From IMG/VR virus record IMGVR_UViG_3300043399_000297, positions 62,001 to 126,000 of that record: DNA of 64,000 nucleotides, one strand, 5' to 3'. Both the position numbers and the translations under genes were made by a program. This document shows positions 1 through 64,000 of the stretch, in pieces. Below the pieces are notes generated by a model, which did no database searches, had not been told where the DNA came from, and worked only from the letters and a program-made list of their open reading frames with translations. Numbering within the stretch: the first letter of the stretch is position 1; every line of letters begins with the position of its first letter.

Positions 1-22
1 AGCCCCGGATACAGATTGGAAG

Positions 23-610
23 TTGCAGAATGATTGGCAAGTATACGAAGCTAGTCCATATGAATATACTATAAAACTAGAAGCTGATATGTATATTCCT
101 AGATCAATCGATTATTGGTGGGATATATTAAAGGATAGAGATTTAGTAGTATCAACCACTATTAGAAATTTTAAACAAGAGATTTCAGATATCAAAGCAT
201 ATCGCAGATTTATTATTGATAATAATTTGCCGGATACATATAATGCAATTACATATTTTCGTAAAAGCGAATTAGCAGAAAAATTCTTTAAGATTGTTAG
301 AGATGTGTTTGAGAATTGGGATGTATATAGAAGTTCTCTCAAATGCAATACAAATGAATTATGCACTACAGACTGGGCTTACGCTATTGCTAGTCATATA
401 TTAGGAGTTGAGAATACTACATTGCCTCCGTTTAAAGAAATGTCTATGGTTCATATGAAGCAGTTTATTAATAGTCTTCCAACTGAGAATTGGACAGATA
501 TATTCATTCACGAAATATTACCGCACACGTTTAGAATCAATACAATTGCACAGATGTATCCGGTTCATTACCATATCAAGAGTTTTGCTAAGGAAGCATT
601 AAATGGATGA
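23..610 (+). CDS. Glycosyltransferase-like protein (GT-A/GT8-like), 5'-truncated by the window edge
   Basis: Frame is open from the window start; SPYEYTIKLEADM resembles the DxD strand of GT8-like phage proteins. Confidence 0.5.
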   Translation: MQNDWQVYEASPYEYTIKLEADMYIPRSIDYWWDILKDRDLVVSTTIRNFKQEISDIKAYRRFIIDNNLPDTYNAITYFRKSELAEKFFKIVRDVFENWDVYRSSLKCNTNELCTTDWAYAIASHILGVENTTLPPFKEMSMVHMKQFINSLPTENWTDIFIHEILPHTFRINTIAQMYPVHYHIKSFAKEALNG

Positions 611-932
611 TCAAGAAGATTATGTAATCATTTGGGAACCGCCTGTTCTTGAAAAACCAGAGTTTCGTTTATACTATGACGACAGAGGTAATGTAATTAC
701 ATATACTTGCGAGAAGCTTGATGGCAATTATATCATCATTGATGCACTGACGTTTGCAGAAGCCAGACCCGACGTAAAAGTGGTAGATAATAAGTTAGTA
801 AAGATCGGTACCGGTTCTGTCATATCTCGTTTATTTTCATCCGACGAAGGTATTATGTGTGAAAAAGAAGACATAAGTATTGTTACTAATTCAGACGGAT
901 GCTTTTATAAACTAAGAGTAGTTAAAGTTTAA
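603..932 (+). CDS. Hypothetical protein
   Basis: 109-aa ORF overlapping the upstream stop, with AAGGA upstream. Confidence 0.6.
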   Translation: MDDQEDYVIIWEPPVLEKPEFRLYYDDRGNVITYTCEKLDGNYIIIDALTFAEARPDVKVVDNKLVKIGTGSVISRLFSSDEGIMCEKEDISIVTNSDGCFYKLRVVKV

Positions 933-1656
933 ACCCGCCGCTTATCTCAATTATTTGTGCGGTAATGTGTTTTCCTGCATTAGAGCAGAGTAGACTTGCC
1001 ATCTCCGCTATTTCTTCGGGTTTTCCCAATCTATTAAGCGCAGTAATACTTAACACTTCACTCAACATAGCCGGATCATTTGTTACGTATTCTGTTGTCT
1101 CACCGATAGTAAATCCTGGGCTTATTGAATTTACTGTTATCCCTCTGCTACCCAAGTCTGCTGCCATTACTCTAGTAAACGCATTCAATGCATTTTTGGC
1201 CATCGTATATACTATGATGTTTGGATCTGTTATTCTTGCGCCAGCAGATGAAATATTAATTACTCTACCTCCATCATTTATATTGTGATAAAAAGCGCGA
1301 GTCAAGAAGAACGCACTCTTGACATTATTGTTCATAATTTCATCGAAGAATTGTTCATCGGCTTTCAATATGTTACCATAATCACTGCCGCCTATATTGT
1401 TAACAAGTATGTCAATGTTATTGACTTTGTTTAATACAAGTGATGCTAGTTCCTCGGCATCTTTTTGTCCGGTTAATTTAATTTTAATTGCATCAGCTTG
1501 CCCGCCGTTTTTTATAATTTCTTCAACAGTATTCTTTGCAGCAACATCATTGTTAGCATAATTAATGATTACATTTATGCCCTGTTCAGCAAGTTTTAGT
1601 GCAATACTTTTTCCTATTCCGCGGCTTCCGCCGGTAATTAGTGCAGTTTTTGTCAT
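922..1656 (-). CDS. Short-chain dehydrogenase/reductase (FabG-like SDR)
   Basis: TGGSRGIG, NNIG (NNAG-like), NISS and YTMAK catalytic YxxxK motifs. Confidence 0.9.
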   Translation of the reverse strand: MTKTALITGGSRGIGKSIALKLAEQGINVIINYANNDVAAKNTVEEIIKNGGQADAIKIKLTGQKDAEELASLVLNKVNNIDILVNNIGGSDYGNILKADEQFFDEIMNNNVKSAFFLTRAFYHNINDGGRVINISSAGARITDPNIIVYTMAKNALNAFTRVMAADLGSRGITVNSISPGFTIGETTEYVTNDPAMLSEVLSITALNRLGKPEEIAEMASLLCSNAGKHITAQIIEISGGFKL

Positions 1657-1661
1657 AGAGA

Positions 1662-1697
1662 TATTTATTATTTACTATGTCAGAAGTAAAGTAAATA
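1662..1697. promoter_or_regulatory. Divergent pair of T4-like late promoter cores (TAAATA)
   Basis: TAAATA on - (1667-1662) and on + (1692-1697), each 5 nt before an ATG. Confidence 0.6.
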
Positions 1698-1702
1698 ATG
1701 CA

Positions 1703-2647
1703 ATGGACGACATTATTGATATTGCAGACTTAGACGTAATATACCTAAGCTATGACGAACCTCAAAAAGAAGAATTCTGGCTCAAGATTAAGAATATGGT
1801 GCCTTGGGCTGTCAGAGTAGATGGTGTTAAGGGAAGTGACGCTGCACATAAAGCAGCAGGGGAAGCATCATCTACTGAGAGATTCATTCTCATTGACGGT
1901 GACAACTTGCCCGATGAGAACTTCTTTAATTTACAATTAGACTTTACCGATAAAGACCCTAACTACAAGTTAGCGCAGTATCGTTGGAGAGCAGTCAATG
2001 CTATCAACGGGCTACGTTATGGCAACGGCGGTATGTCGTCCTGGACAAAAACTTATGTTGCCAATATGAAGACCCACGAAAGTAGTGACGGTAGTGATGC
2101 CACGACGGTTGACTTTTGTATGGATTCTTCAGATAATCTATACTGGGCAATGCACGATTGCTACTCTACTACGTATCCAAACTACACTCCCTTCCAAGCG
2201 TGGAGAGCAGGATTCCGTGAAGGTGTCAAGATGGTGCTTGATCGGGGTGCAAGGCCCAGTATAGACGATTTCAAAGAGAGAGTTGCTGGCCGCAATTTAG
2301 ATAATCTTAAAGTTTGGTTTAATGTCGGCGCAGACGCAGAGAACGGCTACTGGGCCATATATGGCGCAAGGCTCGGAACGTATATGACTATGCTTACTGA
2401 CTGGGACTATTTAGAAGTAGCGGACTTTGATACATTTGTTAAATTGTGGGAAGACCATAGATATAATTATCCTGAACAAGAAATTGAACGTCTTGGCAGA
2501 GAATTAGATAATAAATTAGGTCTCCCCGTCTGCTTACTCAGCCCGGAACAATCAAAGTTCTTCAAGCATTTTTACAACGCTGACAAACACAATCAAGGAC
2601 CATTGGTCAAGGAGATGGATGTGATTCGCCGCCTAGAGGGATGGTGA
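1703..2647 (+). CDS. GT-A-fold glycosyltransferase-like protein
   Basis: DVIYLSYDE, RVDGVKGSDAAHKAA, LIDGD (DxD) and WRAGFREGVK; start moved to the ATG at 1703 after TAAATA. Confidence 0.6.
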   Translation: MDDIIDIADLDVIYLSYDEPQKEEFWLKIKNMVPWAVRVDGVKGSDAAHKAAGEASSTERFILIDGDNLPDENFFNLQLDFTDKDPNYKLAQYRWRAVNAINGLRYGNGGMSSWTKTYVANMKTHESSDGSDATTVDFCMDSSDNLYWAMHDCYSTTYPNYTPFQAWRAGFREGVKMVLDRGARPSIDDFKERVAGRNLDNLKVWFNVGADAENGYWAIYGARLGTYMTMLTDWDYLEVADFDTFVKLWEDHRYNYPEQEIERLGRELDNKLGLPVCLLSPEQSKFFKHFYNADKHNQGPLVKEMDVIRRLEGW

Positions 2648-2648
2648 G

Positions 2649-3224
2649 TTACTTAAACTTACATTTATCGCCATGGTTCTTGGTATAGTTACTTGCCCCT
2701 TTACCTTCTTTCCCGCAATGTTCACACTTCCATTTGCGTTGAGAAGGATGTGTTCCAGCTTCAAGGGTTCTGCGATTCATTTCTCTTTGAATATTGCCAC
2801 CTAAGAACGGGTGCGTTCCGTTCTTAGCTCTTTCTCTTTGTAATTCTCCGCCTAGAAAATTATGAGTACCGTTCTTAACCCGCTCCTCGTTTATAGCCCG
2901 ACTGACTTCTCCGCCTAAGAAATGATGGGTCCCTGCGTTAACTAATTTTTTCTGAGTGTTTCTAGAAAGCATTGACAACTCATCAGGGGATAGCTGCATA
3001 TTATGAATAGCTATCTTGTAGCAGGCACCGTAGTCACCTTGAGCATAATGAATATTATAGTGTTCTTGAACAGAAAGAGCAACTAAATTAGATGGATGAT
3101 TGTTCTTGCGATTTCCATCAATATGATGCACTTCATAGGTGCGGCCGTCTGAATCTTTTGGAATAAACCCATAATGAGCTTCATAGATTTTTCGGTACTT
3201 AGTTGTACCGCAGTAAATACACAT
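2649..3224 (-). CDS. Free-standing HNH homing endonuclease
   Basis: YEVHHIDGNRKNNHPSNLVALSVQEH, repeated GTHxFLGG units and C-terminal CEHC; likely start MCIYCG at 3224. Confidence 0.85.
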   Translation of the reverse strand: MCIYCGTTKYRKIYEAHYGFIPKDSDGRTYEVHHIDGNRKNNHPSNLVALSVQEHYNIHYAQGDYGACYKIAIHNMQLSPDELSMLSRNTQKKLVNAGTHHFLGGEVSRAINEERVKNGTHNFLGGELQRERAKNGTHPFLGGNIQREMNRRTLEAGTHPSQRKWKCEHCGKEGKGASNYTKNHGDKCKFK

Positions 3225-3293
3225 AGCTGATAGTCCTTTCACGACTGTTAGAGTAGTTGGGAATCCCCATTCCGCGAACTACAACTTTATTTA
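3225..3293 (-). promoter_or_regulatory. Late promoter and structured 5' leader of the HNH gene
   Basis: Minus strand reads TAAATA..GTAGTT-cgc-GGAAT-gggg-ATTCC-c-AACTAC..AGTC-gtgaaag-GACT-atcagct-ATG; the second hairpin overlaps the AAGGA RBS. Confidence 0.55.
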
Positions 3294-3310
3294 TCTTAAA
3301 AGAGCAAAAA

Positions 3311-4723
3311 TTGTCAGAATCAGAAACCGACAGAATAAAAAGAATTCGTGACTACATTGATGTAGATGCTACGCCTACATTCTGTTTGGCCAAGTGGCAT
3401 CACGTTACGATGTATCTACAGTCAGGTGAAACACATAGTTGTTATCACCCTCAGCCGCATAAGATTCCACTAGAAGAACTGAAGGATAATCCCTCAGCAT
3501 TACATAATACAATGCATAAGAAATTAGAGCGCCAGCAAATGCTTAATGGTGAGAAACCGGTAGGTTGTCAATATTGCTGGAATATAGAAAGTATGGGACC
3601 GGACTATATAAGTGATAGACACATTAGAAATAGTTCCATATTTACGGAGGAACGTTATGTTCATACATCTAAAGGTCCATGGGATCAAAATATTAATCCT
3701 GAGTATTTGGAAATTAATTTCGGTAATGAGTGTAATTTTAAGTGCGGGTATTGTCATCCAAAATACTCTACTCGATTTTATAAAGAGATTGAAGACTTCG
3801 GGCCGGTAACAACCGTAAAGAACCATCGCTGTGATATTGACTGGATGAAACTATACCAGCGCGAAGAAGAAAATCCATATGTTGATGCATTCTGGAAGTG
3901 GTGGCCTGAACTACGCAAGACATTGAACATTATGCGTATTACTGGAGGTGAACCTACATTACACAAATCAACTTGGCAGATTCTTGACAGTATCGACGAG
4001 GACCCAATGCCATGGTTAGAACTTAATATTAATAGTAATTTTGGTACTAAGCATATATTGTTTGAAAGATTAAGTGAAAAAGTAAACAAACTAGTTAGCG
4101 AAAAGAAAATTAGAAATTTCAAGATGTTCACATCAATGGACACTTGGGGACCTAGAGCAGAATATATTCGCACTGGGTTAGACTTAACCGTTTGGGAAAA
4201 GAACTTTCACACTTATATGTCAAAGACAGGCTGTCCGGTCACATTTATGATCACATTTAATATTTTCAGTGTGACAAGCTTTAAGAGTTTACTTGAGAAG
4301 TTTTTAGAGTGGCGAAAGTTATATGGCTGGTATGATATTGAACAGTTATCCTACCCTATGCATAGAGTAAGATTTGATACGCCATATCTTCGTGACCCGA
4401 TTCAATATGATATGAACATTCTTCCAAAGGAAGAATTTATGCCCTATATGTATGACTCATTAAAGTTCATAGAAGACAACCTAGATGACACACGCCCGGA
4501 TGCGTTCACTACAATTGAATATGAAAAGTTCAAGAGAGTGGTTGACTATATGGCAGAAACAGTGTATAATGATGAGAAGTTGATTGAAGGTCGTAGAGAC
4601 TTTTATAATTGGTTTAATGAGCTAGATGATCGTCGTGAAAACGATATGTTATCTGTGTTCCCTGAAATGATGGATTTTTATAGATTATGTCAGCAAGCAA
4701 ATTTGACAAACCCTTTCTCTTAA
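3311..4723 (+). CDS. Radical SAM protein with N-terminal twitch/SPASM-like Cys domain
   Basis: CNFKCGYC, TGGEPT and N-terminal CLAKWHH..SCYH..CQYCW; probable TTG start at 3311. Confidence 0.85.
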   Translation: MSESETDRIKRIRDYIDVDATPTFCLAKWHHVTMYLQSGETHSCYHPQPHKIPLEELKDNPSALHNTMHKKLERQQMLNGEKPVGCQYCWNIESMGPDYISDRHIRNSSIFTEERYVHTSKGPWDQNINPEYLEINFGNECNFKCGYCHPKYSTRFYKEIEDFGPVTTVKNHRCDIDWMKLYQREEENPYVDAFWKWWPELRKTLNIMRITGGEPTLHKSTWQILDSIDEDPMPWLELNINSNFGTKHILFERLSEKVNKLVSEKKIRNFKMFTSMDTWGPRAEYIRTGLDLTVWEKNFHTYMSKTGCPVTFMITFNIFSVTSFKSLLEKFLEWRKLYGWYDIEQLSYPMHRVRFDTPYLRDPIQYDMNILPKEEFMPYMYDSLKFIEDNLDDTRPDAFTTIEYEKFKRVVDYMAETVYNDEKLIEGRRDFYNWFNELDDRRENDMLSVFPEMMDFYRLCQQANLTNPFS

Positions 4724-5931
4724 ACCAAAGTAAAACATTTTGTATGTTCCCGTGGTTGCATCTTAACGCTACACCTAAAGGAGATGTCTACCCTTGCTGC
4801 TCAAATAATTATTCAGAACCGTTCGGAAGTACTAAAGAGAATACTCTAGAGGAAATTTTTAACAGTCCAAAGATGAAGGAATTACGTTTGGATATGCTAA
4901 ACGAGCGTAAAAATAATATTTGTGACTTTTGTTATAAGCACGAAGAAGCAGGACCTCATAGTTTTAGAAGCTATAGTAAAACACATTTCAGTAAATATTT
5001 TGATGAAGTTGTTCCTACCACATTAGAGGACGGAACCGTCCCTGATTTCAAGATGCGGTATTTTGATATTCGCTTTAGTAATATTTGCAATTTTAAATGT
5101 CGTACTTGCGGTAGTGAATTCAGTAGTCAGTGGGCTACTGATATGCAAAAGCACTTTGATCCCTCACATCCAATTGTGATTCACGTTGATGATAATACAG
5201 GGAACGTTCTTGATGAGGTGTTAGAACACATTGATTATATTGATTTGGCATATTTCGCCGGCGGCGAACCCCTCATCACTGACGAGCATTATACAATGCT
5301 TGAAGCGATGATACGCAAGGGACGAACAGATATCACACTTAGGTATAATACTAATGCTAGTAATATCAAATATAAGAAACACGATATTCTAGAATTGTGG
5401 AAACACTTTAATAAGATAGAATTGAGTTGCAGCATTGACCATTATGGATCTAGGGCAGAATATATAAGAAAGGGAACCGATTGGGGTAAGGTAGAAAGTA
5501 ACCTTTTAACTTTTAGAGAACTAGACTACATTGATTTTCAAATTAATACAGTATTATCTATTTTTAACGTATTAACGTTAGATGATTTCTACACATATCT
5601 TTATTCAAAGGATATTATTAGAAAGCACGACTGGTACCATAGTTTATATCTAGCTGTTCATCCCAATTATTATTGTGCTAAAAGTTTACCCAAAGAACTT
5701 AAACTAATTGCTACCCAAAAACTTAACAGTTGGTATAATAATCATAAAGACGATGAAACTTGTGTTCCTAGATTAATGACTGAGGGTAATTCTTTTATGA
5801 ATGAAAGCCACAACTGGAGTCAATATAAAAATAAATTTTTTATGCATACTAACAGCATAGACAATATAAGAGGCGAAAGTTTGTGGGAAGTATTTCCCGA
5901 GTTAAGTAAATTACAAGATTTAGAGGAATAG
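4687..5931 (+). CDS. Twitch-domain radical SAM protein
   Basis: CMFPWLH..PCC..CDFC, CNFKCRTC, AGGEP. Confidence 0.88.
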   Translation: MSASKFDKPFLLNQSKTFCMFPWLHLNATPKGDVYPCCSNNYSEPFGSTKENTLEEIFNSPKMKELRLDMLNERKNNICDFCYKHEEAGPHSFRSYSKTHFSKYFDEVVPTTLEDGTVPDFKMRYFDIRFSNICNFKCRTCGSEFSSQWATDMQKHFDPSHPIVIHVDDNTGNVLDEVLEHIDYIDLAYFAGGEPLITDEHYTMLEAMIRKGRTDITLRYNTNASNIKYKKHDILELWKHFNKIELSCSIDHYGSRAEYIRKGTDWGKVESNLLTFRELDYIDFQINTVLSIFNVLTLDDFYTYLYSKDIIRKHDWYHSLYLAVHPNYYCAKSLPKELKLIATQKLNSWYNNHKDDETCVPRLMTEGNSFMNESHNWSQYKNKFFMHTNSIDNIRGESLWEVFPELSKLQDLEE

Positions 5932-5934
5932 ATA

Positions 5935-7212
5935 ATGCCTAATAGAGAGCAAGTAGAAAATCTAGTAAAGAACGGTAAGCATTTCTGTGTATTACCCTGG
6001 GTACATTTTCACGCCTGGCCTGACTCAAGAGTGATGCCTTGTTGTGTTGCTGATAGTGAATTGCCTGTTGCTAAGATTGAAGACGACCAATCAATTATTG
6101 ATTTAATGAACAGCGATAGGTATAAGGAAATACGCGCTGCTATGCTAAACGACGAACCGGTCAATGAGTGTAAGCGTTGTTTTGATATTGAGTTGATGGG
6201 CACCTGGACTATGAGACAGTCGCATAATACTAGACGAGGACTAGAGTATGTTGACTATATCACTAATAATACGCAAGAAGATGGGCATTTGAGTGAATTT
6301 GAGATGAAGTATATGGATATACGCTTTAGTAATCTATGTAATTTCAAGTGCCGTAGCTGCGGTCCTGCTTGCTCTTCCCAACACGCACAAGAATATATAG
6401 AAAATCAGGGCAAGGATAAGTATAAACAATATTTTAATACTGATAAAGTCATTATCAACAATAATGAAGAACAAAAGTTTATGCTCAAACTTAAGCCTTA
6501 TTTGGCCGATGTATTAGAAGTTTATTTCGCAGGTGGCGAAATTATCATTACTCCTGAGCATTATGAATGTCTTGACTATTGGATAGAGAACGGACAAGCT
6601 GATACTATTGAACTTAACTATACAACCAACTTTAGTACACTACACGGATACAAAGATAAAAATCTACTAGAATACTGGAAGAAGTTTAAGAATGTTCAAG
6701 TTTGGGCAAGTCTTGATGCTCACGGGCCTTTAGCAGAATGTATTCGCAAGGGTTCAGATTGGGAAAGAATCGAACAAAATATTAAGGATTTGAAAGCAGA
6801 AGTACCGCACGTTCAATTTCAAATTACTCCCACAATTAGTATTTGGAATATCTTTAAGTTTCCTGATTTCTTTGACTATATGGTACAAAACAACTATATT
6901 TCTACGGATTCTTGTCCTAGATTTAATCTGTTAACAAGCCCTTGGTTTGCTAATATTATGATTATGCCTAAGCACGTAAAGAATAGATTGATTGAATTAT
7001 ATAGAGTATACGCAAACAAGTATGGAAAACATAACGTAGATTTGCACAATGGATTCAAGATGATCATTTATAATCTTAGTGTGGGTGAAGAAAATAAGGG
7101 CGGCATTCAAGAATTTATGAAGTACAATGAAGAAATGGACAAGTGGAGAAAAGAAAAGTTCGAAGACCTTGTCCCAGAAATTAAGGAAGTTTATGAGTGG
7201 GCACAATCCTAA
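5935..7212 (+). CDS. Twitch-domain radical SAM protein
   Basis: CVLPWVH..PCC..CKRC, CNFKCRSC, AGGE. Confidence 0.88.
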   Translation: MPNREQVENLVKNGKHFCVLPWVHFHAWPDSRVMPCCVADSELPVAKIEDDQSIIDLMNSDRYKEIRAAMLNDEPVNECKRCFDIELMGTWTMRQSHNTRRGLEYVDYITNNTQEDGHLSEFEMKYMDIRFSNLCNFKCRSCGPACSSQHAQEYIENQGKDKYKQYFNTDKVIINNNEEQKFMLKLKPYLADVLEVYFAGGEIIITPEHYECLDYWIENGQADTIELNYTTNFSTLHGYKDKNLLEYWKKFKNVQVWASLDAHGPLAECIRKGSDWERIEQNIKDLKAEVPHVQFQITPTISIWNIFKFPDFFDYMVQNNYISTDSCPRFNLLTSPWFANIMIMPKHVKNRLIELYRVYANKYGKHNVDLHNGFKMIIYNLSVGEENKGGIQEFMKYNEEMDKWRKEKFEDLVPEIKEVYEWAQS

Positions 7213-7378
7213 TTGTAGACAGATTCTATTAGTAGAAAAGGTTCGGCAATTTGTTACTGAATACCAACATCACTACAATTTAGATCAAGTATACGGAATA
7301 GATATTGAAGCGTCATTGTTTCTTTTTGTAAAAGAATGTATTAAGGAATATAATGAAGCGAAACCTAATCGCAATTGA
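7193..7378 (+). CDS. Small hypothetical protein (61 aa)
   Basis: AAGGA RBS at about 7183 and ATG at 7193; fills the gap between two radical SAM genes and overlaps both. Confidence 0.55.
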   Translation: MSGHNPNCRQILLVEKVRQFVTEYQHHYNLDQVYGIDIEASLFLFVKECIKEYNEAKPNRN

Positions 7379-8312
7379 AGCACCAGAACCCTATTTAGCG
7401 GTTACTTGGCAAGTCAACAATTTCTGCAACTTTCGTTGCAGTTATTGTAACCCTGGTAACTGGGGCGGCGCCAATCCCAACAATGGCAATCTTGCTATCT
7501 ATATCAATAATCTAAAAGACATTATCGACAAATATACTAGTATAGGATACAAGAATTTTAAGTTCTTTTTTAGTGGTGGTGAACCTACAGCTTGGCGCAA
7601 CTTTATTCCCATATGTGAGTTTCTAAAAGAATATGTAACTTGTACATTAGCAGTCAATACCAATCTAAGTAGACCAATTGAGTGGTGGCAAAAGCATTAT
7701 CATCTGTTTGATGATATCGTTGCCAGCTTTCACGTAGAGTTTACAAAGAAAGAACGATATGAGGAAAATAACATCTTCTTGTGCGATAAGGTAAATTATC
7801 TGTCAACTAAGATGCTGTTGCACGATGAAAGATTTTGGGAAGTCGTAGAGTTTGGCAACTATCTAAAAACAGTGATGCCAAACTACTTTATTGAATGGAC
7901 ACCACTGTTTGATGAGATGACAACTAATGCAGGTCCGTGGAACTATACTGACCCATTGAAAGAACAGTTCATACACGAACATACTATCGAAATTAAGCAG
8001 TCATTACCTAAACCCAACAAAGCCGCAGAAACGTCTAGTTATAATAGATATGACAATGGTGACATTTGCCCTACTAATTCTAATCAGGTTATTGTCGATG
8101 GGGACAATTTCTTCACTGGTTGGAAATGTAATGTGGGAGATAGCATTTTCATAAGCCCAAACGGAGATGTATCGTTGGCAAGCTGCGGTCAAGGTGGTAT
8201 AGTAGGGCATATATTAGAAGATATCAGTCAGGTTGGCCCAAAACAAATAATCTGTCATAAAGATCATTGTCATTGCGGAACAGATATTATCATACCTAAA
8301 TTTATCGATTAA
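7353..8312 (+). CDS. Radical SAM protein with C-terminal Cys-rich (twitch-like) domain
   Basis: CNFRCSYC, SGGEPT, C-terminal C..C..CHKDHCHCGTD. Confidence 0.88.
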   Translation: MKRNLIAIEAPEPYLAVTWQVNNFCNFRCSYCNPGNWGGANPNNGNLAIYINNLKDIIDKYTSIGYKNFKFFFSGGEPTAWRNFIPICEFLKEYVTCTLAVNTNLSRPIEWWQKHYHLFDDIVASFHVEFTKKERYEENNIFLCDKVNYLSTKMLLHDERFWEVVEFGNYLKTVMPNYFIEWTPLFDEMTTNAGPWNYTDPLKEQFIHEHTIEIKQSLPKPNKAAETSSYNRYDNGDICPTNSNQVIVDGDNFFTGWKCNVGDSIFISPNGDVSLASCGQGGIVGHILEDISQVGPKQIICHKDHCHCGTDIIIPKFID

Positions 8313-8320
8313 ATATTCAA

Positions 8321-10243
8321 ATGAGAAAAAAGATAGTAAGTTTTGTGTGTCCTAATTTTCCTCAGGGACCTAAGGAATTTAATGCATACTACCTGCCTTA
8401 TAGTCCTGGCGTGATATGGAGTTATGCCAACCAATTCGATGTAGTTAGTGATAATTTCCAGCTTGGGGAGTTTATTTGGCGCAGAGATCCTATAGAAGAA
8501 GTAGTTGAACGTCTAAAAAATCACGATATCGTGGGTCTGTCTACTTACATATGGAACAGAAGTTATATAAACGTTTTGGGTAGAGAGCTTAAAAAAGCTA
8601 ATCCCGATATCTTTATATTTACCGGCGGGCCCGAACCTCCCATTACTGATAAAAACTTCTTCAAGCGTTTCCCTTATCTTGATATTTGCGTGAAGCAAGA
8701 AGGCGAGAAAGCACTTAAGAATATTCTTGAGAGGTTTGCAACTGACAAAGATTATACTGTTATAACAGGGTTATTAGTTAATAATAACGGAGAAGTGATC
8801 AACACTGGCGAACCAGATCGCATAAGTGATTTGGATAATATCCCTAGTCCTTATTTAACAGGGATATTTGACGATTTGATGAGGAAACATCCAGACGTTA
8901 CTTGGAATGCAATTATTGAAACCAACAGGGGTTGTCCATATATGTGCACCTTTTGCGATTGGGGAAGCCTGACATATAGTAAGGTAAAGAAGTTTAACTT
9001 AGAGCGCGTATTTGATGAGCTAGAATGGGTAGGCAAGAACAACTGCGACTTCATATCAGTTACTGACGCGAATTTCGGTATCTTCGGTGAACGAGATATG
9101 CTAATAGCAGATAAATTAATTGAAATACAGAAAAAATATAATAAGCCTACTGCCTACTCATTCGCTTGGGCTAAGAACCAGAAAAAAGAAGTAGTGGAAA
9201 TTGTAAAGAAGCTTATATATGAAGGCGGAAGTAAGATTGGTCTAAATCTCAGCGTTCAGAGTATGGACGAAAATACTTTAGAAATAATCAAACGCAAGAA
9301 CCTCGAAATGAATCGAATCAAAGAAGTGTTTGAGATGTGCGAAGAAAACAATATTCCGTTATTTACTGAATTGATTTTAGGATTACCGGGCGAAACGGTA
9401 GATACTTGGAAAAATAATTTTTACAAGTTATATGAAGCTGGCAATCATACTGGTATTACTATATACCAGGCGCAGTTGCTTGAAAATGCCGAAATGAATC
9501 TAACTCAGCGTGAAGCCTATGATCTTAAGGGAACGATAGTTTATGACTATATCGCCGGTACTTATAATGAACACGAAGTAAAAGAGGGTGTGGAAGTTGT
9601 GATTTCTACCCGAGACCTGCCTACTGAGAAGATGATAGAATGTCAGGTTTTCAGTTGGTTTCAAAACACGTTTCACATTAACGGTATTACTAACTATATT
9701 GCTAGGTATTTACATAAGATTGGCATTCCGTATAATGAATTTTACGAAACATTATTTGAAGTCATTAAGAACGATGAGTACTTCAAGGAAGAAATTGAGA
9801 GAATCAAACTTCACTATTCTAATTGGAGTAAATTTGGTAAGATTGACCATACTCCGATTCAAGGTATTGAAATACACGGATGGAATCTAATACACAGTAC
9901 AATTATTAATTTGGCAAGCTTAGATAAACACGATTATATGTTTAATCTACTTGAAGAATTTTTAAACAACAACTTTGATATACCTGAGGATATACTTGAA
10001 GATTTATTAACTATACAAAAGAATTATTTTATACGGTATACTGACATTAGTAGTTACCCCAAGACTGTCAATTTGAAGTATGATATTCTTGGATATGTGC
10101 AGAATGACACCGAACTAAATGTGAATTCTACTTATATTTTCGATTTCCCGGAAGATAAAGATATGTCACTTATTCGGTTCTGTGAACAAATATATTTTGC
10201 CCGCCGCCGAAATTTCGGTAAAGCCTGGATTTCAAAAGTATGA
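8321..10243 (+). CDS. Cobalamin-binding radical SAM protein (class B methylase-like)
   Basis: N-terminal B12-binding-like domain (GLSTYIWN..GGPE), ETNRGCPYMCTFCDW, DANF, LGLPGET. Confidence 0.88.
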   Translation: MRKKIVSFVCPNFPQGPKEFNAYYLPYSPGVIWSYANQFDVVSDNFQLGEFIWRRDPIEEVVERLKNHDIVGLSTYIWNRSYINVLGRELKKANPDIFIFTGGPEPPITDKNFFKRFPYLDICVKQEGEKALKNILERFATDKDYTVITGLLVNNNGEVINTGEPDRISDLDNIPSPYLTGIFDDLMRKHPDVTWNAIIETNRGCPYMCTFCDWGSLTYSKVKKFNLERVFDELEWVGKNNCDFISVTDANFGIFGERDMLIADKLIEIQKKYNKPTAYSFAWAKNQKKEVVEIVKKLIYEGGSKIGLNLSVQSMDENTLEIIKRKNLEMNRIKEVFEMCEENNIPLFTELILGLPGETVDTWKNNFYKLYEAGNHTGITIYQAQLLENAEMNLTQREAYDLKGTIVYDYIAGTYNEHEVKEGVEVVISTRDLPTEKMIECQVFSWFQNTFHINGITNYIARYLHKIGIPYNEFYETLFEVIKNDEYFKEEIERIKLHYSNWSKFGKIDHTPIQGIEIHGWNLIHSTIINLASLDKHDYMFNLLEEFLNNNFDIPEDILEDLLTIQKNYFIRYTDISSYPKTVNLKYDILGYVQNDTELNVNSTYIFDFPEDKDMSLIRFCEQIYFARRRNFGKAWISKV

Positions 10244-11349
10244 ATGTTTTAAACACCCAAGGTATTCCCTATTTCAGTAGTAATGGATTTGAATTGCGCG
10301 GGAGTGCAATTATTCATAACAATTTAGCTGACTTTGATGACTCTCCTATTTATTATGTGGAATTCTTTTCCGGTGAGGATATGCATATTTTCGAAACAGT
10401 TACCCCTCCGCATATTCTTGATAGTATCAGAAAGCGAGAAGTTACACTAGTTATTAACAACTCGCACGAAGCGTTTCATCACATCGTAGATCCTTTGTAT
10501 AGAATTTTATGTGTAGAGTTGAATTTGCCGCCGGAACAAATTGTTCTGTTGAGTGAATCTGCAATCATCAACCAAGAGATTGCTACTATAGCAAAAAAAT
10601 ATAACTTGCCTAGGATGCAGTCTAAGTGGATTAGAATCTGCGAACACAATATTAGAATTTCTAATACTACCGTTATTGATACTCTTGAACTTAAAGAATA
10701 CCCGAAAAAATATCTTAATTTTAACAGAAGATGGAGACCACACAGACCTGTTTTTGTTGGATTGTTAAAACTAAATAATTTATTAGATCAGGGGTATGTG
10801 AGTCTAGCTCCCAGTGACGATAATAGAAATTGGGAAAATTTTATAGACATATTAGGTACTTATGATCCTCAATTCATCGGCAGAGAGCAGGAGATATTAA
10901 ATACGGAACCTTTGTATCTAGATACTAAAGACCTACATATTAACCAGGCTATATTAACTGATAGCACTGATTTTTATTACAGTAACACATATTTCAGTGT
11001 AGTCAGTGAGACTAACTTTTATAAAGACTTTGGTGAGGGAGTGTTTCTTAGCGAAAAGGTGTTTAAACCCATCAAAAAGATGCACCCATTCATATTACTA
11101 AATAGGCCGTTTTCTTTGTCTGCTTTACGAAGTTTAGGTTATAAAACGTTCGGTAATGTTATAGATGAAAGATATGACATTCAAGAAGATGATCAAACAA
11201 GAATACGAATGATATTAGAGGAAACTCGTAGATTGTGCAACTTAAATATTAACGAACTTGAACATTTCTTAAACGAATGCAAAATAATATGTAGGTACAA
11301 TTATGATCTGCTGCACAGCAAAAAAACATTTTATACTATGCTAATATAA
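10240..11349 (+). CDS. Glycosyltransferase-like protein (NR..HR / ET..SEK / GYKTF family)
   Basis: NFNRRWRPHR, FSVVSET, FLSEKVFKP, HPFI, LGYKTF, DERYD; paralogous to 11366, 15422 and 21187. Confidence 0.55.
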   Translation: MNVLNTQGIPYFSSNGFELRGSAIIHNNLADFDDSPIYYVEFFSGEDMHIFETVTPPHILDSIRKREVTLVINNSHEAFHHIVDPLYRILCVELNLPPEQIVLLSESAIINQEIATIAKKYNLPRMQSKWIRICEHNIRISNTTVIDTLELKEYPKKYLNFNRRWRPHRPVFVGLLKLNNLLDQGYVSLAPSDDNRNWENFIDILGTYDPQFIGREQEILNTEPLYLDTKDLHINQAILTDSTDFYYSNTYFSVVSETNFYKDFGEGVFLSEKVFKPIKKMHPFILLNRPFSLSALRSLGYKTFGNVIDERYDIQEDDQTRIRMILEETRRLCNLNINELEHFLNECKIICRYNYDLLHSKKTFYTMLI

Positions 11350-11365
11350 AATAAAGGATTAGCTT

Positions 11366-13447
11366 ATGACTCACACCCTATACTATAATCAGCAGTTCGG
11401 GTTACCAGATCATACCAAAATTTTGTCAGATGTTTACTCTCAGTCTGCAAGCAGAGTAGTATTGTTATGCGAGCAAGAATGGGAAATTACAGGTTTAACT
11501 AAAGAATTTGTCGAGGAGTTGAATAAGAAGAACGTTCAATTAAAAATTGTCCACGGGTCCTTTAGAAATCAATACTATGAAGATTTCTATGCTGAGCTGG
11601 GGGTTCCTATCAATGATGTTGACTTTTGGGGTACCCATTGGATTAATGGAACATATTATGCCATCGATAATATATACAGACCTGAATTCTATGTTCCGAA
11701 TCCTAGCAAATTTAAGTATAAATTTATTAGCCTCAATAATCGAAGTCACCTTCATAGATGCGCCTTCATCGATGAAATGGCAGGACAAAATCAACTAGAT
11801 AAAGGCATTGTTACCTGGGTAAAACATTTGAATGAGAATAGTGATTATCCGTACAAATATTTTGACAATAGACAGGTGCTATTAGATGATGGTTTTGTAA
11901 CCAAACTTAATTCTTTTTTACTTCCCACTGAGTGGCACGAATCAGCATTGCACGTTGTAGTAGAAAGCACGACAATGGCTACCTTCATTACTGAAAAAAC
12001 TGCAATTCCTCTTTTACTCAAGAAGCCTTTCCTGGTGTTTGGTGCTATGGGATTCAACCAATGCTTACAGAAATTAGGCTTTGAATTGTATGATAATGTA
12101 TTTGATTATTCATTCGATTCTATTTCGGATACACACGAAAGAGCAAAATGTTTTGTTAATAACTTGCGCGTTCTAGAAAACTATAGTCCTCGCGAGATAT
12201 ATTCTGTTTTAATAGACAAAACAATTCGCAATTACAATCGTGCATTAGAAATTTTACTAGACAATAGCTTTATACCTGAATCAGTTATGGATTTCTATAA
12301 ATCCGGTATTAACAATGCAATATCTAGTAGAATAGGATCGTACTTAAATGTTAATATAAAAAAACTGAAATTTTATTCGGTTTGGGAAAACAATCCAGAC
12401 TATCTAACAGAAGTTAAAAATCAGGACACGAGAGAAGTTATTGTAGATAATACTGTTGAAACTAGGTACACCTCGCTGCAACATTCATCAGTGGGAGTTC
12501 AAAATCTAGCAACAGTATGCCATTCAGAAAATGTCCCTTTGACTTTATTGTCTGCTGGATATAGATTTAACAAAGAAATGCTTGATGATACTATTGCAGA
12601 ACGAATTAAAATTGTTGATCATAGTTGCTATTGGATAGCTATATATTTGGATATGTTAACTAATCAAACACACTATCAAGAAAACTTGAATCGCGGCTAC
12701 GACATTTTTGACAAAGATGTTGGGTTCGCTCAAGACATCGACTATCTTTATATCACTCTCAACAACATCGCTAAGTATCATCGCTGTGTTATGATGGATT
12801 TTCTTAGTAAATATGAACTAATTGATCAGGGAGCCATAGTATGGAGAGGTAAAAATAGGGGATATGATAATGTAAGAGAATCATTAGGTAACACTGATGA
12901 GAGTGGATATGATTTTAAATATTGGACTCCTACTAGGATGTTTCTGGACATACCCAATGATAACACTAGTACTGTAAATCAAAATCTAATACCTAATGAA
13001 TTCAAAAATTCCTTTATGCAGTTGGTTGCTGAGTCTGAACATAGGATGTTTTTTATTTCAGAGAAGACAGTGTTACCTATTATAGCTAACAAGCCCTTCT
13101 TAGTGGTGAGCGACAAAAATTTTCATAAAAATTTAAAAGAATTAGGTTTTGAGTTGTTTGATGAGTTGTTTGATTATTCTTTCGATAATATCGACGATGT
13201 TAAAGACAGAATTGAGAAACTTGTATTGAATGTGCATAGATATCGTAATCATAATAAAGAAGAATTGAGGGAACTTACTAATTTAGTAAAGCCCAAGTTA
13301 ATTCATAATAGAGAATGCGCAAAAACATACCTTAAAGAGATTATTGATATGTTCACTCCTTATATGTATAAACTAGCCTTTAGTAATATACATTCACGAT
13401 TGGAATTGCTAGCGAGGTGCGAAAAAAATGTTAATAGATTTTCCTAA
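11366..13447 (+). CDS. Glycosyltransferase-like protein with two tandem copies of the same domain
   Basis: The motif set LNN..HR, E(S)..FI(T/S)EKT..P...KPFL, LGFEL(Y/F)D..FDYSFD occurs twice. Confidence 0.55.
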   Translation: MTHTLYYNQQFGLPDHTKILSDVYSQSASRVVLLCEQEWEITGLTKEFVEELNKKNVQLKIVHGSFRNQYYEDFYAELGVPINDVDFWGTHWINGTYYAIDNIYRPEFYVPNPSKFKYKFISLNNRSHLHRCAFIDEMAGQNQLDKGIVTWVKHLNENSDYPYKYFDNRQVLLDDGFVTKLNSFLLPTEWHESALHVVVESTTMATFITEKTAIPLLLKKPFLVFGAMGFNQCLQKLGFELYDNVFDYSFDSISDTHERAKCFVNNLRVLENYSPREIYSVLIDKTIRNYNRALEILLDNSFIPESVMDFYKSGINNAISSRIGSYLNVNIKKLKFYSVWENNPDYLTEVKNQDTREVIVDNTVETRYTSLQHSSVGVQNLATVCHSENVPLTLLSAGYRFNKEMLDDTIAERIKIVDHSCYWIAIYLDMLTNQTHYQENLNRGYDIFDKDVGFAQDIDYLYITLNNIAKYHRCVMMDFLSKYELIDQGAIVWRGKNRGYDNVRESLGNTDESGYDFKYWTPTRMFLDIPNDNTSTVNQNLIPNEFKNSFMQLVAESEHRMFFISEKTVLPIIANKPFLVVSDKNFHKNLKELGFELFDELFDYSFDNIDDVKDRIEKLVLNVHRYRNHNKEELRELTNLVKPKLIHNRECAKTYLKEIIDMFTPYMYKLAFSNIHSRLELLARCEKNVNRFS

Positions 13448-14213
13448 GTATAAAAGGGCGTTTGCATTTGGTTGTAGTTTTACGAAATATGACTACCCAA
13501 CTTGGGCAGACCTAATGTTTGACCAATTGCCAAACATAGAATGTTATAACTTTGCATCGCCGGGCGGCGGGAACCAGTTTATATCTTCTAGAATTGCAGA
13601 AGCTAATGTTCGATTTAAGTTTTGTGAAACTGATTTGGTTATGGTAATGTATACTACGGTGCTTAGAGAAGATAGGTACATTGACGGCAGATGGCAAACA
13701 TTAGGAAACATATATAATCAACGATATTATGATACAAACTTTGTCAAAAATTATGTGGATCCGTTCGGTTTTGTATTAAGAGATTTAGCATTGATTGAAT
13801 TATCTATTAGGTATTTACAGTCGTTACCGTGTGATATCTTAAAGCTTAGAGCAGACAAGATTGAAAATGAAAAACCTTTGTTCGGCGACAAAGTTCAAGA
13901 GGCTATTGAGTTATACAAAGATTTAACTGATAGCTTTCCTCCCTCTCTAAAAGAAACATTATATAAGAATAATTGGGGTAAACAAATTATTACCCGAAAA
14001 GACGCCGCCGGCAAAGAATTTAAAGACGATCATCCGCTGACGATTGATTACTATAACTACTTGACCTATATAGGAGTCAATTTAAGCAATAAAGCGTATG
14101 CAGAAGAATCTACTGAAAGGATATTTTTACTTAAACCAGACCGAAGTAATGCAATGTCTTGTTTTCCTGTAGTTCAAAGCAGAAATTTTTTATCAAGCAC
14201 CAAAATGTTTTAA
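13428..14213 (+). CDS. SGNH/GDSL-like hydrolase or acyltransferase
   Basis: FAFGCSFT (block I), NFASPGGGN, C-terminal DDHP. Confidence 0.6.
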   Translation: MLIDFPKYKRAFAFGCSFTKYDYPTWADLMFDQLPNIECYNFASPGGGNQFISSRIAEANVRFKFCETDLVMVMYTTVLREDRYIDGRWQTLGNIYNQRYYDTNFVKNYVDPFGFVLRDLALIELSIRYLQSLPCDILKLRADKIENEKPLFGDKVQEAIELYKDLTDSFPPSLKETLYKNNWGKQIITRKDAAGKEFKDDHPLTIDYYNYLTYIGVNLSNKAYAEESTERIFLLKPDRSNAMSCFPVVQSRNFLSSTKMF

Positions 14214-14240
14214 ATAGAGCTATTATTAAAGAAGGATATT

Positions 14241-15425
14241 ATGACTAAAGTAGCAATGATTGGTGTTGGAAAGTTAGGACAAGATTGTGCCGAAATTATG
14301 GCAGAACAATATGATGTAGTGGGATACGATGTTCAACCTCGCTATCCTTCTTTTACTATGTGCAACTCGATTGAAGAAGCAGTAGAAGATAGGGACATTA
14401 TTTTTATTGCAGCTCCTACTCCTCACGACCCTATGTACGGAGGAGAGACACCTACTAGTCATCTTCCCAATAAAGATTTTGATTATACTATCGTAAGTGA
14501 TATTTTGGATGAAGTCAACAAGTATGTTAATCCTAAGCAGCTGGTGGTATTGATTTCTACAGTTTTACCCGGAACAGTTCGCAGTATTCTCCGTCCTAAA
14601 ATCACAAATGCAAGATTTGTTTATAACCCATATCTTATTGCAATGGGTACTATTAAGTGGGATATGGTCAACCCTGAGATGATCATCATTGGAACTGAAG
14701 ATGGTAGTCAAACCGGCGACGCCTTAGAACTAATTCAATTCTACAAGCCATTAATGAAGAACCATCCTAGGATAGAAGTTGGAACTTGGGACGAGGCAGA
14801 ATCAATTAAAATTTTTTATAATACTTTCATTAGCGCGAAAGTATCTATCGTGAATATGATTCAGGATGTAGCCGAACGAAACGGCAATATTAATGTAGAT
14901 GTAGTTACTAATGCGTTAGCTAAATCGTCGTATCGAATTACTGGTCCGGCATATATGACTGCTGGTATGGGTGATGGCGGCGCCTGTCACCCCAGGGATA
15001 ATATTGCTTTGCGTTATATGGCTGACCGCTTGGACTTGGGATATGATCTATTTGATGCTATAATGCGAGCTAGAGAAGTGCAAGCAGAGAATATGGCTAA
15101 AAAGATATTACAGCACGGAAAGAATGTAACAATTATAGGAAAAGCTTATAAGCCAGGAGTACATTATACAAACGGTAGTTCAAGTATGTTGGTCGGCTAT
15201 TATGTAGAGCAATTAGGCGGAAACGTTAATTATTACGATGTTCATACAGGCGATCTTGATCTAGCTGAAGATTGGACAGAAGTATATTTGATCGGTTATT
15301 GGGACAAGTATGTGCAAGACATAGAATTTAAGGCAGAAACCATTGCCACTATCATTGATCCTTGGAGAAAGTATACAAACGACAACTATTCAGGAACAGT
15401 CATTCACTATGGAAATTCTAGATGA
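14241..15425 (+). CDS. ugd: UDP-glucose/GDP-mannose dehydrogenase family protein
   Basis: GVGKLG, AAPTP, STVLPGT, AESIKIFYNTF, GGACHPRD, GKAYKP. Confidence 0.88.
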   Translation: MTKVAMIGVGKLGQDCAEIMAEQYDVVGYDVQPRYPSFTMCNSIEEAVEDRDIIFIAAPTPHDPMYGGETPTSHLPNKDFDYTIVSDILDEVNKYVNPKQLVVLISTVLPGTVRSILRPKITNARFVYNPYLIAMGTIKWDMVNPEMIIIGTEDGSQTGDALELIQFYKPLMKNHPRIEVGTWDEAESIKIFYNTFISAKVSIVNMIQDVAERNGNINVDVVTNALAKSSYRITGPAYMTAGMGDGGACHPRDNIALRYMADRLDLGYDLFDAIMRAREVQAENMAKKILQHGKNVTIIGKAYKPGVHYTNGSSSMLVGYYVEQLGGNVNYYDVHTGDLDLAEDWTEVYLIGYWDKYVQDIEFKAETIATIIDPWRKYTNDNYSGTVIHYGNSR

Positions 15426-16570
15426 GTAGACCCTATGATAGTGATTGGGCTAAGCAAGAACTATATTCAGTTTGGCCTGAACTAAAAAAGTTTGATGACT
15501 TTATATATTTGATATACGCAGCAAATAATCCAGACCACCCTTTTTGGAAAAGAACTGTCGAAGATTTATGCGATGAGATTACATTGAACTACAACTCAGG
15601 AAAAACTAGATTTCTTTTTGAGTGCTTCAGTGAGACAGTGATAACTGAACATCTATTAAAAATACACAATACTATTACTAAGGTTAAAGAGTTTGTGCCA
15701 CTAGCCAAATTCTATTTAATATCTGGTTCTCCGCAAGCTGAGTTAGCATATAAGCAATTTTGTGAGAGACTACAGGTTGAACCACTAATAGATATTCTTG
15801 CTTGCTATCATCAGGAGTTTTTGTATTCAAGAAAATATACGTATGACAAGATGTATACACCCGGGCCTAAAAGTAAAAAGTTTTTGTGCTTCAATCGAAT
15901 GTATAGACAACATAGAATAGATTTATTAGAAGAAATTATAAAGTATGATTTGTTAAAAGAATCGTATTATAGTTTTACCTTACCTGAGCATAAATTATTA
16001 GACTTAGAGAAATATTATAGCTCAGTTGAGCCACACCCTTATCAAAATGTCATATCTTTAAAAGATAGTTTTCCGTTAATACTTAACTTAACCGAAGATC
16101 GTCCTATGTTTGGGTTGGATATCATTGAGGATGATCTGAAATATTTTGAAAATTCTTATTTTAGTATTATCACTGAAACTGTTTTCTATGATATGCTGTC
16201 TAAACAATCAACGTTCTATTCCTTGTTATTAGATTCCGAACATTGCGTTTTCCCCACGGAGAAGACATATAAGGCTATAGGAATGAAGCACCCCTTTATT
16301 GTGGTAAGTACTGATGGGTTTTTAAAAGAAATAAGGAAACAAGGCTACAAAACGTTTAGTCCATACATTGATGAGTCATATGATACCATTGTAGATGATA
16401 AAGCAAGATTGGCTGCTATTGTAAATGAAGTTAAGCGATTAAGTTCTATGTCAGAGGAAGAGCTAATAGAATTAACACATTGCTTTAAAGATATCGTTGA
16501 ACACAACTATGACGTTTTTAAGAATCAGACAGATTTCCGTGCCACAAAAAATGTCGAAACACTTTTTTAA
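15422..16570 (+). CDS. Glycosyltransferase-like protein (same family as 10240)
   Basis: CFNRMYRQHR, FSIITET, PTEKTYK, HPFI, GYKTF, DESYD. Confidence 0.55.
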   Translation: MSRPYDSDWAKQELYSVWPELKKFDDFIYLIYAANNPDHPFWKRTVEDLCDEITLNYNSGKTRFLFECFSETVITEHLLKIHNTITKVKEFVPLAKFYLISGSPQAELAYKQFCERLQVEPLIDILACYHQEFLYSRKYTYDKMYTPGPKSKKFLCFNRMYRQHRIDLLEEIIKYDLLKESYYSFTLPEHKLLDLEKYYSSVEPHPYQNVISLKDSFPLILNLTEDRPMFGLDIIEDDLKYFENSYFSIITETVFYDMLSKQSTFYSLLLDSEHCVFPTEKTYKAIGMKHPFIVVSTDGFLKEIRKQGYKTFSPYIDESYDTIVDDKARLAAIVNEVKRLSSMSEEELIELTHCFKDIVEHNYDVFKNQTDFRATKNVETLF

Positions 16571-16590
16571 TAAGGCTGCACTATCCTTGG

Positions 16591-18855
16591 ATGGAATTTA
16601 TTTTGGATTTTAATTTAACTTCTTTGGCAAAAAAAGATTTAAAGCCAAATGAAAGGCCAACTGAAGATATAGCTGACGTTAGGCATAGAGCAATGATGGA
16701 TGCCATTGCTCCCTATGCTAAATCTACAGTGCAAAAGAACTTAACTCCGGTTTACGTAGATTACAAAACAAGAGAAACTACAATGGTTCTTGTATTGTGT
16801 CCCGAGTGGAGCCCTTATATGCCGCCGTTTAGTCTTGCTAGGCTAAGTGGTATTGCTAAAGCTGCGGGCTATGAAACACATATAATGGATTTGAATGTGA
16901 AGGCATATAATGCTTTCAAGAATGATTGGCAACCAAATAATAAATTGCCTTTTCGGTTGTGGTACCCCAGTTCTAGTTGGCATTGGCTAGGACAATCATA
17001 CATGAATGATATTCATCCTGTTTTGGAACCTATATTGAACGAGGCAGTAGATAAAATTATTGAAATGAATCCAACTGTAGTTGGCTTTAGTGTTTACTAT
17101 ATCAGTGAAGAACCCACTAAGTGGATGTGTCAGGAAATTAAAAGACGCAACCCAAACATTCTAATTGCAGTAGGCGGACCTAACGTTCATAACAGTTGGT
17201 TTCAAATTCATCCTTATTATGATTATGTTATAGTAGGAGAAGGGGAGCAAAATCTTCTTAAGATGCTTGATGAGATTGAAGAGGGATGGGTACCTACTAA
17301 AACTAAAGTGTTAACACAGCCTGAGAACGAGCGTATTAATATAAATGGTCTTCCTATGCCTGATTATGAAAGCATAGATTTTAGTGAGTATGAAATTCCA
17401 AATGGCATTAATAGCGAGATTAGCCGCGGGTGTACGGCCAAGTGTTCGTTCTGCGAAGAAACTCATTTTTGGAAGTATAGACAAAGACAAGCAGTTGATT
17501 TAATTACTGAGATAGAATGGCTTTATTATAATAAAGGAACAGATATTATTTGGTTCATTGATAGTCTTATCAATGGTAACATTAATGAGTTACGCGCATT
17601 TGCATTGGCACTAAAACAAAAGAATCTGCCTATTAGGTTTACTGGATATGCAAGACACGACGGTAGAATGGATTTAAATTACTTACAAGACCTCAAGGAC
17701 GGCGGCTGCATTATGTTTAATTTTGGGTGTGAATCAGCATCACAGAAAGTTCTTGACGATATGCACAAGGGTGTAACCATTCAAGAAATGGAACAGAACT
17801 TTATCGATTGTAAGAAGGTAGGCATCTATTGTGCTACTAATTGGATTGTAGGATTCCCTACAGAAGATTTTCAAGATTATAGCGATACTATGACTTTTAT
17901 GTGGCGTATGCGTAATAATAACATAAACAATATGGGATTAGGAGTAGGATATGGTTTAGGACCTGAAACGATTGTAGGTCAGAATCCACAAAGATTCAAT
18001 GTATCATATCACAAATATCAAAATCATTGGATTACTGCTGACTTAAAAATGGGAGGCCCGCATGTTATGACTCGCGTTAAAACTATACATATGTGGCTTG
18101 ATTTTTTCAAAGGTTGTACTGAAGTTCCGATCGGATATCCTGCTCGTTTCTTTCTTGAAAAAGAGCATTATAAAATTATATTAAATGATCCTACTGTGCA
18201 AAAAGAAATGTATTACGAAAAGTTCAATTATAATATCATTCCTCCTGTATCAGACGATAATCCTTTTGCTAATCAATTGATAAATGAAATGTGGCCCTTC
18301 TTTAGAAATCTTTGGAGAGCAAGAGGTGGGTATGAAGCAGAAGTATTGTTCAACCCTGAAATCGATTTGAAAGAATTTGGAACTCAGTATGGTCCGGGGC
18401 AGTATTGGGCGACATATAAGTTCAAGATTACTGACGAAGGACAGTGGGAAGCAGACTTTGATATCAAGTTTGAGCAAGTTGATAATCCGCTAGATGACCG
18501 CCCTTACCCGCCGGAGGGACGCAAGGGTCCTTTCTATGCTCAGGATTATAGTAGAGCGCAGACAAACACTGTTAAGCGGGCCCGAAAGTTAGCTAAGCCA
18601 ACTTGGAGTAATGAAACGGGCAGAGACGATAGTGAGTTTTGGGAACTTTTAGAAGAAGAAAGAAAGTTAAATGAAACAATTGACTTCTCGTTTCATACTC
18701 AATATACTGCAACTGGTGACTGGAGTGATATCGACAGATATAAAGTTGAGGTATCTAACCAAAAGAGAGCTTTATTACCCGAAAAGGATGTTGATATCGG
18801 TAGTGATGTAGTATCATCTATATCACTAGATAGTATTATAAAAAAGAAGAAATAA
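16591..18855 (+). CDS. Cobalamin-binding radical SAM protein with long C-terminal extension
   Basis: PPFSLARLSG, GFSVY, GGPN, GEGE, SRGCTAKCSFCEE, FGCESAS, IVGFPTE. Confidence 0.88.
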   Translation: MEFILDFNLTSLAKKDLKPNERPTEDIADVRHRAMMDAIAPYAKSTVQKNLTPVYVDYKTRETTMVLVLCPEWSPYMPPFSLARLSGIAKAAGYETHIMDLNVKAYNAFKNDWQPNNKLPFRLWYPSSSWHWLGQSYMNDIHPVLEPILNEAVDKIIEMNPTVVGFSVYYISEEPTKWMCQEIKRRNPNILIAVGGPNVHNSWFQIHPYYDYVIVGEGEQNLLKMLDEIEEGWVPTKTKVLTQPENERININGLPMPDYESIDFSEYEIPNGINSEISRGCTAKCSFCEETHFWKYRQRQAVDLITEIEWLYYNKGTDIIWFIDSLINGNINELRAFALALKQKNLPIRFTGYARHDGRMDLNYLQDLKDGGCIMFNFGCESASQKVLDDMHKGVTIQEMEQNFIDCKKVGIYCATNWIVGFPTEDFQDYSDTMTFMWRMRNNNINNMGLGVGYGLGPETIVGQNPQRFNVSYHKYQNHWITADLKMGGPHVMTRVKTIHMWLDFFKGCTEVPIGYPARFFLEKEHYKIILNDPTVQKEMYYEKFNYNIIPPVSDDNPFANQLINEMWPFFRNLWRARGGYEAEVLFNPEIDLKEFGTQYGPGQYWATYKFKITDEGQWEADFDIKFEQVDNPLDDRPYPPEGRKGPFYAQDYSRAQTNTVKRARKLAKPTWSNETGRDDSEFWELLEEERKLNETIDFSFHTQYTATGDWSDIDRYKVEVSNQKRALLPEKDVDIGSDVVSSISLDSIIKKKK

Positions 18856-19439
18856 TGGAAAAGGTTGCAGAACTTGAAAAGTTAATTGCAGACTATTATA
18901 ATGCACCATATGCCGTAGCAGTTGATTGTTGTACTCACGCAATTGAATTGTGTTTGCGCACACGAAAGACATTACTTGTCACCTGCCCCAAGAACACATA
19001 TGTTAGTGTTCCTATGACATTCAAGAAATTAGGACTTAACTGGAAGTTTCAAGAAGAACGATGGAATGACTATTATCTGATTGGTGGAACGAACATTATT
19101 GATGCTGCCGTATATTGGAAAGAAAACGGATATCTTCCTGGATCTATGATGTGTCTCAGTTTTCAATTTAAGAAACATCTCAATTTGGGCAGAGGAGGAA
19201 TGATCTTACTCGACAACTACGATCAATATCTTACCTTAAAGAAGATGAGGTATGATGGCAGAATTGATGGCATACCTTGGGCTGAACAAGATATCGACAC
19301 AGTGGGTTATCATTATTATATGACGCCTGAAACTGCACAGCTTGGTATATCTCGTTTTTCTATTGCAAAGACTACTGAACCTAAGCAGTGGTCTTATCTA
19401 GATTATCCTGACCTATCTAAGATGAAGGTGTTCTCCTGA
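18855..19439 (+). CDS. DegT/DnrJ/EryC1/StrS PLP aminotransferase (short form)
   Basis: AVAVDCCTHAIEL, IIDAA, SFQFKKHL (PLP Lys), GRGGM, GYHY. Confidence 0.85.
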   Translation: MEKVAELEKLIADYYNAPYAVAVDCCTHAIELCLRTRKTLLVTCPKNTYVSVPMTFKKLGLNWKFQEERWNDYYLIGGTNIIDAAVYWKENGYLPGSMMCLSFQFKKHLNLGRGGMILLDNYDQYLTLKKMRYDGRIDGIPWAEQDIDTVGYHYYMTPETAQLGISRFSIAKTTEPKQWSYLDYPDLSKMKVFS

Positions 19440-19449
19440 GATACCTTCG

Positions 19450-20190
19450 ATGAAGTTATTCATTTTGTCTTTTCCGCATCACGCAAAATTATCAAAATTA
19501 TGTGCAAAGTTTGCAATCAATAATGTTTTAGGAGTAACCGAAATAGTATATCTATGGGATGATTTTCATCTAACTGGACAACAACATCCATATGGTACTG
19601 GCGCAAATGTTATAAATTATAGCTATTTTAAACATACTAATTTAGCCACTAGTGGTTGGATTAGACAGCAATTTGTAAAGCTTCAGCTACATTTACTAAC
19701 AACTGATGAAGATTTTTATATTCTTGACGGTGATACTTTAGTTCGTAATCCAATAGACCTAAGGCCAAATAGAATGCTAACTTTTACAGAGCATCACTAT
19801 CCCTATTTTGAATTCATTGACAAAGCACTTAGATTACAAAAAAAGAATGACTTTAGTTTTATTTCTCCGCTAGTTAGATTCGAAAGAGAAGTATTAGTCG
19901 AATTAGAAAATTATTCAAATGCTATTAACGGGTGTGATCTTTTTGAGACATTTTTGCAATGCAACTATGATCCCAGTACATTGCCGATATCGGAATGCGA
20001 AATATACGGGACCTTTGCGACACAAATTTTAGGTAAAACTTTTGAATTCATATCCTCACCCTTTACAGAGTGTTCATTGGCTAAACCAAATGGAAATGAT
20101 TTTGAAGAATTATATTTCACGACTAACTGTGATTTAGTGTTGTCTGGCTCAGAATATTTTCTGAGTGATTATTTTTGGGATAATTGTTAG
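19450..20190 (+). CDS. Putative GT-A glycosyltransferase (DUF6492-like)
   Basis: GWIRQQFVKL, ILDGDT (DxD), SECEIYG. Confidence 0.5.
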   Translation: MKLFILSFPHHAKLSKLCAKFAINNVLGVTEIVYLWDDFHLTGQQHPYGTGANVINYSYFKHTNLATSGWIRQQFVKLQLHLLTTDEDFYILDGDTLVRNPIDLRPNRMLTFTEHHYPYFEFIDKALRLQKKNDFSFISPLVRFEREVLVELENYSNAINGCDLFETFLQCNYDPSTLPISECEIYGTFATQILGKTFEFISSPFTECSLAKPNGNDFEELYFTTNCDLVLSGSEYFLSDYFWDNC

Positions 20191-21165
20191 ATGCTTAGTA
20201 AAAATGAATGGGATCCCTTGAAAACTGTAATCGTGGGTATTGCAGATGATGCAAAAATTCCAAGAACTAATATAGGACTTAGAACAGTAAATTATGCCGA
20301 CTTAACTTTTAGTGAATACCTAAGGGTTAAGCACGGAAGATATCCAGATCAAGTTATAGAGGAAGCCAATGAAGACCTATCTATTCTATGTGAATTTTTA
20401 CGAGAACAAGATATTCAAGTTCTGCGCCCTCAAAGCAACGATCCTGACTATTATAACTATTGCCCTAGAGATACTGTATTAGTACACGATGATATTATAC
20501 TTGCAACTCCTACTGCACTATCCTGCAGGAGAGAGGAGTGGCGAGCAAATAAAGCACACTTTGATATAGACAGATTGATAGTAGCTCCTAAACCCGAACA
20601 CAGTGATACTTATAACTCAGGATGTGTAGGAAACCCTGATATATTAGCACTACGAGAATATGAACCAGTCTTTGATGCTGCAAACATTCTTAGATGTAAC
20701 GATGATTTGTTTTATCTCGTGAGCAATACCGGTAATAAGAAGGGTGCAGAATATTTACAAGAGATTGTAGGACCTAGCAAGCGAGTACACACTATTGAAA
20801 ACGTGTATAGCTATATTCATCTTGATAGCACTATAGCATTCTTGCGTGAAGGATTGGTGTTATTGAACCCTTCGCGAATTAAAAGCATAGATCAACTTCC
20901 TGAAGTATTACATAATTGGGATGTAATCTGGGCTCCTGAGCCATTCGACATTGGCCACTATCCGGGATACTGTAATGCAAGTAAATGGGTGAGCGTGAAC
21001 CTACTATCAGTTAATCCTAAGCTAGTTGTTCTAGAGGAACATCAACACGCCCTGTGTAAAGAATTAGAAAAATATAACATTGATTCGGCTATGCTTCCAA
21101 TGCGACACGCTCGTACTCTGGGAGGATGTTTTCACTGCGTTACCTTAGATTTAGAACGCAGATAA
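20191..21165 (+). CDS. Amidinotransferase (StrB1 inosamine-phosphate / glycine amidinotransferase family)
   Basis: NEWDPLKTVIVG, CPRD, FDAAN, HLDST, GGCFHCVTLD (catalytic Cys). Confidence 0.9.
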   Translation: MLSKNEWDPLKTVIVGIADDAKIPRTNIGLRTVNYADLTFSEYLRVKHGRYPDQVIEEANEDLSILCEFLREQDIQVLRPQSNDPDYYNYCPRDTVLVHDDIILATPTALSCRREEWRANKAHFDIDRLIVAPKPEHSDTYNSGCVGNPDILALREYEPVFDAANILRCNDDLFYLVSNTGNKKGAEYLQEIVGPSKRVHTIENVYSYIHLDSTIAFLREGLVLLNPSRIKSIDQLPEVLHNWDVIWAPEPFDIGHYPGYCNASKWVSVNLLSVNPKLVVLEEHQHALCKELEKYNIDSAMLPMRHARTLGGCFHCVTLDLERR

Positions 21166-21186
21166 ATTTAATACTTAAATACTCTT

Positions 21187-22908
21187 ATGAAACAAGCAAA
21201 AGTTGAAGTTGGTCATATGGGTAGATATTGGAACGATGATTTCAAAACTTTGCCATATGTGAAACAGGGTGTAACTAAAGAAGAAGTCGAAAACTGGGAG
21301 CGGTTGGGATATTCTGAAAATTTTGTAAAAAGCTACACTGGATCAATGTATGATCACAGTAATGTGATGCCTGAATGGATAGATAGATTTGAAAATGCGT
21401 TTGGTTTATATAAGCAATCCTACACGTTTTACTGTATGCAAACTTGTGAAATTATGCCGACGCACAGTGATCACTTCTCTACCTATTGCAAAATAAATAA
21501 CACCACGCCTGATAAAGTCTATAGGGCAATACTGATGTTAGAAGATTGGAAACCCGGCCACTATTTTGAACTCGACGGTGTTGGATATGTTAACTGGAAG
21601 GCAGGAGACTGGTTCAAATGGAGAGGAGATGTTCCGCATGCCGCAAGCAACATAGGAATAGAGCCTAGGTATACGCTACAAGTTACTGGTCTTGATTTTA
21701 GAGTCGGTCAGTTAAACAGACTGTTTTCATTTAATATACCGGACGTTGAGGAGGAGGATAATCATCCCTTACTAAAAGATATATCTAATAAGATACAAGA
21801 GTCTCATTATATGGTGTATTTAAATAACGGATATATAACTGAGCTTGATTCTATTAACCACTCTCAGGATGTTCAAGAATTATTGAATAAAGAAGGATTG
21901 CATATCTATATGTATGAACCGCTGTGTAGTTATAGAATGCAGCAGGATAATCATACTCAAGGGTTTTATTCAGAATTTGATGATATATCACCTTATGATT
22001 TGCAAGCTGAAGAACTTGATAGCATATATGTTTATGTTAGAAGAAATAATTTGAACAATGTTACTGTTCATACAGGTGATTATAATGCAGGAGATTGGTA
22101 TAAAGATTACACTGATCGAATGAATTTGATATGTGACGATTTGTTTTTGAAAACACAAAAAACAATAGTTAACATACGGGAAACACCTAGTAATGAATTC
22201 ATTTATAATTTTATATGTTTAAACTGGCGCTTTACTAAACATAGACAATTAGTTGCTACTTATCTTGCTGGGCAGTCAGGACATTTGAGTTGGCATTTCA
22301 AATCAAAGTTTGATGTACTAGGAAAAGATTTGTTTTTTGATTTAGCCGAGTGGAAAGAGAAATATCCCACAATATATCAGAGGTTAGAACAAGGATGTGA
22401 CTATATTAGTCAGCATTCACCGTTATGCCTAGACAAAAGATCAAATCGTGCAATAGAAGTGTTAGATCCTAAATATGTAGAAATGTGGCCAGATTCAAAT
22501 GAATATGAACCAGGTGTCACGCCTTCACTGTACAATCAGGTATCCAATAACTTGTCCGATTATTATTTCCACGTGTTTTTGGATGTAGTAAACGAAACTC
22601 GGTTTGCACAACCGACTGCTAACATCAGTGAGAAGACTTTCCAGCCTATGCAATATTTTAAACCCTTTGTGCTAGTTGCCCCACCTAAGTCCCTTGAATA
22701 CGTCAAATCACTCGGTTTTAAAACCTTCAGTGATTTTTGGGATGAGAGCTATGATAACGAGTTTGATCACGGGGAGAGATTAGTTAAGATTTTTCAATTA
22801 TTAGATAAGTTGTTTGCAATGTCTAATCAAGAGCAACGTGACCTTTATAATAAGATGTTGCCTGTATTGCAACATAATTTTGACAGGTATAAGGATTTTG
22901 TGTTATGA
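21187..22908 (+). CDS. Cupin/2OG-Fe(II) oxygenase-like domain fused to a glycosyltransferase-like domain
   Basis: N-terminal PTHSD..DWKPGH..PHAASN..RYTLQVTG; C-terminal LNWRFTKHR..NET..SEKTFQP..KPF..LGFKTF..DESYD. Confidence 0.65.
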   Translation: MKQAKVEVGHMGRYWNDDFKTLPYVKQGVTKEEVENWERLGYSENFVKSYTGSMYDHSNVMPEWIDRFENAFGLYKQSYTFYCMQTCEIMPTHSDHFSTYCKINNTTPDKVYRAILMLEDWKPGHYFELDGVGYVNWKAGDWFKWRGDVPHAASNIGIEPRYTLQVTGLDFRVGQLNRLFSFNIPDVEEEDNHPLLKDISNKIQESHYMVYLNNGYITELDSINHSQDVQELLNKEGLHIYMYEPLCSYRMQQDNHTQGFYSEFDDISPYDLQAEELDSIYVYVRRNNLNNVTVHTGDYNAGDWYKDYTDRMNLICDDLFLKTQKTIVNIRETPSNEFIYNFICLNWRFTKHRQLVATYLAGQSGHLSWHFKSKFDVLGKDLFFDLAEWKEKYPTIYQRLEQGCDYISQHSPLCLDKRSNRAIEVLDPKYVEMWPDSNEYEPGVTPSLYNQVSNNLSDYYFHVFLDVVNETRFAQPTANISEKTFQPMQYFKPFVLVAPPKSLEYVKSLGFKTFSDFWDESYDNEFDHGERLVKIFQLLDKLFAMSNQEQRDLYNKMLPVLQHNFDRYKDFVL

Positions 22909-23651
22909 AAAAGATAGGTTTGGTAGCTGGATGCAGCCATTCGGCAGGCTCAGAAATGGATGGAACAGAGGATAGTTATTATAATCGTCAAAATGCATTT
23001 GGCTCATTATTGTGCAAAAGCCTAGGGTACGAACCAATAAACATTGCATTGGGCGGCGCGGCAAATAGCGGCATCGCAAGAAGTATTTTGTTGTGGTTTG
23101 ATGAGTTTTATAAAAAAGATGAGATGGATGTGTTTGTTGTTATCGGGTGGACTGAAAGCTCAAGACTTGAAGTTCCGGCAGAATCTAGGCTTTGTTATTA
23201 CAACGAAGCTAATAGCAGTGCAGATTGGTATGACGCTTCTGCTAACTATTTTCATAGAATAAACTTTGGGTGGATGGGAGCAACCGAAGAAGAACAGATT
23301 ATGATTCCTATATATCAAAACTTTATGGCAAATAATCCTTCAATTCTAGAAAATTGGTCAGCAACTAGCGTTTTGCAAATTCAATACTTTTTAAAATCGT
23401 TGAATGTTAAGTATGTAATGAGCAATACTATGCATATGTTTCAACCAGACAATGATTTTACTAAGTTCTTGATTAGTCAAATAGATAAAACAAGATATTT
23501 TAATTTACTTACTGATCAAAATATGTCGTTCTATTGGAAGTATGCAAATCTAGGATATGAAAATAAGAAAGCTACATATTGGCATCACGATGAAGAACCT
23601 CACCGGTTGTATGCAGAAGAACTTCTTAAGTTTCTAGAAGACGTAGAATGA
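22905..23651 (+). CDS. SGNH/GDSL-like protein
   Basis: VAGCSHSAG, NIALGGAANSGI, IGWT...R, WHHDEEPH. Confidence 0.55.
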   Translation: MKKIGLVAGCSHSAGSEMDGTEDSYYNRQNAFGSLLCKSLGYEPINIALGGAANSGIARSILLWFDEFYKKDEMDVFVVIGWTESSRLEVPAESRLCYYNEANSSADWYDASANYFHRINFGWMGATEEEQIMIPIYQNFMANNPSILENWSATSVLQIQYFLKSLNVKYVMSNTMHMFQPDNDFTKFLISQIDKTRYFNLLTDQNMSFYWKYANLGYENKKATYWHHDEEPHRLYAEELLKFLEDVE

Positions 23652-24478
23652 TTTTGTACTGTAATGGAGACAGTTTTGTAGCGGGAGTCGAATTGGGGGA
23701 TGATATTTTACCTGAATATCCCGGCACACAAGACTTTGATGCTCCCACTAGTGTAATAAATCTGGCAAAAGAGTGGATATTAAAAACACAGAATCACACA
23801 CATCCGTGGGCGGCTATGCGACAAGAGCTATTCACACAAATTTTTGATATCGAACGCAGTAGAGCTTTCCCTAACAAGATTAGTAAATTACTTAATCTTC
23901 CTGTAATCAATAACGCATTAGGAGGTTCTAGTATGGATAGAATAGCAAGAACTACTATTGATAGCTTAATTGAATTAAAGAGAGAAAATGAGGATATTAT
24001 TGCTATAATAGGAATAACTGAGGCTAGTAGATCAGAACTTGCTAACTTCAATGAGTGTTACAATAACGAGTATTCAACTAGATGGGTAGATATGTCATTG
24101 GGTTATGTTAATGAAGGGGTAAAGCCACTAGAAGCAGTCAGAAACTACAAACTGCGTTATGAAACGGATTATCACTGTCAAATAAATTTCTACAAGAATG
24201 TTATTCTTTTACAAGATTTCTGTAAAGTAAATCATATTCCCTTGTTTTGGGTAAACCCGGGTTTTACTAATCTATCTAACTCGCACCCTGATACTGATTT
24301 GCTAAATATGAAGAATTATGCAAATCTTACTTGTATTGTAGATATGGTAGAGATTGCAAGAAAAATTAATGTTAACGTTAGGTGTCCATCGGGGCATCAT
24401 TCGGAAGTAGTTCACGATGAAGTGGCAAAAATAATTGCCTCGATATTACAGGAGAGCAGCTATGTTCAAATTCATTAA
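23648..24478 (+). CDS. SGNH/GDSL-like protein
   Basis: YCNGDSFVAG, NNALGGSSMDRI, SGHHSEVVH. Confidence 0.6.
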   Translation: MILYCNGDSFVAGVELGDDILPEYPGTQDFDAPTSVINLAKEWILKTQNHTHPWAAMRQELFTQIFDIERSRAFPNKISKLLNLPVINNALGGSSMDRIARTTIDSLIELKRENEDIIAIIGITEASRSELANFNECYNNEYSTRWVDMSLGYVNEGVKPLEAVRNYKLRYETDYHCQINFYKNVILLQDFCKVNHIPLFWVNPGFTNLSNSHPDTDLLNMKNYANLTCIVDMVEIARKINVNVRCPSGHHSEVVHDEVAKIIASILQESSYVQIH

Positions 24479-24566
24479 AAAAATTGTCAACAAGATTAAA
24501 CGAGAGATTACATACCGCAAGCGTGTCAAAGAACTACGCAAAAGAGATCCGTTCATTTACAAATGA
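24462..24566 (+). CDS. 34-aa basic peptide MFKFIKKIVNKIKREITYRKRVKELRKRDPFIYK (not in the ORF track)
   Basis: GGAG RBS upstream; the stop overlaps the carbamoyltransferase start (ATGA); fills the intergenic gap exactly. Confidence 0.75.
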   Translation: MFKFIKKIVNKIKREITYRKRVKELRKRDPFIYK

Positions 24567-26047
24567 GTTATCTAGGCATTAGCTGCGGCTTTCACGATGC
24601 TGCTGTCAGTGTAGTTGACAGTGTTGGCAATATCACCTTCGCCGGACATAGCGAACGTTATAGTAAGAAAAAACACGATGAAAACTTATCTGTTGATCTA
24701 GTCAAAGATGCACTAACGCATTCATATGGCTCTATGGAACTACACTATTATGAGAGACCATACATTAAGGCTATCAGGCAATGGCAAGCTGGACAAGATA
24801 TCGGGCCATTGAACGTTAAAGATATAATTGGCTCAGATGTATTAGATACTCTAAAAATGTATGATAGTAAGATTCATACACACAATCATCATCTTTGTCA
24901 CGCCGCAGCCGGCTTTCAAACAAGCCCATTCAATGATGCTACTGTAGTTGTCATTGATGCGATAGGGGAATTAGATACTATTAGTATTTGGCACGCCACT
25001 TATAATAAGAAAGGTAGAGCGAAGTATAAGAAGCTTTGGGGAAAGAAATATCCTAATTCAATAGGACTAATGTATTCAGCTATGACACAGAGAGTAGGTC
25101 TTAGACCATTAGACGAAGAATACATATTGATGGGTATGGCAGCATATGGCAAACCTAAATATTTTGATTTATTAAATGATACCTTTTTGTCTAATCCTGC
25201 GTATATTGATTTTAGGCAGAACTTGCATACAGGAGTAGATCAAAGTTTCTTGTCCGGTGCAGATGATATGGATATTGCTAGTTCTGCGCAAGCGTTGGCA
25301 GAAGTATTGATTCGAATTGTATTGTTAAAGGCGATGCATCTGGGAAGAAGTAGTAACCTAGTATATAGCGGAGGAGTAGCACTCAACTGTGCAGCCAATA
25401 GATATCTAGGAAGCTATTTCAAAAATATGTGGATTATGCCTAACCCAGGTGATGCAGGCAATAGTCTTGGTGCAGCAGCATTAGGGTACGGTAAGAAATT
25501 AAATTGGACTAATGCATTCTTGGGTTATGAAATCAAAGGCGATTATCCGGTTGACAATCTCATAAAAGAGTTGCATAGTAATAAGATCGTAGGAGTAGCT
25601 AGTGGTAGAGCAGAGTTCGGTCCAAGAGCATTGGGTAATCGTAGTCTGTTAGCAGACCCACGCGGCCCTAATATTAAGGATAAGGTTAATGAGATTAAGC
25701 GAAGACAAAAGTTCAGACCATTTGCGCCGATCGTTTTGGAGGAGTTGGTTACTGATTACTTTGATATGCCTACTGGTTGGACTGACTCTAGGTATATGCA
25801 AGTCGTCGCTATTTGTAGGCATCCTGGTTTATTTCCTGCTATCGTTCACGCTGACGGGACTAGTCGTGTTCAGACTGTTCCTAAAGATGAATCAGGAATC
25901 AGAAAGCTTTTAGAAGTTTGGTACGAACAGACCGGCTGCCCTATGCTTCTTAATACATCACTGAATATTCGCGGTGAACCCATGGTCAACGATAGAAATG
26001 ATGCTGACCGCTTTGAAAAACTCTATGGAGTAAAAGTATATTCATAA
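24563..26047 (+). CDS. O-carbamoyltransferase (NodU/CmcH/TobZ family)
   Basis: HDAA, ERYS, HHLCHA, MGMAAYG, GGVALN, PGDAG, EFGPRALGNRS, FRPFAP, NTSLN. Confidence 0.93.
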   Translation: MSYLGISCGFHDAAVSVVDSVGNITFAGHSERYSKKKHDENLSVDLVKDALTHSYGSMELHYYERPYIKAIRQWQAGQDIGPLNVKDIIGSDVLDTLKMYDSKIHTHNHHLCHAAAGFQTSPFNDATVVVIDAIGELDTISIWHATYNKKGRAKYKKLWGKKYPNSIGLMYSAMTQRVGLRPLDEEYILMGMAAYGKPKYFDLLNDTFLSNPAYIDFRQNLHTGVDQSFLSGADDMDIASSAQALAEVLIRIVLLKAMHLGRSSNLVYSGGVALNCAANRYLGSYFKNMWIMPNPGDAGNSLGAAALGYGKKLNWTNAFLGYEIKGDYPVDNLIKELHSNKIVGVASGRAEFGPRALGNRSLLADPRGPNIKDKVNEIKRRQKFRPFAPIVLEELVTDYFDMPTGWTDSRYMQVVAICRHPGLFPAIVHADGTSRVQTVPKDESGIRKLLEVWYEQTGCPMLLNTSLNIRGEPMVNDRNDADRFEKLYGVKVYS

Positions 26048-26056
26048 GTAGTTATT

Positions 26057-29000
26057 ATGCTACGTGATGTATTTTACTATGGACAGAAACCAAACGTTCA
26101 TCCGAGAGAACAGTTTGCTAAAGATTTAGAAGATGCTAGGAATAAAGCGACTACTCGTGACTTTTGGATAATCAACGAATTCTGCGATTATCGTAATTTT
26201 AATTGGGATTTCGATTTTGAGTTTCTCCCAGATGAAGATGTATGGGCAGAAGATCATAACAATGTATGGCCTAGCCAACATCAAAAAGATTCAGGAACCT
26301 GGTTATGCCCCAAACAGCATAGTGACTTAATTATATATCGGTGTGATGTTGATCCTATCTGGCGCAAGAACGAAAAGCAAAGTGTTAATTGGGTTGAATT
26401 AGATTTAATTGACCATACTAAGTTTGACTTTAGTTGGCATCCTGATCCTACTGATCCTCCTTATATCTATAAGTGGGGATGCAAATATTATCCTGCTCAA
26501 ATCAAGCACGTATTAGAATATCGTGTTCCGGGCTCAACTCAAGAAAAATTTATGGATATTTCTGCGGAACTTTTGCCTGACTGGGATAAATGGGTAATAC
26601 CTGACAGTATAAATAAATCCGGGTTTGATTTTTCTTGGAGACCCAGTCCTCTTGACCCGCCGCTTATATATGAATTTGGAACGCAATGGCAAAAGGATGG
26701 TGGACCGATTTATGTTGCTAGTGGAGCAACTAAAAGGAAGTATATCAATGATCAAAAAGCTACGAGGATTGCTTCAAACGAAAATTGGACGATTCCTGAC
26801 AATATTGATATTGCTGGATTTGATTTATCATGGCATCCAGATAATATTAGTCCTCCTTATATCTATGTATTTGCTACTCAGTGGGCACTCAGTGGCGGAC
26901 CTGTTTACACAGTTCCTGGCGCAACTGAAATCAAATATGTAGACGCTCAGGTAGCTACTGCACTCCCCGATAAAACAAATTGGATATACAACGAAGAAGA
27001 AATTGACGTTTCTAGTTTTGACTTCAGTTGGCATCCCTTTTCAGGGGACGACCCTTTCATCTATCAGTTTGGTACTCAATGGCAAAAGACTGGAGGTCCG
27101 AAATATATTACTCCGGGCGCGGATGAATCAAGCCCGATCAAGTATGTTGATACTCGTATTATCAAAGCTACTCACCTGCCTGACAAAAACAAGTTCATTG
27201 TATTGGGAAACAATGCTGTTCAGGAGTTTGATTATAGTTGGCATCCAGATGATACAGAAGATCCATATATCTATGTGTTTGGCAATCAATGGCATACAGC
27301 AGAAGTTATGCCAACCATTGAATACAGGATGACTGGCGCAACCCAATACAAGTATATAAATGATACTATTGCTATTCTTGGTCCTAATATGACACATTGG
27401 TTTTACGACTCAAACGAGATAGATGTTTCTGATTTTGATTTTAGTTGGTGTCCTAATCCCGGAGAACCTGAATTAATTTATGAGTTTGCTACTCAGTGGC
27501 AAAAGACTGGTGGTCCTAGATATATTGTGCCGGGTGCTACTGACGTAAAGTATTTAGACTTTCAAAAAGCAAGAGCATTGCCTTCTGAAAAAAATTGGAC
27601 AGTTCCTAGCAATATTGATGCAACGTTGTTTGACTTCAGTTGGCATCCTGATGCGACTAGCCCTCCTTATATCTATGTATTTGCTACTCAGTGGGCACTC
27701 AGTGGCGGACCTATATATACTGTACCGAACGCAACCGAATACAAATATGTCGATGAACAGATAGCTACTGCATTACCTGATATGACCAATTGGGTATATG
27801 ACGAAACAAAGATTGATGTTGAAAGTTTTGACTTCAGTTGGCATCCATATGTTGAAGATCAGCCATATATCTATCAGTTCGGTACACAATGGTGGCCAAC
27901 TGGTGGACCAAAATATATTGCACCGGGGGCAACAAGCGCAAGCCCAGTAAAATACATTGATACACGTATCATTAAAGCTAATACAATACCGGGTCTTGAA
28001 AATTGGGAAATTCCGGACGAGGTAGATAAAAGTAAGTTTGATTTTACTTGGATCCCTCATCCAGAAGACCCTCCCTATATATATGTGTTCGGCAATCAGT
28101 GGTTTAGTGCAGAAAAAATGCCCACTGTAAGATATATTGTTGAAGGTGCAACTGAAATTAAGTATGTTCGCGATATCATTGCTACAATAAAACCAAACAA
28201 AGACAATTGGACAATAGCTAATAATATAGTAGTGAAAGAGTTTGATTTTAGTTGGATACCAGATCCTCATTCTCCTCCTTATATCTATGTGTTCGGTAAT
28301 CAATGGTATTCAGCAGAAGAAATGTCAACTGTAGAATATCACACTCTTGGTGCTACTGAAAGAAAATATATTAATGATATTAGGGTTGTGTTAGACAAAA
28401 ACTTTACGAATTGGGAAATACCAAAAGGAATCGATGTTTCGCGATTTGATTTTAGTTGGATCCCTCATCCTAAAGCACCTCCATATATCTACCAGTTCGG
28501 CACCTTAAAGGATCCGTTGGATGGACCTAGATATATTACTCCAGGCAACAATGGAGAAATAGTTCGTGTACCAAGAATAGAACTTGATGAAATTGAATTT
28601 ATGCCTATCAATAGATATTATATTGAAACTACGTTGGATGACTTGATTATTAAACATCCAGATGAAATGTTCTGGGCGCTGAATAAAGAAATAGATTATT
28701 CTACATTTAACTTTGACTGGACCCCTTCATTGGACCAAGCAGATTATATTCAGGTATTCGGTCAAAGCTCAAGTATAAAAACTCAAACTTATTTGATCAA
28801 TTCTACATTGTGGACTAAAGGGTTGCGAGAGTTTAATTATGTAGAAGAACAAGAGAAAAAGACTGTTTCTGATTTGGATATCTTTTTTGTGGACAAAGGA
28901 AACTCAGAAGCTAATGAAAGATTCCATATACTAAAAAACAAGTTCGGCTCAAAGATTCAAAAGACACGATATCTCAACAGTTGGGTAGACACAATTAATC

Positions 29001-30604
29001 GCTGTATTAATCGTGCTACAAGTAATCTAATTTGGATTCTTAACAGCGAATTAGATTATTCTAACTTTGACTTTACTTATTACCCTAACCCTTGGCAGAT
29101 GAAGATGGTTCACGTATTTGGAACACAACATAGTCATTGGGGAACAACTTTTATGGTCAATCGCGAAACGTTTCCCGAAGATACAAAGTATATTAAAATC
29201 ATTGAACATTTGTCAAATCTAAACTTTGTCAAGGACATTAGAGCCAAAGCAACTGAATGTGTATATGATATTGTCATTATAGACCACAATAATATAGAAA
29301 GCTTATCAGTTACAGAAACGATGAAAAGAGTTTGGGCTCCTAATAGGAATGTTACTACTATAAAATATGAGGATAGTTATCTAAACACAATTCGTAACTA
29401 TGTAAAGAAGTTACCTGACAAAAAAGAACATTATCTTTGGATTTGCTCAAGCGTATGCGACTATACTAACTTTGACTTTAGTTATATATGTGATCCCTTT
29501 GCTAAAGATAATCTACACGTATTTCCCAGCAATAATCAAAAGTTTGGGGACACGTTCTTGTTGGATGTAAACAAGACTAAAGAAATCATAGATGATCTAG
29601 AAAAACTTGAAGATTATAATAAGGTGAGCTATAACAGTGCTACGAAGGCGAATAGATTGTTGCCACCAATCATCGTCACAGAAAATGATACGCATACCAA
29701 TTCATTAGAAACTATTACAGGATTTCCTTATGCAAGACTGATTACTAAGGACAACTTGAATGTTGAAGTTCCTGAGATTGAACCTATGAATCTATGGTCA
29801 CCTGAAACTAAGAACATTCAGGTACTAAGCACCGGTGCAACTCATATTGTAGCTCCTATAGAAATTAAAGATTATGTCAAGAAAGAACTATACGAATATC
29901 CATATATTAAACGCGCTCCAAAGTTAGCATTGTCTAATCCTATTGATATCGTGTTCTTGAGCAACGGTGAAATTGGTGCAGAAGAAAACTATGAACATCT
30001 ATTGAATATCACTAAGAACTTGAAGAACCGTGTAGTGAGAGTAGATGGGGTGAACGGTCGTGTTGCAGCATATCATAAAGCAGCAGAAGCTAGCGAAACG
30101 CCGTGGTTCTTCACGGTGTTTGCTAAGTTGAAGGTTAGTCCCAAATTTGATTTTAACTGGCAACCTGACAGAATGCAAATCCCCAAGCACTACATCTTCC
30201 ACGCAAAGAATCCTGTCAATGGGTTGACATATGGTCACCAGGCAATGATTGCATACAACAAAAAGCTTACTCTTGCTAATGAGGGATATGGACTAGACTT
30301 TACATTAGATGACGAACACGAGGTTGTGCCACTTATCTCTGGTACCGCACATTATAATACAGATGAATTTTCTACTTGGAGAACAGCATTTAGAGAGGTA
30401 ATCAAGCTTAAAGCAGACATTAGTGATATAGCCAAAGATAGACTTGATGTATGGTTGAATAAAGCAGAAGGTGACTTTGCTCAATATAGCATTAAGGGTG
30501 CATTGGATGCTGATGAATATTATGATGAAGTCAATGGCGAGTTTGACAAACTCAAGCTAAGCTATGAATGGGATTGGCTACGCAAAAAGTTTGGGGAAAT
30601 GTGA
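26057..30604 (+). CDS. 1515-aa protein with tandem FDFSWxP/PYIY repeats and degenerate GT-A-like domains
   Basis: 11 internal repeats of about 65 aa; C-terminal domain homologous to ORF 1703 (DIVFLS, RVDGVNG, WRTAFREVIK). Confidence 0.75.
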   Translation: MLRDVFYYGQKPNVHPREQFAKDLEDARNKATTRDFWIINEFCDYRNFNWDFDFEFLPDEDVWAEDHNNVWPSQHQKDSGTWLCPKQHSDLIIYRCDVDPIWRKNEKQSVNWVELDLIDHTKFDFSWHPDPTDPPYIYKWGCKYYPAQIKHVLEYRVPGSTQEKFMDISAELLPDWDKWVIPDSINKSGFDFSWRPSPLDPPLIYEFGTQWQKDGGPIYVASGATKRKYINDQKATRIASNENWTIPDNIDIAGFDLSWHPDNISPPYIYVFATQWALSGGPVYTVPGATEIKYVDAQVATALPDKTNWIYNEEEIDVSSFDFSWHPFSGDDPFIYQFGTQWQKTGGPKYITPGADESSPIKYVDTRIIKATHLPDKNKFIVLGNNAVQEFDYSWHPDDTEDPYIYVFGNQWHTAEVMPTIEYRMTGATQYKYINDTIAILGPNMTHWFYDSNEIDVSDFDFSWCPNPGEPELIYEFATQWQKTGGPRYIVPGATDVKYLDFQKARALPSEKNWTVPSNIDATLFDFSWHPDATSPPYIYVFATQWALSGGPIYTVPNATEYKYVDEQIATALPDMTNWVYDETKIDVESFDFSWHPYVEDQPYIYQFGTQWWPTGGPKYIAPGATSASPVKYIDTRIIKANTIPGLENWEIPDEVDKSKFDFTWIPHPEDPPYIYVFGNQWFSAEKMPTVRYIVEGATEIKYVRDIIATIKPNKDNWTIANNIVVKEFDFSWIPDPHSPPYIYVFGNQWYSAEEMSTVEYHTLGATERKYINDIRVVLDKNFTNWEIPKGIDVSRFDFSWIPHPKAPPYIYQFGTLKDPLDGPRYITPGNNGEIVRVPRIELDEIEFMPINRYYIETTLDDLIIKHPDEMFWALNKEIDYSTFNFDWTPSLDQADYIQVFGQSSSIKTQTYLINSTLWTKGLREFNYVEEQEKKTVSDLDIFFVDKGNSEANERFHILKNKFGSKIQKTRYLNSWVDTINRCINRATSNLIWILNSELDYSNFDFTYYPNPWQMKMVHVFGTQHSHWGTTFMVNRETFPEDTKYIKIIEHLSNLNFVKDIRAKATECVYDIVIIDHNNIESLSVTETMKRVWAPNRNVTTIKYEDSYLNTIRNYVKKLPDKKEHYLWICSSVCDYTNFDFSYICDPFAKDNLHVFPSNNQKFGDTFLLDVNKTKEIIDDLEKLEDYNKVSYNSATKANRLLPPIIVTENDTHTNSLETITGFPYARLITKDNLNVEVPEIEPMNLWSPETKNIQVLSTGATHIVAPIEIKDYVKKELYEYPYIKRAPKLALSNPIDIVFLSNGEIGAEENYEHLLNITKNLKNRVVRVDGVNGRVAAYHKAAEASETPWFFTVFAKLKVSPKFDFNWQPDRMQIPKHYIFHAKNPVNGLTYGHQAMIAYNKKLTLANEGYGLDFTLDDEHEVVPLISGTAHYNTDEFSTWRTAFREVIKLKADISDIAKDRLDVWLNKAEGDFAQYSIKGALDADEYYDEVNGEFDKLKLSYEWDWLRKKFGEM
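26385..28560 (+). repeat. Coding tandem repeat array (11 units of about 200 bp) with an 810-bp higher-order duplication
   Basis: Unit is NW...ID...FDFSWxP...PYIYxFGxQW...Y..PGAT..KY; 51 bp are identical at 26852-26902 and 27662-27712. Confidence 0.85.
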
Positions 30605-30613
30605 TTATTTCAC

Positions 30614-30642
30614 TTGACAATATGGTATAAGATAAGTATATT
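30614..30642 (+). promoter_or_regulatory. sigma70-type promoter
   Basis: TTGACA-17-TATATT. Confidence 0.7.
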
Positions 30643-30677
30643 AGAACATAGTTCAATTTATCTTGAAGGATATTAAA

Positions 30678-31055
30678 ATGAAGAAGATTGTGTCAGCTAT
30701 TGCCCTCGCTACAGTGCTTTTTTCTAGCACTGCTGCTCTTGCAGACGGTCGCGATTATCGCTGGGGAGTAGACAGCAATCGTCATAGCCCATATTACGGT
30801 AGAAATTATGATCGTGGATATGATCGCAATTATGATAGGCATCGTGATGGTGGTGTAAGCACAGGAGGTGCTGTTGCAATTGGGCTTGGGGCATTGATCG
30901 TTGGTGCATTGATTGCTAATGGTAATAGGAATAATCGCAACACCTATCAGGATCAGCAGCAGTATTATCAGCCACAGCAGGTTTGTGAAGATATCATCAA
31001 GTATGACTATTACAATAACCCCTATGTTGCTGGTAGAAATTGCTGGTATAGATAA
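30678..31055 (+). CDS. Secreted/membrane protein with signal peptide and glycine-zipper helix
   Basis: MKKIVSAIALATVLFSSTAALA signal, RxYD repeats, GGAVAIGLGALIVGALIA. Confidence 0.65.
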   Translation: MKKIVSAIALATVLFSSTAALADGRDYRWGVDSNRHSPYYGRNYDRGYDRNYDRHRDGGVSTGGAVAIGLGALIVGALIANGNRNNRNTYQDQQQYYQPQQVCEDIIKYDYYNNPYVAGRNCWYR

Positions 31056-31058
31056 AGA

Positions 31059-31087
31059 TTGACATTTATATCACATTGTGATATATA
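31059..31087 (+). promoter_or_regulatory. sigma70 promoter of the tmRNA with a palindromic spacer
   Basis: TTGACA-17-TATATA, containing TATATCACA-T-TGTGATATA. Confidence 0.75.
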
Positions 31088-31093
31088 AAGTTA

Positions 31094-31446
31094 TCAGTTG
31101 TTGATACAATCTGATGTTTGTGCAGGACCCGGGGGCGGTACCCGGCAGGTCCACCATCAACCTTGTCACTGTAGCTAGTGAAAGCTGACTAGTGAAAAAG
31201 GATAAACCTGTCGAAGGAGGATAAGCTCTCCGGGGGACGGGGGAATGGCCCGCTCGACATGCGGGAGGACAAGGTTGTTGATGGGCCTGAAACAGGATCG
31301 ACTGCAAGGCGGAGGTGAGAGTAGACTGATTGGTTGGTCGCATATAGACCAAAATAAACAACTGCAAATGATAATGACTTTGCATTTGAATTGGCTCTAG
31401 CAGCCTGATTCATTGGGTATGGCTCCACCCCGAAACAGAACGGGCC
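31094..31446 (+). ncRNA. ssrA: Circularly permuted two-piece tmRNA (alphaproteobacterial type)
   Basis: Acceptor piece ends GGACCCGGG-GGCGGTA-CCCGGCAGGTCCACCA (31156). Coding piece starts GGGCCTG (31283), giving a 7-bp acceptor stem with a G3.U70 pair. Tag ORF 31364-31408 reads ANDNDFAFELALAA*. Outer ends are approximate. Confidence 0.93.
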
Positions 31447-31470
31447 TCTTTCCATACAGATAAATACAGT

Positions 31471-33999
31471 ATGGACATTTCAGAACTCGCCAATTTCAAT
31501 TTAAGTGATGCAGTATCTTTTCACGAGGAACTAAACCCACAGCTTTGGGAAGACCACAAATTAGACAGAGAAGTTCGTGATCAGTTATTGTTGATTGCAG
31601 AAGACTTTGTAGAATATCTTGGTATTGGTACACTTAAAGTAAAAGATGTTACTATCAGTGGTAGTAACGCTGCATATTCATATACTCCCCACAGTGATTT
31701 AGATTTGCATATCATAGTAGATTTTAATGATCTACCTAACGATCCAGTGTACCAAGAACTATTCACTGCTAAAAAAACAATATATAATGAAATGCACGAT
31801 ATAACGGTTCATAGTGTTCCTGTAGAATTATATGTGCAAGATATTAATCAACCTGTGCAGTCATTGGGTGAATATAGTATTGTTCACAACAAGTGGATTC
31901 GTATTCCTAAAAAGCGTAGAGCTAACTTTGACGAAGTTGCTACTAAAGCCAAATATGATAAACTAGCTGACTTGATTGAACTTACATTGAAGTCAAAAGA
32001 CTATAATAAAGTGAAAAATACACTTGATTTGCTCAAGCGTTATCGTAAAGCTGGGTTGGAAAAAGAAGGTGAGTTTGGTCCTGAAAATCTCGCATACAAG
32101 GCTCTTAGGAAGCAAGGTGCTGTAAAAGATTTGTTTGATCTTAAAGCTAGGCTTCACGCTGAACGGTTGAGTATTGAAGAAGATTCAAAATTACTTGACA
32201 AGCCGGAAATGACTATAGCACAGTTAGCAGAGAAGCACGGTGTATCTCGTATGGAAATTGCAACGCAGTTGGACAAAGGCATTAAGGTTGAACTTGAACA
32301 CACTAGTCATAAAAATGTAGCTCGTGAGATTGCATTAGACCATATTGCTGAGGATCCAAAATACTATGATAAATTATCTAAGGCTGAGTTGGAAGAAGAG
32401 ATTGTAGATGAAACCGCAGAAGAAAATCAAATAATTAGCTTGATAGCTAAACACGCGGCTGATAATATCGTAGACATAATGCAAGTTAAAGAAAATGCAT
32501 TTTTATCATTTATACAAGCAGGTATGACTCCCAAACACAATCTTACAGTGTTTGGTGTCAAAATCAAAGATTTAGGTATTCCTAAAGTCAAGGATCCCAC
32601 ATTAGCAAAATTGTTAAAAACTATGGAAATCAAGGTTAAAACTTCTAAAAATTGGGAAAATGATGAGGGTATAAAAACGCACGGTAGTTATTATCCCGGA
32701 GAAAATTATATTGAACTTTATTTTCCGGCTCACGAGTTCACTGCTAAAAAAAGAGATTCATCATTGCAAGTAGAAATAGCAGACACACTTGCTCACGAAA
32801 TACAACACGCATTGGATGACTTTAAAAGTAAAGGAAACGCATTTAAAGATTTAGCATCTTATTCAGGTGGTAAAGATTATGAATCATACTTAAAACTTCC
32901 ATATGAAGTAAATGCTAGATTCCAGCAAGCAACTATGGATATAGCAAAGTATATAGCTACACCGAAAAAAGATGGATCAAGAACTACACAAAAAGATTTG
33001 CCCGAATTGATTAGATATGCGTTTGAGAAAAATCAATTAAACAATATATATAGAAAGAACCAAGCAGAATATAAGCGATTACTCACTAGAGCATATAAAT
33101 TTTTTCAAGCAGAATTAAATGCTCCCAAGAAAGCAACGCCTCAGAATATAGTAAGTAGGGCAGTCAATTGGATATTAGGAAAGCCTACTACACAGGTTAA
33201 GGAAGCATCAGGATATATCCCCAGAAAAAAAGAAAATAACTATTTAGGCTGGGAATTCACAAAACCAAAACCTGATTATTGGATGATGCAAGAAGCGGTT
33301 GAAGAATATTACAAGAAAGATGGTAAATGGTTTCCCCACAGAACACACGGAATTCATCAATTGGTCACTAGACAGGAATTACGTGAATCTATGCAAGATG
33401 AAGTCAAAGAATTCTGGAACCAAATGATTCGTTTAGACGGTCGTAAAGAAGTAAAATTAAAGCCCGGTAGTTCAGTTAGTGTCATACAATGTTGGTCTCA
33501 TCCTTATGATTCTATATTTGAGTTGAGGGGCAACTTAAACCCTAAAAAAATAGCAGATGTATATTATGAGGATGGAGGATCAATCAGTTATATACAATTT
33601 GAAGACGGATCAACATTCCCGGACAAATCATTTCTAGACCGAGGACAAGGCGGAGAATTGGATGGTATCATAACTACTTTCTTTCCGTCTAAGCAAGCAG
33701 CCGAACATATGTTGACTGCTTTACGGTTAGTTGTTCCTGCTGGATGGAAATTAAGCACCGCTAACTTAAACGAATCTTCGTTGAATGAAGCCTCGGGATA
33801 TATTCCAAGTAAAAAAGAAAAGAACGACCCTCGCTTCAAGACTGCCCTCACTGTAGATGTAAAGCCAGACAGCATCAAAAAGAATGCTAATGCGTTCAAC
33901 TGGAAAACATCGCGGGCCGGCATTCCTCCCCAGGCTAGATCAGATGGCAAACTAGCAGAAGATTTGATGAAAGAGTTTAAAAACTTTTTGGGTAAGTAA
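31471..33999 (+). CDS. Modular protein: Pol-beta-type nucleotidyltransferase, small helical domain, HExxH zincin-like domain and unknown modules
   Basis: ISGSNAAYSYTPHSDLDLH..VELYVQD; GIKVELEHT..IALDHIAEDPKYYDKL; LAHEIQHALD..EVNARF; duplicated EASGYIP. Confidence 0.7.
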   Translation: MDISELANFNLSDAVSFHEELNPQLWEDHKLDREVRDQLLLIAEDFVEYLGIGTLKVKDVTISGSNAAYSYTPHSDLDLHIIVDFNDLPNDPVYQELFTAKKTIYNEMHDITVHSVPVELYVQDINQPVQSLGEYSIVHNKWIRIPKKRRANFDEVATKAKYDKLADLIELTLKSKDYNKVKNTLDLLKRYRKAGLEKEGEFGPENLAYKALRKQGAVKDLFDLKARLHAERLSIEEDSKLLDKPEMTIAQLAEKHGVSRMEIATQLDKGIKVELEHTSHKNVAREIALDHIAEDPKYYDKLSKAELEEEIVDETAEENQIISLIAKHAADNIVDIMQVKENAFLSFIQAGMTPKHNLTVFGVKIKDLGIPKVKDPTLAKLLKTMEIKVKTSKNWENDEGIKTHGSYYPGENYIELYFPAHEFTAKKRDSSLQVEIADTLAHEIQHALDDFKSKGNAFKDLASYSGGKDYESYLKLPYEVNARFQQATMDIAKYIATPKKDGSRTTQKDLPELIRYAFEKNQLNNIYRKNQAEYKRLLTRAYKFFQAELNAPKKATPQNIVSRAVNWILGKPTTQVKEASGYIPRKKENNYLGWEFTKPKPDYWMMQEAVEEYYKKDGKWFPHRTHGIHQLVTRQELRESMQDEVKEFWNQMIRLDGRKEVKLKPGSSVSVIQCWSHPYDSIFELRGNLNPKKIADVYYEDGGSISYIQFEDGSTFPDKSFLDRGQGGELDGIITTFFPSKQAAEHMLTALRLVVPAGWKLSTANLNESSLNEASGYIPSKKEKNDPRFKTALTVDVKPDSIKKNANAFNWKTSRAGIPPQARSDGKLAEDLMKEFKNFLGK

Positions 34000-34010
34000 T
34001 ACAAAATCGG

Positions 34011-34039
34011 TTGACATTTACTCAAAATCATTGTAGTGT
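34011..34039 (+). promoter_or_regulatory. Early sigma70 promoter (leaderless arrangement)
   Basis: GGTTGACA-17-TAGTGT, then 6 nt to the ATG. Confidence 0.7.
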
Positions 34040-34045
34040 GAGAAT

Positions 34046-34318
34046 ATGACTAAGACATTCAACACCGCAGAAGAAGCTAGGTCCATAATGTATGACATTA
34101 ACACCGAGCTAGGTCGTCTCCCTTATAACCCAGACTTGAGTAAGTTTTGCTATAACATCTGCGATATGGTGACAGAACTTAGTCGCCTCGAGGTATACAC
34201 CCGTCGCACTCCTCCCCGTTCTAGATATCATATTGAATATAATAAGAAGCGCGAAACCATTCGCGATGCCATCAAGCATCTAGAGAACCTAGTCCTCATG
34301 GCTAGGTTGATGGCATAA
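34046..34318 (+). CDS. Hypothetical early protein
   Basis: 90-aa ORF directly behind a promoter. Confidence 0.7.
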   Translation: MTKTFNTAEEARSIMYDINTELGRLPYNPDLSKFCYNICDMVTELSRLEVYTRRTPPRSRYHIEYNKKRETIRDAIKHLENLVLMARLMA

Positions 34319-34579
34319 AAAATATCCACTTAGGCAAAAAAGTGGTTGACATTTGCCCAAAACCTCTGTATATATAGTATATCAAAAGCGAAAAAGGAAC
34401 TTGATATGACTGATCGTGAACTGTTTGATGCAATCATCGTCGCTTACAATGCTAATCCTTCTTATGAGCTTGAAGAACGCCTCCAGATTCTCTGGACCGC
34501 AACTCGTGCCCAGCTCGTTGAACTATACAACGAACTTTGTGCATAAAAAATATCCACTTAGGCAAAAAAGTGGTTGACA
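34313..34579 (+). repeat. Perfect 39-bp direct repeat (34313-34351, 34541-34579) carrying a stop codon, a hairpin and a -35 box
   Basis: GCATAAAAAATATCCACTTAGGCAAAAAAGTGGTTGACA twice; each copy is followed 17 nt later by a -10 box (TATATA, TATAAC). Confidence 0.92.
34406..34546 (+). CDS. 46-aa early hypothetical protein
   Basis: AAGGA RBS, ATG at 34406, own promoter, bracketed by the 39-bp repeats. Confidence 0.7.
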   Translation: MTDRELFDAIIVAYNANPSYELEERLQILWTATRAQLVELYNELCA

Positions 34580-34660
34580 CTAACATCAAGATAGCGTATA
34601 ACGAGACTATAGAGAGCAAGAAAGTAAATCTCTCTACTAACTTAAACTAGGAGCTAATTT

Positions 34661-35761
34661 ATGTCTCAAATGTCTGATACCCTCACTGTTACTTCGATCC
34701 AGGCGCGCAAGGCTATTCTTGCTGCTTTCAAGGCAAAGCGTCCTGTCTTCCTCTGGGGCCCTCCGGGCATCGGTAAGTCGGAAGTCGTTCAGGAAATTAC
34801 TGAGGAACTCGGTGGTTATATGGTCGATCTGCGTATGGCGCAGATGGAACCCACTGATATTCGTGGTATCCCCTACTACAACAAGGACCTCGGCAAGATG
34901 GATTGGGCCGAGCCCGTCGATCTTCCCAGCGCAGAACTTGCTGCTGAATACCCCATCGTTGTTCTCTTCCTTGACGAAATGAACTCTGCTCCCCCGGCTG
35001 TTCAGGCTGCTGGTTATCAGCTTATTCTGAACCGTCGTGTTGGTAAGTATAAGCTGCCCGATAATGTTGTTATCGTTGCTGCTGGTAACCGTGACAGCGA
35101 CAAGGGCGTTACTTATCGTATGCCGATGCCGCTTGCTAATCGTTTCGTTCACCTTGAAATGCGTCCCGACTTCAATGCTTGGCAGCAGTGGGCTGTTCAC
35201 AAGGCTGTTCACAAGGACATTGTTGGTTATCTCTCGTTCGCTAAGCAGGATATGTATGACTTTGATGCAAAGTCTTCTTCTCGTGCTTTTGCTACCCCGC
35301 GTTCGTGGGTGTTCGTGAGCGACCTGCTCGTTGACGAGGACAATGTTGACAACGATACACTGTTCAATCTTGTTGCAGGTTCTGTCGGTGACGGTCTTGC
35401 TACTAAGTTTATGGCACATCGTCGTGTTGCTGGTCAGATGCCTGAGCCGATCGACATTCTCGACGGTAAGGTAAAGGACCTCAAGGTCAAGGAAATCTCT
35501 GCGATGTACTCGCTCACGATTTCTATGTGCTACGAACTCAAGGACGCACTTGATAACAAGCGTGTTGACAACAAGCAGTTCCACGTGATGGCTGACAATT
35601 TCTTCGAATACATCATGAAGAACTTCGAAACTGAACTGGTTGTGATGGGTGCGAAGATTGCGCTCAAGACTTATCGTCTGCCGATTGAGCCCTCGCAGCT
35701 TTCTAATTTTGACGAGTTCCACAAGAAGTACAGTAAGTATATCGTGGAAGCTGGCAACTAA
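34661..35761 (+). CDS. MoxR-type AAA+ ATPase
   Basis: GPPGIGKS, LFLDEMN, AAGN, LANRF, TPRSW. Confidence 0.9.
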   Translation: MSQMSDTLTVTSIQARKAILAAFKAKRPVFLWGPPGIGKSEVVQEITEELGGYMVDLRMAQMEPTDIRGIPYYNKDLGKMDWAEPVDLPSAELAAEYPIVVLFLDEMNSAPPAVQAAGYQLILNRRVGKYKLPDNVVIVAAGNRDSDKGVTYRMPMPLANRFVHLEMRPDFNAWQQWAVHKAVHKDIVGYLSFAKQDMYDFDAKSSSRAFATPRSWVFVSDLLVDEDNVDNDTLFNLVAGSVGDGLATKFMAHRRVAGQMPEPIDILDGKVKDLKVKEISAMYSLTISMCYELKDALDNKRVDNKQFHVMADNFFEYIMKNFETELVVMGAKIALKTYRLPIEPSQLSNFDEFHKKYSKYIVEAGN

Positions 35762-35774
35762 GCTAGCGGCTCCT

Positions 35775-35809
35775 GGGGAGAGGTTCGAGACAGCCTCTCC
35801 CCTTTTTTT
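35775..35809 (+). terminator. Rho-independent terminator
   Basis: GGGGAGAGGT..GCCTCTCCCC followed by T7. Confidence 0.85.
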
Positions 35810-35812
35810 CGG

Positions 35813-35841
35813 TTGACATTCCCTTCAAGGTTTGTTATATT
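35813..35841 (+). promoter_or_regulatory. Early sigma70 promoter
   Basis: CGGTTGACA-17-TATATT. Confidence 0.75.
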
Positions 35842-35866
35842 GTCTCTATAAAGCAAGGAGATTTTT

Positions 35867-37177
35867 ATGAGTCAAGTTATTCCCGGTACTGCGACTAAGC
35901 CCAAGAAGGGTAAGCGCACTCGCAGCCAAAAGTTTGAAAATCTGATCGGTCCGACTGATCCTAAGATTGACCACGAAGCTCGTGAACGTCTGATCACTGC
36001 TCGTATTGGTCTCCTTCTTCGTCATAGCTTTTTCGGCAACCTCGCTACTCGTCTCCAGCTTGTAAATGCTGACGAGTGGTGCTCCACTGCTGCTACTGAC
36101 GGTCTTCGTTTTTATTACAACAGTCGTTTTATCAAGATGCTTAAGACTAAGGAGGTTGAATTCCTCGTTGGTCACGAAGTGCTTCACGTAGTCTACGATC
36201 ACCTTGGTCGTCGTGACAGTCGTGATCCTGAAATCTGGAACATCGCTAACGACTATGCTGTTAACGCTGACCTTAAGCGTCACAAGGTCGGTGAAATGAT
36301 CACTACTGTTCCTGCTCTCTTTGAGCCTAAGTATGATGGTAAGGCTTCTGAGGAAATCTATGATGACCTTATGAAGAATGTCAAGTATATTGACATTGAT
36401 GAACTCCTTGACAAGATGCTTGACGATCACCTTGAAGACGAGGGTCAGGGTATGGGTGATGAAGACGGTGATGAAAATGGTCAGAAGGGTAATGGCAAGC
36501 GTCCTAAGATGAGTCCTGAGGAGCGTGAGCGCGCCCGTCAGGAGATGAAGCAGGCTATCATCAATGCTGCACAGAGTGCCGAAGCTGGTTCTATCCCGGC
36601 TGGCGTTCAGCGTATGATCAAGCAGCTTACTGATCCTGTTATGCCCTGGCGTGAACTGATCCAGACGAACCTTACTTCGTCTATCAAGAGCGATTACACT
36701 TGGATGCGTCCTTCTCGTCGTTCTTGGCATATGGATGCTGTTATGCCCGGTATGAACCCGGGTGAAGAAATCGATGTTGATATCTATATCGATATGTCGG
36801 GTTCTATCTCTAACAAGCAGGGTATGGCATTTCTTTCGGAAGTCGCCGGTATGATGGAAGCGTTCGATGGTTATTCGCTTCGTGTCACTTGCTTTGATAC
36901 TCGCTGCTATAACACACAGGAGTATACTAGCGAGAATATGGAGAATATCGAGGAGTATGAGCTTGCAGGTGGCGGCGGTACTGACTTCGACTGCATCTTT
37001 GACGACCTTAAGGAAGCAGGACGTGTCCCGGTTCGCTTGATCGTATTCACTGACGGTTATCCTTGCGGTAGCTGGGGTGATGAGGATTACTGTGATACGA
37101 CTTGGATCATTCACGGTGATCCCAATCCGAACCCGCCCTTCGGTACGTATGCTATCTATGACGACCACAGAAAGTAA
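35867..37177 (+). CDS. Metallopeptidase-like plus VWA domain protein (DUF2201-type), partner of MoxR
   Basis: TAATDG, HEVLH, WNIANDYAVN, DMSGS (MIDAS), GGGGTDF, FTDG. Confidence 0.88.
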   Translation: MSQVIPGTATKPKKGKRTRSQKFENLIGPTDPKIDHEARERLITARIGLLLRHSFFGNLATRLQLVNADEWCSTAATDGLRFYYNSRFIKMLKTKEVEFLVGHEVLHVVYDHLGRRDSRDPEIWNIANDYAVNADLKRHKVGEMITTVPALFEPKYDGKASEEIYDDLMKNVKYIDIDELLDKMLDDHLEDEGQGMGDEDGDENGQKGNGKRPKMSPEERERARQEMKQAIINAAQSAEAGSIPAGVQRMIKQLTDPVMPWRELIQTNLTSSIKSDYTWMRPSRRSWHMDAVMPGMNPGEEIDVDIYIDMSGSISNKQGMAFLSEVAGMMEAFDGYSLRVTCFDTRCYNTQEYTSENMENIEEYELAGGGGTDFDCIFDDLKEAGRVPVRLIVFTDGYPCGSWGDEDYCDTTWIIHGDPNPNPPFGTYAIYDDHRK

Positions 37178-37199
37178 GACATTAGCAAAAGTGGGGGCT

Positions 37200-37433
37200 A
37201 TGATATATGAGTCCCCGGACGGCGGAAAGACGATCTATGCCAGAGAGCGTAGATCGTCTATTCGCAAGTTAGTCAGTGAAGAGGATGCAGAAACTGTTAG
37301 ATCAATCGCATTAGGTAAATGGCAACTTCTTATTACAAAGATTGTTCCATTGTCATACACAGTTCCGGCATTAGCTGATCAATTGGAAAAGCTTAAAGAA
37401 CTATATCTATTGGTGAAAAATGAAGACGATTGA
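37200..37433 (+). CDS. Hypothetical phage protein
   Basis: MIYESPDGGKTIYAR N-terminus; GGGG RBS. Confidence 0.6.
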   Translation: MIYESPDGGKTIYARERRSSIRKLVSEEDAETVRSIALGKWQLLITKIVPLSYTVPALADQLEKLKELYLLVKNEDD

Positions 37434-37662
37434 TGATATAAATCTATACACTTGGTTCAGTGAGAGGGAACTTAATTTCGCTCCTGAACATTTCGTGTCT
37501 TCCAAAACATCATTAACTGATGAATCAAAAGCGTGGATTCTTGAAAAGCTTACTGGGCGTTTTGCTGTTATTCCCAACCAAAATTTTTTTACAGCAGGTA
37601 ATACAGAAGTAGCGTTTGAAGATCCTAAAGAAGCATTGTTTTATGAACTTACGTGGGGCTAA
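37420..37662 (+). CDS. Small hypothetical protein (C-terminal F.D.K....F/Y.L.W motif)
   Basis: Shares its C-terminal motif with the next ORF. Confidence 0.6.
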   Translation: MKTIDDINLYTWFSERELNFAPEHFVSSKTSLTDESKAWILEKLTGRFAVIPNQNFFTAGNTEVAFEDPKEALFYELTWG

Positions 37663-37948
37663 TCACACCATAGCATTATTTGATGAATTTGCTCCGGCCC
37701 ACCGGCGTATAGCCACCTTCTCTAGGGAAAGCAAAATCTTTCATCAAACACATTATTATGCCAATCCAATAATGTATTCGTTTGCAGAGATGGAAGAAAT
37801 GGCGTATTGGTGCCACGATACATTTGGTCCTCGAGGGTTCAATCCAAACAACACACCGACTGGATGGGACTTTCAGAACGACCCAGACTATATCTTTTGG
37901 TTCAGCGACGAAAAGAACCTTACGTTGTTCGTCCTTCGCTGGTCATAA
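37643..37948 (+). CDS. Small hypothetical protein (C-terminal FVLRWS motif)
   Basis: WC..TFG..W..FWFSDEKNLTLFVLRWS. Confidence 0.6.
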   Translation: MNLRGANHTIALFDEFAPAHRRIATFSRESKIFHQTHYYANPIMYSFAEMEEMAYWCHDTFGPRGFNPNNTPTGWDFQNDPDYIFWFSDEKNLTLFVLRWS

Positions 37949-38004
37949 AAATATTTTATTAATATTTTCTCTATTAAATAATACAGATTTAAGGAGAAAA
38001 TCAA

Positions 38005-38748
38005 ATGGCTTTTTTAAGACACGTTGGTAAGCACGGTGATCGCAAAGTTGCAGTCGTATTCCGTGAAGTACCCGGCGAGCCGCATATGTGTTTAGTAGTA
38101 TACACTGAAATACTCAACAGAAATATTCACGATCCACTTATTAAGTGCATCGAAAGCGATATTGGTCAGAACAGCAAGAACTTAGCTGACGCACTAAATC
38201 GCACTCACACCGTCGACGGTCACATCATTCTACAGAAGCTTCACGCAGAAGGAATGCTCAAGAAGGTTCAGACTGAACTTATCGTAATGACTCCCGCTCC
38301 TAATACACAGATTAAGCTTAGCGAACTCAACCAGATTCTTGACGAAATGGAGAAGGGCGAAGCAGCAGTGCAAAAGCTTGCTGAAATGGATAAGCAGATG
38401 GGTATGCAGGATCCAGTTCAAGTTGCTAAGCGTATGCGAGGAGATCGTGATGCTTACACCCCTGAGACGATCCCTCAAGCACCGTCTGGAATACAAGCAG
38501 GCAGTGATGCGTTAGGTGATAATGCTATCGCAAACAACCTGCGTCAGCAGGCATTGAAAATGTCAGCAGAAGCAAAGGGTCTACTAGCCGAAGCAGATAG
38601 ACTATTGCAGGAAGCAGCAAGTTTAGATCCAGCTACACCCAGTCCTACTATTACTGTCGGGCCGACAGCTTCTATAACTCCTGTCATTGATGGGACAGGG
38701 ATTAAGCGTAGTCGAGGAAGACCAAAGAAGGTAGCAAACCCAGTTTAA
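38005..38748 (+). CDS. Phage protein with C-terminal AT-hook
   Basis: TAAATA at 37975, AAGGAG RBS, KRSRGRPKK. Confidence 0.65.
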   Translation: MAFLRHVGKHGDRKVAVVFREVPGEPHMCLVVYTEILNRNIHDPLIKCIESDIGQNSKNLADALNRTHTVDGHIILQKLHAEGMLKKVQTELIVMTPAPNTQIKLSELNQILDEMEKGEAAVQKLAEMDKQMGMQDPVQVAKRMRGDRDAYTPETIPQAPSGIQAGSDALGDNAIANNLRQQALKMSAEAKGLLAEADRLLQEAASLDPATPSPTITVGPTASITPVIDGTGIKRSRGRPKKVANPV

Positions 38749-38758
38749 GGTAACATAA

Positions 38759-39055
38759 ATGTCCCCTGAGTTTTTTGAAAAATGGGAAAAGTTACTGGAA
38801 GGTGTTGATAAACAAAAGATACCTATTGAGTTTATTAAAAAGCTTGTTATAAGATTGCGCGGCAAACGCCAACAAACTATTAACATTGAAAAGTTAATCA
38901 AGCAAGGACTGGACCCCGACGAAATAGAAGAAGTGATATCCGGAAGACTAATAGAATTAGATGAATTAGTTTTGGGTATTGAATTTATTCTAAATGTAGA
39001 AACAATTGCTGACATTGTTCAGCCAGAAACAGATAGATTATTGAATAAGTTATGA
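38759..39055 (+). CDS. Hypothetical protein
   Basis: 98-aa ORF coupled to DHFR. Confidence 0.65.
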   Translation: MSPEFFEKWEKLLEGVDKQKIPIEFIKKLVIRLRGKRQQTINIEKLIKQGLDPDEIEEVISGRLIELDELVLGIEFILNVETIADIVQPETDRLLNKL

Positions 39056-39522
39056 AGTTAATTATTGCTTGTGACTCTGAAGGGGGAATAGGCTATCAGA
39101 ACAAGTTGCCCTGGACTAATATCCAGGGCGATTTGCCAAGATTTAAACGTCTTACAGAAAATAAAACTGTCATAATGGGACGCAATACTTGGGATAGCTT
39201 ACCAAAGAAACCATTGCCCGGTAGAATCAACGTTGTCATAACTTCTAGACCACTAGAACCGGAACACGACTACACCGACACATTAAGATTTTCGGAACTT
39301 AACAATTGGAATAGACCAGATGATGTAGATTTTTGGCTTATCGGCGGAGCAAAGCTAATCGAAGGATATTGGAAAGAGATTGACGAAATTCATCTAACTA
39401 AAGTATATGACCATTATACTTGCGATACCTTCATAGATTTGTTATATATAGAAAATAACTATAACAGGATTTTTAGTGAAGTGTTCCCTGACCATAGATA
39501 TGAAATTTGGAAAAGAAAATGA
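39052..39522 (+). CDS. folA: Dihydrofolate reductase
   Basis: GIG..NKLPW, DL.RFK, VIMGRNTWDSL, PLPGRINVV, IGGA, CDTF. Confidence 0.95.
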   Translation: MKLIIACDSEGGIGYQNKLPWTNIQGDLPRFKRLTENKTVIMGRNTWDSLPKKPLPGRINVVITSRPLEPEHDYTDTLRFSELNNWNRPDDVDFWLIGGAKLIEGYWKEIDEIHLTKVYDHYTCDTFIDLLYIENNYNRIFSEVFPDHRYEIWKRK

Positions 39523-40418
39523 GGCAATATCTAGAACTATTACAAGACATACTAAATAACGGTATAGAGAAAGAAGATAGAACAGGTGTAGGGACAATTA
39601 GTGTCTTCGGTCGACAACTTAGGTTCGACTTAGCAGAAGGCTTCCCGGCTGTTACAACTAAAAGACTTGCGTTCAAGTCGGTTGTAAGCGAACTATTGTG
39701 GTTTATAGAAGGGAGTAATGATGAGAGAAGACTTAGAGAAATTTTATACGGACGACCAGATTCAGAACGTAATACGATATGGACAGGAAATGCTGAGGCA
39801 GCTTATTGGCGAGACAAAGCATTATACCCCGGTGATTTGGGACGAGTATACGGAGTGCAGTGGAGACACTGGAACAAGTATATTGAGCGAAAAGACTTTG
39901 GACCAGCACACTTAGGAGGAAATAGAGTAGCGGCTGATAAGGTTGAAGTTGATCAATTAACCAACCTGATTGAAGGGATTAAGACTGATCCTAATGGTCG
40001 TAGACATATATTGACTGCTTGGAACGTGGCAGAGTTGGATCAAATGGCTTTGCCACCCTGCCATGTCCTTGCTCAATTCTATGTTAGTAAGGGCAAGCTA
40101 AGCTGCCATATGTATCAGCGTAGTGTTGATGTATTTCTTGGTTTGCCCTTTAATATTGCAAGCTATGCATTACTTACGCATTTAATTGCTAGAGAATGTG
40201 ACCTAGAAGCCGGTGAGCTTATCATTTCTACTGGTGATACGCATCTTTATACTAACCACTTAAAGCAAGTAGAACAACAATTATCCCGCAGCCCAACAAA
40301 GTTACCCAAGCTTTGGCTCAATCCTAATATCAAGAAAGTCACTGACTTTACAATGGAAACTATTGAGTTGGATGATTACTTTAGTCACGAACCAATTAAA
40401 GCGGAGATGGCAGTGTGA
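39519..40418 (+). CDS. thyA: Thymidylate synthase
   Basis: DRTGVGT, ELLWF, YGVQWR, MALPPCH, YQRSVDVFLGLPFNIASY, HLY. Confidence 0.97.
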   Translation: MRQYLELLQDILNNGIEKEDRTGVGTISVFGRQLRFDLAEGFPAVTTKRLAFKSVVSELLWFIEGSNDERRLREILYGRPDSERNTIWTGNAEAAYWRDKALYPGDLGRVYGVQWRHWNKYIERKDFGPAHLGGNRVAADKVEVDQLTNLIEGIKTDPNGRRHILTAWNVAELDQMALPPCHVLAQFYVSKGKLSCHMYQRSVDVFLGLPFNIASYALLTHLIARECDLEAGELIISTGDTHLYTNHLKQVEQQLSRSPTKLPKLWLNPNIKKVTDFTMETIELDDYFSHEPIKAEMAV

Positions 40419-41203
40419 CTAGAGAACAAATCATTAATAATATGTGTCTCACCTTTCGTCACGATTATGGACTTGAAATCAGCGAAGACGATAAGATGTA
40501 TACGCTTATGTCAGGTATGACAAAGAGAGAGCGTGAATCATTGTACCGTAATATGGCACAAATTTTTGACAATGACATTGCTCCATATATGACATTTATA
40601 GACAAACCTGATTATTTTTTTACTGGCGATTATTTTTCTGCTTGGAAATCTCAGTGGGACCAGTATAAGGAATATCTTGTCGGTACATTTAGTAAAGATT
40701 TAATTTGTGTAGAAGCAGGAACTTACGAGGCTATGTCAGCATTGTATATGCTTGACAATATGGTAGGTGAAACCGGGCATTTGTATACAGTTGATTGTTT
40801 TTTGTTAGAACACACTAAAAATATTTGCCACTATAATATTGATCTTAATCCTAAAAAGGAACAAGTCACCGTAATTGAAGGTTCATCTTTAACTGAACTT
40901 CCTAAATTATTAGACACTTTGGAAGAGAAAGTTCATTTCATTTATATTGATGCAGGTAAAACTGCTATGGATAATATATGCAACCTGGCTATTGCAGAAA
41001 GGTTATTGGCTGTTAACGGAATGCTCGTCATAGATGATTATAAGTGGGGCGAAGGGAAGCAGGTTGAGCCTGCTAAAACTCCTAAACCAGCTGTTGATTA
41101 TTTTATGGAAAACTCATTATTATGCGAAACGTTTCAGGTTGGATACCAAGTTGCTTTCGTGAAGCGTAACACCAACCGCTCATTGATACTTACCAACCAA
41201 TAA
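40415..41203 (+). CDS. Class I SAM methyltransferase (Methyltransf_24-like) with an extra N-terminal domain
   Basis: VEAGTYEAMS, TVD, GSS, FIYIDAG, GMLVIDDY. Confidence 0.7.
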   Translation: MTREQIINNMCLTFRHDYGLEISEDDKMYTLMSGMTKRERESLYRNMAQIFDNDIAPYMTFIDKPDYFFTGDYFSAWKSQWDQYKEYLVGTFSKDLICVEAGTYEAMSALYMLDNMVGETGHLYTVDCFLLEHTKNICHYNIDLNPKKEQVTVIEGSSLTELPKLLDTLEEKVHFIYIDAGKTAMDNICNLAIAERLLAVNGMLVIDDYKWGEGKQVEPAKTPKPAVDYFMENSLLCETFQVGYQVAFVKRNTNRSLILTNQ

Positions 41204-41204
41204 T

Positions 41205-42167
41205 ATGCGCATACTCGTAACCGGCGGTCTGGGTTTTATAGGACATAATGTTGTATCTCAGCTAGAAGAATTAAAGCACGAAGTTACAATAGTTGATAAC
41301 TTTACTGATTATGGAATCATTCCTAGTGAAGAATTGAATGCTCTAATGCTTGAGAGGCAGAAAGAGATTTATTCTGTAAACTATGTCTATGACATTGCAG
41401 AACCTGCATTAGAAGCTGCATTTATGGCAAATAGACCAGAGATTGTAATCCATCTTGCTAGCTTCCCTAGGCAGAAAGTAGTGAACAGTAATCCTGTATT
41501 AGCTGCCGACACGATGATGAAGGGCCTGCTAAACGTATGTGAACTAAGTTGTGAATATAAGGTTAAGAAGTTTGTCTATATCAGTAGCAGTATGGTCTAT
41601 GGTAATTATATAGAAGGTACAGATGAATATTCCTTCTGCAAACCGCAAGGACAATATGCTATTATGAAACTTGCAGGAGAACATCTTGTGAGAGATTATG
41701 GGCATAAGGGCTGTTTTGATTACACTATTCTCAGGCCTAGTGCAGTTTATGGTCCTCGTGATGTTGAGGATCGTGTTATCTCAAAGTTCTTTATGGCGGC
41801 GATGCGTGATGAAGACCTAGTAGTAAAAGGCAAAGATGAGAAGCTTGACTTCACATATGTAACAGACACCGCCTCAGGCATCGTGCAAGCGGCCCTCAGC
41901 GACAATACAGTATACAGAACATACAATATCACGCGAGGAAAAGCATTCACCTTGTTAGAAGCAGCAGAACTAGTGACTAAGATTGTTGGAAAGGGTCACA
42001 TCAAGATAACTTACCGAGATGAGGATTATCCGAGCAGGGGTGCGTTAAATATTAATGCTGCCAAACGAGATTTTAATTTTGATCCCAAGATAGACCTTGA
42101 AGAGGGTTTAAATAGATATTATGAATACTTACAAAATTCCCCACTTTGGTCTCAAAAGACAGTATAA
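41205..42167 (+). CDS. NAD-dependent nucleotide-sugar epimerase/dehydratase
   Basis: TGGLGFIG, HLAS, SSSMVYG, YAIMK, VYGP. Confidence 0.92.
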   Translation: MRILVTGGLGFIGHNVVSQLEELKHEVTIVDNFTDYGIIPSEELNALMLERQKEIYSVNYVYDIAEPALEAAFMANRPEIVIHLASFPRQKVVNSNPVLAADTMMKGLLNVCELSCEYKVKKFVYISSSMVYGNYIEGTDEYSFCKPQGQYAIMKLAGEHLVRDYGHKGCFDYTILRPSAVYGPRDVEDRVISKFFMAAMRDEDLVVKGKDEKLDFTYVTDTASGIVQAALSDNTVYRTYNITRGKAFTLLEAAELVTKIVGKGHIKITYRDEDYPSRGALNINAAKRDFNFDPKIDLEEGLNRYYEYLQNSPLWSQKTV

Positions 42168-43176
42168 AAATCTAAAAAGTGAATTACTAGAGGCAACCGA
42201 CTTAGCTATTAGGGACGGTATACTTGTTGATGGGCCATATAGTAAGAAATTCAATGAATGGTTGTGTAAAAAGACTGGGGCAACATATGCAGTATTAGTG
42301 CATTCCGGCACTCAGGCACTAGAACTGATAGCACTATATTGGTATATTATAGCAAAAAATTATGATATTGAAACACCTACAATCAATATCCCGAACTTAA
42401 CTTATGTAGCTACATTCAATGCCTTTCACAAGGTGGGATTCAATATCAATTTAGTTGATACAGACAAGAACGGCATATTTAAAATAGATACCTGTCCTCC
42501 CTCTGATTTTGATTGTTATGTGGGTTTATATGGCGCACATCCGCTTAAACATACCAAGAATGTTATAGTAGACGGTGCCCAACATTGGTTAGTAGCTGAA
42601 ACAATTGGTGAAGCAATGGCAATTAGTTTTGACCCTACTAAAAATCTTAATGCTACTGGTAACGGTGGAGCTATAGTAACTAACAACAAATATTTATTTG
42701 ACTTTGTAACCGAAACAAGAAACAATGGTAACCCTAATAATAATGTCTGGGGAACGAATTCAAAATTAAGTGAACTAGATTGTAGTCATCTATTAGTGAG
42801 AACAAAATATATTGACAGTTGGCAAAAAAGACGCAGAGAGATTAGAGACTTCTACATAGATCAGTTTAACGACTTACCAATCAGATGTTTGAGTAAGGGT
42901 ATTCAAACTCACAGTGATCAAAAGTTTGTAGTCTATAGTGATAACCGAAATGGGTTGAAAGCACATTTAGAAAAGAACTCAATTGAAACCAAAATTCATT
43001 ATGAACTTGCACTAAGTGAATTACCAATAGCTAAGATAAATGTATCAGTCAAGCCAGACTTGATGAGTAATAGTATCTTGTTATCTAGGGGAGTATTAAG
43101 CTTGCCTATATATCCAGAACTAACCGACAACGAAGTTGAATATATAGCAAGTAAAGTTAAGGATTTCCATAACTAG
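42121..43176 (+). CDS. DegT/DnrJ/EryC1/StrS aminotransferase
   Basis: SGTQALEL, DGAQ, SFDPTKNL, GNGGA, NSKLSE, LSLPIYP. Confidence 0.9.
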   Translation: MNTYKIPHFGLKRQYKNLKSELLEATDLAIRDGILVDGPYSKKFNEWLCKKTGATYAVLVHSGTQALELIALYWYIIAKNYDIETPTINIPNLTYVATFNAFHKVGFNINLVDTDKNGIFKIDTCPPSDFDCYVGLYGAHPLKHTKNVIVDGAQHWLVAETIGEAMAISFDPTKNLNATGNGGAIVTNNKYLFDFVTETRNNGNPNNNVWGTNSKLSELDCSHLLVRTKYIDSWQKRRREIRDFYIDQFNDLPIRCLSKGIQTHSDQKFVVYSDNRNGLKAHLEKNSIETKIHYELALSELPIAKINVSVKPDLMSNSILLSRGVLSLPIYPELTDNEVEYIASKVKDFHN

Positions 43177-43192
43177 TATAAATAATAGTGCT

Positions 43193-43654
43193 ATGTCACT
43201 ATATTGGATCTTAACTTTTGTTCCTGAATTAGTAATTCATTTAGTTTTGGTTATTGGCCTCATTGGGTTGTTTGTAGCAGCATTTGTTCAAGCAGTGCCC
43301 TTCATTAACCAATATAAGTTTCCTATTCAAATTATAGCATTGATATTATGCTTGACCGGTGTCTATTTTGAGGGTGCATTAGGATATAAAAATAGCGTTG
43401 CCATAGAAGTGGCCGAGCTGAAACAAAAATTGGCCGAAGCAGAAGCTAAGGGTGCAAAAGTCAACACTGAAATAGTTGAAAAGATAGTCAAAGATACTCA
43501 GGTAATACGCCAAAAGGGCCAGACTATCACTGAATATGTAGACCGCGAAGTAGTCAAGCACGATCAAGATTGCACTATCCCCAAAGAAGTCATCAACGCA
43601 CACAATGCAGCAGCTACGATGGATATTAGTAAACTAGATGGAGCAACTAAGTGA
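43193..43654 (+). CDS. Putative inner-membrane spanin (Rz-like)
   Basis: N-terminal TM segments, coiled coil and C-terminal Cys; overlaps a lipoprotein gene. Confidence 0.6.
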   Translation: MSLYWILTFVPELVIHLVLVIGLIGLFVAAFVQAVPFINQYKFPIQIIALILCLTGVYFEGALGYKNSVAIEVAELKQKLAEAEAKGAKVNTEIVEKIVKDTQVIRQKGQTITEYVDREVVKHDQDCTIPKEVINAHNAAATMDISKLDGATK

Positions 43655-43917
43655 AGAAACTTATCTTGTTACCAATGTTTATGTTAGTAGGCTGTGTTCA
43701 CGCAGAACCAGTCACTGTTAAATTCCCAGAAGCGCCTGCAACATTACAAGAAAAGTGCGCCAAGCTCAAAGAAGCTACTGAAGGTATGTCTCTCAGTGAA
43801 TTCACTAAGACTGTAGTTGAAAATTATATTTTATACCACGAATGCGAACGCAAAGTTGAAGGCTGGAACGAGTGGTATAATAAACAAAAAGAAATCTTTG
43901 AAAAGGCAACCAAATAA
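43651..43917 (+). CDS. Putative outer-membrane spanin lipoprotein (Rz1-like)
   Basis: Lipobox LVGC, Pro-containing segment, two further Cys. Confidence 0.6.
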   Translation: MKKLILLPMFMLVGCVHAEPVTVKFPEAPATLQEKCAKLKEATEGMSLSEFTKTVVENYILYHECERKVEGWNEWYNKQKEIFEKATK

Positions 43918-43965
43918 CATTCTAGTCTACGTTGTGATAAATACATTATAAGACGGAAGAATGTT

Positions 43966-44520
43966 ATGACTACTACTTTGTATTCTCAGGAAATTATTAA
44001 TGTAGGCGCCAATCCTAATGACGGACAGGGTGATCCATTACGCACTGCGTTTCAAAAGATCAACAACAACTTTAGTAATCTCTTCCAAACTTTCGTAAAC
44101 TCAACAGTATCATATTCATTTGGAGATGCCCCCGGTCAAGTTATTTTCGAGACAGATGCAGCTACTTTTACATTAGGTCAGTTTTTTATTAAATCAACGA
44201 ATGGAAATACTGCAAATAGTCAAAGTATTGAATTGTTTGCACAAATAAACAATAGTCACGATGACGTTAAATTCACTGGTTATGGCAGCACATTCTTTGG
44301 TGATCCATTAACACGTTATGATATGGATTATGATAGTATTAGTGGTAATGTAAGAATTCTAGTAAATCCACTTATCAATGACGATCTAACACATTATATT
44401 GCAAGTTCTATTATGTATTCAGGTCCAGATGTTCCTGGAATGTATATTGGATTTGATGGATATGACGATAGTGCAATGTCTACAGAAACTGAGATTCCAG
44501 TCACAACCGAGCAACCATAA
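43966..44520 (+). CDS. Virion tail/baseplate-associated protein
   Basis: INVGANPNDGQGDPLRTAFQKINNNF is a T4 gp9/gp10-like N-terminal motif; TAAATA at 43938. Confidence 0.65.
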   Translation: MTTTLYSQEIINVGANPNDGQGDPLRTAFQKINNNFSNLFQTFVNSTVSYSFGDAPGQVIFETDAATFTLGQFFIKSTNGNTANSQSIELFAQINNSHDDVKFTGYGSTFFGDPLTRYDMDYDSISGNVRILVNPLINDDLTHYIASSIMYSGPDVPGMYIGFDGYDDSAMSTETEIPVTTEQP

Positions 44521-44930
44521 TGAGAGCATATGAATTCATTACAGAATCAAATGATCCCAATGATAGGGAAAACGGATTGCAATTAGCAGCTAGACCTTTG
44601 CCAAATACATACATTATCAATGATTTAAAAAATCAAGATTTTTATGAAATCTATCGATTTGGTCTAGCTATTGCCGATGTTCGTGGGCAAGGTGGTCAAG
44701 ATGATGGGGTGCAAAATAAAAAGTATCAAGTGCCATTTGAAGCAGAGACTTCTTGGGGAGAACACGAAGTTGTAACTAGTTTTGACCCCAACATCGGTAA
44801 GGTAATAGACCAAGCACTAAAAAAAGTTAACAAGAGTGGCAAAAAGCTCGCTAGTACACCTACTAGCGAGGAGCAAGCAGATGTTGAGAAAACTTCTCCC
44901 ATCAAAGCTTTTAAAGGCTATAAAAGATGA
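44520..44930 (+). CDS. Putative internal head protein
   Basis: N-terminus MRAYEFITE resembles the T4 capsid-targeting sequence. Confidence 0.5.
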   Translation: MRAYEFITESNDPNDRENGLQLAARPLPNTYIINDLKNQDFYEIYRFGLAIADVRGQGGQDDGVQNKKYQVPFEAETSWGEHEVVTSFDPNIGKVIDQALKKVNKSGKKLASTPTSEEQADVEKTSPIKAFKGYKR

Positions 44931-45307
44931 GAGCAAGTGAATTCATCAATGAAAGCTATGATGCAGCCAAACCCACAAAAAGACAGCATTATGCATCAAA
45001 GGGTATGCACAAGTTTCGTGATCCTCAAGGATATGATCGCACATATGAAATGAACCGCATTGGTATGGCTCTTGCTTGCACTGACGGAGAAATTGAGCCT
45101 GATGTAGATCAAGAATCTTGGGCTGGAAGATTCAATACTTCCCACCCGTATACTGACATAGAGCAAAAGATGCTACAAAAGGCTTATAAGGCAATGGGAT
45201 CAGCATATCAAGATTTAAATCACGGTGATTTAAAAAGTGATGAATTAGACGGTACTAACAGTGTCAGCCCTGTAATAGCAAACAAAAGAAACTACAGAAA
45301 AAAATAA
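44927..45307 (+). CDS. Putative internal head protein, paralog of 44520
   Basis: MRASEFINE; shares YE..R.G.A.A and C-terminal SP motifs with 44520. Confidence 0.5.
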   Translation: MRASEFINESYDAAKPTKRQHYASKGMHKFRDPQGYDRTYEMNRIGMALACTDGEIEPDVDQESWAGRFNTSHPYTDIEQKMLQKAYKAMGSAYQDLNHGDLKSDELDGTNSVSPVIANKRNYRKK

Positions 45308-45337
45308 TGACATACTAATTACTGAATAAGTAATTTT

Positions 45338-46054
45338 ATGGACAACTTAATAGATATCAATCAAACCCTCGACCTAATCAAGCTAAAGTTTTATAATGAA
45401 TGGCTTTATACTGCCCACATTCACGATGAAGGCGAAAGTCAATTACATAAAGTTTTAAGTAAGCAAGCAATAGAAACTTATGTGGATCCCTTAAACTTAC
45501 CCAAAGACGCACATATTCTTGATCTTGGATGCGGACCTGGTTATTTCCTTGACGAAATGAAGGATAGGGGATATACCAATCTGATTGGAGTCACGTTAAG
45601 TCCAGGGGATATTAAAACTTGCGAAGACAAAGGTCACACTATTAAGAAGTATGATTTGAGCTTTTTACCACAGAAGGATGGATATTACGACGAGTCAGTA
45701 GACTTTATCTTTATTCGTCAAGCATTAGAACACAGCCCGTATCCCATTTTTAGTCTAATGGAATACAATCGTATTTTAAAACAAGGCTCTTATATTTACA
45801 TTGAAGTTCCTGCTCCCGACTGCGAGAGAGGTCACGAGTTCAATCCCAATCATTATAGTATTATGGGGTCCAATCAGTTGGGTGCATTACTAGTAAGAAC
45901 TGGATTTGATGTTATAGAATTCAATAATTTAGAGTTTGATGCACAAGGGCCGGATCCAAAAGCCGACGATCCGGCTACTGCCCCGCTAGTCTCATTTAAA
46001 GAAAAGTTCTATTGCATTTTAGCTAAAAAAGCAAGACCATTAGATATCAAGTAA
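45338..46054 (+). CDS. Class I SAM-dependent methyltransferase
   Basis: ILDLGCGPG, ALEHS, RILKQG..IEVP. Confidence 0.85.
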   Translation: MDNLIDINQTLDLIKLKFYNEWLYTAHIHDEGESQLHKVLSKQAIETYVDPLNLPKDAHILDLGCGPGYFLDEMKDRGYTNLIGVTLSPGDIKTCEDKGHTIKKYDLSFLPQKDGYYDESVDFIFIRQALEHSPYPIFSLMEYNRILKQGSYIYIEVPAPDCERGHEFNPNHYSIMGSNQLGALLVRTGFDVIEFNNLEFDAQGPDPKADDPATAPLVSFKEKFYCILAKKARPLDIK

Positions 46055-46060
46055 GAAATA

Positions 46061-46084
46061 GAAAAGACCCGTACGGGTCTTTTC
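46061..46084. terminator. Probable bidirectional terminator hairpin
   Basis: GAAAAGACCC-GTAC-GGGTCTTTTC. Confidence 0.65.
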
Positions 46085-46125
46085 TTGTATGAAGTATGAT
46101 AAATACTTTAAAGGATTAAAGATCA

Positions 46126-46413
46126 ATGGCTTCATACATTCAAACAGCTTCTGGAAATACTGCAAGTATAGGCCCAATTGCTACTGATAAAGTTCGTATA
46201 GCTGCTATTTCATCAATTGCTGTAGCAGTAGGAAATTCCAGTGTAGCCGCTAACACGACTGCTTGTGAAGTCATCCCGTCTGGAACAGTAGAACGTAGCT
46301 TTGTCGTGGGGCAGGGCAATTATTTAGCATATATTGGAATTGGAACAGGATCACATCAACCGTTTTCTGTAACTGAATTAGGTATGCCACACGAAGATAC
46401 AGGAACTGAATAA
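46126..46413 (+). CDS. Small virion structural protein (putative)
   Basis: TAAATA at 46100, RBS, Ala/Gly/Ser/Thr-rich beta-type sequence. Confidence 0.5.
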   Translation: MASYIQTASGNTASIGPIATDKVRIAAISSIAVAVGNSSVAANTTACEVIPSGTVERSFVVGQGNYLAYIGIGTGSHQPFSVTELGMPHEDTGTE

Positions 46414-48035
46414 TGTCTGAACCAAATCCAAGTAATGTAGCGCCGTGGTACTTACGTAATATCACACAAGCACTAGAGCTTGATTCTGTAACTGGACAGG
46501 TTCATGTTCGTTCAAGTATAGTAGGCGGCAACGTTACTATCGCAGGTAATATTATTGTCAGCGAAGTAGGTGTTAATGCTTTAGGCAACGTTGACATTTC
46601 CGGTAATACGTTACCTGTCAGCGGCAATATCAACATAGATGCAGGTAATGTTACTGTATTTCAAGGCACTGATCCTTGGATGGTTGAAGGTAATGTTAAC
46701 GCAAATGTTACTGGTAATATAAACATTGATAACAGTGTTGAAGTCACTCAAGGCACTGATCCTTGGATGGTTGAAGGTAATGTTGCTATTACTGGAACAG
46801 CCGAAGTAGCATTCGCCGCAGAAGCAACAGACGCATTCGGTAGACTTAGGGTAAGCAATCCATACACACTGTTTGATACACAAGCACGATATTATGATCA
46901 TAAACAATTTAGTAATAATATCAACGGTACCGCAGATGTTCAATATGATGCTGATTCAGGTTCATATGAACTTACTGTGGGTCAAAGTGTAGGAGACAGT
47001 GTATTAAGAGAAACAACTAAGACCTTCCCATATCAGCCGGGAAAGAGTTTGTTGATTCTTTCTTCATTCTCTATGAGTCAACCTAAAGTAAATCTTCGTC
47101 AAAGAATAGGATATTTCGGAGCACAGAACGGAATATTTTTTGAAGTTAATGGCACTACATTGAATATGGTTATCAGAAGTAGTAGCACAGGTACACTCGT
47201 AGAAGATAGAATTCCACAAAGTCAATGGAACGGTGATAGACTAACTGGACTAGGCGGCGCCAACAATCCAAGTGGAATTGAATTAGACCCCGCATTAGAC
47301 CAGATTTTTTGGATAGATGTCGAATGGTTGGGGGTTGGCAGTGTTAGAGTAGGTTTCATCATCGATGGGACGTATATTACTTGCCATACATTTAATCACG
47401 CAAACACAATAAGCACCCCAACTACTGACAACACTACTACATATATGACAACTGCTACATTGCCATTGCGTTGTGAACTTACTAATACTGGTGCAACTGC
47501 AAGTCCAAGTTTGATGAGACAGATTTGTGCTAGTGTTATTAGTGAAGGTGGATTCCAAATATCAGGCTCAGGTAATCCAAGAGCCGCCGCACATACACTT
47601 GCTGCTCCTGTAAGACTTAATAACGACCAAAGCTTTAAGCCAGTAATAGCAATAAGATTGAAAAGCACAACATTAGATGCTGTAGTTTGTCCCACAGCAT
47701 ATTCATTAATCCCTAAAGGTCAGAGTATATTCCAATATCGTATATACAAAAGGGCTATTACATCAGGTGGCTCGTGGGTAAGTTCGGCTGCTGATAGTTC
47801 AGTGGAATACAATCTATCTCCTACTACATTAGTAAGTGGAGACATTGCAGAACAAACATTCCTTAACTCTAGCAATCAATCTAGCAGTGCAGCTTCACAG
47901 CTTCCTTTTGAGTTTCAGTATCAACTTGAAAGAGAACCATTTACTAGTGTTGCGTATGAATATGTCATCACGATGGCAACTATCGGCACAAATGAAGACA
48001 TATATGCAAGCTTAGAATGGCAAGAGATAACCTAA
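46413..48035 (+). CDS. Virion structural/fibre protein (putative)
   Basis: GN-rich stalk with a QGTDPWMVEGNV repeat (37 bp identical at 46661-46697 and 46748-46784), DAFGRLRVS and a beta-rich body. Confidence 0.55.
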   Translation: MSEPNPSNVAPWYLRNITQALELDSVTGQVHVRSSIVGGNVTIAGNIIVSEVGVNALGNVDISGNTLPVSGNINIDAGNVTVFQGTDPWMVEGNVNANVTGNINIDNSVEVTQGTDPWMVEGNVAITGTAEVAFAAEATDAFGRLRVSNPYTLFDTQARYYDHKQFSNNINGTADVQYDADSGSYELTVGQSVGDSVLRETTKTFPYQPGKSLLILSSFSMSQPKVNLRQRIGYFGAQNGIFFEVNGTTLNMVIRSSSTGTLVEDRIPQSQWNGDRLTGLGGANNPSGIELDPALDQIFWIDVEWLGVGSVRVGFIIDGTYITCHTFNHANTISTPTTDNTTTYMTTATLPLRCELTNTGATASPSLMRQICASVISEGGFQISGSGNPRAAAHTLAAPVRLNNDQSFKPVIAIRLKSTTLDAVVCPTAYSLIPKGQSIFQYRIYKRAITSGGSWVSSAADSSVEYNLSPTTLVSGDIAEQTFLNSSNQSSSAASQLPFEFQYQLEREPFTSVAYEYVITMATIGTNEDIYASLEWQEIT

Positions 48036-48053
48036 TATTAACTAAATAGTTTT

Positions 48054-49601
48054 ATGGCGAACACAGCATCATTAGTTAAGGATCCATATAAGAAAACCGT
48101 CTTCAAGAACCAAAAGGAGATTGAGGACTTTATCAAGTGTTGTGATCCAGACACTGGTTATCTATACTTTATGGATAACTTCTTTATGATTCAGCATCCC
48201 ACACAAGGTGCTATGAATTATCACCCTTGGGACTATCAAAAAAAATTAATCGAAACATATCACAAATATCGTTTTAGTATTAGTTTGATGCCTAGACAGT
48301 CAGGTAAGAGTACCTCAGCAGCAGGATATTTGCTTTGGTATGCGATGTTCGTACCTGACAGCACTATTCTAATTGCAGCACACAAGTATACCGGTGCACA
48401 AGAAATTATGCAGCGTATACGATATGCATATGAAAACTGTCCAGACCATATCAAAGCAGGGGTGACCACTTATAATAAAGGCTCGCTTGATTTTGAGAAC
48501 GGATCACGCATTGTGTCTGCAACTACTACTGAAAATACCGGTCGTGGTATGTCTATCTCATTACTATATCTTGACGAGTTCGCCTTCGTTAGACCCTCAA
48601 TCGCAACTGAATTCTGGACTTCTATCACACCAACATTAGCAACAGGTGGTAAGGCAATTATCACTTCTACTCCAAACAGTGACGAAGATCAATTTGCTCT
48701 TATTTGGAAGATGGCTAACAAAACCGAAGATGAATTTGGAAACACTACTGAGCTAGGTGTAAATGGATTCAGATCGTATCGCGCATATTGGAATGAACAG
48801 CCCGGAAGAGATGAAAAATGGGCTAGAGAAATGCGCGCCCAATTAGGTGAAGATCGCTTTAATCGTGAAATTGGTTGTGAATTCATTATCGCAGATGAAA
48901 CGTTGATCAATCCAAACACATTGTTCAAACTTGAGGGGGTAGAACCAACAGCAAGAATGGGACAAGTTCGTTGGTACAAGAAGCCCGAAAAGGGCAATTT
49001 ATATGTAGTCGGTCTTGATCCAAGTTTGGGTACGGGCGGTGACCCTGCTGCTATACAAGTATTTGAAGCTAATACAACTACACAAATCGGTGAGTGGAAA
49101 CATAATAAAACAGATATTCCTAGTCAAATTAAACTATTAGCTGAAATCTGCAAGTATATCGCAGAGTGTACCGGTGAACCAAACAGTATCTATTACTCAG
49201 TAGAAAACAATAGTATCGGTGAAGCAAGTCTTATCTCATTAAACGAGTTTGGTGAGAGCAATATTCCTGGCATATTCTTAAGCGAAAACGGAAAAAAACG
49301 TAAAGGCTTTAATACAACACAGAAGCCTAAACTTGCTGCCTGCGCAAAGTTCAAGACATTACTTGAATCAGGAAAGATGACGATTTATAGCAAGTCATTG
49401 ATAACAGAGTTAAAAGCCTTCGTAGCAAGTGCAGGTAGTTATGCAGCTAAGATAGGTGACACAGACGATTTGGTAATGGCTTCGTTATTATCTGTCAGAA
49501 TTATGCAGCAATTAGCTGACTATCACGGTGACTTAGAAAGTCATATTCGTGATCACGATGAAATCATAGCACCACTTCCATTCTTTGCCGTCATTAACTA
49601 A
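48054..49601 (+). CDS. terL: Terminase large subunit (T4 gp17-like)
   Basis: PRQSGKS, LYLDEFAF, ITSTPN, GLDPS, VENN, DDLVMA. Confidence 0.95.
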   Translation: MANTASLVKDPYKKTVFKNQKEIEDFIKCCDPDTGYLYFMDNFFMIQHPTQGAMNYHPWDYQKKLIETYHKYRFSISLMPRQSGKSTSAAGYLLWYAMFVPDSTILIAAHKYTGAQEIMQRIRYAYENCPDHIKAGVTTYNKGSLDFENGSRIVSATTTENTGRGMSISLLYLDEFAFVRPSIATEFWTSITPTLATGGKAIITSTPNSDEDQFALIWKMANKTEDEFGNTTELGVNGFRSYRAYWNEQPGRDEKWAREMRAQLGEDRFNREIGCEFIIADETLINPNTLFKLEGVEPTARMGQVRWYKKPEKGNLYVVGLDPSLGTGGDPAAIQVFEANTTTQIGEWKHNKTDIPSQIKLLAEICKYIAECTGEPNSIYYSVENNSIGEASLISLNEFGESNIPGIFLSENGKKRKGFNTTQKPKLAACAKFKTLLESGKMTIYSKSLITELKAFVASAGSYAAKIGDTDDLVMASLLSVRIMQQLADYHGDLESHIRDHDEIIAPLPFFAVIN

Positions 49602-49619
49602 TTTGGCATAAATATTGTT

Positions 49620-51431
49620 ATGGCAAAAAACGTAAAATCAATTCAGCAGGATCTATTTAACATTCTCCGTACGCGAGGATTTGATCCAGTATCCGCTAAA
49701 GTAGGCGACAAAACTGTTCCAGTACCGCAAGAAGCTGATATCATACGATTCACTTTTAAGAAAGATGGAAAATCGTATGGAGATGCGTGGGCTACTATTG
49801 ACGATGATAAAAAATTGATTGTTTATTACGATAAGGAACAGCAGGAAAGTCCCAACGAAAGAACATCGGGAATTGAATACGATGATACTTGGTATGGATT
49901 TCTTGGATTTTTAAAAGATTTTGCTCAACAGAACGTCTTGAAGTTTCAAACTGACTATCACGACAAGAAAAACTACGATTTGGCTCAAAGGAAGTATAAC
50001 GAAATGCAAGAGAAATTAGGCGAAAGCTACCATCCAATGGGACGCAAAGCAAGTTATAATGATGCTGTTCCTAATGTGAAGATCATTCTACAGCACAATC
50101 GTAGCCTTGAAGAAGGTGAAGCACGTTTTCGTAATGTAGCTCGTATCTTCTTAGAAAATATGGATGGTGAAAGATTCCTAGCTCCAACTACTCGCCCTGG
50201 CCTTGCTCGTGTATATGCTCGTCATATCGCAGAAGGCGGTGTACCAAATGATGACAAGTGGAATCATATTAAGTCAATCTGTGAAGATTATGGCAAGCTA
50301 GCTGGATTTGTTCGCGCAACAAAGAACAATCAGTTTAACGAATCAGCACAAGAGTTAGTGAATGAGGGAATCAATCATTATAATAACTTGCGTGAAACAT
50401 TACACAAGTTAACTACACATAAAGGATATCAGAACTATTTTGAAAGTTATACTCCCACACTAATGGAAGGTGATGGAGAAGATATCAGCGAAATGTTTAT
50501 GTCAAGCTCAATGGATCCGAGAATTGAAGCTGCTATGCCTATCTTATCAAGACTCAAGAAGCCAGTCACTGAAATGGAAGAAGTTGATAGTTTAGCAGAG
50601 TGGGCAGACGATATCATTAATGAGAAATTAGAACTTGATGAGATTTCGGATAAAACAAAGCTAGGATATGTATCTACGGCTACTAAAAATATCCCTCAAC
50701 TTCAGGGTAAAAAAGGTAAAATTGCTCGTGATACATATTATAACTGGCACAGTAGTGATGACGACCGTGCCGATGCTGACAAAAAGACGGCTGCATTAGA
50801 CAAGAAAATTGCAAATCGTAAGCAAGGAATCGAACGGGCTACTGGAGAAGAATCACTTGATGAAATTGATGAATCCTTGTTAGGTGCAGCCGCAATAGGC
50901 GGAGCAGCAGCAGCGTTAGGATCAAAATTAAAAGACAAGATAGCTGACCGTAAATCACAGCCTGGTCCTAGAACTGGTGATCCGCATAGAACTGGAAAAA
51001 AGCAAGTAGGTGAAATGGATAAGAGCCAGGGCTCACGCCGTGACTTTGACAACGCAAGAGGTCCGGATAAAACTGCTAAACCAATTTCACCTGAACAGAT
51101 GGTTAAGGGTGCAAAAAACAAACTGAATAAATTACTAAACAAGGCACATAAAGCAGAAAAGCTTGATGAAGTTAACAAAGAACTACAGTCATATGTTGAC
51201 CAAACACACGAATACAAGAATCAAGGCGAAGAGCTGGCGAACGCTGAAATAAATCAACCTAAACCTACTAACGAAACTCTTTCTAAAGAACAACGCAAGG
51301 TTGGTCAACTTGGTCCTACTGAAAAAATTACTAAGAAGAATCCTCTCAGAGGAAAGTTAGTGGGAGCTAACGAAAGTAAAGAATATGCTGAATTACAACT
51401 GATACTAAAATATTCTGGTCTTGATAAATAA
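49620..51431 (+). CDS. Probable head-associated/core protein with many (L/I)xE sites
   Basis: Follows the terminase, has its own TAAATA, charged C-terminal half with LDE/IDE/LGE/ANE junctions. Confidence 0.5.
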   Translation: MAKNVKSIQQDLFNILRTRGFDPVSAKVGDKTVPVPQEADIIRFTFKKDGKSYGDAWATIDDDKKLIVYYDKEQQESPNERTSGIEYDDTWYGFLGFLKDFAQQNVLKFQTDYHDKKNYDLAQRKYNEMQEKLGESYHPMGRKASYNDAVPNVKIILQHNRSLEEGEARFRNVARIFLENMDGERFLAPTTRPGLARVYARHIAEGGVPNDDKWNHIKSICEDYGKLAGFVRATKNNQFNESAQELVNEGINHYNNLRETLHKLTTHKGYQNYFESYTPTLMEGDGEDISEMFMSSSMDPRIEAAMPILSRLKKPVTEMEEVDSLAEWADDIINEKLELDEISDKTKLGYVSTATKNIPQLQGKKGKIARDTYYNWHSSDDDRADADKKTAALDKKIANRKQGIERATGEESLDEIDESLLGAAAIGGAAAALGSKLKDKIADRKSQPGPRTGDPHRTGKKQVGEMDKSQGSRRDFDNARGPDKTAKPISPEQMVKGAKNKLNKLLNKAHKAEKLDEVNKELQSYVDQTHEYKNQGEELANAEINQPKPTNETLSKEQRKVGQLGPTEKITKKNPLRGKLVGANESKEYAELQLILKYSGLDK

Positions 51432-51455
51432 TTTGATAACAAAAGGATAATCACA

Positions 51456-51974
51456 ATGGCAGAATCCAGCACAGTAGCTTCAGAAAAAAATACTCCGGCA
51501 TCTTTTGCAAAGGGGCAAGAAGGAATTGCATCTATTAAAAACTTTTTGAAGGGTGTCAAGTTTCCTCCCACTACTGCTGAGGATAGAGCTAAACTGAAAG
51601 CTGCAATTGAAGCATACCGCGCTCAAATAAAGAAGACTTTACAAACCTCTGCCAGTCAAGCTAATAGCAGAAATAATCCAGCATCACTTTTAGCCGCACA
51701 AACTAAAACAATTAAAGATGCGATTGCAAGTATTAAAGATTATCTTCCTGCAGGAACCAATTTAGATACAACATCATTTGATGCTGCACTTAAATCAATG
51801 GAAAATACTATTAATAAAATTACAGAATTAGCAAAAAAACCAGCGGTAGATAGCAATACTCCTCCTCCTCCTCCAGGTCAACCTCTCCCTAAGCCGCAAG
51901 TTCTTCCAAAAGGAGCCATTGATAATCTACCAGTAAAAGCAATGGAATCAACTAAACCTACCTCTGCTCAATAA
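51456..51974 (+). CDS. Hypothetical Ala/Lys/Pro-rich protein
   Basis: TAAATA at 51425, AAGGA RBS, poly-Pro tract. Confidence 0.6.
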   Translation: MAESSTVASEKNTPASFAKGQEGIASIKNFLKGVKFPPTTAEDRAKLKAAIEAYRAQIKKTLQTSASQANSRNNPASLLAAQTKTIKDAIASIKDYLPAGTNLDTTSFDAALKSMENTINKITELAKKPAVDSNTPPPPPGQPLPKPQVLPKGAIDNLPVKAMESTKPTSAQ

Positions 51975-52020
51975 TTGGGTATATAGTGTAATATAATAAT
52001 ATATTATGCACCCAATACTA

Positions 52021-52063
52021 TTGTAAATATATTACACATAAGTTATAACATAACTTATGTGTA
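52021..52063 (+). promoter_or_regulatory. sigma70-like promoter of the SSB gene overlapped by a perfect 14-bp inverted repeat
   Basis: TTGTAA-17-TATAAC; TACACATAAGTTAT-aac-ATAACTTATGTGTA at 52033-52063. Confidence 0.6.
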
Positions 52064-52136
52064 GTTGTCTCCAAACAACGAAACATAAAAACACTTTTAG
52101 GCTCAACTTAGGCACATTTAAAAAGGAGAAAACAAA

Positions 52137-53126
52137 ATGGCAAGTCTAGCAGAAATCCGGGCTCGTTTGGCAGCCCAAGAAAATAAGAATCAGAACAACG
52201 GTCCTCGCACTCAGTCTGATAACGCAATTTACCCACATTGGAATATGGCAGAAGGAACGACTGTAACTACTCGTTTCCTCCCCGACGCCGACAACACTAA
52301 CGACTTTTTCTGGGTTGAACGCCAGATCATCAAGCTTCCATTCAATGGCATCAAGGGTCAGCCCGAAGCCAAGCAAGTAATCGTTCAGGTTCCTTGTGTA
52401 GAAATGTATGGGGACAACTGCCCCGTTCTTGCAGAAGTTCGTCCTTGGTACAAGGATGACACTCTTAAGGACCTCGCTAATAAGTATTGGAAGAAGCGTT
52501 CTTATCTCTATCAGGGATTTGTTCGTGCTAATCCACTCGGTGATGATCAGACCCCAGCTAACCCCATTCGTCGCTTCGTAATCAGTCCTCAGATTCAGAC
52601 TGTTATCAAGGCATCATTGATGGATCCTGAGTTGGAAGAACTGCCAACTGATTATCTTCGTGGTCTTGACTTCAATATTAAGAAGACTAGTAAGGGTGGT
52701 TATGCTGACTATTCTACTAGTAACTGGGCCCGTAAGGAAAGCCCATTGACTGAGGCAGAAATGGCTGCTATTGAGGCACATGGTCTTTTCAATCTTAAGG
52801 ACTTCTTGCCCAAGAAGCCCAGCGAAGCAGAACTTCGTGTTATCAAGGAAATGTTTGAAGCAAGTGTCGATGGTCGTCCATATGATCCTGACAAGTTTGG
52901 TGCTTACTATCGTCCATATGGACTTGAGGCGCCTGCAGGAGCAGCACAGGACGAAACTACAGTGACTGCTGAAACCAGCACTACCCCGGCTGCTTCTGTT
53001 TCAACAGATACACCTGAAGTTCCTTGGGAAGCCGATGAACCAGTAGTTGTTCCGAGCAATAACACTTCTAGCGATAAGGCGCAGGATATTTTACAGATGA
53101 TCCGCGCTCGTCAGAACAAGTCCTAA
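52137..53126 (+). CDS. Single-stranded DNA-binding protein (T4 gp32-like)
   Basis: RFLPD, C.E..G..CPV, YWKKRSY, G.DF.IKK..KGGYADYSTS, acidic tail. Confidence 0.88.
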   Translation: MASLAEIRARLAAQENKNQNNGPRTQSDNAIYPHWNMAEGTTVTTRFLPDADNTNDFFWVERQIIKLPFNGIKGQPEAKQVIVQVPCVEMYGDNCPVLAEVRPWYKDDTLKDLANKYWKKRSYLYQGFVRANPLGDDQTPANPIRRFVISPQIQTVIKASLMDPELEELPTDYLRGLDFNIKKTSKGGYADYSTSNWARKESPLTEAEMAAIEAHGLFNLKDFLPKKPSEAELRVIKEMFEASVDGRPYDPDKFGAYYRPYGLEAPAGAAQDETTVTAETSTTPAASVSTDTPEVPWEADEPVVVPSNNTSSDKAQDILQMIRARQNKS

Positions 53127-53135
53127 ACTTGTCTA

Positions 53136-53160
53136 GGGGAGGGAGAAATCCCTCCCCATT
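53136..53160 (+). terminator. Hairpin/terminator after SSB
   Basis: GGGGAGGGA-gaaa-TCCCTCCCC-attt. Confidence 0.7.
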
Positions 53161-53178
53161 TATCGTATAGGAGGTTTT

Positions 53179-53409
53179 ATGAATAAACCAGAAGAAAGAT
53201 ATAGAGCCTTGAAGCAAAGCAGAAAACTGCTTGAAGAACTTTGCGATCCAGGCAAAACTCCAAGAGTTCCTAGTATTATTAGAGATAGAGCAAGAACAAT
53301 TCTTCGTCATTATCCTACAGATTATGACATTGAATGCCTGGCTGATAATAGTCCCGAACTTCTTGAAAAAAATTCAAATACTGATAAGATCAAGCAGATT
53401 GTAAGATAA
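53179..53409 (+). CDS. Small conserved protein (BPSL0761-like)
   Basis: P.ERYRA..PRVP..IR..A..ILRHYP. Confidence 0.55.
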   Translation: MNKPEERYRALKQSRKLLEELCDPGKTPRVPSIIRDRARTILRHYPTDYDIECLADNSPELLEKNSNTDKIKQIVR

Positions 53410-53419
53410 GGAAAAAACA

Positions 53420-54484
53420 TTGGCAAAACCGTTCGATATTAGTAGGTTCCGAAAGGACATTACTAAGGCAATTGATGGCCTTAGTATAGGATTTAACGAT
53501 CCGACAGATTGGGTGTCAACTGGAAATTATGCGTTAAATTATAGAATTAGTGGCGATTTTAATAAAGGCATACCTCTTGGAAAGGTTACTGTCTTTGCCG
53601 GAGAAAGTGGCTCAGGAAAGAGTTACATTTGTTCGGGAAACTTGGTTCGTCACGCTCAAGAGCAGGGTATCTATGTGGTACTCATTGACAGTGAAAACGC
53701 ACTTGACGAAGCTTGGCTTCACGCATTAGGCGTTGACACTAGCGAGGACAAGCTCCTCAAGTTAAATATGGCAATGATTGATGATGTTGCTAAGACTATC
53801 AGTGAATTTATGAAGGGCTATAAGGCAATGTCAGAAGATGACAAGCCCAAGGTTCTTTTTGTTATTGACAGTCTTGGTATGTTACTGACTCCTACTGATG
53901 TTAATCAGTTTGAAGCAGGTGATATGAAGGGTGATATGGGTCGTAAGCCCAAGGCTCTTACTTCGTTGGTTCGTAACTGTGTGAATATGTTTGGTTCACA
54001 TAATGTAGGTCTTGTAGCAACTAATCACACTTATGCGTCACAGGATATGTTTGATCCTGACGATAAGATTAGTGGTGGTCAGGGCTTCATCTATGCATCA
54101 AGTATTGTTGTGGCTATGAAGAAGCTTAAGCTTAAAGAAGACGAAGACGGCAACAAGATTAGTCAGGTTCGCGGCATTCGTAGTGCTATCAAGGTAATGA
54201 AGACTCGTTATGCAAAGCCCTTCGAAAGTGTTCAGGTCAAGATTCCATATGACAGGGGAATGTCACCTACATCAGGTCTTGTGGATCTTTTTGAATCAAG
54301 CGGTTGGTTAACCAAAGAGGGAAATAGTTTAGTGTATACTAAAGCAGACGGTGCCGTTATTAAGAAATTCCGAAAAGCTTGGGAAGCTAACGATGATGCG
54401 TGTCTTCATATCGTAATGGATGAAATAATGTCTGGCAAGAAAAAAGTAGATACTAAAATAGATGATAGCTTAATTGAGGAATAA
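53420..54484 (+). CDS. uvsX: RecA-like recombinase UvsX
   Basis: GESGSGKS, IDSENA, VIDSLG, TNHTY, SGG; TTG start. Confidence 0.93.
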   Translation: MAKPFDISRFRKDITKAIDGLSIGFNDPTDWVSTGNYALNYRISGDFNKGIPLGKVTVFAGESGSGKSYICSGNLVRHAQEQGIYVVLIDSENALDEAWLHALGVDTSEDKLLKLNMAMIDDVAKTISEFMKGYKAMSEDDKPKVLFVIDSLGMLLTPTDVNQFEAGDMKGDMGRKPKALTSLVRNCVNMFGSHNVGLVATNHTYASQDMFDPDDKISGGQGFIYASSIVVAMKKLKLKEDEDGNKISQVRGIRSAIKVMKTRYAKPFESVQVKIPYDRGMSPTSGLVDLFESSGWLTKEGNSLVYTKADGAVIKKFRKAWEANDDACLHIVMDEIMSGKKKVDTKIDDSLIEE

Positions 54485-54519
54485 TATGGATACATAGCGG
54501 TTCAATATAAATACATTAT

Positions 54520-55236
54520 ATGGAGCCGCTAATGTATTATGTTTATGCGTTGATTGATGTGAGAACTGAATTACCATTCTATATAGGTAAAGGTAAAGAA
54601 GGAAACAACCGCCACTTGGATCATTTTTGTGAGTCAATTGAAAACACGGATAACCGACAGAAAGTATATAAAATACAATATTTGTTGCTTGAGTTTGGTG
54701 ACGTTCCGGTATTAATATTAGATTCAGGAATAAAAAATGAAGATTCTGCTTACGACCTCGAAACATTTTTCATTAAAAAATATGGAAGAATAAACATTGA
54801 TCCAGGAGGGATACTTACTAATATTTTGATAGATAAGCGTCCCCCCAACCACACAGGCAGAAAACAGTCATTAGATCACATTAATAAGAGAATGTCAAGC
54901 AGAAAACACACTGCTGATACAATAGGCATAAAACCTTGTAGTCCTGAGTCTAACAAAAAGAAGGGCCGATCCGGTATTGAAAATGGATTCTATGGTAAAA
55001 AACACACTGAAAAAAATAAAAATGATCACTCAATGAGAATGAAGGGTAACAAAAACAATATTAAAACTTACGAGTTTACTGATCCAAAAGGAATATCACA
55101 CATTGTGGATGGGTTTTATGCTTTTTGTGAAGATAACCACTTAGTAGTACCTACACTAGAAAAGGCATTGAAAAACGGTACAGCAGTATACTCAGGAAAG
55201 TGTAAAGGATGGAAAGTCAGAAGGTTAAGTAAATGA
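54520..55236 (+). CDS. GIY-YIG homing endonuclease with NUMOD3-like repeats
   Basis: YYVYALID..PFYIGKG..R..H, E..FIKKYG..G.LTN, GRKQS, FYGKKHT; TATAAATA at 54506. Confidence 0.8.
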   Translation: MEPLMYYVYALIDVRTELPFYIGKGKEGNNRHLDHFCESIENTDNRQKVYKIQYLLLEFGDVPVLILDSGIKNEDSAYDLETFFIKKYGRINIDPGGILTNILIDKRPPNHTGRKQSLDHINKRMSSRKHTADTIGIKPCSPESNKKKGRSGIENGFYGKKHTEKNKNDHSMRMKGNKNNIKTYEFTDPKGISHIVDGFYAFCEDNHLVVPTLEKALKNGTAVYSGKCKGWKVRRLSK

Positions 55237-55421
55237 AAATAACAATTACAAAGCGCGATCCTAGCTATTCGTGGTTTGACATTTATGTCGACGGTGAGTG
55301 GCTTATGAGCAAAGAAAAAGCAAATGTCTACCACGTGGAAGATTACATTGACTTTTTAAGTAATCTTGAAGGCACTGGAAAGATCCAATTTAATGTATTT
55401 GACGGGGAGACTGTAGAATGA
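55233..55421 (+). CDS. Hypothetical protein
   Basis: 62 aa, ATGA-coupled at both ends. Confidence 0.6.
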   Translation: MKITITKRDPSYSWFDIYVDGEWLMSKEKANVYHVEDYIDFLSNLEGTGKIQFNVFDGETVE

Positions 55422-55999
55422 AAATTAAGGATTTGATGGAAGCCTTTCAAGTTGGAAAGTTTCCAGAAACTCCTGAAACTTCTAAAGAATTCCGGGCAGA
55501 GTATGAGAAATTATTAACTAACGCATCCAAAATTGCAGATGTGAGAAAAGATTATACTTTGTATAAGTATAATGATATTTTTATGCTTGCAAAACAAGAT
55601 AAAACTATTGTCGGAATGCTTAAATTATCCAATGCTGTGGTTTCTGGAAAAGATTATTTAGAAGTAGCCGGAATTTATGTACCAATTCAATTTAGAAAAA
55701 GTACCGCCTTATATTGGTTGTTATATGCAGTGAAAGAAACTGTAAATAAAGATGTAATCGCAGACGGTGCCATTTTTGATGACGGGCAAGCACTAGTTGA
55801 TGTAATACAAAAGCATCATATCTTTTATGTATTTGATCTAAATAAAGAAACAGGCGAGGTTAGTGAAGTAACCCGTCCTATAAACTCAATAGATCACTGC
55901 TATTTGCTTAGGACTACTAAATTAGGTTTCGGTGAACAAATATTTACTGAGGGTATGGAGTTTACTTGGTACCCGTTATTTGGGGAGATTGTAGAATGA
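55418..55999 (+). CDS. Possible GNAT-like protein with a capsid-targeting-like N-terminus
   Basis: MKIKDLME; IVGMLKL..LEVAGIYVPIQFRKS resembles GNAT motif A. Confidence 0.4.
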   Translation: MKIKDLMEAFQVGKFPETPETSKEFRAEYEKLLTNASKIADVRKDYTLYKYNDIFMLAKQDKTIVGMLKLSNAVVSGKDYLEVAGIYVPIQFRKSTALYWLLYAVKETVNKDVIADGAIFDDGQALVDVIQKHHIFYVFDLNKETGEVSEVTRPINSIDHCYLLRTTKLGFGEQIFTEGMEFTWYPLFGEIVE

Positions 56000-56274
56000 G
56001 TTTAAGTCTTATTAATGAAGTGTGGAAGTTGCTCAAGCCAAGCATTGAACACGGTGATGTTGATGAAGCAGCAGAAACATTGGTTAATTTCTTAGTTGAT
56101 GAAGCTTATGCTTCTACTCACGAGATTAAGAATGCATTTAGGGGTGATAAGGAGATCAAGGAAGCACTTGATTATTATCTAGAAACTCCAGAGTCCGGTC
56201 ATTATCACGACTATGAAGATGACGAGGATATTTACGACGATTATCACAATGATTATGATGACGATTACGAATGA
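55996..56274 (+). CDS. Hypothetical protein with acidic tail
   Basis: ATGA-coupled, D/E/Y-rich C-terminus, directly upstream of uvsY. Confidence 0.65.
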   Translation: MSLSLINEVWKLLKPSIEHGDVDEAAETLVNFLVDEAYASTHEIKNAFRGDKEIKEALDYYLETPESGHYHDYEDDEDIYDDYHNDYDDDYE

Positions 56275-56729
56275 CCTGGTACAGCAAAATCACTCAGGAT
56301 TTAAGTCATATTCCTGACTTTATTGCTCACTATGAGAATGAGTTGATTTCGTCAAAAAATGATGTAAAGGTGTACGGCAATGTTGAAAAGAACATTGCCG
56401 CACTACCCGGAGTAACCGAATATCGCTTCAATCAACTACAAGAGATTGAAGCGGTATTGAACTATCTACAGATTCAGCTTAAAAAACTAAAAAGAACCTA
56501 CTTTAAAAAATATCTAGAAAACTATAACAGACAATTACAGCCTCGTGATGCTGAAAAGTATGCAGAAGGTGAAGATGAAGTAATTGACTTTGAGATTTTG
56601 GTTAATGAAGTAGCACTATTAAGAAACAAATACCTCGGCATTATGAAGGGCCTAGACAGTAAACAGTGGCAATTGGGCCACATTGTTCGTCTACGCACAG
56701 CAGGTATGGAAGATATATCAATTGGGTAA
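56271..56729 (+). CDS. uvsY: Recombination mediator UvsY-like protein
   Basis: Helical 152 aa ending KGLDSKQWQLGHIVRLRTAG; located between uvsX and uvsW. Confidence 0.7.
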   Translation: MTWYSKITQDLSHIPDFIAHYENELISSKNDVKVYGNVEKNIAALPGVTEYRFNQLQEIEAVLNYLQIQLKKLKRTYFKKYLENYNRQLQPRDAEKYAEGEDEVIDFEILVNEVALLRNKYLGIMKGLDSKQWQLGHIVRLRTAGMEDISIG

Positions 56730-56783
56730 CAACAATGTTGCTTTATTTTACAACTTATAGTAGTGTGAATCTAGAGGAAAATT

Positions 56784-57509
56784 ATGAAACTTGCCAACGC
56801 AACCAAAGCCATACATTTTAATATAAGCTTTAGCTCAGAAGATAATAGAATCATCAATTTTGTTGAGGATCCTTTGCTTCTTAGCTGCACACTATATAGG
56901 CTAAACAAGATGCCGGAAACTACAGTAAACAAAGATCAGACATATTATGTAGTCCGTGCTTGGTCAATTGAAAGTGATGCCAGTAAGATTGCTGCAAGGA
57001 TCACACAAGAAGATAGGATCTTTGCTGAACTTGTTAAGCGATATTACAGAGGCAAGTTACTAGCAGCTAAATTGCGCGGCGACGAATTTACCAAATATAG
57101 AACTGAATTGTTAGAATATCTAACGCACGGTACTAATAGCGTATCTGTTAAGTTCGTTGGTATGCTATACAAGCTTCCATATTTCTATGAGTATGATATT
57201 AAGCTTACGGAAGAAGTATTCAGTGGTGAATATTTCCAATCAGAAGGCTTCGGTGTAGTTAAGGAATCTAGGAATCTTAAGTTTATTTCTAAACTTGATG
57301 CTTATAAGAAGCGTAAGGTTGTGTATGAATATTGGTTCAGTGATGATCAGGACAATCGGGTATTAGTTGAAGTTGATAAGAATAATCCACTGTTGAAGTT
57401 GTGGGACATTGCTATCAACAACGACATTGAAATTAAAGCCAAGTTTGAAAAGAAGCGTAAGGACAATTGGGTTTATTATAACGCAACTGGATGGAAAATA
57501 AATGGCTAA
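56784..57509 (+). CDS. Hypothetical protein
   Basis: Promoter TTGCTT-17-TAGTGT (56738-56766), GAGG RBS. Confidence 0.7.
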   Translation: MKLANATKAIHFNISFSSEDNRIINFVEDPLLLSCTLYRLNKMPETTVNKDQTYYVVRAWSIESDASKIAARITQEDRIFAELVKRYYRGKLLAAKLRGDEFTKYRTELLEYLTHGTNSVSVKFVGMLYKLPYFYEYDIKLTEEVFSGEYFQSEGFGVVKESRNLKFISKLDAYKKRKVVYEYWFSDDQDNRVLVEVDKNNPLLKLWDIAINNDIEIKAKFEKKRKDNWVYYNATGWKING

Positions 57510-57945
57510 CACTATTGAAATTAAAGACTTGCCGGAAGTTATAACCGGCTCTATGTCTAGGTCCAATAAGGTAATAATTTGTCCTCGCTGTCAGGGCTAT
57601 GGTTTTCAGTCAAAGGAAGAATGCACTAGTTACCACAAAGGTGAATACACCACTTCTAGATCGCATTGCTTGCACTGCGAAGGTGACGGTAGATTGATTG
57701 AAACTACTGAGCATATGTCATTCAATTTAGGCAAGGACAAAGTGCAAACTATGCCATACATTTCCTTCAAGGACATTGTTGATCCACATGGATATGAAAA
57801 TCGTTGGTTTAGATATCGTTTGGATTTAACCGATCGTAATCTAGAACAAAAGTATCCCGAACTTGCTGCTATTTCATATGAAAAATATGATGAAATGGTA
57901 GAGAAATATAGAACACTTGAAATGTTAAAAAAGGACTATAAATGA
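57502..57945 (+). CDS. DnaJ-type zinc-finger protein
   Basis: CPRCQGYG and CLHCEGDG. Confidence 0.65.
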   Translation: MANTIEIKDLPEVITGSMSRSNKVIICPRCQGYGFQSKEECTSYHKGEYTTSRSHCLHCEGDGRLIETTEHMSFNLGKDKVQTMPYISFKDIVDPHGYENRWFRYRLDLTDRNLEQKYPELAAISYEKYDEMVEKYRTLEMLKKDYK

Positions 57946-58118
57946 ACGGTGATAAGTTGAAGTTGCACATTATTGAATTGAAGCACAAGCACCACAATAT
58001 TGAACTTGAAATCAATGATCTAATTAATAGTCACGGAGACGATATTAAGATACAAACACTTAAGAAGCAGAAACTTAAGTTAAAGGAAGAGATTGTTCAA
58101 CACGAAAACCAACTTTAA
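57942..58118 (+). CDS. DUF465/YdcH-like coiled-coil protein, 58 aa (not in the ORF track)
   Basis: MNGDKLKLHIIELKHKHHNIELEINDL..DDIKIQTLKKQKLKLKEEI; AAGGA RBS and ATGA overlap. Confidence 0.7.
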   Translation: MNGDKLKLHIIELKHKHHNIELEINDLINSHGDDIKIQTLKKQKLKLKEEIVQHENQL

Positions 58119-58139
58119 TCTAATGATGCGTTTTTTCGG

Positions 58140-58168
58140 TTGACACTGACTACCTAACTTGCTATTGT
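58140..58168 (+). promoter_or_regulatory. Early sigma70 promoter
   Basis: TTTTTTCGGTTGACA-17-TATTGT. Confidence 0.72.
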
Positions 58169-58197
58169 TAGTTATAGACAGAAGAAAGGTGAAGCAG

Positions 58198-58644
58198 ATG
58201 AAAAAGGGTGAACTTCTCGGTAAAGTATTAGTTCTCGCTACTAACGCTCACGCAGGACAGTTTGACAGGGGCAACAACCCCTACATTCTCCACCCCCTCA
58301 AAGTGATGCACTATCTCAAGACCGACGATGAAGAACTACAGTGCATTGCACTTCTTCACGATGTAATTGAAGATACTAAGACGACTTGGAAAGACCTAGA
58401 AGAAATTGGTTGTACCGAGCGTGTTCTGAAAGCTGTTAAGGCACTCACAAAAATGCCCGGACAGACCTATGATGAATATCAGGAAATTGTGTTCGCTAAC
58501 GAAGATGCAATGCGTGTTAAGCTTTGTGATCTTCGTCATAACACTGATATCCGTCGTCTCAAGGGTGTCACTCAGAAGGACATTGATCGTGTTGCAAAAT
58601 ACAATCGTTTCTTTCTTGAGATTCAGGCTCGTTTGAACGCATAA
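58198..58644 (+). CDS. HD-domain small alarmone hydrolase (SpoT/Mesh1-like (p)ppGpp hydrolase)
   Basis: AHAGQFDRGNNPYILHP, ALLHDVIEDT, LTK, VKLCDLRHN. Confidence 0.82.
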   Translation: MKKGELLGKVLVLATNAHAGQFDRGNNPYILHPLKVMHYLKTDDEELQCIALLHDVIEDTKTTWKDLEEIGCTERVLKAVKALTKMPGQTYDEYQEIVFANEDAMRVKLCDLRHNTDIRRLKGVTQKDIDRVAKYNRFFLEIQARLNA

Positions 58645-58670
58645 AAATCGCATCCGAGGTCATTTTTCGG

Positions 58671-58699
58671 TTGACATTGCTTGCCCATTTTGTTATAAC
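58671..58699 (+). promoter_or_regulatory. Early sigma70 promoter
   Basis: TTTTTCGGTTGACA-17-TATAAC. Confidence 0.75.
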
Positions 58700-58731
58700 T
58701 AATATATCAAGACAGCAAAGAAGGAATGAAT

Positions 58732-59736
58732 ATGTCTCGCATTCTTATCAAGAACGGTGAATATCGCAATAACCCGGTCGTCAACAGCCAGTTTACCCTT
58801 GTCAAGGGCTTTCAGACTGGTAAGAAGGGTACTTATGTGACTGTCAAGAACGACGGTGTTTTCCCCGTCAACATTGACGAAGTCCGTATCAAGGTCAACA
58901 ACCTTGACGATGTTGAGTTTCTTGACGGTGATGCTCCTACTGCTACTGTCACTGAAACTGACGAGGAAGCGATGGATCGTATCGCTAGTCGTTTTGAGAT
59001 CCTTGACGAAATGAGTGCTGCTTGTATCAAGGGCGATGTTCGTGCAATGATCGTTTCGGGTCCTCCGGGTGTTGGCAAGAGCTTTGGTGTTGAACAGCAG
59101 CTTGAAAAGGCTTCATTGTTTGACAAGCTTGCTAACAAGCGTCAGCGTTACGAAGTTGTCAAGGGTGCCATGACTGCTCTTGGTCTCTATGCCCAGCTGT
59201 ATCGTTACAGCGACAAGGGTAATATCCTCGTGTTTGACGATTGCGATAGCGTGTTTGGTGACGAACTTGCTCTGAACATTCTCAAGGCTGCTCTTGACAG
59301 CGGTAAGCGTAGGCGTATCTGCTGGAACAGCGACAGTCGCCTTCTGCGTGAAGAGGGTATCCCGAATAGCTTCAACTTCAATGGTTCTGCTATCTTCATC
59401 ACGAACCTCAAGTTTGAGAATGTTCGTAGCAAGAAGTTGCAGGATCACCTTGAGGCTTTGGAGTCGCGTTGTCACTTCATCGATCTGACCATCGACACTC
59501 AGCGTGACAAGATGCTGCGTATCCGTCAGGTTGATCGTGATGCTGATGGTGGATTGTTTGCTGATTACAACTTCACTAACAACGAGGGTGCAGAGGTTCT
59601 TGACTTTATGCAGACCAATCAGAAGAAGCTTCGCGAAATGTCAATTCGTATGGCTCTCAAGCTTGCTGATCTTATCAAGATTTCCCCCAAGAACTGGAAG
59701 GCGCTTGCTGAAAGCACTTGTATGAAGCGGGGATAA
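58732..59736 (+). CDS. Phage AAA+ ATPase
   Basis: GPPGVGKS, VFDDCD, ITN, ALESRC. Confidence 0.85.
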   Translation: MSRILIKNGEYRNNPVVNSQFTLVKGFQTGKKGTYVTVKNDGVFPVNIDEVRIKVNNLDDVEFLDGDAPTATVTETDEEAMDRIASRFEILDEMSAACIKGDVRAMIVSGPPGVGKSFGVEQQLEKASLFDKLANKRQRYEVVKGAMTALGLYAQLYRYSDKGNILVFDDCDSVFGDELALNILKAALDSGKRRRICWNSDSRLLREEGIPNSFNFNGSAIFITNLKFENVRSKKLQDHLEALESRCHFIDLTIDTQRDKMLRIRQVDRDADGGLFADYNFTNNEGAEVLDFMQTNQKKLREMSIRMALKLADLIKISPKNWKALAESTCMKRG

Positions 59737-59770
59737 AAGAACTCATTGTGAGTACGGTAGTCACAAACTT

Positions 59771-59797
59771 ACAGGGACTTCGGTCCCTGTCTTTTTT
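59771..59797 (+). terminator. Rho-independent terminator with UUCG loop
   Basis: ACAGGGAC-TTCG-GTCCCTGT-CTTTTTT. Confidence 0.88.
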
Positions 59798-59840
59798 CCA
59801 ATGTACTTGATAATTTAACTGATGGTGATATAGTATGGAT

Positions 59841-60842
59841 ATGAACAATAAGGAACAAGTATTATATTTCTTCCTTCAGGGGAAAATAAGTCTTAGCCAG
59901 TATGACTACAAGTTCATGGCCAACCTGCAAACGATGATACAGAATAAGAATCGTGTCACTACCAATCAGGCAGAATTGTTCGATCATCTTATTAGCAAGT
60001 ATAAGAAACAGCTTACTAAGAATGGGTATGACAAGGACACATTGAAGTCTCTTTCTTGGAAGACTATGGTTGTAGAAAGCACCAGTGATTACACTGGAGC
60101 TACCGTCTCTATGCTCAATGACGATATCATTATTCGTGTGCCATTCAACAAGGGCTTCATTACTGCTTTCAGAAATAGTGTGTTCAACAACCCATATGAT
60201 TGGAACAATGAGTTAAAGTTGTATAAGGCTAAGTTTTCAACTACTGCGTTGAAAATTGCTGCCACCTTTTTACCGCACTATTTCTCTACAGTGAAGTATT
60301 GTGACGAAATTGAAAAGATATTGAATGATCTAGAAAACTTTAACGCTAAGGTATATAACCCAACACTGTTCAACATAAATGATAGGTTGGTAGTAGGAGC
60401 CTGCAACTATGTGTTAGGCGAGATAGTTCAAAATATGAACCTTAACCTAGACGCCAAAACATTGTTCAAAATGTCACAATTAGGCATCACTGTTGATGAA
60501 TCTGTATACAAGAATGATCCTAGACTAGAGTTTGCAAGCAAGCGTGTCTATGAAGCGGAGATCACACAACTAGAAACTGTGTTATCTTATATGAAGGATG
60601 TTGGCTGCGGTAATGTCATCATTGGTCGTGGATTGAGAAATATTCTTAATCAAAATGCGATAGACGAACTAATTGCAATGCGAGGTATGCAGCCTATGGG
60701 ACCTATGAGTTTTGGAACTCTACCTGATGGCGTCAACATACTTATACAGCATACTACTAGCGTAGATGTTACCAAAGCTTTCTCTGGTAAGCTAAGTAAA
60801 ATTGTCGTGCTAAAAGATAGCCGACCTATTGAGGTTAAATGA
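59841..60842 (+). CDS. Hypothetical protein upstream of uvsW
   Basis: Long ORF; TTGATA-16-TATAGT-6 nt-ATG favours a start at 59841 over 59835. Confidence 0.65.
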   Translation: MNNKEQVLYFFLQGKISLSQYDYKFMANLQTMIQNKNRVTTNQAELFDHLISKYKKQLTKNGYDKDTLKSLSWKTMVVESTSDYTGATVSMLNDDIIIRVPFNKGFITAFRNSVFNNPYDWNNELKLYKAKFSTTALKIAATFLPHYFSTVKYCDEIEKILNDLENFNAKVYNPTLFNINDRLVVGACNYVLGEIVQNMNLNLDAKTLFKMSQLGITVDESVYKNDPRLEFASKRVYEAEITQLETVLSYMKDVGCGNVIIGRGLRNILNQNAIDELIAMRGMQPMGPMSFGTLPDGVNILIQHTTSVDVTKAFSGKLSKIVVLKDSRPIEVK

Positions 60843-62296
60843 ACGAAGCAAAAATAATCATCAAGGATGAAGTTAATGTGCGAATTGAAAATTTGTCATT
60901 AGTTGATCGTAAAACATTGAATAATAAATTCTCCTACGAAAAGCCCGGTGCAAGATATTTGCCCTCGGTTCGTTTAGGTCGTTGGAATGGCAAGATAAGC
61001 TATTTCTCATTAGCCGGCAGCACCTATTTGAACTTGCTGGAAGATGTTATAACATATCTTTATGATAAAAATTATGACATTGAACTAGTAGATAACAGAC
61101 AGAATCACGGTAATATAACGTTTGAACCTATCAAAGAAGATAGTTTCAGTGACAAGGTCTGGCCAGACAAGCATCCCAATGCCGGCGAACCTATTATGTT
61201 ACGAGACTATCAGGTTGAGATTGTAAATAACTTCCTATCCAACCCTCAGAGCTTGCAGGAAGTCGCTACGGGGGCAGGCAAGACACTGATGACTGCTGCT
61301 CTATCTAAGAGTGTAGAGCATCTAGGACGCTCTATAGTGATCGTCCCCAACAAGAGTCTAGTTGTGCAGACAGAAGCAGACTACATTAACTTAGGATTGG
61401 ACGTAGGGGTTTATTTCGGTGATCGTAAGGAGTATGGAAAGACTCATACTATCTGCACTTGGCAATCATTGAATAACCTATTCAAGAATGTTGCTGACGC
61501 CGGAGAAGACGCCGAGCTAGCAGAATTCTTCTTTGACGGTGTTGTCTGTGTTATGGTTGACGAAGTGCATATGGCTAAGGCTGATGTTCTCAAGACAATG
61601 CTAACTGGCGTGTTCAGTGATATTCCTATTCGCTGGGGATTGACCGGAACGATTCCTAAAGCTGAAATGGACCGTGTATCCTTGCTTGTTTCACTTGGTC
61701 CTGTTATAGGGCAGTTGTCTGCTAGTGAACTACAAGATAGAGGTGTATTAGCTAACTGCCACGTTAATATCATTCAGATGAAAGATAATAAAGAGTTTGC
61801 TAATTACCAAAGCGAATTGAAGCATCTACTTGAAGACGAAGCTAGACTAGATAGGATAGCTGAATTAATTACAAAGGTCAATGAGACTGGAAATACATTG
61901 GTGCTTGTTGATAGAGTCAACGCAGGCAAAGAGTTGGTAAGTAGACTGAATAACGCAGTGTTTGTTAATGGTTCTGTTAAGGTTAAGGATAGACTAGAAG
62001 AATATGATGAGGTTGCAATAAGCGATGACAAGATTATCGTGGCCACGTATGGTGTTGCAGCAGTAGGCATTAATATTCCTAGAATTTTCAATCTTGTTCT
62101 TATTGAGCCTGGTAAGAGCTTTGTTCGTGTTATTCAGTCAATAGGTAGAGGCATTCGTAAAGCAGAGGATAAGGACCACGTGGAAATCTGGGATATCACA
62201 AGCACTTGTAAGTTTGCAAAACGACATTTGACTCAGCGCAAACAATTCTACAAAGAAGCTAATTATCCCTTCAGTTTGGAGAAATTAGATTATTAA
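60839..62296 (+). CDS. uvsW: SF2 DNA helicase UvsW
   Basis: LRDYQ, ATGAGKT, DEVH, GLTGT, GINIP, QSIGRGIR. Confidence 0.92.
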   Translation: MNEAKIIIKDEVNVRIENLSLVDRKTLNNKFSYEKPGARYLPSVRLGRWNGKISYFSLAGSTYLNLLEDVITYLYDKNYDIELVDNRQNHGNITFEPIKEDSFSDKVWPDKHPNAGEPIMLRDYQVEIVNNFLSNPQSLQEVATGAGKTLMTAALSKSVEHLGRSIVIVPNKSLVVQTEADYINLGLDVGVYFGDRKEYGKTHTICTWQSLNNLFKNVADAGEDAELAEFFFDGVVCVMVDEVHMAKADVLKTMLTGVFSDIPIRWGLTGTIPKAEMDRVSLLVSLGPVIGQLSASELQDRGVLANCHVNIIQMKDNKEFANYQSELKHLLEDEARLDRIAELITKVNETGNTLVLVDRVNAGKELVSRLNNAVFVNGSVKVKDRLEEYDEVAISDDKIIVATYGVAAVGINIPRIFNLVLIEPGKSFVRVIQSIGRGIRKAEDKDHVEIWDITSTCKFAKRHLTQRKQFYKEANYPFSLEKLDY

Positions 62297-62335
62297 TTTC
62301 TTGACTTGTTATAATATTGTTGCTATGATACTAAT

Positions 62336-62836
62336 ATGCGAATACTAACATTAGAAAATACAAATTATAACCTAGAGACACTTCCTGAGGAAATTGATGA
62401 CCTTAGGTTTGCTATTCTAGATAACTCTACTCCTTCAAATGTAGACTATCATTTTATTCCATTGATCTTTTTGGAATCATTTAATAGTCCTGCACTTGTA
62501 TTGAAAATAGCAAATAAAATTATCAAGATGCCTATTGATTGGCAAGTATTGATAGGAGAGCAAGAACACGGTGATTTAGAATCATTGCCACTATCAAGTC
62601 TTAATGACAGAGGGTTTAATGTTTTTGAGTTTAATCCACTAACTTCGTATGCTCCGGGATTTCTACCTATTGAGATACTAGACATATATCCAGAAGTAAC
62701 TTGGTATGCACCTAGATTAAAGAATGGACAATTTTTAGCCGTACCTATAGATGAAGGAGAAAAGCCAAGATGCGTTTACTTTGTTAAAGAAGTCAGTAGA
62801 AATTGTGAAGTAGTTGACTATAGCCAAGTATATTAA
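62336..62836 (+). CDS. Hypothetical beta-rich protein
   Basis: Promoter TTGACT-17-TATGAT-6 nt-ATG (62301-62329). Confidence 0.7.
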   Translation: MRILTLENTNYNLETLPEEIDDLRFAILDNSTPSNVDYHFIPLIFLESFNSPALVLKIANKIIKMPIDWQVLIGEQEHGDLESLPLSSLNDRGFNVFEFNPLTSYAPGFLPIEILDIYPEVTWYAPRLKNGQFLAVPIDEGEKPRCVYFVKEVSRNCEVVDYSQVY

Positions 62837-62846
62837 GGAGAAGACA

Positions 62847-62978
62847 ATGACTAGTGTAATTGAATCCTATAAGAAGCAGAGTAAGAAGAAAGAGGGCGAT
62901 GTAATGGGAGTAATTCGCACACTTTTCCCTGACATTGAAGTTGAAACCTTTTTGCAAAATAGGAATAAAAATGTCTAG
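62847..62978 (+). CDS. 43-aa hypothetical protein (not in the ORF track)
   Basis: TAAGGAG RBS; MTSVIESYKKQSKKKEGDVMGVIRTLFPDIEVETFLQNRNKNV. Confidence 0.55.
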   Translation: MTSVIESYKKQSKKKEGDVMGVIRTLFPDIEVETFLQNRNKNV

Positions 62979-63402
62979 TGGAAAAACTATCGCTAATTCA
63001 CAACACGCCAAAGTAATTAATGTTACGAGTAAAACTTGGACATTGCCGAACCCTGCGACAGTTCCGGCAGGAAAGATTCAAGTATATTATGATAATACAA
63101 CGAAGAAGGAAAAGAAGATGGGTTGGTTTAGAAGAAAGTTTATGGAGTGGTCTCAGCGAGCCTGGGAAGACGGTAAGAAAGAACTGCATCATTTAAATGA
63201 AGTCAGACCTCACGAAGGCGTTAGTGGAAAGTCTAGTGTTCGTTTCACCGTTTATGCTGCGTCAGGAGGACATATCATTGAATATTACAAGCAAGATCGC
63301 TATAGAGATAGTGAAGGTCCTGAACTTGTTATCGTCAGTACCGGTGATAGCCTCGGTACAGCAGTTGAGCATATTCTTACACTAGAGGCACTAAAGTCCT
63401 AA
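62971..63402 (+). CDS. Hypothetical protein
   Basis: AGGA RBS before the ATG at 62971; start uncertain. Confidence 0.55.
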   Translation: MSSGKTIANSQHAKVINVTSKTWTLPNPATVPAGKIQVYYDNTTKKEKKMGWFRRKFMEWSQRAWEDGKKELHHLNEVRPHEGVSGKSSVRFTVYAASGGHIIEYYKQDRYRDSEGPELVIVSTGDSLGTAVEHILTLEALKS

Positions 63403-63989
63403 TGGCTAAAGATAAACTATCAGTAGATGAAAAGTTTGAGAAGGTTGAGTTTGACCTTTTTGAAGCACTTGCGGCTATTGATAGGAAAGACTACGACTAT
63501 TATGATAGGTTAACTACAGAACAACAGCGTAAGTTTGTTCCTTTTATGCTAATTCATTGGGTCAGTGCTATCAAGGGTAGCAAGGATTTACAGTCATATT
63601 ATCTTCGAAGCACTGACTATCACGCTAATAGATATTTGTTCAATGAGTATGTGCAGAAAAATCCTAAACTACAATGGCTGATGCTATGTGCAGCAAGTCC
63701 GAATCGAGGAAAACAGTTCCATCAATGGATCCCGCACATAAAAGAACGTGTATCTAAACTGAAGGAATCACCCAAGAGTAGTGACATAAAGGAATATTTT
63801 AAAAAGGTATATCCAAAAGCATCTAGTTCAGATTTGTCATTAGTCACTGAGGTTTTTGTTGATAGTCATAGAAAAAAGATGTATATTGCAAACAAGTTTC
63901 CTGAACTTAAATATGATGAGATAGAGCTATTAAGTGACCTTATTACGAACGAAGATATCCAAGACTACGAAAAAGCCTCAGGTAACTAA
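63402..63989 (+). CDS. Probable clamp-loader small subunit (gp62-like)
   Basis: L.AID..Y..F.PFML..W.S..N..LQW..QFHQW pattern; replication-gene context. Confidence 0.5.
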   Translation: MAKDKLSVDEKFEKVEFDLFEALAAIDRKDYDYYDRLTTEQQRKFVPFMLIHWVSAIKGSKDLQSYYLRSTDYHANRYLFNEYVQKNPKLQWLMLCAASPNRGKQFHQWIPHIKERVSKLKESPKSSDIKEYFKKVYPKASSSDLSLVTEVFVDSHRKKMYIANKFPELKYDEIELLSDLITNEDIQDYEKASGN

Positions 63990-64000
63990 AACAGAATTTC

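What the first reader, a model, noticed from the sequence alone, without database searches (positions are those of the whole stretch)
31094..31446. Phage-encoded permuted two-piece tmRNA pointing to an alphaproteobacterial host
Seen: the acceptor piece precedes the coding piece, with a G3.U70 pair, encoded CCA, a GGCGGTA T-loop and tag ANDNDFAFELALAA. Known: permuted genes with a GGCRGUA T-loop and ANDN..AA tags are characteristic of Alphaproteobacteria. Inference: the phage supplies its own ribosome rescue, perhaps replacing cleaved host tmRNA. No smpB is present in this window.
Basis: partly seen in the sequence, partly recalled or inferred. Interest (0 to 1): 0.6.

Follow-up and report, generated by a model that had tools for sequence, protein, structure and literature searches.

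The report
Phage-borne two-piece tmRNA gene
A freshwater jumbo phage carries a complete, evolutionarily conserved two-piece (circularly permuted) tmRNA gene of the alphaproteobacterial type but no SmpB; this kind of gene is already known in phages, and by itself it does not prove an alphaproteobacterial host.

Summary
ARAGORN and two Rfam models (RF04321 93.5 bits, RF01849 83.2 bits) call a permuted tmRNA at 31093-31449. Gene order, G3.U70, encoded CCA, GGCGGUA T-loop and tag ANDNDFAFELALAA are all as described. The window lies in a 244-kb freshwater IMG/VR jumbo-phage record related to PA5oct, Atu_ph07 and Phosso. Related phages hold the gene in the same slot. Compensatory changes there preserve the acceptor stem, T stem, P2, tag-end hairpin and 3' pseudoknot, so the gene is under selection. 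SmpB is absent from this record and from five relatives, one rated complete, so host SmpB is presumably used. Phage two-piece tmRNAs are already published (Melnitz, pelagimyophages, huge phages): this is a new member of a known kind. The host inference is only partly supported. The OM43 phage Melnitz carries an alpha-type gene. Sister phages (TerL 83-84% identical) carry a beta-type permuted tmRNA in the same slot. No sampled bacterium has a close full-length match; the nearest is Sinorhizobium phage Phosso. The spacer between the pieces (126 nt here) is longer than in any sampled bacterial gene, and in relatives it is absent, replaced, or holds small ORFs.

The parts
31059..31064 (+). -35-like hexamer TTGACA of the putative early (sigma-70-type) promoter of the tmRNA gene
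   Evidence: Read from the sequence. TTGACA is kept at the same distance upstream in relatives L012, L060 and L363 while the spacer sequence differs. The consensus scanner did not list it, because the -10 hexamer ends in A. Its function is inferred.
31082..31087 (+). -10-like hexamer TATATA, 17 nt after the -35. The spacer holds a perfect 8+8 palindrome, ATATCACA-t-TGTGATAT, at 31068-31084.
   Evidence: The palindrome occurs once in the 244-kb record. Relatives have TATATAAATA here. The inferred transcription start is near 31093, where RF04321 begins.
31093..31156 (+). Acceptor piece (about 64 nt). It comprises the P2 5' strands (AUCAG 31093-31097), T stem CCGGG 31129-31133 / CCCGG 31141-31145, T-loop GGCGGUA 31134-31140, acceptor 3' strand CAGGUCC 31146-31152, discriminator A 31153 and CCA 31154-31156.
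   Evidence: Covariance-model alignment and ARAGORN 3' tRNA domain. Covariation in relatives: T-stem pair 1 is C-G or G-C; P2 outer pair 3 is C-G or U-A.
31157..31282 (+). Intervening segment (IVS, 126 nt), expected to be excised. It is closed by a 10-bp stem (31159-31168 with 31269-31278) and contains three internal hairpins. It has no ATG-initiated ORF.
   Evidence: Fold: -42.9 kcal/mol for 31161-31285, z -2.65. In the full precursor fold the closing stem stacks on the acceptor stem, z -2.91. It is unique in the genome and in IMG/VR. No Rfam family matched, no tRNA was found, and similarity to other IVSs does not exceed shuffles. It is longer than all 135 sampled bacterial IVSs, whose maximum is 88 nt.
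31283..31449 (+). Coding piece (about 167 nt). It comprises the acceptor 5' strand GGGCCUG 31283-31289, a D-loop analogue, P2 3' strands (CUGAU 31326-31330), hairpin 31334-31352, the tag frame and a 3' pseudoknot at 31415-31446.
   Evidence: The acceptor stem takes four compensated forms in the clade, with G3.U70 invariant. Pseudoknot stem 2 occurs in seven different fully complementary versions. The 3' end is taken from the end of the RF01849 match and is not mapped experimentally.
31364..31408 (+). Tag reading frame: resume codon GCA 31364-31366, 14 codons encoding ANDNDFAFELALAA, stop TGA 31406-31408. A tag-end hairpin pairs GGCU 31393-31396 with AGCC 31402-31405.
   Evidence: ARAGORN. In relatives the final Ala codons differ only at third positions, and those positions pair with each other in the hairpin as G-C, C-G or U-A. 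This exact tag is found in no other IMG/VR contig.
31460..31466 (+). ATAAATA, a T4-late-promoter-like motif 4 nt before the ATG of the next gene (31471-33999). It marks the downstream limit of the tmRNA unit.
   Evidence: Invariant in alignment A1. The same motif lies 4-8 nt before the ATG of the genes starting at 43193, 49620 and 54520. Its function is inferred.

Best explanation
This is a functional ssrA gene of the circularly permuted (two-piece) alphaproteobacterial type, carried by a lytic freshwater jumbo phage.

Proposed mechanism, with the basis for each step:
1. Host RNA polymerase transcribes a precursor of about 360 nt from a sigma-70-like promoter, starting near 31093 (inferred).
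2. The downstream GGGCCUG pairs with the upstream CAGGUCC to form the tRNA-like domain (shown by sequence and covariation).
3. Host RNase P cuts before G31283, and host 3' processing trims back to CCA31156, releasing the 126-nt intervening segment. This yields an acceptor RNA of about 64 nt and a coding RNA of about 167 nt, held together by the acceptor and P2 helices (inferred from the Caulobacter paradigm).
4. Host AlaRS charges the RNA through G3.U70 and discriminator A (inferred; the identity elements are present and invariant).
5. With host SmpB and EF-Tu, the RNA enters stalled ribosomes. Translation resumes on GCA31364 and adds ANDNDFAFELALAA. The ALAA end is expected to target the product to host ClpXP-type proteases (inferred).

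The likely benefit is to keep ribosomes free and recycle amino acids while infection damages or truncates mRNAs. The gene appears to be inherited within this phage lineage rather than freshly captured from a host.
For: Two programs and two covariance models score the gene well above threshold. All tRNA-like identity elements are present. The gene sits in the same slot, between orthologues of the 1515-aa and 842-aa genes, in related phages. Compensatory changes are seen in the acceptor stem (pairs 4-6 each have 2-3 Watson-Crick types), T stem, P2, the pre-resume hairpin, the tag-end hairpin and both pseudoknot stems, while G3.U70 is invariant. Third-codon-position changes in the last Ala codons keep both the coding and the pairing. 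The -35 hexamer is conserved across relatives although the spacers differ. No integrase is present, so this is not an att-site fragment. SmpB is absent here and in five relatives, including a record rated complete, so the RNA depends on host SmpB. The nearest tmRNA outside the clade is that of the cultured Sinorhizobium jumbo phage Phosso. Published precedent exists for phage tmRNAs, including two-piece ones (PMC9004378; PMC7162821; PMC4131195).
Against: There is no expression, processing or aminoacylation evidence. No RNA run holds this phage; only contigs from its likely source sample were available. The promoter is a consensus match that the scanner did not list, and no intrinsic terminator was found. 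The tag is unique to this phage, so its coding constraint is inferred from relatives that carry a different tag. Compatibility with the unknown host's SmpB is assumed. The biological benefit is inferred. The record is only 71% complete, so an smpB in the missing part cannot be formally excluded for this phage itself.
Confidence: 0.8

Rival explanations
1. The host is not an alphaproteobacterium. The alpha-type gene is a lineage heirloom, or was acquired horizontally, and works well enough with any proteobacterial SmpB, AlaRS and ribosome. On this view it says nothing about the present host.
For: The OM43 phage Melnitz has an alpha-type two-piece ssrA (PMC9004378). Sister phages with TerL 83-84% identical carry a beta-type permuted tmRNA in the same slot. 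No full-length bacterial match was found in 401 alphaproteobacterial species or by the 26-mer scan. The best outside match is a phage gene.
Against: The cultured relative Phosso has an alpha-type gene and infects Sinorhizobium, an alphaproteobacterium. The alpha/beta split inside the clade could equally mean that the gene type follows the host class. The ANDN start of the tag is the alphaproteobacterial norm.
Confidence: 0.4
2. The phage tmRNA acts chiefly as a substitute for host tmRNA that is cleaved or depleted during infection, by a phage nuclease or by a host defence system.
For: There is none specific. It is compatible with an early-type promoter and with dependence on host SmpB.
Against: No nuclease or defence link was seen next to the gene. 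The idea is a special case of the main explanation and adds an untested step.
Confidence: 0.1
3. The RNA is a decoy or modulator. It titrates host SmpB, or re-tags host proteins with a phage-specific tag, to inhibit or redirect host trans-translation rather than to rescue ribosomes for the phage.
For: A tRNA-like-domain-only tmRNA in mycobacteriophage DS6A is discussed as an inhibitor that may titrate SmpB (PMC4131195). Tags differ sharply between close relatives.
Against: The full coding piece, the resume context, the canonical ALAA end and the pseudoknots are all conserved with covariation. A simple decoy would not need them.
Confidence: 0.08
4. It is host DNA without function: an assembly chimera, or an ssrA fragment carried as an attachment site of a temperate phage.
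For: Temperate elements often integrate into ssrA and carry fragments of it (PMC4131195; PMC9004378).
Against: Both pieces are complete. Phage genes lie on both sides. The same slot is occupied in many independent contigs. One contig from the source runs spans the locus without differences. No integrase is present.
Confidence: 0.02

Closest known systems
Caulobacter-type two-piece tmRNA of Alphaproteobacteria (Rfam RF01849 alpha_tmRNA; permuted form RF04321)
   Same: The gene order is the same: acceptor piece, intervening segment, coding piece. It shares the GGCRGUA T-loop, G3.U70, encoded CCA, an ANDN...AA tag, the P2 helices and a 3' pseudoknot with the AACAGAA loop. It scores above both gathering thresholds.
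   Different: It is carried by a phage without smpB. Its IVS is 126 nt, against a median of 27-28 nt and a maximum of 88 nt in 135 sampled bacterial genes. Similarity to 401 sampled alphaproteobacterial species is limited to the T-arm and acceptor region. The tag is unique.
Two-piece ssrA of marine myophages (Methylophilales phage Melnitz, Pelagibacter phages HTVC008M and Mosig; Buchholz et al. 2022, PMC9004378)
   Same: These are phage-encoded, alpha-type, permuted genes placed behind an early-type promoter, with no phage smpB reported. They are aquatic. That paper counted 53 two-piece genes among 133 unique phage tmRNAs.
   Different: The phage lineage differs: this is a PA5oct/Atu_ph07/Phosso-like jumbo phage from fresh water. 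No glutamine riboswitch is present here. No sequence match was found in the phage collection by blastn.
tmRNA of Sinorhizobium jumbo phages (Phosso, PV764938.1, 349596-350198; a tmRNA is also reported for AP-J-162, PMC11242549)
   Same: They belong to the same broad jumbo-phage group (TerL 50% identical) and carry an alpha-type permuted gene with a GGCGGUA T-loop and an ANDN tag. The 3' pseudoknot is very similar. This is the best non-clade match to the window gene.
   Different: The Phosso IVS is about 405 nt. The gene is not annotated in the record, and ARAGORN misses it. Its tag is ANDNVSTKVALAA. Its genomic neighbourhood differs.
One-piece tmRNAs of mycobacteriophages (Bxz1 group), Bacillus phage G and metagenomic huge phages (PMC4131195; PMC7162821)
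   Same: These are also phage-borne ssrA genes thought to sustain translation.
   Different: They are the standard, unpermuted gene form. Some huge phages also encode SmpB, which this phage does not.

Membership tests
Permuted (two-piece) tmRNA, alphaproteobacterial type (RF04321 / RF01849) | Covariance-model score at or above the curated gathering score | tested here: met
   RF04321 scores 93.5 bits against 47; RF01849 scores 83.2 bits against 50. The search of the whole record gives the same result.
Permuted (two-piece) tmRNA, alphaproteobacterial type (RF04321 / RF01849) | Circular permutation: the 3' tRNA-like half with CCA lies upstream of the 5' half and the tag frame | tested here: met
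   ARAGORN reports 'Permuted', with the 3' domain at gene positions 55-93 and the 5' domain at 220-246.
Permuted (two-piece) tmRNA, alphaproteobacterial type (RF04321 / RF01849) | tRNA-Ala-like acceptor: a 7-bp stem with G3.U70, discriminator A and CCA | tested here: met
   GGGCCUG pairs with CAGGUCC, followed by A and CCA. Four compensated stem versions occur in relatives, and G3.U70 is invariant.
Permuted (two-piece) tmRNA, alphaproteobacterial type (RF04321 / RF01849) | Alpha-specific T-loop GGCRGUA | tested here: met
   GGCGGUA lies at 31134-31140. The T-arm/acceptor pattern hits at least 120 bacterial contigs, and nearly all of those listed are Alphaproteobacteria.
Permuted (two-piece) tmRNA, alphaproteobacterial type (RF04321 / RF01849) | Tag reading frame that starts at an Ala resume codon and ends in a hydrophobic ...AA degron plus a stop | tested here: met
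   The frame encodes ANDNDFAFELALAA*. In relatives the last Ala codons change only at third positions.
Permuted (two-piece) tmRNA, alphaproteobacterial type (RF04321 / RF01849) | Conserved helices and pseudoknot supported by covariation | tested here: met
   Covariation is seen in P2 outer, the T stem, the pre-resume hairpin, the tag-end hairpin and the 3' pseudoknot, whose stem 2 takes 7 different complementary versions.
Permuted (two-piece) tmRNA, alphaproteobacterial type (RF04321 / RF01849) | Processing into two RNAs; alanylation; SmpB-dependent trans-translation | not testable with these tools
   No RNA runs hold this phage. Only contigs could be laid on the locus.
Self-sufficient phage trans-translation module (tmRNA plus SmpB, as in some huge phages) | smpB encoded by the same genome | tested here: not met
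   PF01668 has no match in the 244-kb record or in five relatives, one rated 100% complete.
Melnitz-type phage ssrA with glutamine riboswitch | glnA/glutamine riboswitch motif within the ssrA gene | tested here: not met
   An Rfam search of 30600-31900 at E up to 1 returned only the tmRNA models and one sub-threshold snoRNA hit.
ssrA fragment as attachment site of a temperate element | Partial ssrA 3' end next to an integrase | tested here: not met
   The gene is complete. PF00589 has no match in the record.

The most novel reading that the evidence does not exclude
The gap created by the permutation, between the CCA and the 5' GGG, is a cargo slot in phage tmRNA genes. It sits behind a strong promoter and is bounded by two tRNA-type processing sites, so whatever lies there is released as a by-product of tmRNA maturation. 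On this reading the window's orphan 126-nt stem-closed element is such a cargo RNA with a function of its own. Relatives carry other structured RNAs there, or Shine-Dalgarno-led mini-ORFs. In some the SD is buried in the closing stem. Some ORFs lack a stop before the RNase P site, recalling the non-stop regulation of arfA. A second strand of the same reading is that alpha-type and beta-type genes replace each other in one phage slot, so the tmRNA type is exchanged to fit the host class.
Probability: 0.3. Interest if true: 0.65.

Novelty: new member of a known kind. Interest (0 to 1): 0.4.

Why it matters
Phage-encoded tmRNAs show that some phages invest in keeping the host's ribosomes working. 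This case adds a large, abundant freshwater jumbo-phage clade, with more than 600 TerL relatives in IMG/VR. In that clade the gene is conserved, depends on host SmpB and comes in two types. This gives a natural test of whether tmRNA type follows host class, and so whether such genes can serve as host markers. The cargo-like spacer, if real, would be a new way for phages to express small RNAs and peptides through tRNA-processing enzymes.

Tried and rejected
- blastn of the gene and of 16 kb around it against 50,697 phage records gave no match.
- A clade-specific 26-mer had 0 hits in 185,579 species genomes.
- BLAST against 401 alphaproteobacterial species matched only the T-arm/acceptor region (query positions 41-80), so no host could be assigned. 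One of those genomes, G045, is unpublished; the negative result does not rest on it.
- 'relatives' and 'of' are not available for a virus record or a locus.
- Riboswitch or ribozyme in the IVS: no Rfam family matched at E up to 1, and none matched in the relatives' IVSs at E up to 0.01.
- tRNA in the IVS: none in the window, even at relaxed ARAGORN settings.
- IVS as a repeat or mobile element: there is no second copy in the genome, none in IMG/VR, and no similarity to other IVSs beyond shuffles.
- The same tag elsewhere: none.
- Expression: no RNA runs hold the phage, and the DNA runs are probably the source sample.
- Phage-encoded partners: no SmpB, ClpP, RF-1/ArfB-type domain, CCA-adding enzyme or integrase.
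- IVS mini-ORFs of relatives: no Pfam or PHROG family matched, ArfA included.
- Functional link to the flanking genes: the 130-aa ORF has no family; the 842-aa protein has only sub-threshold nucleotidyltransferase and zincin hits plus DUF5661.
- GC content as a host clue was rejected, because Atu_ph07 has 37% GC on a high-GC host.
- The original two-piece tmRNA papers (PMC16621, PMC516066) are not held. Statements about Caulobacter processing rest on general knowledge and on their citation in PMC9004378.
- No complex prediction or structure prediction was run.

Full report
**Observation**

ARAGORN finds one permuted tmRNA in the window, at 31064-31499 on the + strand, with tag ANDNDFAFELALAA. 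Rfam gives two hits above the curated thresholds:
- RF04321 tmRNA_permuted: 93.5 bits (gathering 47) at 31093-31408.
- RF01849 alpha_tmRNA: 83.2 bits (gathering 50) at 31055-31449.

- T stem CCGGG/CCCGG around T-loop GGCGGUA (31134-31140).
- Acceptor 3' strand CAGGUCC (31146-31152), discriminator A, then encoded CCA (31154-31156).
- A 126-nt spacer (31157-31282).
- The 5' strand GGGCCUG (31283-31289), which gives G3.U70.
- Resume codon GCA at 31364 and stop TGA at 31406-31408.

**Context**

- The window is positions 62001-126000 of a 244,022-bp linear IMG/VR virus record. CheckV rates it 71% complete, and its GC content is 38.8%.
- It encodes a T4-type large terminase, virion proteins, UvsX, SSB, a helicase, thymidylate synthase and many sugar and radical-SAM enzymes, almost all on one strand.
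- The nearest cultured terminases, at about 50% identity, belong to PA5oct-like Pseudomonas jumbo phages, Sinorhizobium phage Phosso and Agrobacterium phage Atu_ph07.
- More than 600 IMG/VR contigs encode relatives of this terminase; the best 80 are 82-90% identical.
- The only sequencing runs that hold the locus are freshwater metagenomes, which are probably the source sample. None is RNA.
- The whole record has one tRNA (Phe) and this tmRNA.
- It has no SmpB, ClpP, RF-1/ArfB-type domain, CCA-adding enzyme or tyrosine integrase.

**Is the gene functional?**

The comparative evidence is strong.
- A clade-specific pattern and neighbour-gene searches recovered the same gene in 17 or more related contigs.
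- In the alpha-type relatives that hold both flanks, it lies between the orthologues of the 1515-aa and 842-aa genes.
- The acceptor stem occurs as GGGCCUG/CAGGUCC, GGGGGCG/CGCCUCC, GGGGAUG/CAUCUCC and GGGGGUG/CACCUCC. G1-C72, G2-C71 and G3.U70 never change.
- The T stem, the outer P2 helix, the hairpin before the resume codon and the tag-end hairpin each show compensated pairs.
- Stem 2 of the 3' pseudoknot appears in seven different, fully complementary versions. The three apparent mismatches come from one row, L012, that MAFFT shifted by two columns.
- In relatives the last Ala codons vary only at third positions, and those positions pair with each other, so both coding and structure are kept.
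- A TTGACA hexamer at a fixed distance upstream is conserved although the spacers differ. The consensus scanner did not list this promoter, and it found no terminator.
- The next gene has its own ATAAATA late-type motif 4 nt before its ATG. That motif recurs before other genes.

**Mechanism**

Shown: a complete, selected, alpha-type permuted ssrA gene in a phage without smpB.

Inferred from established tmRNA biology:
1. Early transcription by host RNA polymerase.
2. Folding of the tRNA-like domain across the spacer.
3. RNase P cleavage before G31283, and 3' trimming back to the CCA.
4. Alanylation through G3.U70.
5. Entry into stalled ribosomes with host SmpB and EF-Tu.
6. Tagging with a peptide ending in ALAA, for host proteolysis.

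Five relatives also lack SmpB, one of them a 524-kb record rated complete. Dependence on host SmpB therefore looks like a trait of the clade. It is not explained by the missing 29% of this record.

**Host inference**

The T-arm/acceptor pattern is almost exclusive to Alphaproteobacteria among bacterial genomes. The gene type is therefore alphaproteobacterial in origin.

Three results weaken the step from gene type to host:
- Melnitz, an OM43 phage, has an alpha-type two-piece ssrA (PMC9004378).
- Inside this phage clade (TerL 83-84% identical), contigs G405, G406 and G420 carry a beta-type permuted tmRNA above the RF01850 threshold. G413 and G414 have it as their best clan hit, below threshold. 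In all five, the gene lies downstream of the orthologue of the same 1515-aa gene.
- No bacterial genome has a close full-length match, and the best outside match is the tmRNA of Sinorhizobium phage Phosso.

The alpha/beta split can be read in two ways: the type follows the host class, or the type is irrelevant to the host. The data cannot decide. GC content is no guide in this group, because Atu_ph07 has 37% GC.

**The spacer (IVS)**

Here it is 126 nt, closed by a 10-bp stem, folded (z -2.65 alone, -2.91 in the precursor), without an ORF and without any relative.

Comparison of lengths:
- 135 sampled bacterial alpha-type genes: median 27 nt, maximum 88 nt.
- 64 IMG/VR genes: median 70 nt, maximum 207 nt.
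- Mann-Whitney p = 1.4e-9 on unique sequences.

Within the clade the spacer takes several forms:
- 5-9 nt.
- About 120 nt, in at least four mutually dissimilar versions.
- 295 nt with an 88-aa ORF.

L060 and L363 are 98-99% identical on both sides, yet their spacers are 9 and 127 nt.

Across viral contigs, 6 of 26 long spacers hold an SD-led ORF that fills most of the spacer. The reverse strand has none, and shuffles average 0.3. Two homologous copies differ mostly by synonymous changes. Three ORFs have no stop before the RNase P site. None matches a known family.

This suggests a cargo slot. That is a lead, not a finding about the window itself.

**Comparison and novelty**

- Phage tmRNAs have been known since the Bxz1-type mycobacteriophages and phage G (PMC4131195).
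- Huge phages carry tmRNA and sometimes SmpB (PMC7162821).
- Two-piece forms were counted in 53 of 133 unique phage tmRNAs and described in Melnitz and the pelagimyophages (PMC9004378).
- The 2025 tmRNA database lists 79 phage sequences (PMC11915505).

The window's gene passes every testable membership criterion for the alpha-type permuted family. It is therefore a new member of a known kind. Its distinguishing features are a unique tag, an orphan long spacer and a jumbo-phage lineage in which it had not been described.

**Limits**

- All functional steps are inferred.
- The host is unknown.
- The bacterial comparison is a sample of 401 species.
- The original Caulobacter papers could not be read here.

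Noticed in passing
Loci L374 (1450-1808), L375 (1433-1835), L381 (1431-1859), L383, L384: Phages of the same clade (TerL 83-84% identical) carry a beta-type permuted tmRNA. RF01850 scores 112, 95 and 104 bits above threshold in three loci, and 79 and 70 bits below it in two. The tags include ANDELFALAA, ANDSQFSIAA and ANDSQFALAA. The gene sits in the slot downstream of the orthologue of the window's 1515-aa gene. L374, L375 and L381 use the same acceptor stem as the window.
   Followed up: partly
Loci L060/L363, L012, L361, L372, L015; also L017, L037, L099, L058, L066, L076, L122: The spacer between the two tmRNA pieces is a presence/absence and replacement hot spot: 9 versus 127 nt in genes that are 98-99% identical. 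In many viral contigs it holds an SD-led mini-ORF of 20-88 aa. This is significantly more than on the reverse strand or in shuffles. Some SDs lie in the closing stem, and three ORFs lack a stop before the RNase P site.
   Followed up: partly
L378 1501-2103 (-), which is PV764938.1 349596-350198: The cultured Sinorhizobium phage Phosso has an alpha-type permuted tmRNA (RF04321 113 bits, RF01849 108 bits; tag ANDNVSTKVALAA) with a spacer of about 405 nt. It is not annotated in the record, and ARAGORN misses it.
   Followed up: yes
window 31068-31084: A perfect 8+8 palindrome, ATATCACA-t-TGTGATAT, fills the spacer of the putative tmRNA promoter and occurs only once in the 244-kb record. It looks like an operator. 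Relatives do not share it.
   Followed up: partly
window 31460, 43178, 49608, 54507 (also 43937, 51424): ATAAATA, which is T4-late-promoter-like, lies only 4-8 nt before the ATG of several genes, including a virion protein gene. This suggests leaderless or very short-leader late mRNAs.
   Followed up: partly
window 31471-33999: The conserved downstream 842-aa protein has a GS...DxD nucleotidyltransferase-like N-terminus (sub-threshold hits to NTP_transf_2, SidM_N and Polbeta), DUF5661 and an HEIQH zincin-like motif. It looks like a multi-domain 'polyvalent' phage protein behind a late-type motif.
   Followed up: partly
window 34661-37177: A MoxR-like AAA ATPase is followed by a DUF2201 metallopeptidase/VWA protein, in a stretch of raised GC (0.44-0.46). 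Each has a long antisense ORF of nearly the same length.
   Followed up: no
window 3257-8312, 14241-15425, 24563-26047, 41205-43176: There are four consecutive radical-SAM genes plus UDP-glucose dehydrogenase, carbamoyltransferase, a sugar epimerase and an aminotransferase. This is a large sugar or cofactor modification gene set for a phage.
   Followed up: no
window 26057-30604: A 1515-aa ORF directly upstream of the tmRNA slot has no Pfam or PHROG hit. It is nonetheless conserved (53-87% identity over its C-terminal part) in all relatives examined, and it marks the slot.
   Followed up: partly
genome record G000:C1 34946-35027 (-), outside the window: The only tRNA in 244 kb is an 82-nt tRNA-Phe(GAA). 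This is unusually few tRNAs for a jumbo phage of this group.
   Followed up: no

What the first reader, a model, noticed from the sequence alone, without database searches (positions are those of the whole stretch)
31471..33999. Late polyprotein-like effector: nucleotidyltransferase, zincin and swappable modules joined at (L/I/V)xE sites
Seen: TAAATA 4 nt before the ATG and an N-terminal GS..DxD..E NTase. Modules are separated by LSIEE, ELEEEIVDE, QVKE, LRE and NLNESSLNE. EASGYIPxKKE occurs twice (about 33200 and 33786), bracketing a roughly 190-aa insert. Known: T4 prohead protease cleaves after Glu in (L/I)xE-type sites, and processed internal proteins are injected. Inference: a head-packaged, protease-processed cargo delivers an NTase and a metalloprotease at infection, and new modules are inserted by duplication of the junction. 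Adjacency to tmRNA raises RNA 3'-end repair or modification as a target; nucleotide-signal interference is an alternative.
Basis: partly seen in the sequence, partly recalled or inferred. Interest (0 to 1): 0.72.

Follow-up and report, generated by a model that had tools for sequence, protein, structure and literature searches.

The report
Phage late multi-enzyme cargo protein
This gene of an uncultured T4-like jumbo phage encodes a protein made of several enzyme modules, from a very large family whose modules are shuffled between two fixed ends and separated by sites that look like cuts for the phage's own head protease; it probably rides in the phage head into the next host cell, but that has not been shown.

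Summary
Window 31471-33999 (+) is an 842-aa ORF in a 244-kb freshwater jumbo phage that encodes a T4-type capsid protein and a gp21-type prohead protease.

- **Modules.** A Pol-beta nucleotidyltransferase (aa 1-237), DUF5661 (249-306), an intact HExxH...E zincin (315-556), an unknown module D (594-770) and a conserved tail beginning ASGYIPS (774-830).
- **Family.** About 7,800 protein clusters keep the nucleotidyltransferase and the tail. Between and after them they swap many modules: GNAT, ART-PolyVal, NUDIX, ParB, deaminase and others.
- **Junctions.** Every junction carries (L/I/V)xE whatever the neighbouring module. This is the T4 gp21 cleavage motif, as at ITE-6 and LTE-619 of T4 Alt.
- **Expression.** It sits at a near-fixed spacing before the ATG in 42 distinct upstream sequences from related loci. 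Here it lies in a hairpin that sequesters the AUG, as in T4 gene e.

**Best reading (about 0.5):** a late-made, head-packaged polyvalent cargo cut by the prohead protease. It works like T4 Alt but shares no sequence with it.

Packaging and cleavage are inferred, not shown. The link to tmRNA is synteny limited to one clade. I rate it a new variant of a known kind.

The parts
31055..31449 (+). Context: two-piece (permuted) alphaproteobacterial-type tmRNA gene, tag ANDNDFAFELALAA. A sigma-70-like TTGACA box lies at about 31060.
   Evidence: Rfam RF04321 93.5 bits and RF01849 83.2 bits; ARAGORN; sequence.
31459..31467 (+). GATAAATAC, a late-promoter-like motif (variant of the T4 late box TATAAATA), 3 nt before the ATG.
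   Evidence: The same motif precedes the portal, tail tube, virion structural and baseplate-like genes. 20 of 25 genome sites are intergenic, p about 5e-20. It is conserved 4-7 nt before the ATG in 42 distinct upstream sequences from related loci.
31451..31475 (+). RNA hairpin: arms at 31451-31457 and 31469-31475 (7 bp) pair all three AUG bases, and the loop holds the promoter-like motif.
   Evidence: RNAfold gives -7.5 kcal/mol, z -1.6 here; -12.7 and -10.3 kcal/mol, z -3.5 in L005 and L007, where the stem sequence differs. 13 of 42 related contexts have z below -2. The T4 precedent is genes e, soc, 49 and I-TevI (PMC3014915).
31471..33999 (+). The ORF: polyvalent multi-module protein P0001, 842 aa.
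31471..32181 (+). Module A, aa 1-237: Pol-beta-type nucleotidyltransferase (catalytic core about 33-145, helical domain 155-233). The N-terminus reads MDISE|L.
32167..32181 (+). Junction 1: LSIEE, aa 233-237, the conserved end of the nucleotidyltransferase. Homology to different downstream modules breaks right after it.
   Evidence: L[ST][IL]xE with L/I/V at P3 and E at P1 in 96 of 135 unique contexts. Low-pLDDT linker 235-243.
32215..32388 (+). Module B, aa 249-306: DUF5661 helical domain.
   Evidence: PF18905 E 2.1e-12, 47.7 bits against a cut-off of 27; pLDDT about 90.
32386..32412 (+). Junction 2: ELEEEIVDE, aa 306-314 (LEE and VDE sites).
   Evidence: Low-pLDDT linker 306-311; site list.
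32413..33138 (+). Module C, aa 315-556: zincin-like metallopeptidase. HEIQH is at aa 442-446 (nt 32794-32808) and the presumed third zinc ligand E479 at nt 32905-32907.
33193..33240 (+). Junction 3, aa 575-590: QVKE|ASGYIPRKKENNYL, a truncated extra copy of the start of the tail.
   Evidence: Similar partial copies precede module D in P0013, P0026 and P0031. It lies in the low-pLDDT stretch 556-593.
33250..33780 (+). Module D, aa 594-770: alpha+beta module of unknown function, the insert of about 190 aa.
   Evidence: It occurs as one block in other architectures and as a stand-alone 250-aa protein, P0252. pLDDT 85-95 for 640-768. No confident relative by sequence or fold.
33763..33789 (+). Junction 4: NLNESSLNE, aa 765-773, with the predicted cut after E773.
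   Evidence: Across 68 unique upstream contexts, P1 is E in 67 and P3 is L/I/V in 63. Low-pLDDT linker 770-779.
33790..33960 (+). Conserved tail, aa 774-830: starts ASGYIPSKKEKNDPRF and ends GKLAE. Basic, predicted mostly disordered, bracketed by (L/I/V)xE on both sides.
   Evidence: Present in about 240 of 257 homologs. Invariant G, Y, I, P, D, P, R, L, T, D, P positions. GK-[LIV]xE follows in 51 of 55 unique contexts. pLDDT 41-65.
33961..33999 (+). Remnant of the post-tail linker (DLMKEFKNFLGK) and the stop codon. In relatives this linker ends in FLxE and leads into a further module such as ART-PolyVal.
34046..37177 (+). Conserved downstream context: a 90-aa ORF, a MoxR-like AAA+ ATPase (34661-35761) and a DUF2201 metallopeptidase/VWA protein (35867-37177), each behind a TTGACA-type promoter-like site.

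Best explanation
The ORF encodes a 'polyvalent' phage effector: one polypeptide that strings together a Pol-beta nucleotidyltransferase, a DUF5661 domain, a catalytically intact zincin, a module of unknown function and a conserved basic tail of about 57 aa.

**Shown**
- The module boundaries, and the very large family with two fixed ends and interchangeable modules.
- (L/I/V)xE conserved at every junction.
- A T4-type prohead protease in the same genomes.
- A late-promoter-like motif directly before the ATG.

**Inferred mechanism**
- The gene is read late, from RATAAATAC, probably as a leaderless or nearly leaderless mRNA.
- Early read-through RNA from the tmRNA promoter is kept untranslated by the hairpin over the AUG.
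- The protein is taken into the prohead core, and the most conserved, disordered tail is the best candidate for the targeting element.
- The prohead protease cuts after Glu at the junctions and frees the separate enzymes.
- These are ejected with the DNA and act on the next host before any phage gene is expressed.

In this it works like T4 Alt and the T4 internal proteins. The substrate of the nucleotidyltransferase is unknown. Nucleotidylylation of a protein or a small molecule is the best guess from its nearest folds.
For: - **Phage type.** gp23-type capsid protein at 326 bits and S77 protease at 98 bits in the genome. The capsid protein is 63-68% identical to those of Vibrio 2.275.O, PA5oct and E. 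coli jumbo phages of about 350 kb.
- **Family size and variability.** 7,820 clusters at E <= 1e-3, 240-2,288 aa long. Modules seen include GNAT, DUF6934, ART-PolyVal, ParB_N, NUDIX, GIY-YIG, a Tpt1-like domain, cytidine deaminase, M48, amidoligase, HD, Zeta toxin, M23 and PAP2.
- **Junction rule.** Before the tail, P1 is E in 67 of 68 and P3 is L/I/V in 63 of 68 unique contexts, although the upstream modules are unrelated. After the tail, GK-[LIV]xE occurs in 51 of 55 and a second FLxE in 42 of 55. The nucleotidyltransferase ends in L[ST][IL]xE in 96 of 135. Most listed upstream contexts of module D have (L/I/V)xE a few residues before its start. Junctions coincide with low-pLDDT linkers.
- **Protease co-occurrence.** S77 protease in 4 of 4 host records at least 90% complete and in all 8 records over 200 kb.
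- **Late expression.** The ATAAATAC motif precedes portal, tail tube and virion proteins and is conserved before this gene in 42 distinct upstream sequences. AUG hairpin.
- **Precedent.** T4 Alt is cut at ITE-6 and LTE-619, losing a 63-aa C-terminal piece (PMC5694885). P3 and P1 of the T4 capsid-targeting sequence decide processing (PMC9026906). T4 alt itself has a terminator, then TATAAATA, and starts MELITE|LF. The polyvalent-protein concept comes from PMC5512222 and PMC9503650.
Against: - No proteomic, transcript or biochemical data exist; the phage is uncultured and no RNA run holds it.
- The gene lies among non-structural genes, although so does T4 alt.
- A conserved hydrophobic-x-Glu could simply be the first residues of a folded or binding element rather than a cleavage site.
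- At the nucleotidyltransferase end, 29% of contexts read LSIE[NSGTD], which does not fit L/I/V at P3.
- The tail has no similarity to any known capsid-targeting sequence, and no isolate carries it.
- With only 4 nt between the box and the ATG, the late-promoter reading requires a leaderless mRNA, which is untested.
- The cleavage specificity of this clade's protease has not been measured.
Confidence: 0.5

Rival explanations
1. It is a polyvalent protein as first proposed by Iyer and colleagues. It is packaged or delivered whole, and either stays intact or is cut into units by its own embedded zincin, not by the prohead protease.
For: The zincin keeps HExxH and the downstream Glu in the aligned zincin modules, so it is probably active. 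The published model assigns zincins this role, and N4 vRNAP and ArdC travel uncut.
Against: Only about 40 of 257 homologs carry this zincin, while the junction motif and the tail are nearly universal. The junction motif matches a Glu-specific serine protease rule, not any known zincin specificity.
Confidence: 0.2
2. It is a late cytoplasmic multi-enzyme protein that is never packaged. It acts in the producing cell, for example against defence systems or rival phages. The conserved ends serve mainly as homology arms for swapping cassettes, and (L/I/V)xE is only a linker habit.
For: The gene lies outside the structural blocks. The conserved flanks (nucleotidyltransferase about 78% and tail 80-90% identical between otherwise different proteins) would favour recombination. 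The tail is not recognisably a targeting sequence.
Against: The DNA repeat copies differ at several synonymous positions while the peptide is kept, so the peptide itself is under selection. P3 and P1 are kept while P2 and P4-P8 vary. The late motif is shared with virion genes. The parallels with T4 Alt also argue against it.
Confidence: 0.2
3. One reading: the nucleotidyltransferase works with the neighbouring tmRNA, or on RNA 3' ends (CCA-like repair or tailing).
Against: 41 of 60 loci have no tmRNA in the flank. The tmRNA has its own sigma-70-like promoter, and the ORF has a late motif plus an AUG-masking hairpin or an upstream terminator. The best fold neighbours are ANT, MNT and CD-NTase types, and no RNA-binding domain was found. 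Solo homologs occur in phages without such a neighbour.
Confidence: 0.07

Closest known systems
Polyvalent proteins of phages and conjugative elements (Iyer, Burroughs, Anand, de Souza, Aravind 2017, PMC5512222)
   Same: One polypeptide combines unrelated enzymatic domains. Architecture is highly variable. The module repertoire is shared (zincin metallopeptidase, ART-PolyVal, GNAT, ParB, NUDIX, LPD-type domains). It is encoded by a tailed phage and is predicted to be delivered at infection.
   Different: The published Pol-beta nucleotidyltransferases were reported only from conjugative elements and are minimal versions. Here a larger nucleotidyltransferase with a helical domain heads almost every member. 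This family has a fixed N-terminal module, a fixed tail of about 57 aa and a Glu-ending junction rule. That points to processing in trans by the prohead protease rather than by embedded zincins.
T4 Alt and internal proteins IPI-III (capsid-targeting sequence, gp21 processing)
   Same: The phage is T4-like and has an S77 protease. A late-promoter-like box lies upstream (T4 alt: terminator, TATAAATA, gene). There is an N-terminal hydrophobic-x-Glu followed by Leu. A piece of about 60 aa lies behind an LxE site (Alt LTE-619). The gene sits outside the structural clusters. Many relatives carry an ADP-ribosyltransferase as cargo.
   Different: There is no sequence similarity (E 2.1). Here several enzymes lie in one chain with internal sites, so it is a polyprotein rather than a single enzyme with end propeptides. 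Packaging and cleavage are not shown.
Ejection proteins of phiKZ, 201phi2-1 and SPN3US, processed at (S/A/G)xE
   Same: Jumbo phages whose gp21-related protease cuts head-internal cargo after Glu at a three-residue motif.
   Different: P3 there is small (S/A/G), whereas here it is L/I/V as in T4. The proteins are unrelated. A minority of nucleotidyltransferase ends here read S-I-E.
ANT(3'')(9)/AadA, MNT, DrrA/GlnD and CD-NTase nucleotidyltransferases
   Same: Pol-beta fold with G[GS], DxD and a third carboxylate, followed by a helical domain.

Membership tests
Polyvalent protein (sensu Iyer et al. 2017) | Two or more unrelated catalytic or binding domains in one polypeptide of a phage or conjugative element | tested here: met
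   Nucleotidyltransferase, DUF5661, zincin, module D and tail, each a separate confident domain in the model. The genome is a phage.
Polyvalent protein (sensu Iyer et al. 2017) | Combinatorial architectures that share a common pool of modules, with zincin and ART as frequent members | tested here: met
   PF18760 ART-PolyVal, GNAT, ParB_N, NUDIX, deaminase and others in homologs. The zincin is nearest to LPD23 and 'polyvalent protein associated' models.
Polyvalent protein (sensu Iyer et al. 2017) | Packaged in the virion and delivered with the DNA | not testable with these tools
   There is no isolate or proteome. Only indirect evidence exists: the late motif, junction sites and protease co-occurrence.
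T4-type head-internal protein processed by gp21 | The genome encodes a Peptidase_S77 prohead protease | tested here: met
   98 bits against a cut-off of 27. Found in 4 of 4 near-complete related genomes.
T4-type head-internal protein processed by gp21 | (L/I)xE at the boundaries of the removed or released pieces | tested here: met
   Sequence level only. The motif rule is taken from PMC5694885 and PMC9026906.
T4-type head-internal protein processed by gp21 | Late transcription | tested here: inconclusive
   A late-promoter-like RATAAATAC is shared with virion genes and conserved before the gene. There are no transcript data, and the late sigma factor was not searched for.
T4-type head-internal protein processed by gp21 | Found cleaved in mature heads | not testable with these tools
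   This needs virion mass spectrometry.
Pol-beta superfamily nucleotidyltransferase | hG[GS]...DxD...third carboxylate on the core sheet | tested here: met
   G64, S65, D76, D78 and E119 are invariant. The strands lie at 57-63, 77-83 and 116-124. Foldseek probability is 0.98 to AAD(9) and 0.99 to the 2rff nucleotidyltransferase.
CD-NTase, CCA-adding enzyme or MNT (specific families) | Specific fold or sequence match clearly above other nucleotidyltransferases | tested here: inconclusive
Zincin-like metallopeptidase | HExxH on one helix, a Glu ligand on the next helix, and a three-stranded sheet | tested here: met

The most novel reading that the evidence does not exclude
This family is a natural 'polyprotein cargo' system of T4-like jumbo phages. 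A conserved, disordered element of about 57 aa (starting ASGYIPS) is bracketed by prohead-protease sites and acts as a portable capsid-loading signal. Any enzyme module placed on either side of it, behind an (L/I/V)xE site, is loaded into the head, cut free by the prohead protease (not by embedded zincins) and injected. New modules bring or duplicate their own site. The gene is expressed from a leaderless late mRNA whose start codon is masked in early read-through RNA.
Probability: 0.3. Interest if true: 0.8.

Novelty: new variant of a known kind. Interest (0 to 1): 0.62.

Why it matters
Phage proteins that enter the cell with the DNA act before any phage gene is read, so they decide the first minutes of the contest with host defences. 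Only a few, such as T4 Alt and IPI, have been studied.

If this reading is right, thousands of uncultured jumbo phages carry a catalogue of such first-strike enzymes. These include nucleotidyltransferases, ADP-ribosyltransferases, acetyltransferases, deaminases, NUDIX hydrolases and peptidases. Their boundaries can be read from the sequence, because the cut sites are conserved.

It would also replace the proposed self-processing by zincins with processing by the head protease for this family. And it would point to a short conserved element as a candidate loading signal, which would be useful for putting foreign proteins into large phage heads, as is done with the T4 targeting sequence.

The side finding is of interest to people who annotate such phages: a late motif 3-5 nt from start codons in the window's own genome, which suggests leaderless late mRNAs.

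Tried and rejected
- **Single-sequence AlphaFold2** of the whole protein: pLDDT 39.6, unusable.
- **Composite alignment of fragments only (A1)** was grossly misaligned by MAFFT. I replaced it with collinear natural segments (A3).
- **Region-restricted homolog searches** for the zincin and module D gave nothing beyond the first search.
- **Module D** has no usable relative by language-model features, Atlas structure, PDB, AFDB or BFVD. Its function stays unknown.
- **Whole-model VIA and Foldseek searches** are dominated by helical-bundle noise.
- **tblastn of the tail** against 50,697 phage records found no match at E <= 1. The tail plus ART of a relative did not find T4 Alt. BLASTP of T4 Alt against a family member gave E 2.1.
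- **TATAAATA as such** is not enriched (8 + 7 observed against 21 + 17 expected). The relevant motif is RATAAATAC, judged by position rather than count.
- **LRE (637-639)** is rejected as a junction.
- **Sequencing runs:** only DNA runs of a freshwater metagenome hold the sequence and no RNA run does.
- **Complex prediction** of the prohead protease with the tail segment returned 'no answer' (score 0.00, controls not run). This is neither support nor evidence against.
- **The AUG hairpin is not universal:** 13 of 42 contexts have z below -2. Some loci without it have a terminator-like GC hairpin and T-run just upstream. That fits the same logic, but it is my inference.
Full report
**What is there.** Window 31471-33999 (+) is an uninterrupted ORF of 842 aa. 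The window is bases 62001-126000 of a 244-kb IMG/VR virus record, estimated 71% complete, from a freshwater metagenome. The genome encodes a gp23-type major capsid protein (326 bits) and a Peptidase_S77 (T4 gp21-type) prohead protease (98 bits). These lie in a T4-like gene order: portal, protease, a 369-aa ORF of unknown family, then capsid. Its capsid protein is 63-68% identical to those of Vibrio phage 2.275.O, Sinorhizobium phage Phosso, Pseudomonas phage PA5oct and E. coli jumbo phages of about 350 kb. The host virus is therefore an uncultured jumbo myovirus distantly related to T4.

**Anatomy of the protein.** I folded the protein with an alignment of 81 collinear natural segments, which gave a mean pLDDT of 77. 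The model has four confident domains separated by low-confidence linkers.
- **Module A, residues 10-233.** A Pol-beta nucleotidyltransferase core followed by a helical domain. It matches phrog_36119 at E 1.9e-41. G64, S65, D76, D78 and E119 are invariant in 65 homologs. The nearest solved folds are AadA/ANT(3'')(9), MNT, AAD(9) and CdnD/E, and the nearest predicted ones are GlnD, class I adenylate cyclase and DrrA. All are weak and none stands out.
- **Module B, residues 249-306.** DUF5661.
- **Module C, residues 315-556.** A zincin. HE[IL]QH and a downstream PYE[VI]NARFQ are conserved in the aligned zincin modules. The nearest named neighbours are LPD23, SprT-like, Zn_peptidase, an HExxH domain (8s5f) and 'large polyvalent protein associated' models.
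- **Module D, residues 594-770.** A confident alpha+beta module with no recognisable relative.
- **Tail, residues 774-830.** A basic stretch predicted to be mostly disordered.

**The family.** An exhaustive HMMER search finds 7,820 representative clusters at E <= 1e-3, 240-2,288 aa long.
- Two blocks are nearly constant. One is the N-terminal nucleotidyltransferase, often 75-80% identical. The other is the tail that begins ASGYIPSxKEKNDPRF, present in about 240 of 257 fetched homologs.
- Everything else varies: DUF5661, DUF6934, GNAT, ART-PolyVal, ParB_N, NUDIX, GIY-YIG, a Tpt1-like domain, cytidine deaminase, M48, amidoligase, HD, a methyltransferase, Zeta toxin, M23 and PAP2.
- Modules sit between the nucleotidyltransferase and the tail, or after the tail. 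Module D occurs in either place and also alone, as P0252.
- The zincin is present in only about 40 of the 257.
- This is the 'polyvalent protein' pattern described by Iyer and colleagues (PMC5512222). It differs in having a nucleotidyltransferase head and a fixed tail, neither of which that paper describes for phages.

**The junctions.** The motif occurs 20 times in it, only mildly above background. Across the family the picture is clear.
- **Before the tail.** In 68 different upstream contexts, P1 is Glu in 67 and P3 is L, I or V in 63, while the other positions vary freely.
- **After the tail.** GK-(L/I/V)xE follows in 51 of 55 contexts, and a second FLxE follows in 42 of 55. That second site lies where the different downstream modules begin.
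- **End of the nucleotidyltransferase.** It reads L(S/T)(I/L)xE in 96 of 135 contexts, and homology to the various next modules breaks right after it.
- **Before module D.** Most of the listed upstream contexts have (L/I/V)xE a few residues before the module starts.
- **N-terminus.** It reads M(D/N)(I/L)xE-L in most members.
- **In this protein.** The four inter-domain linkers of the model each contain such a site.

T4 gp21 cuts after Glu at this kind of motif. T4 Alt is cut at ITE-6 and at LTE-619, losing a 63-aa C-terminal piece. Positions 8 and 10 of the T4 capsid-targeting sequence (P3 and P1) decide processing (PMC5694885, PMC9026906). The S77 protease is present in all four near-complete genomes and in all eight records over 200 kb that carry a family member.

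**The duplicated motif.**
- EASGYIPxKKE occurs at residues 578 and 773. The DNA copies are 42 nt long and 83% identical, and several of the differences are synonymous, so the peptide is kept by selection and is not a fresh scar.
- The first copy is a truncated start of the tail placed before module D. P0013, P0026 and P0031 show the same arrangement in different states of decay, while other relatives have a plain (L/I/V)xE there.
- Relatives without module D go directly from the zincin to the tail.

**Expression.**
- ATAAATAC occurs 25 times in the genome. Twenty sites are intergenic, against a 6.4% intergenic fraction and 7.8% for composition-matched 8-mers (p about 1e-18 or smaller). Nineteen lie within 45 nt upstream of a same-strand gene.
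- The genes behind it include the portal, tail tube, two virion structural proteins, a baseplate-like protein, a 2,456-aa protein and homing endonucleases. It therefore behaves like this phage's version of the T4 late box TATAAATA.
- Upstream of family members in IMG/VR contigs, xTAAATA is found 4-7 nt (mostly 4) before the ATG in 42 distinct upstream sequences. These follow a tmRNA, an ORF or a terminator. A group of eight loci lacks it.
- The spacing leaves no room for a leader, so a leaderless late mRNA is implied (inference).
- Here the motif lies in the loop of a 7-bp hairpin that pairs the whole AUG. L005 and L007 have stronger hairpins, and L007 has a different stem sequence. Thirteen of 42 contexts have such structure at z below -2.
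- T4 genes e, soc, 49 and I-TevI use exactly this device: early read-through RNA is untranslatable, while RNA started at a late promoter inside the structure is translated (PMC3014915).
- T4 alt itself is preceded by a terminator and TATAAATA, and several family loci likewise show a terminator-like hairpin just before the motif.

**tmRNA.** A permuted, alphaproteobacterial-type tmRNA lies 22 nt upstream, with a sigma-70-like TTGACA box before it. A tmRNA is found upstream in 19 of 60 related loci, all from the nearer relatives, and not in the other 41. Together with the separate regulatory signals, this makes the adjacency look like clade-level synteny rather than a functional pairing.

**Interpretation.** The best-supported reading is a late-made, head-packaged polyvalent cargo that the prohead protease cuts at the junctions into separate enzymes, which are ejected into the next host. 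This is a polyprotein version of T4 Alt.
- **Shown:** modules, family, junction rule, protease co-occurrence and motif position.
- **Inferred:** late timing, leaderless mRNA, packaging, cleavage, ejection and a targeting role for the tail.

Three rivals remain: self-processing or no processing (the Iyer model), a non-packaged late enzyme whose conserved ends serve recombination, and an RNA 3'-end role linked to the tmRNA. A complex prediction of the protease with the tail segment gave no verdict.

**Novelty.** The general idea (polyvalent, virion-delivered effectors; Alt-like cargo) is published as a prediction. The following features are, as far as the papers I read show, not described: the nucleotidyltransferase head, the conserved ASGYIPS tail, the T4-type junction rule that implies trans-processing, and the conserved late motif abutting the start codon. 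I did not search the literature exhaustively. I rate this a new variant of a known kind.

Noticed in passing
window 31055-31449 (+); also L009 5621-5982, L005 5124-5476 and 19 of 60 loci in L021-L099: A phage-encoded two-piece (permuted) tmRNA of alphaproteobacterial type. The tag here is ANDNDFAFELALAA; relatives have VAANDNNVDLALAA, ANDSVYALAA and ANDETFALAA. It hints at an alphaproteobacterial host for this freshwater jumbo phage clade.
   Followed up: partly
G000:C1, 25 sites; e.g. 138033, 180155, 186918, 232182, 240768, 1887(-); in the window 31460, 43937, 46099, 54507: The late-promoter-like motif ATAAATAC often lies only 3-5 nt from an ATG (about 8 of 25 sites by nearest ATG; 5 when only called gene starts are counted). 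That suggests some late genes of this phage are expressed as leaderless mRNAs. Other sites have 16-24 nt with a GGAG-like ribosome-binding site.
   Followed up: partly
window 26057-30604 (+): A 1,515-aa ORF built from about a dozen repeats of a unit of about 75 aa (FDFSWHPD...PPYIYxFGxQW...GGPxY), with no Pfam or PHROG match. It sits just after a carbamoyltransferase-like gene.
   Followed up: no
G000:C1:34949-55207 (+), outside the window: A single open frame of 6,752 aa. A further frame of 2,456 aa (C1:168128-175498) lies behind a late-type motif.
   Followed up: no
window 34326-34351 and 34554-34579 (+): An identical hairpin (CCACTT...AAGTGG) followed at once by TTGACA occurs twice, before the small ORF at 34346 and before the MoxR-like ATPase gene. 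It may be a repeated early-promoter cassette. Similar TTGACA boxes precede the tmRNA, ORF 30663 and ORF 34046.
   Followed up: partly
window 34046-37177 (+): A 90-aa ORF without family, a MoxR-like AAA+ ATPase and a DUF2201 metallopeptidase/VWA protein follow the gene. They keep this order in relatives (L005, L009).
   Followed up: partly
window 30663-31055 (+): A 130-aa ORF with an N-terminal signal-like hydrophobic stretch, Arg/Asp/Tyr-rich repeats (NYDRGYDRNYDR), a second hydrophobic segment and a Gln-rich tail. It has no family match.
   Followed up: no
L061, L062, L067, L077, L079, L086, L087, L090: A subgroup of family members lacks the late motif. The nucleotidyltransferase start is preceded by Pro/Lys-rich coding-like sequence (...ccaaaaATGAAC), so in these phages the nucleotidyltransferase may be fused to a further N-terminal part.
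   Followed up: no
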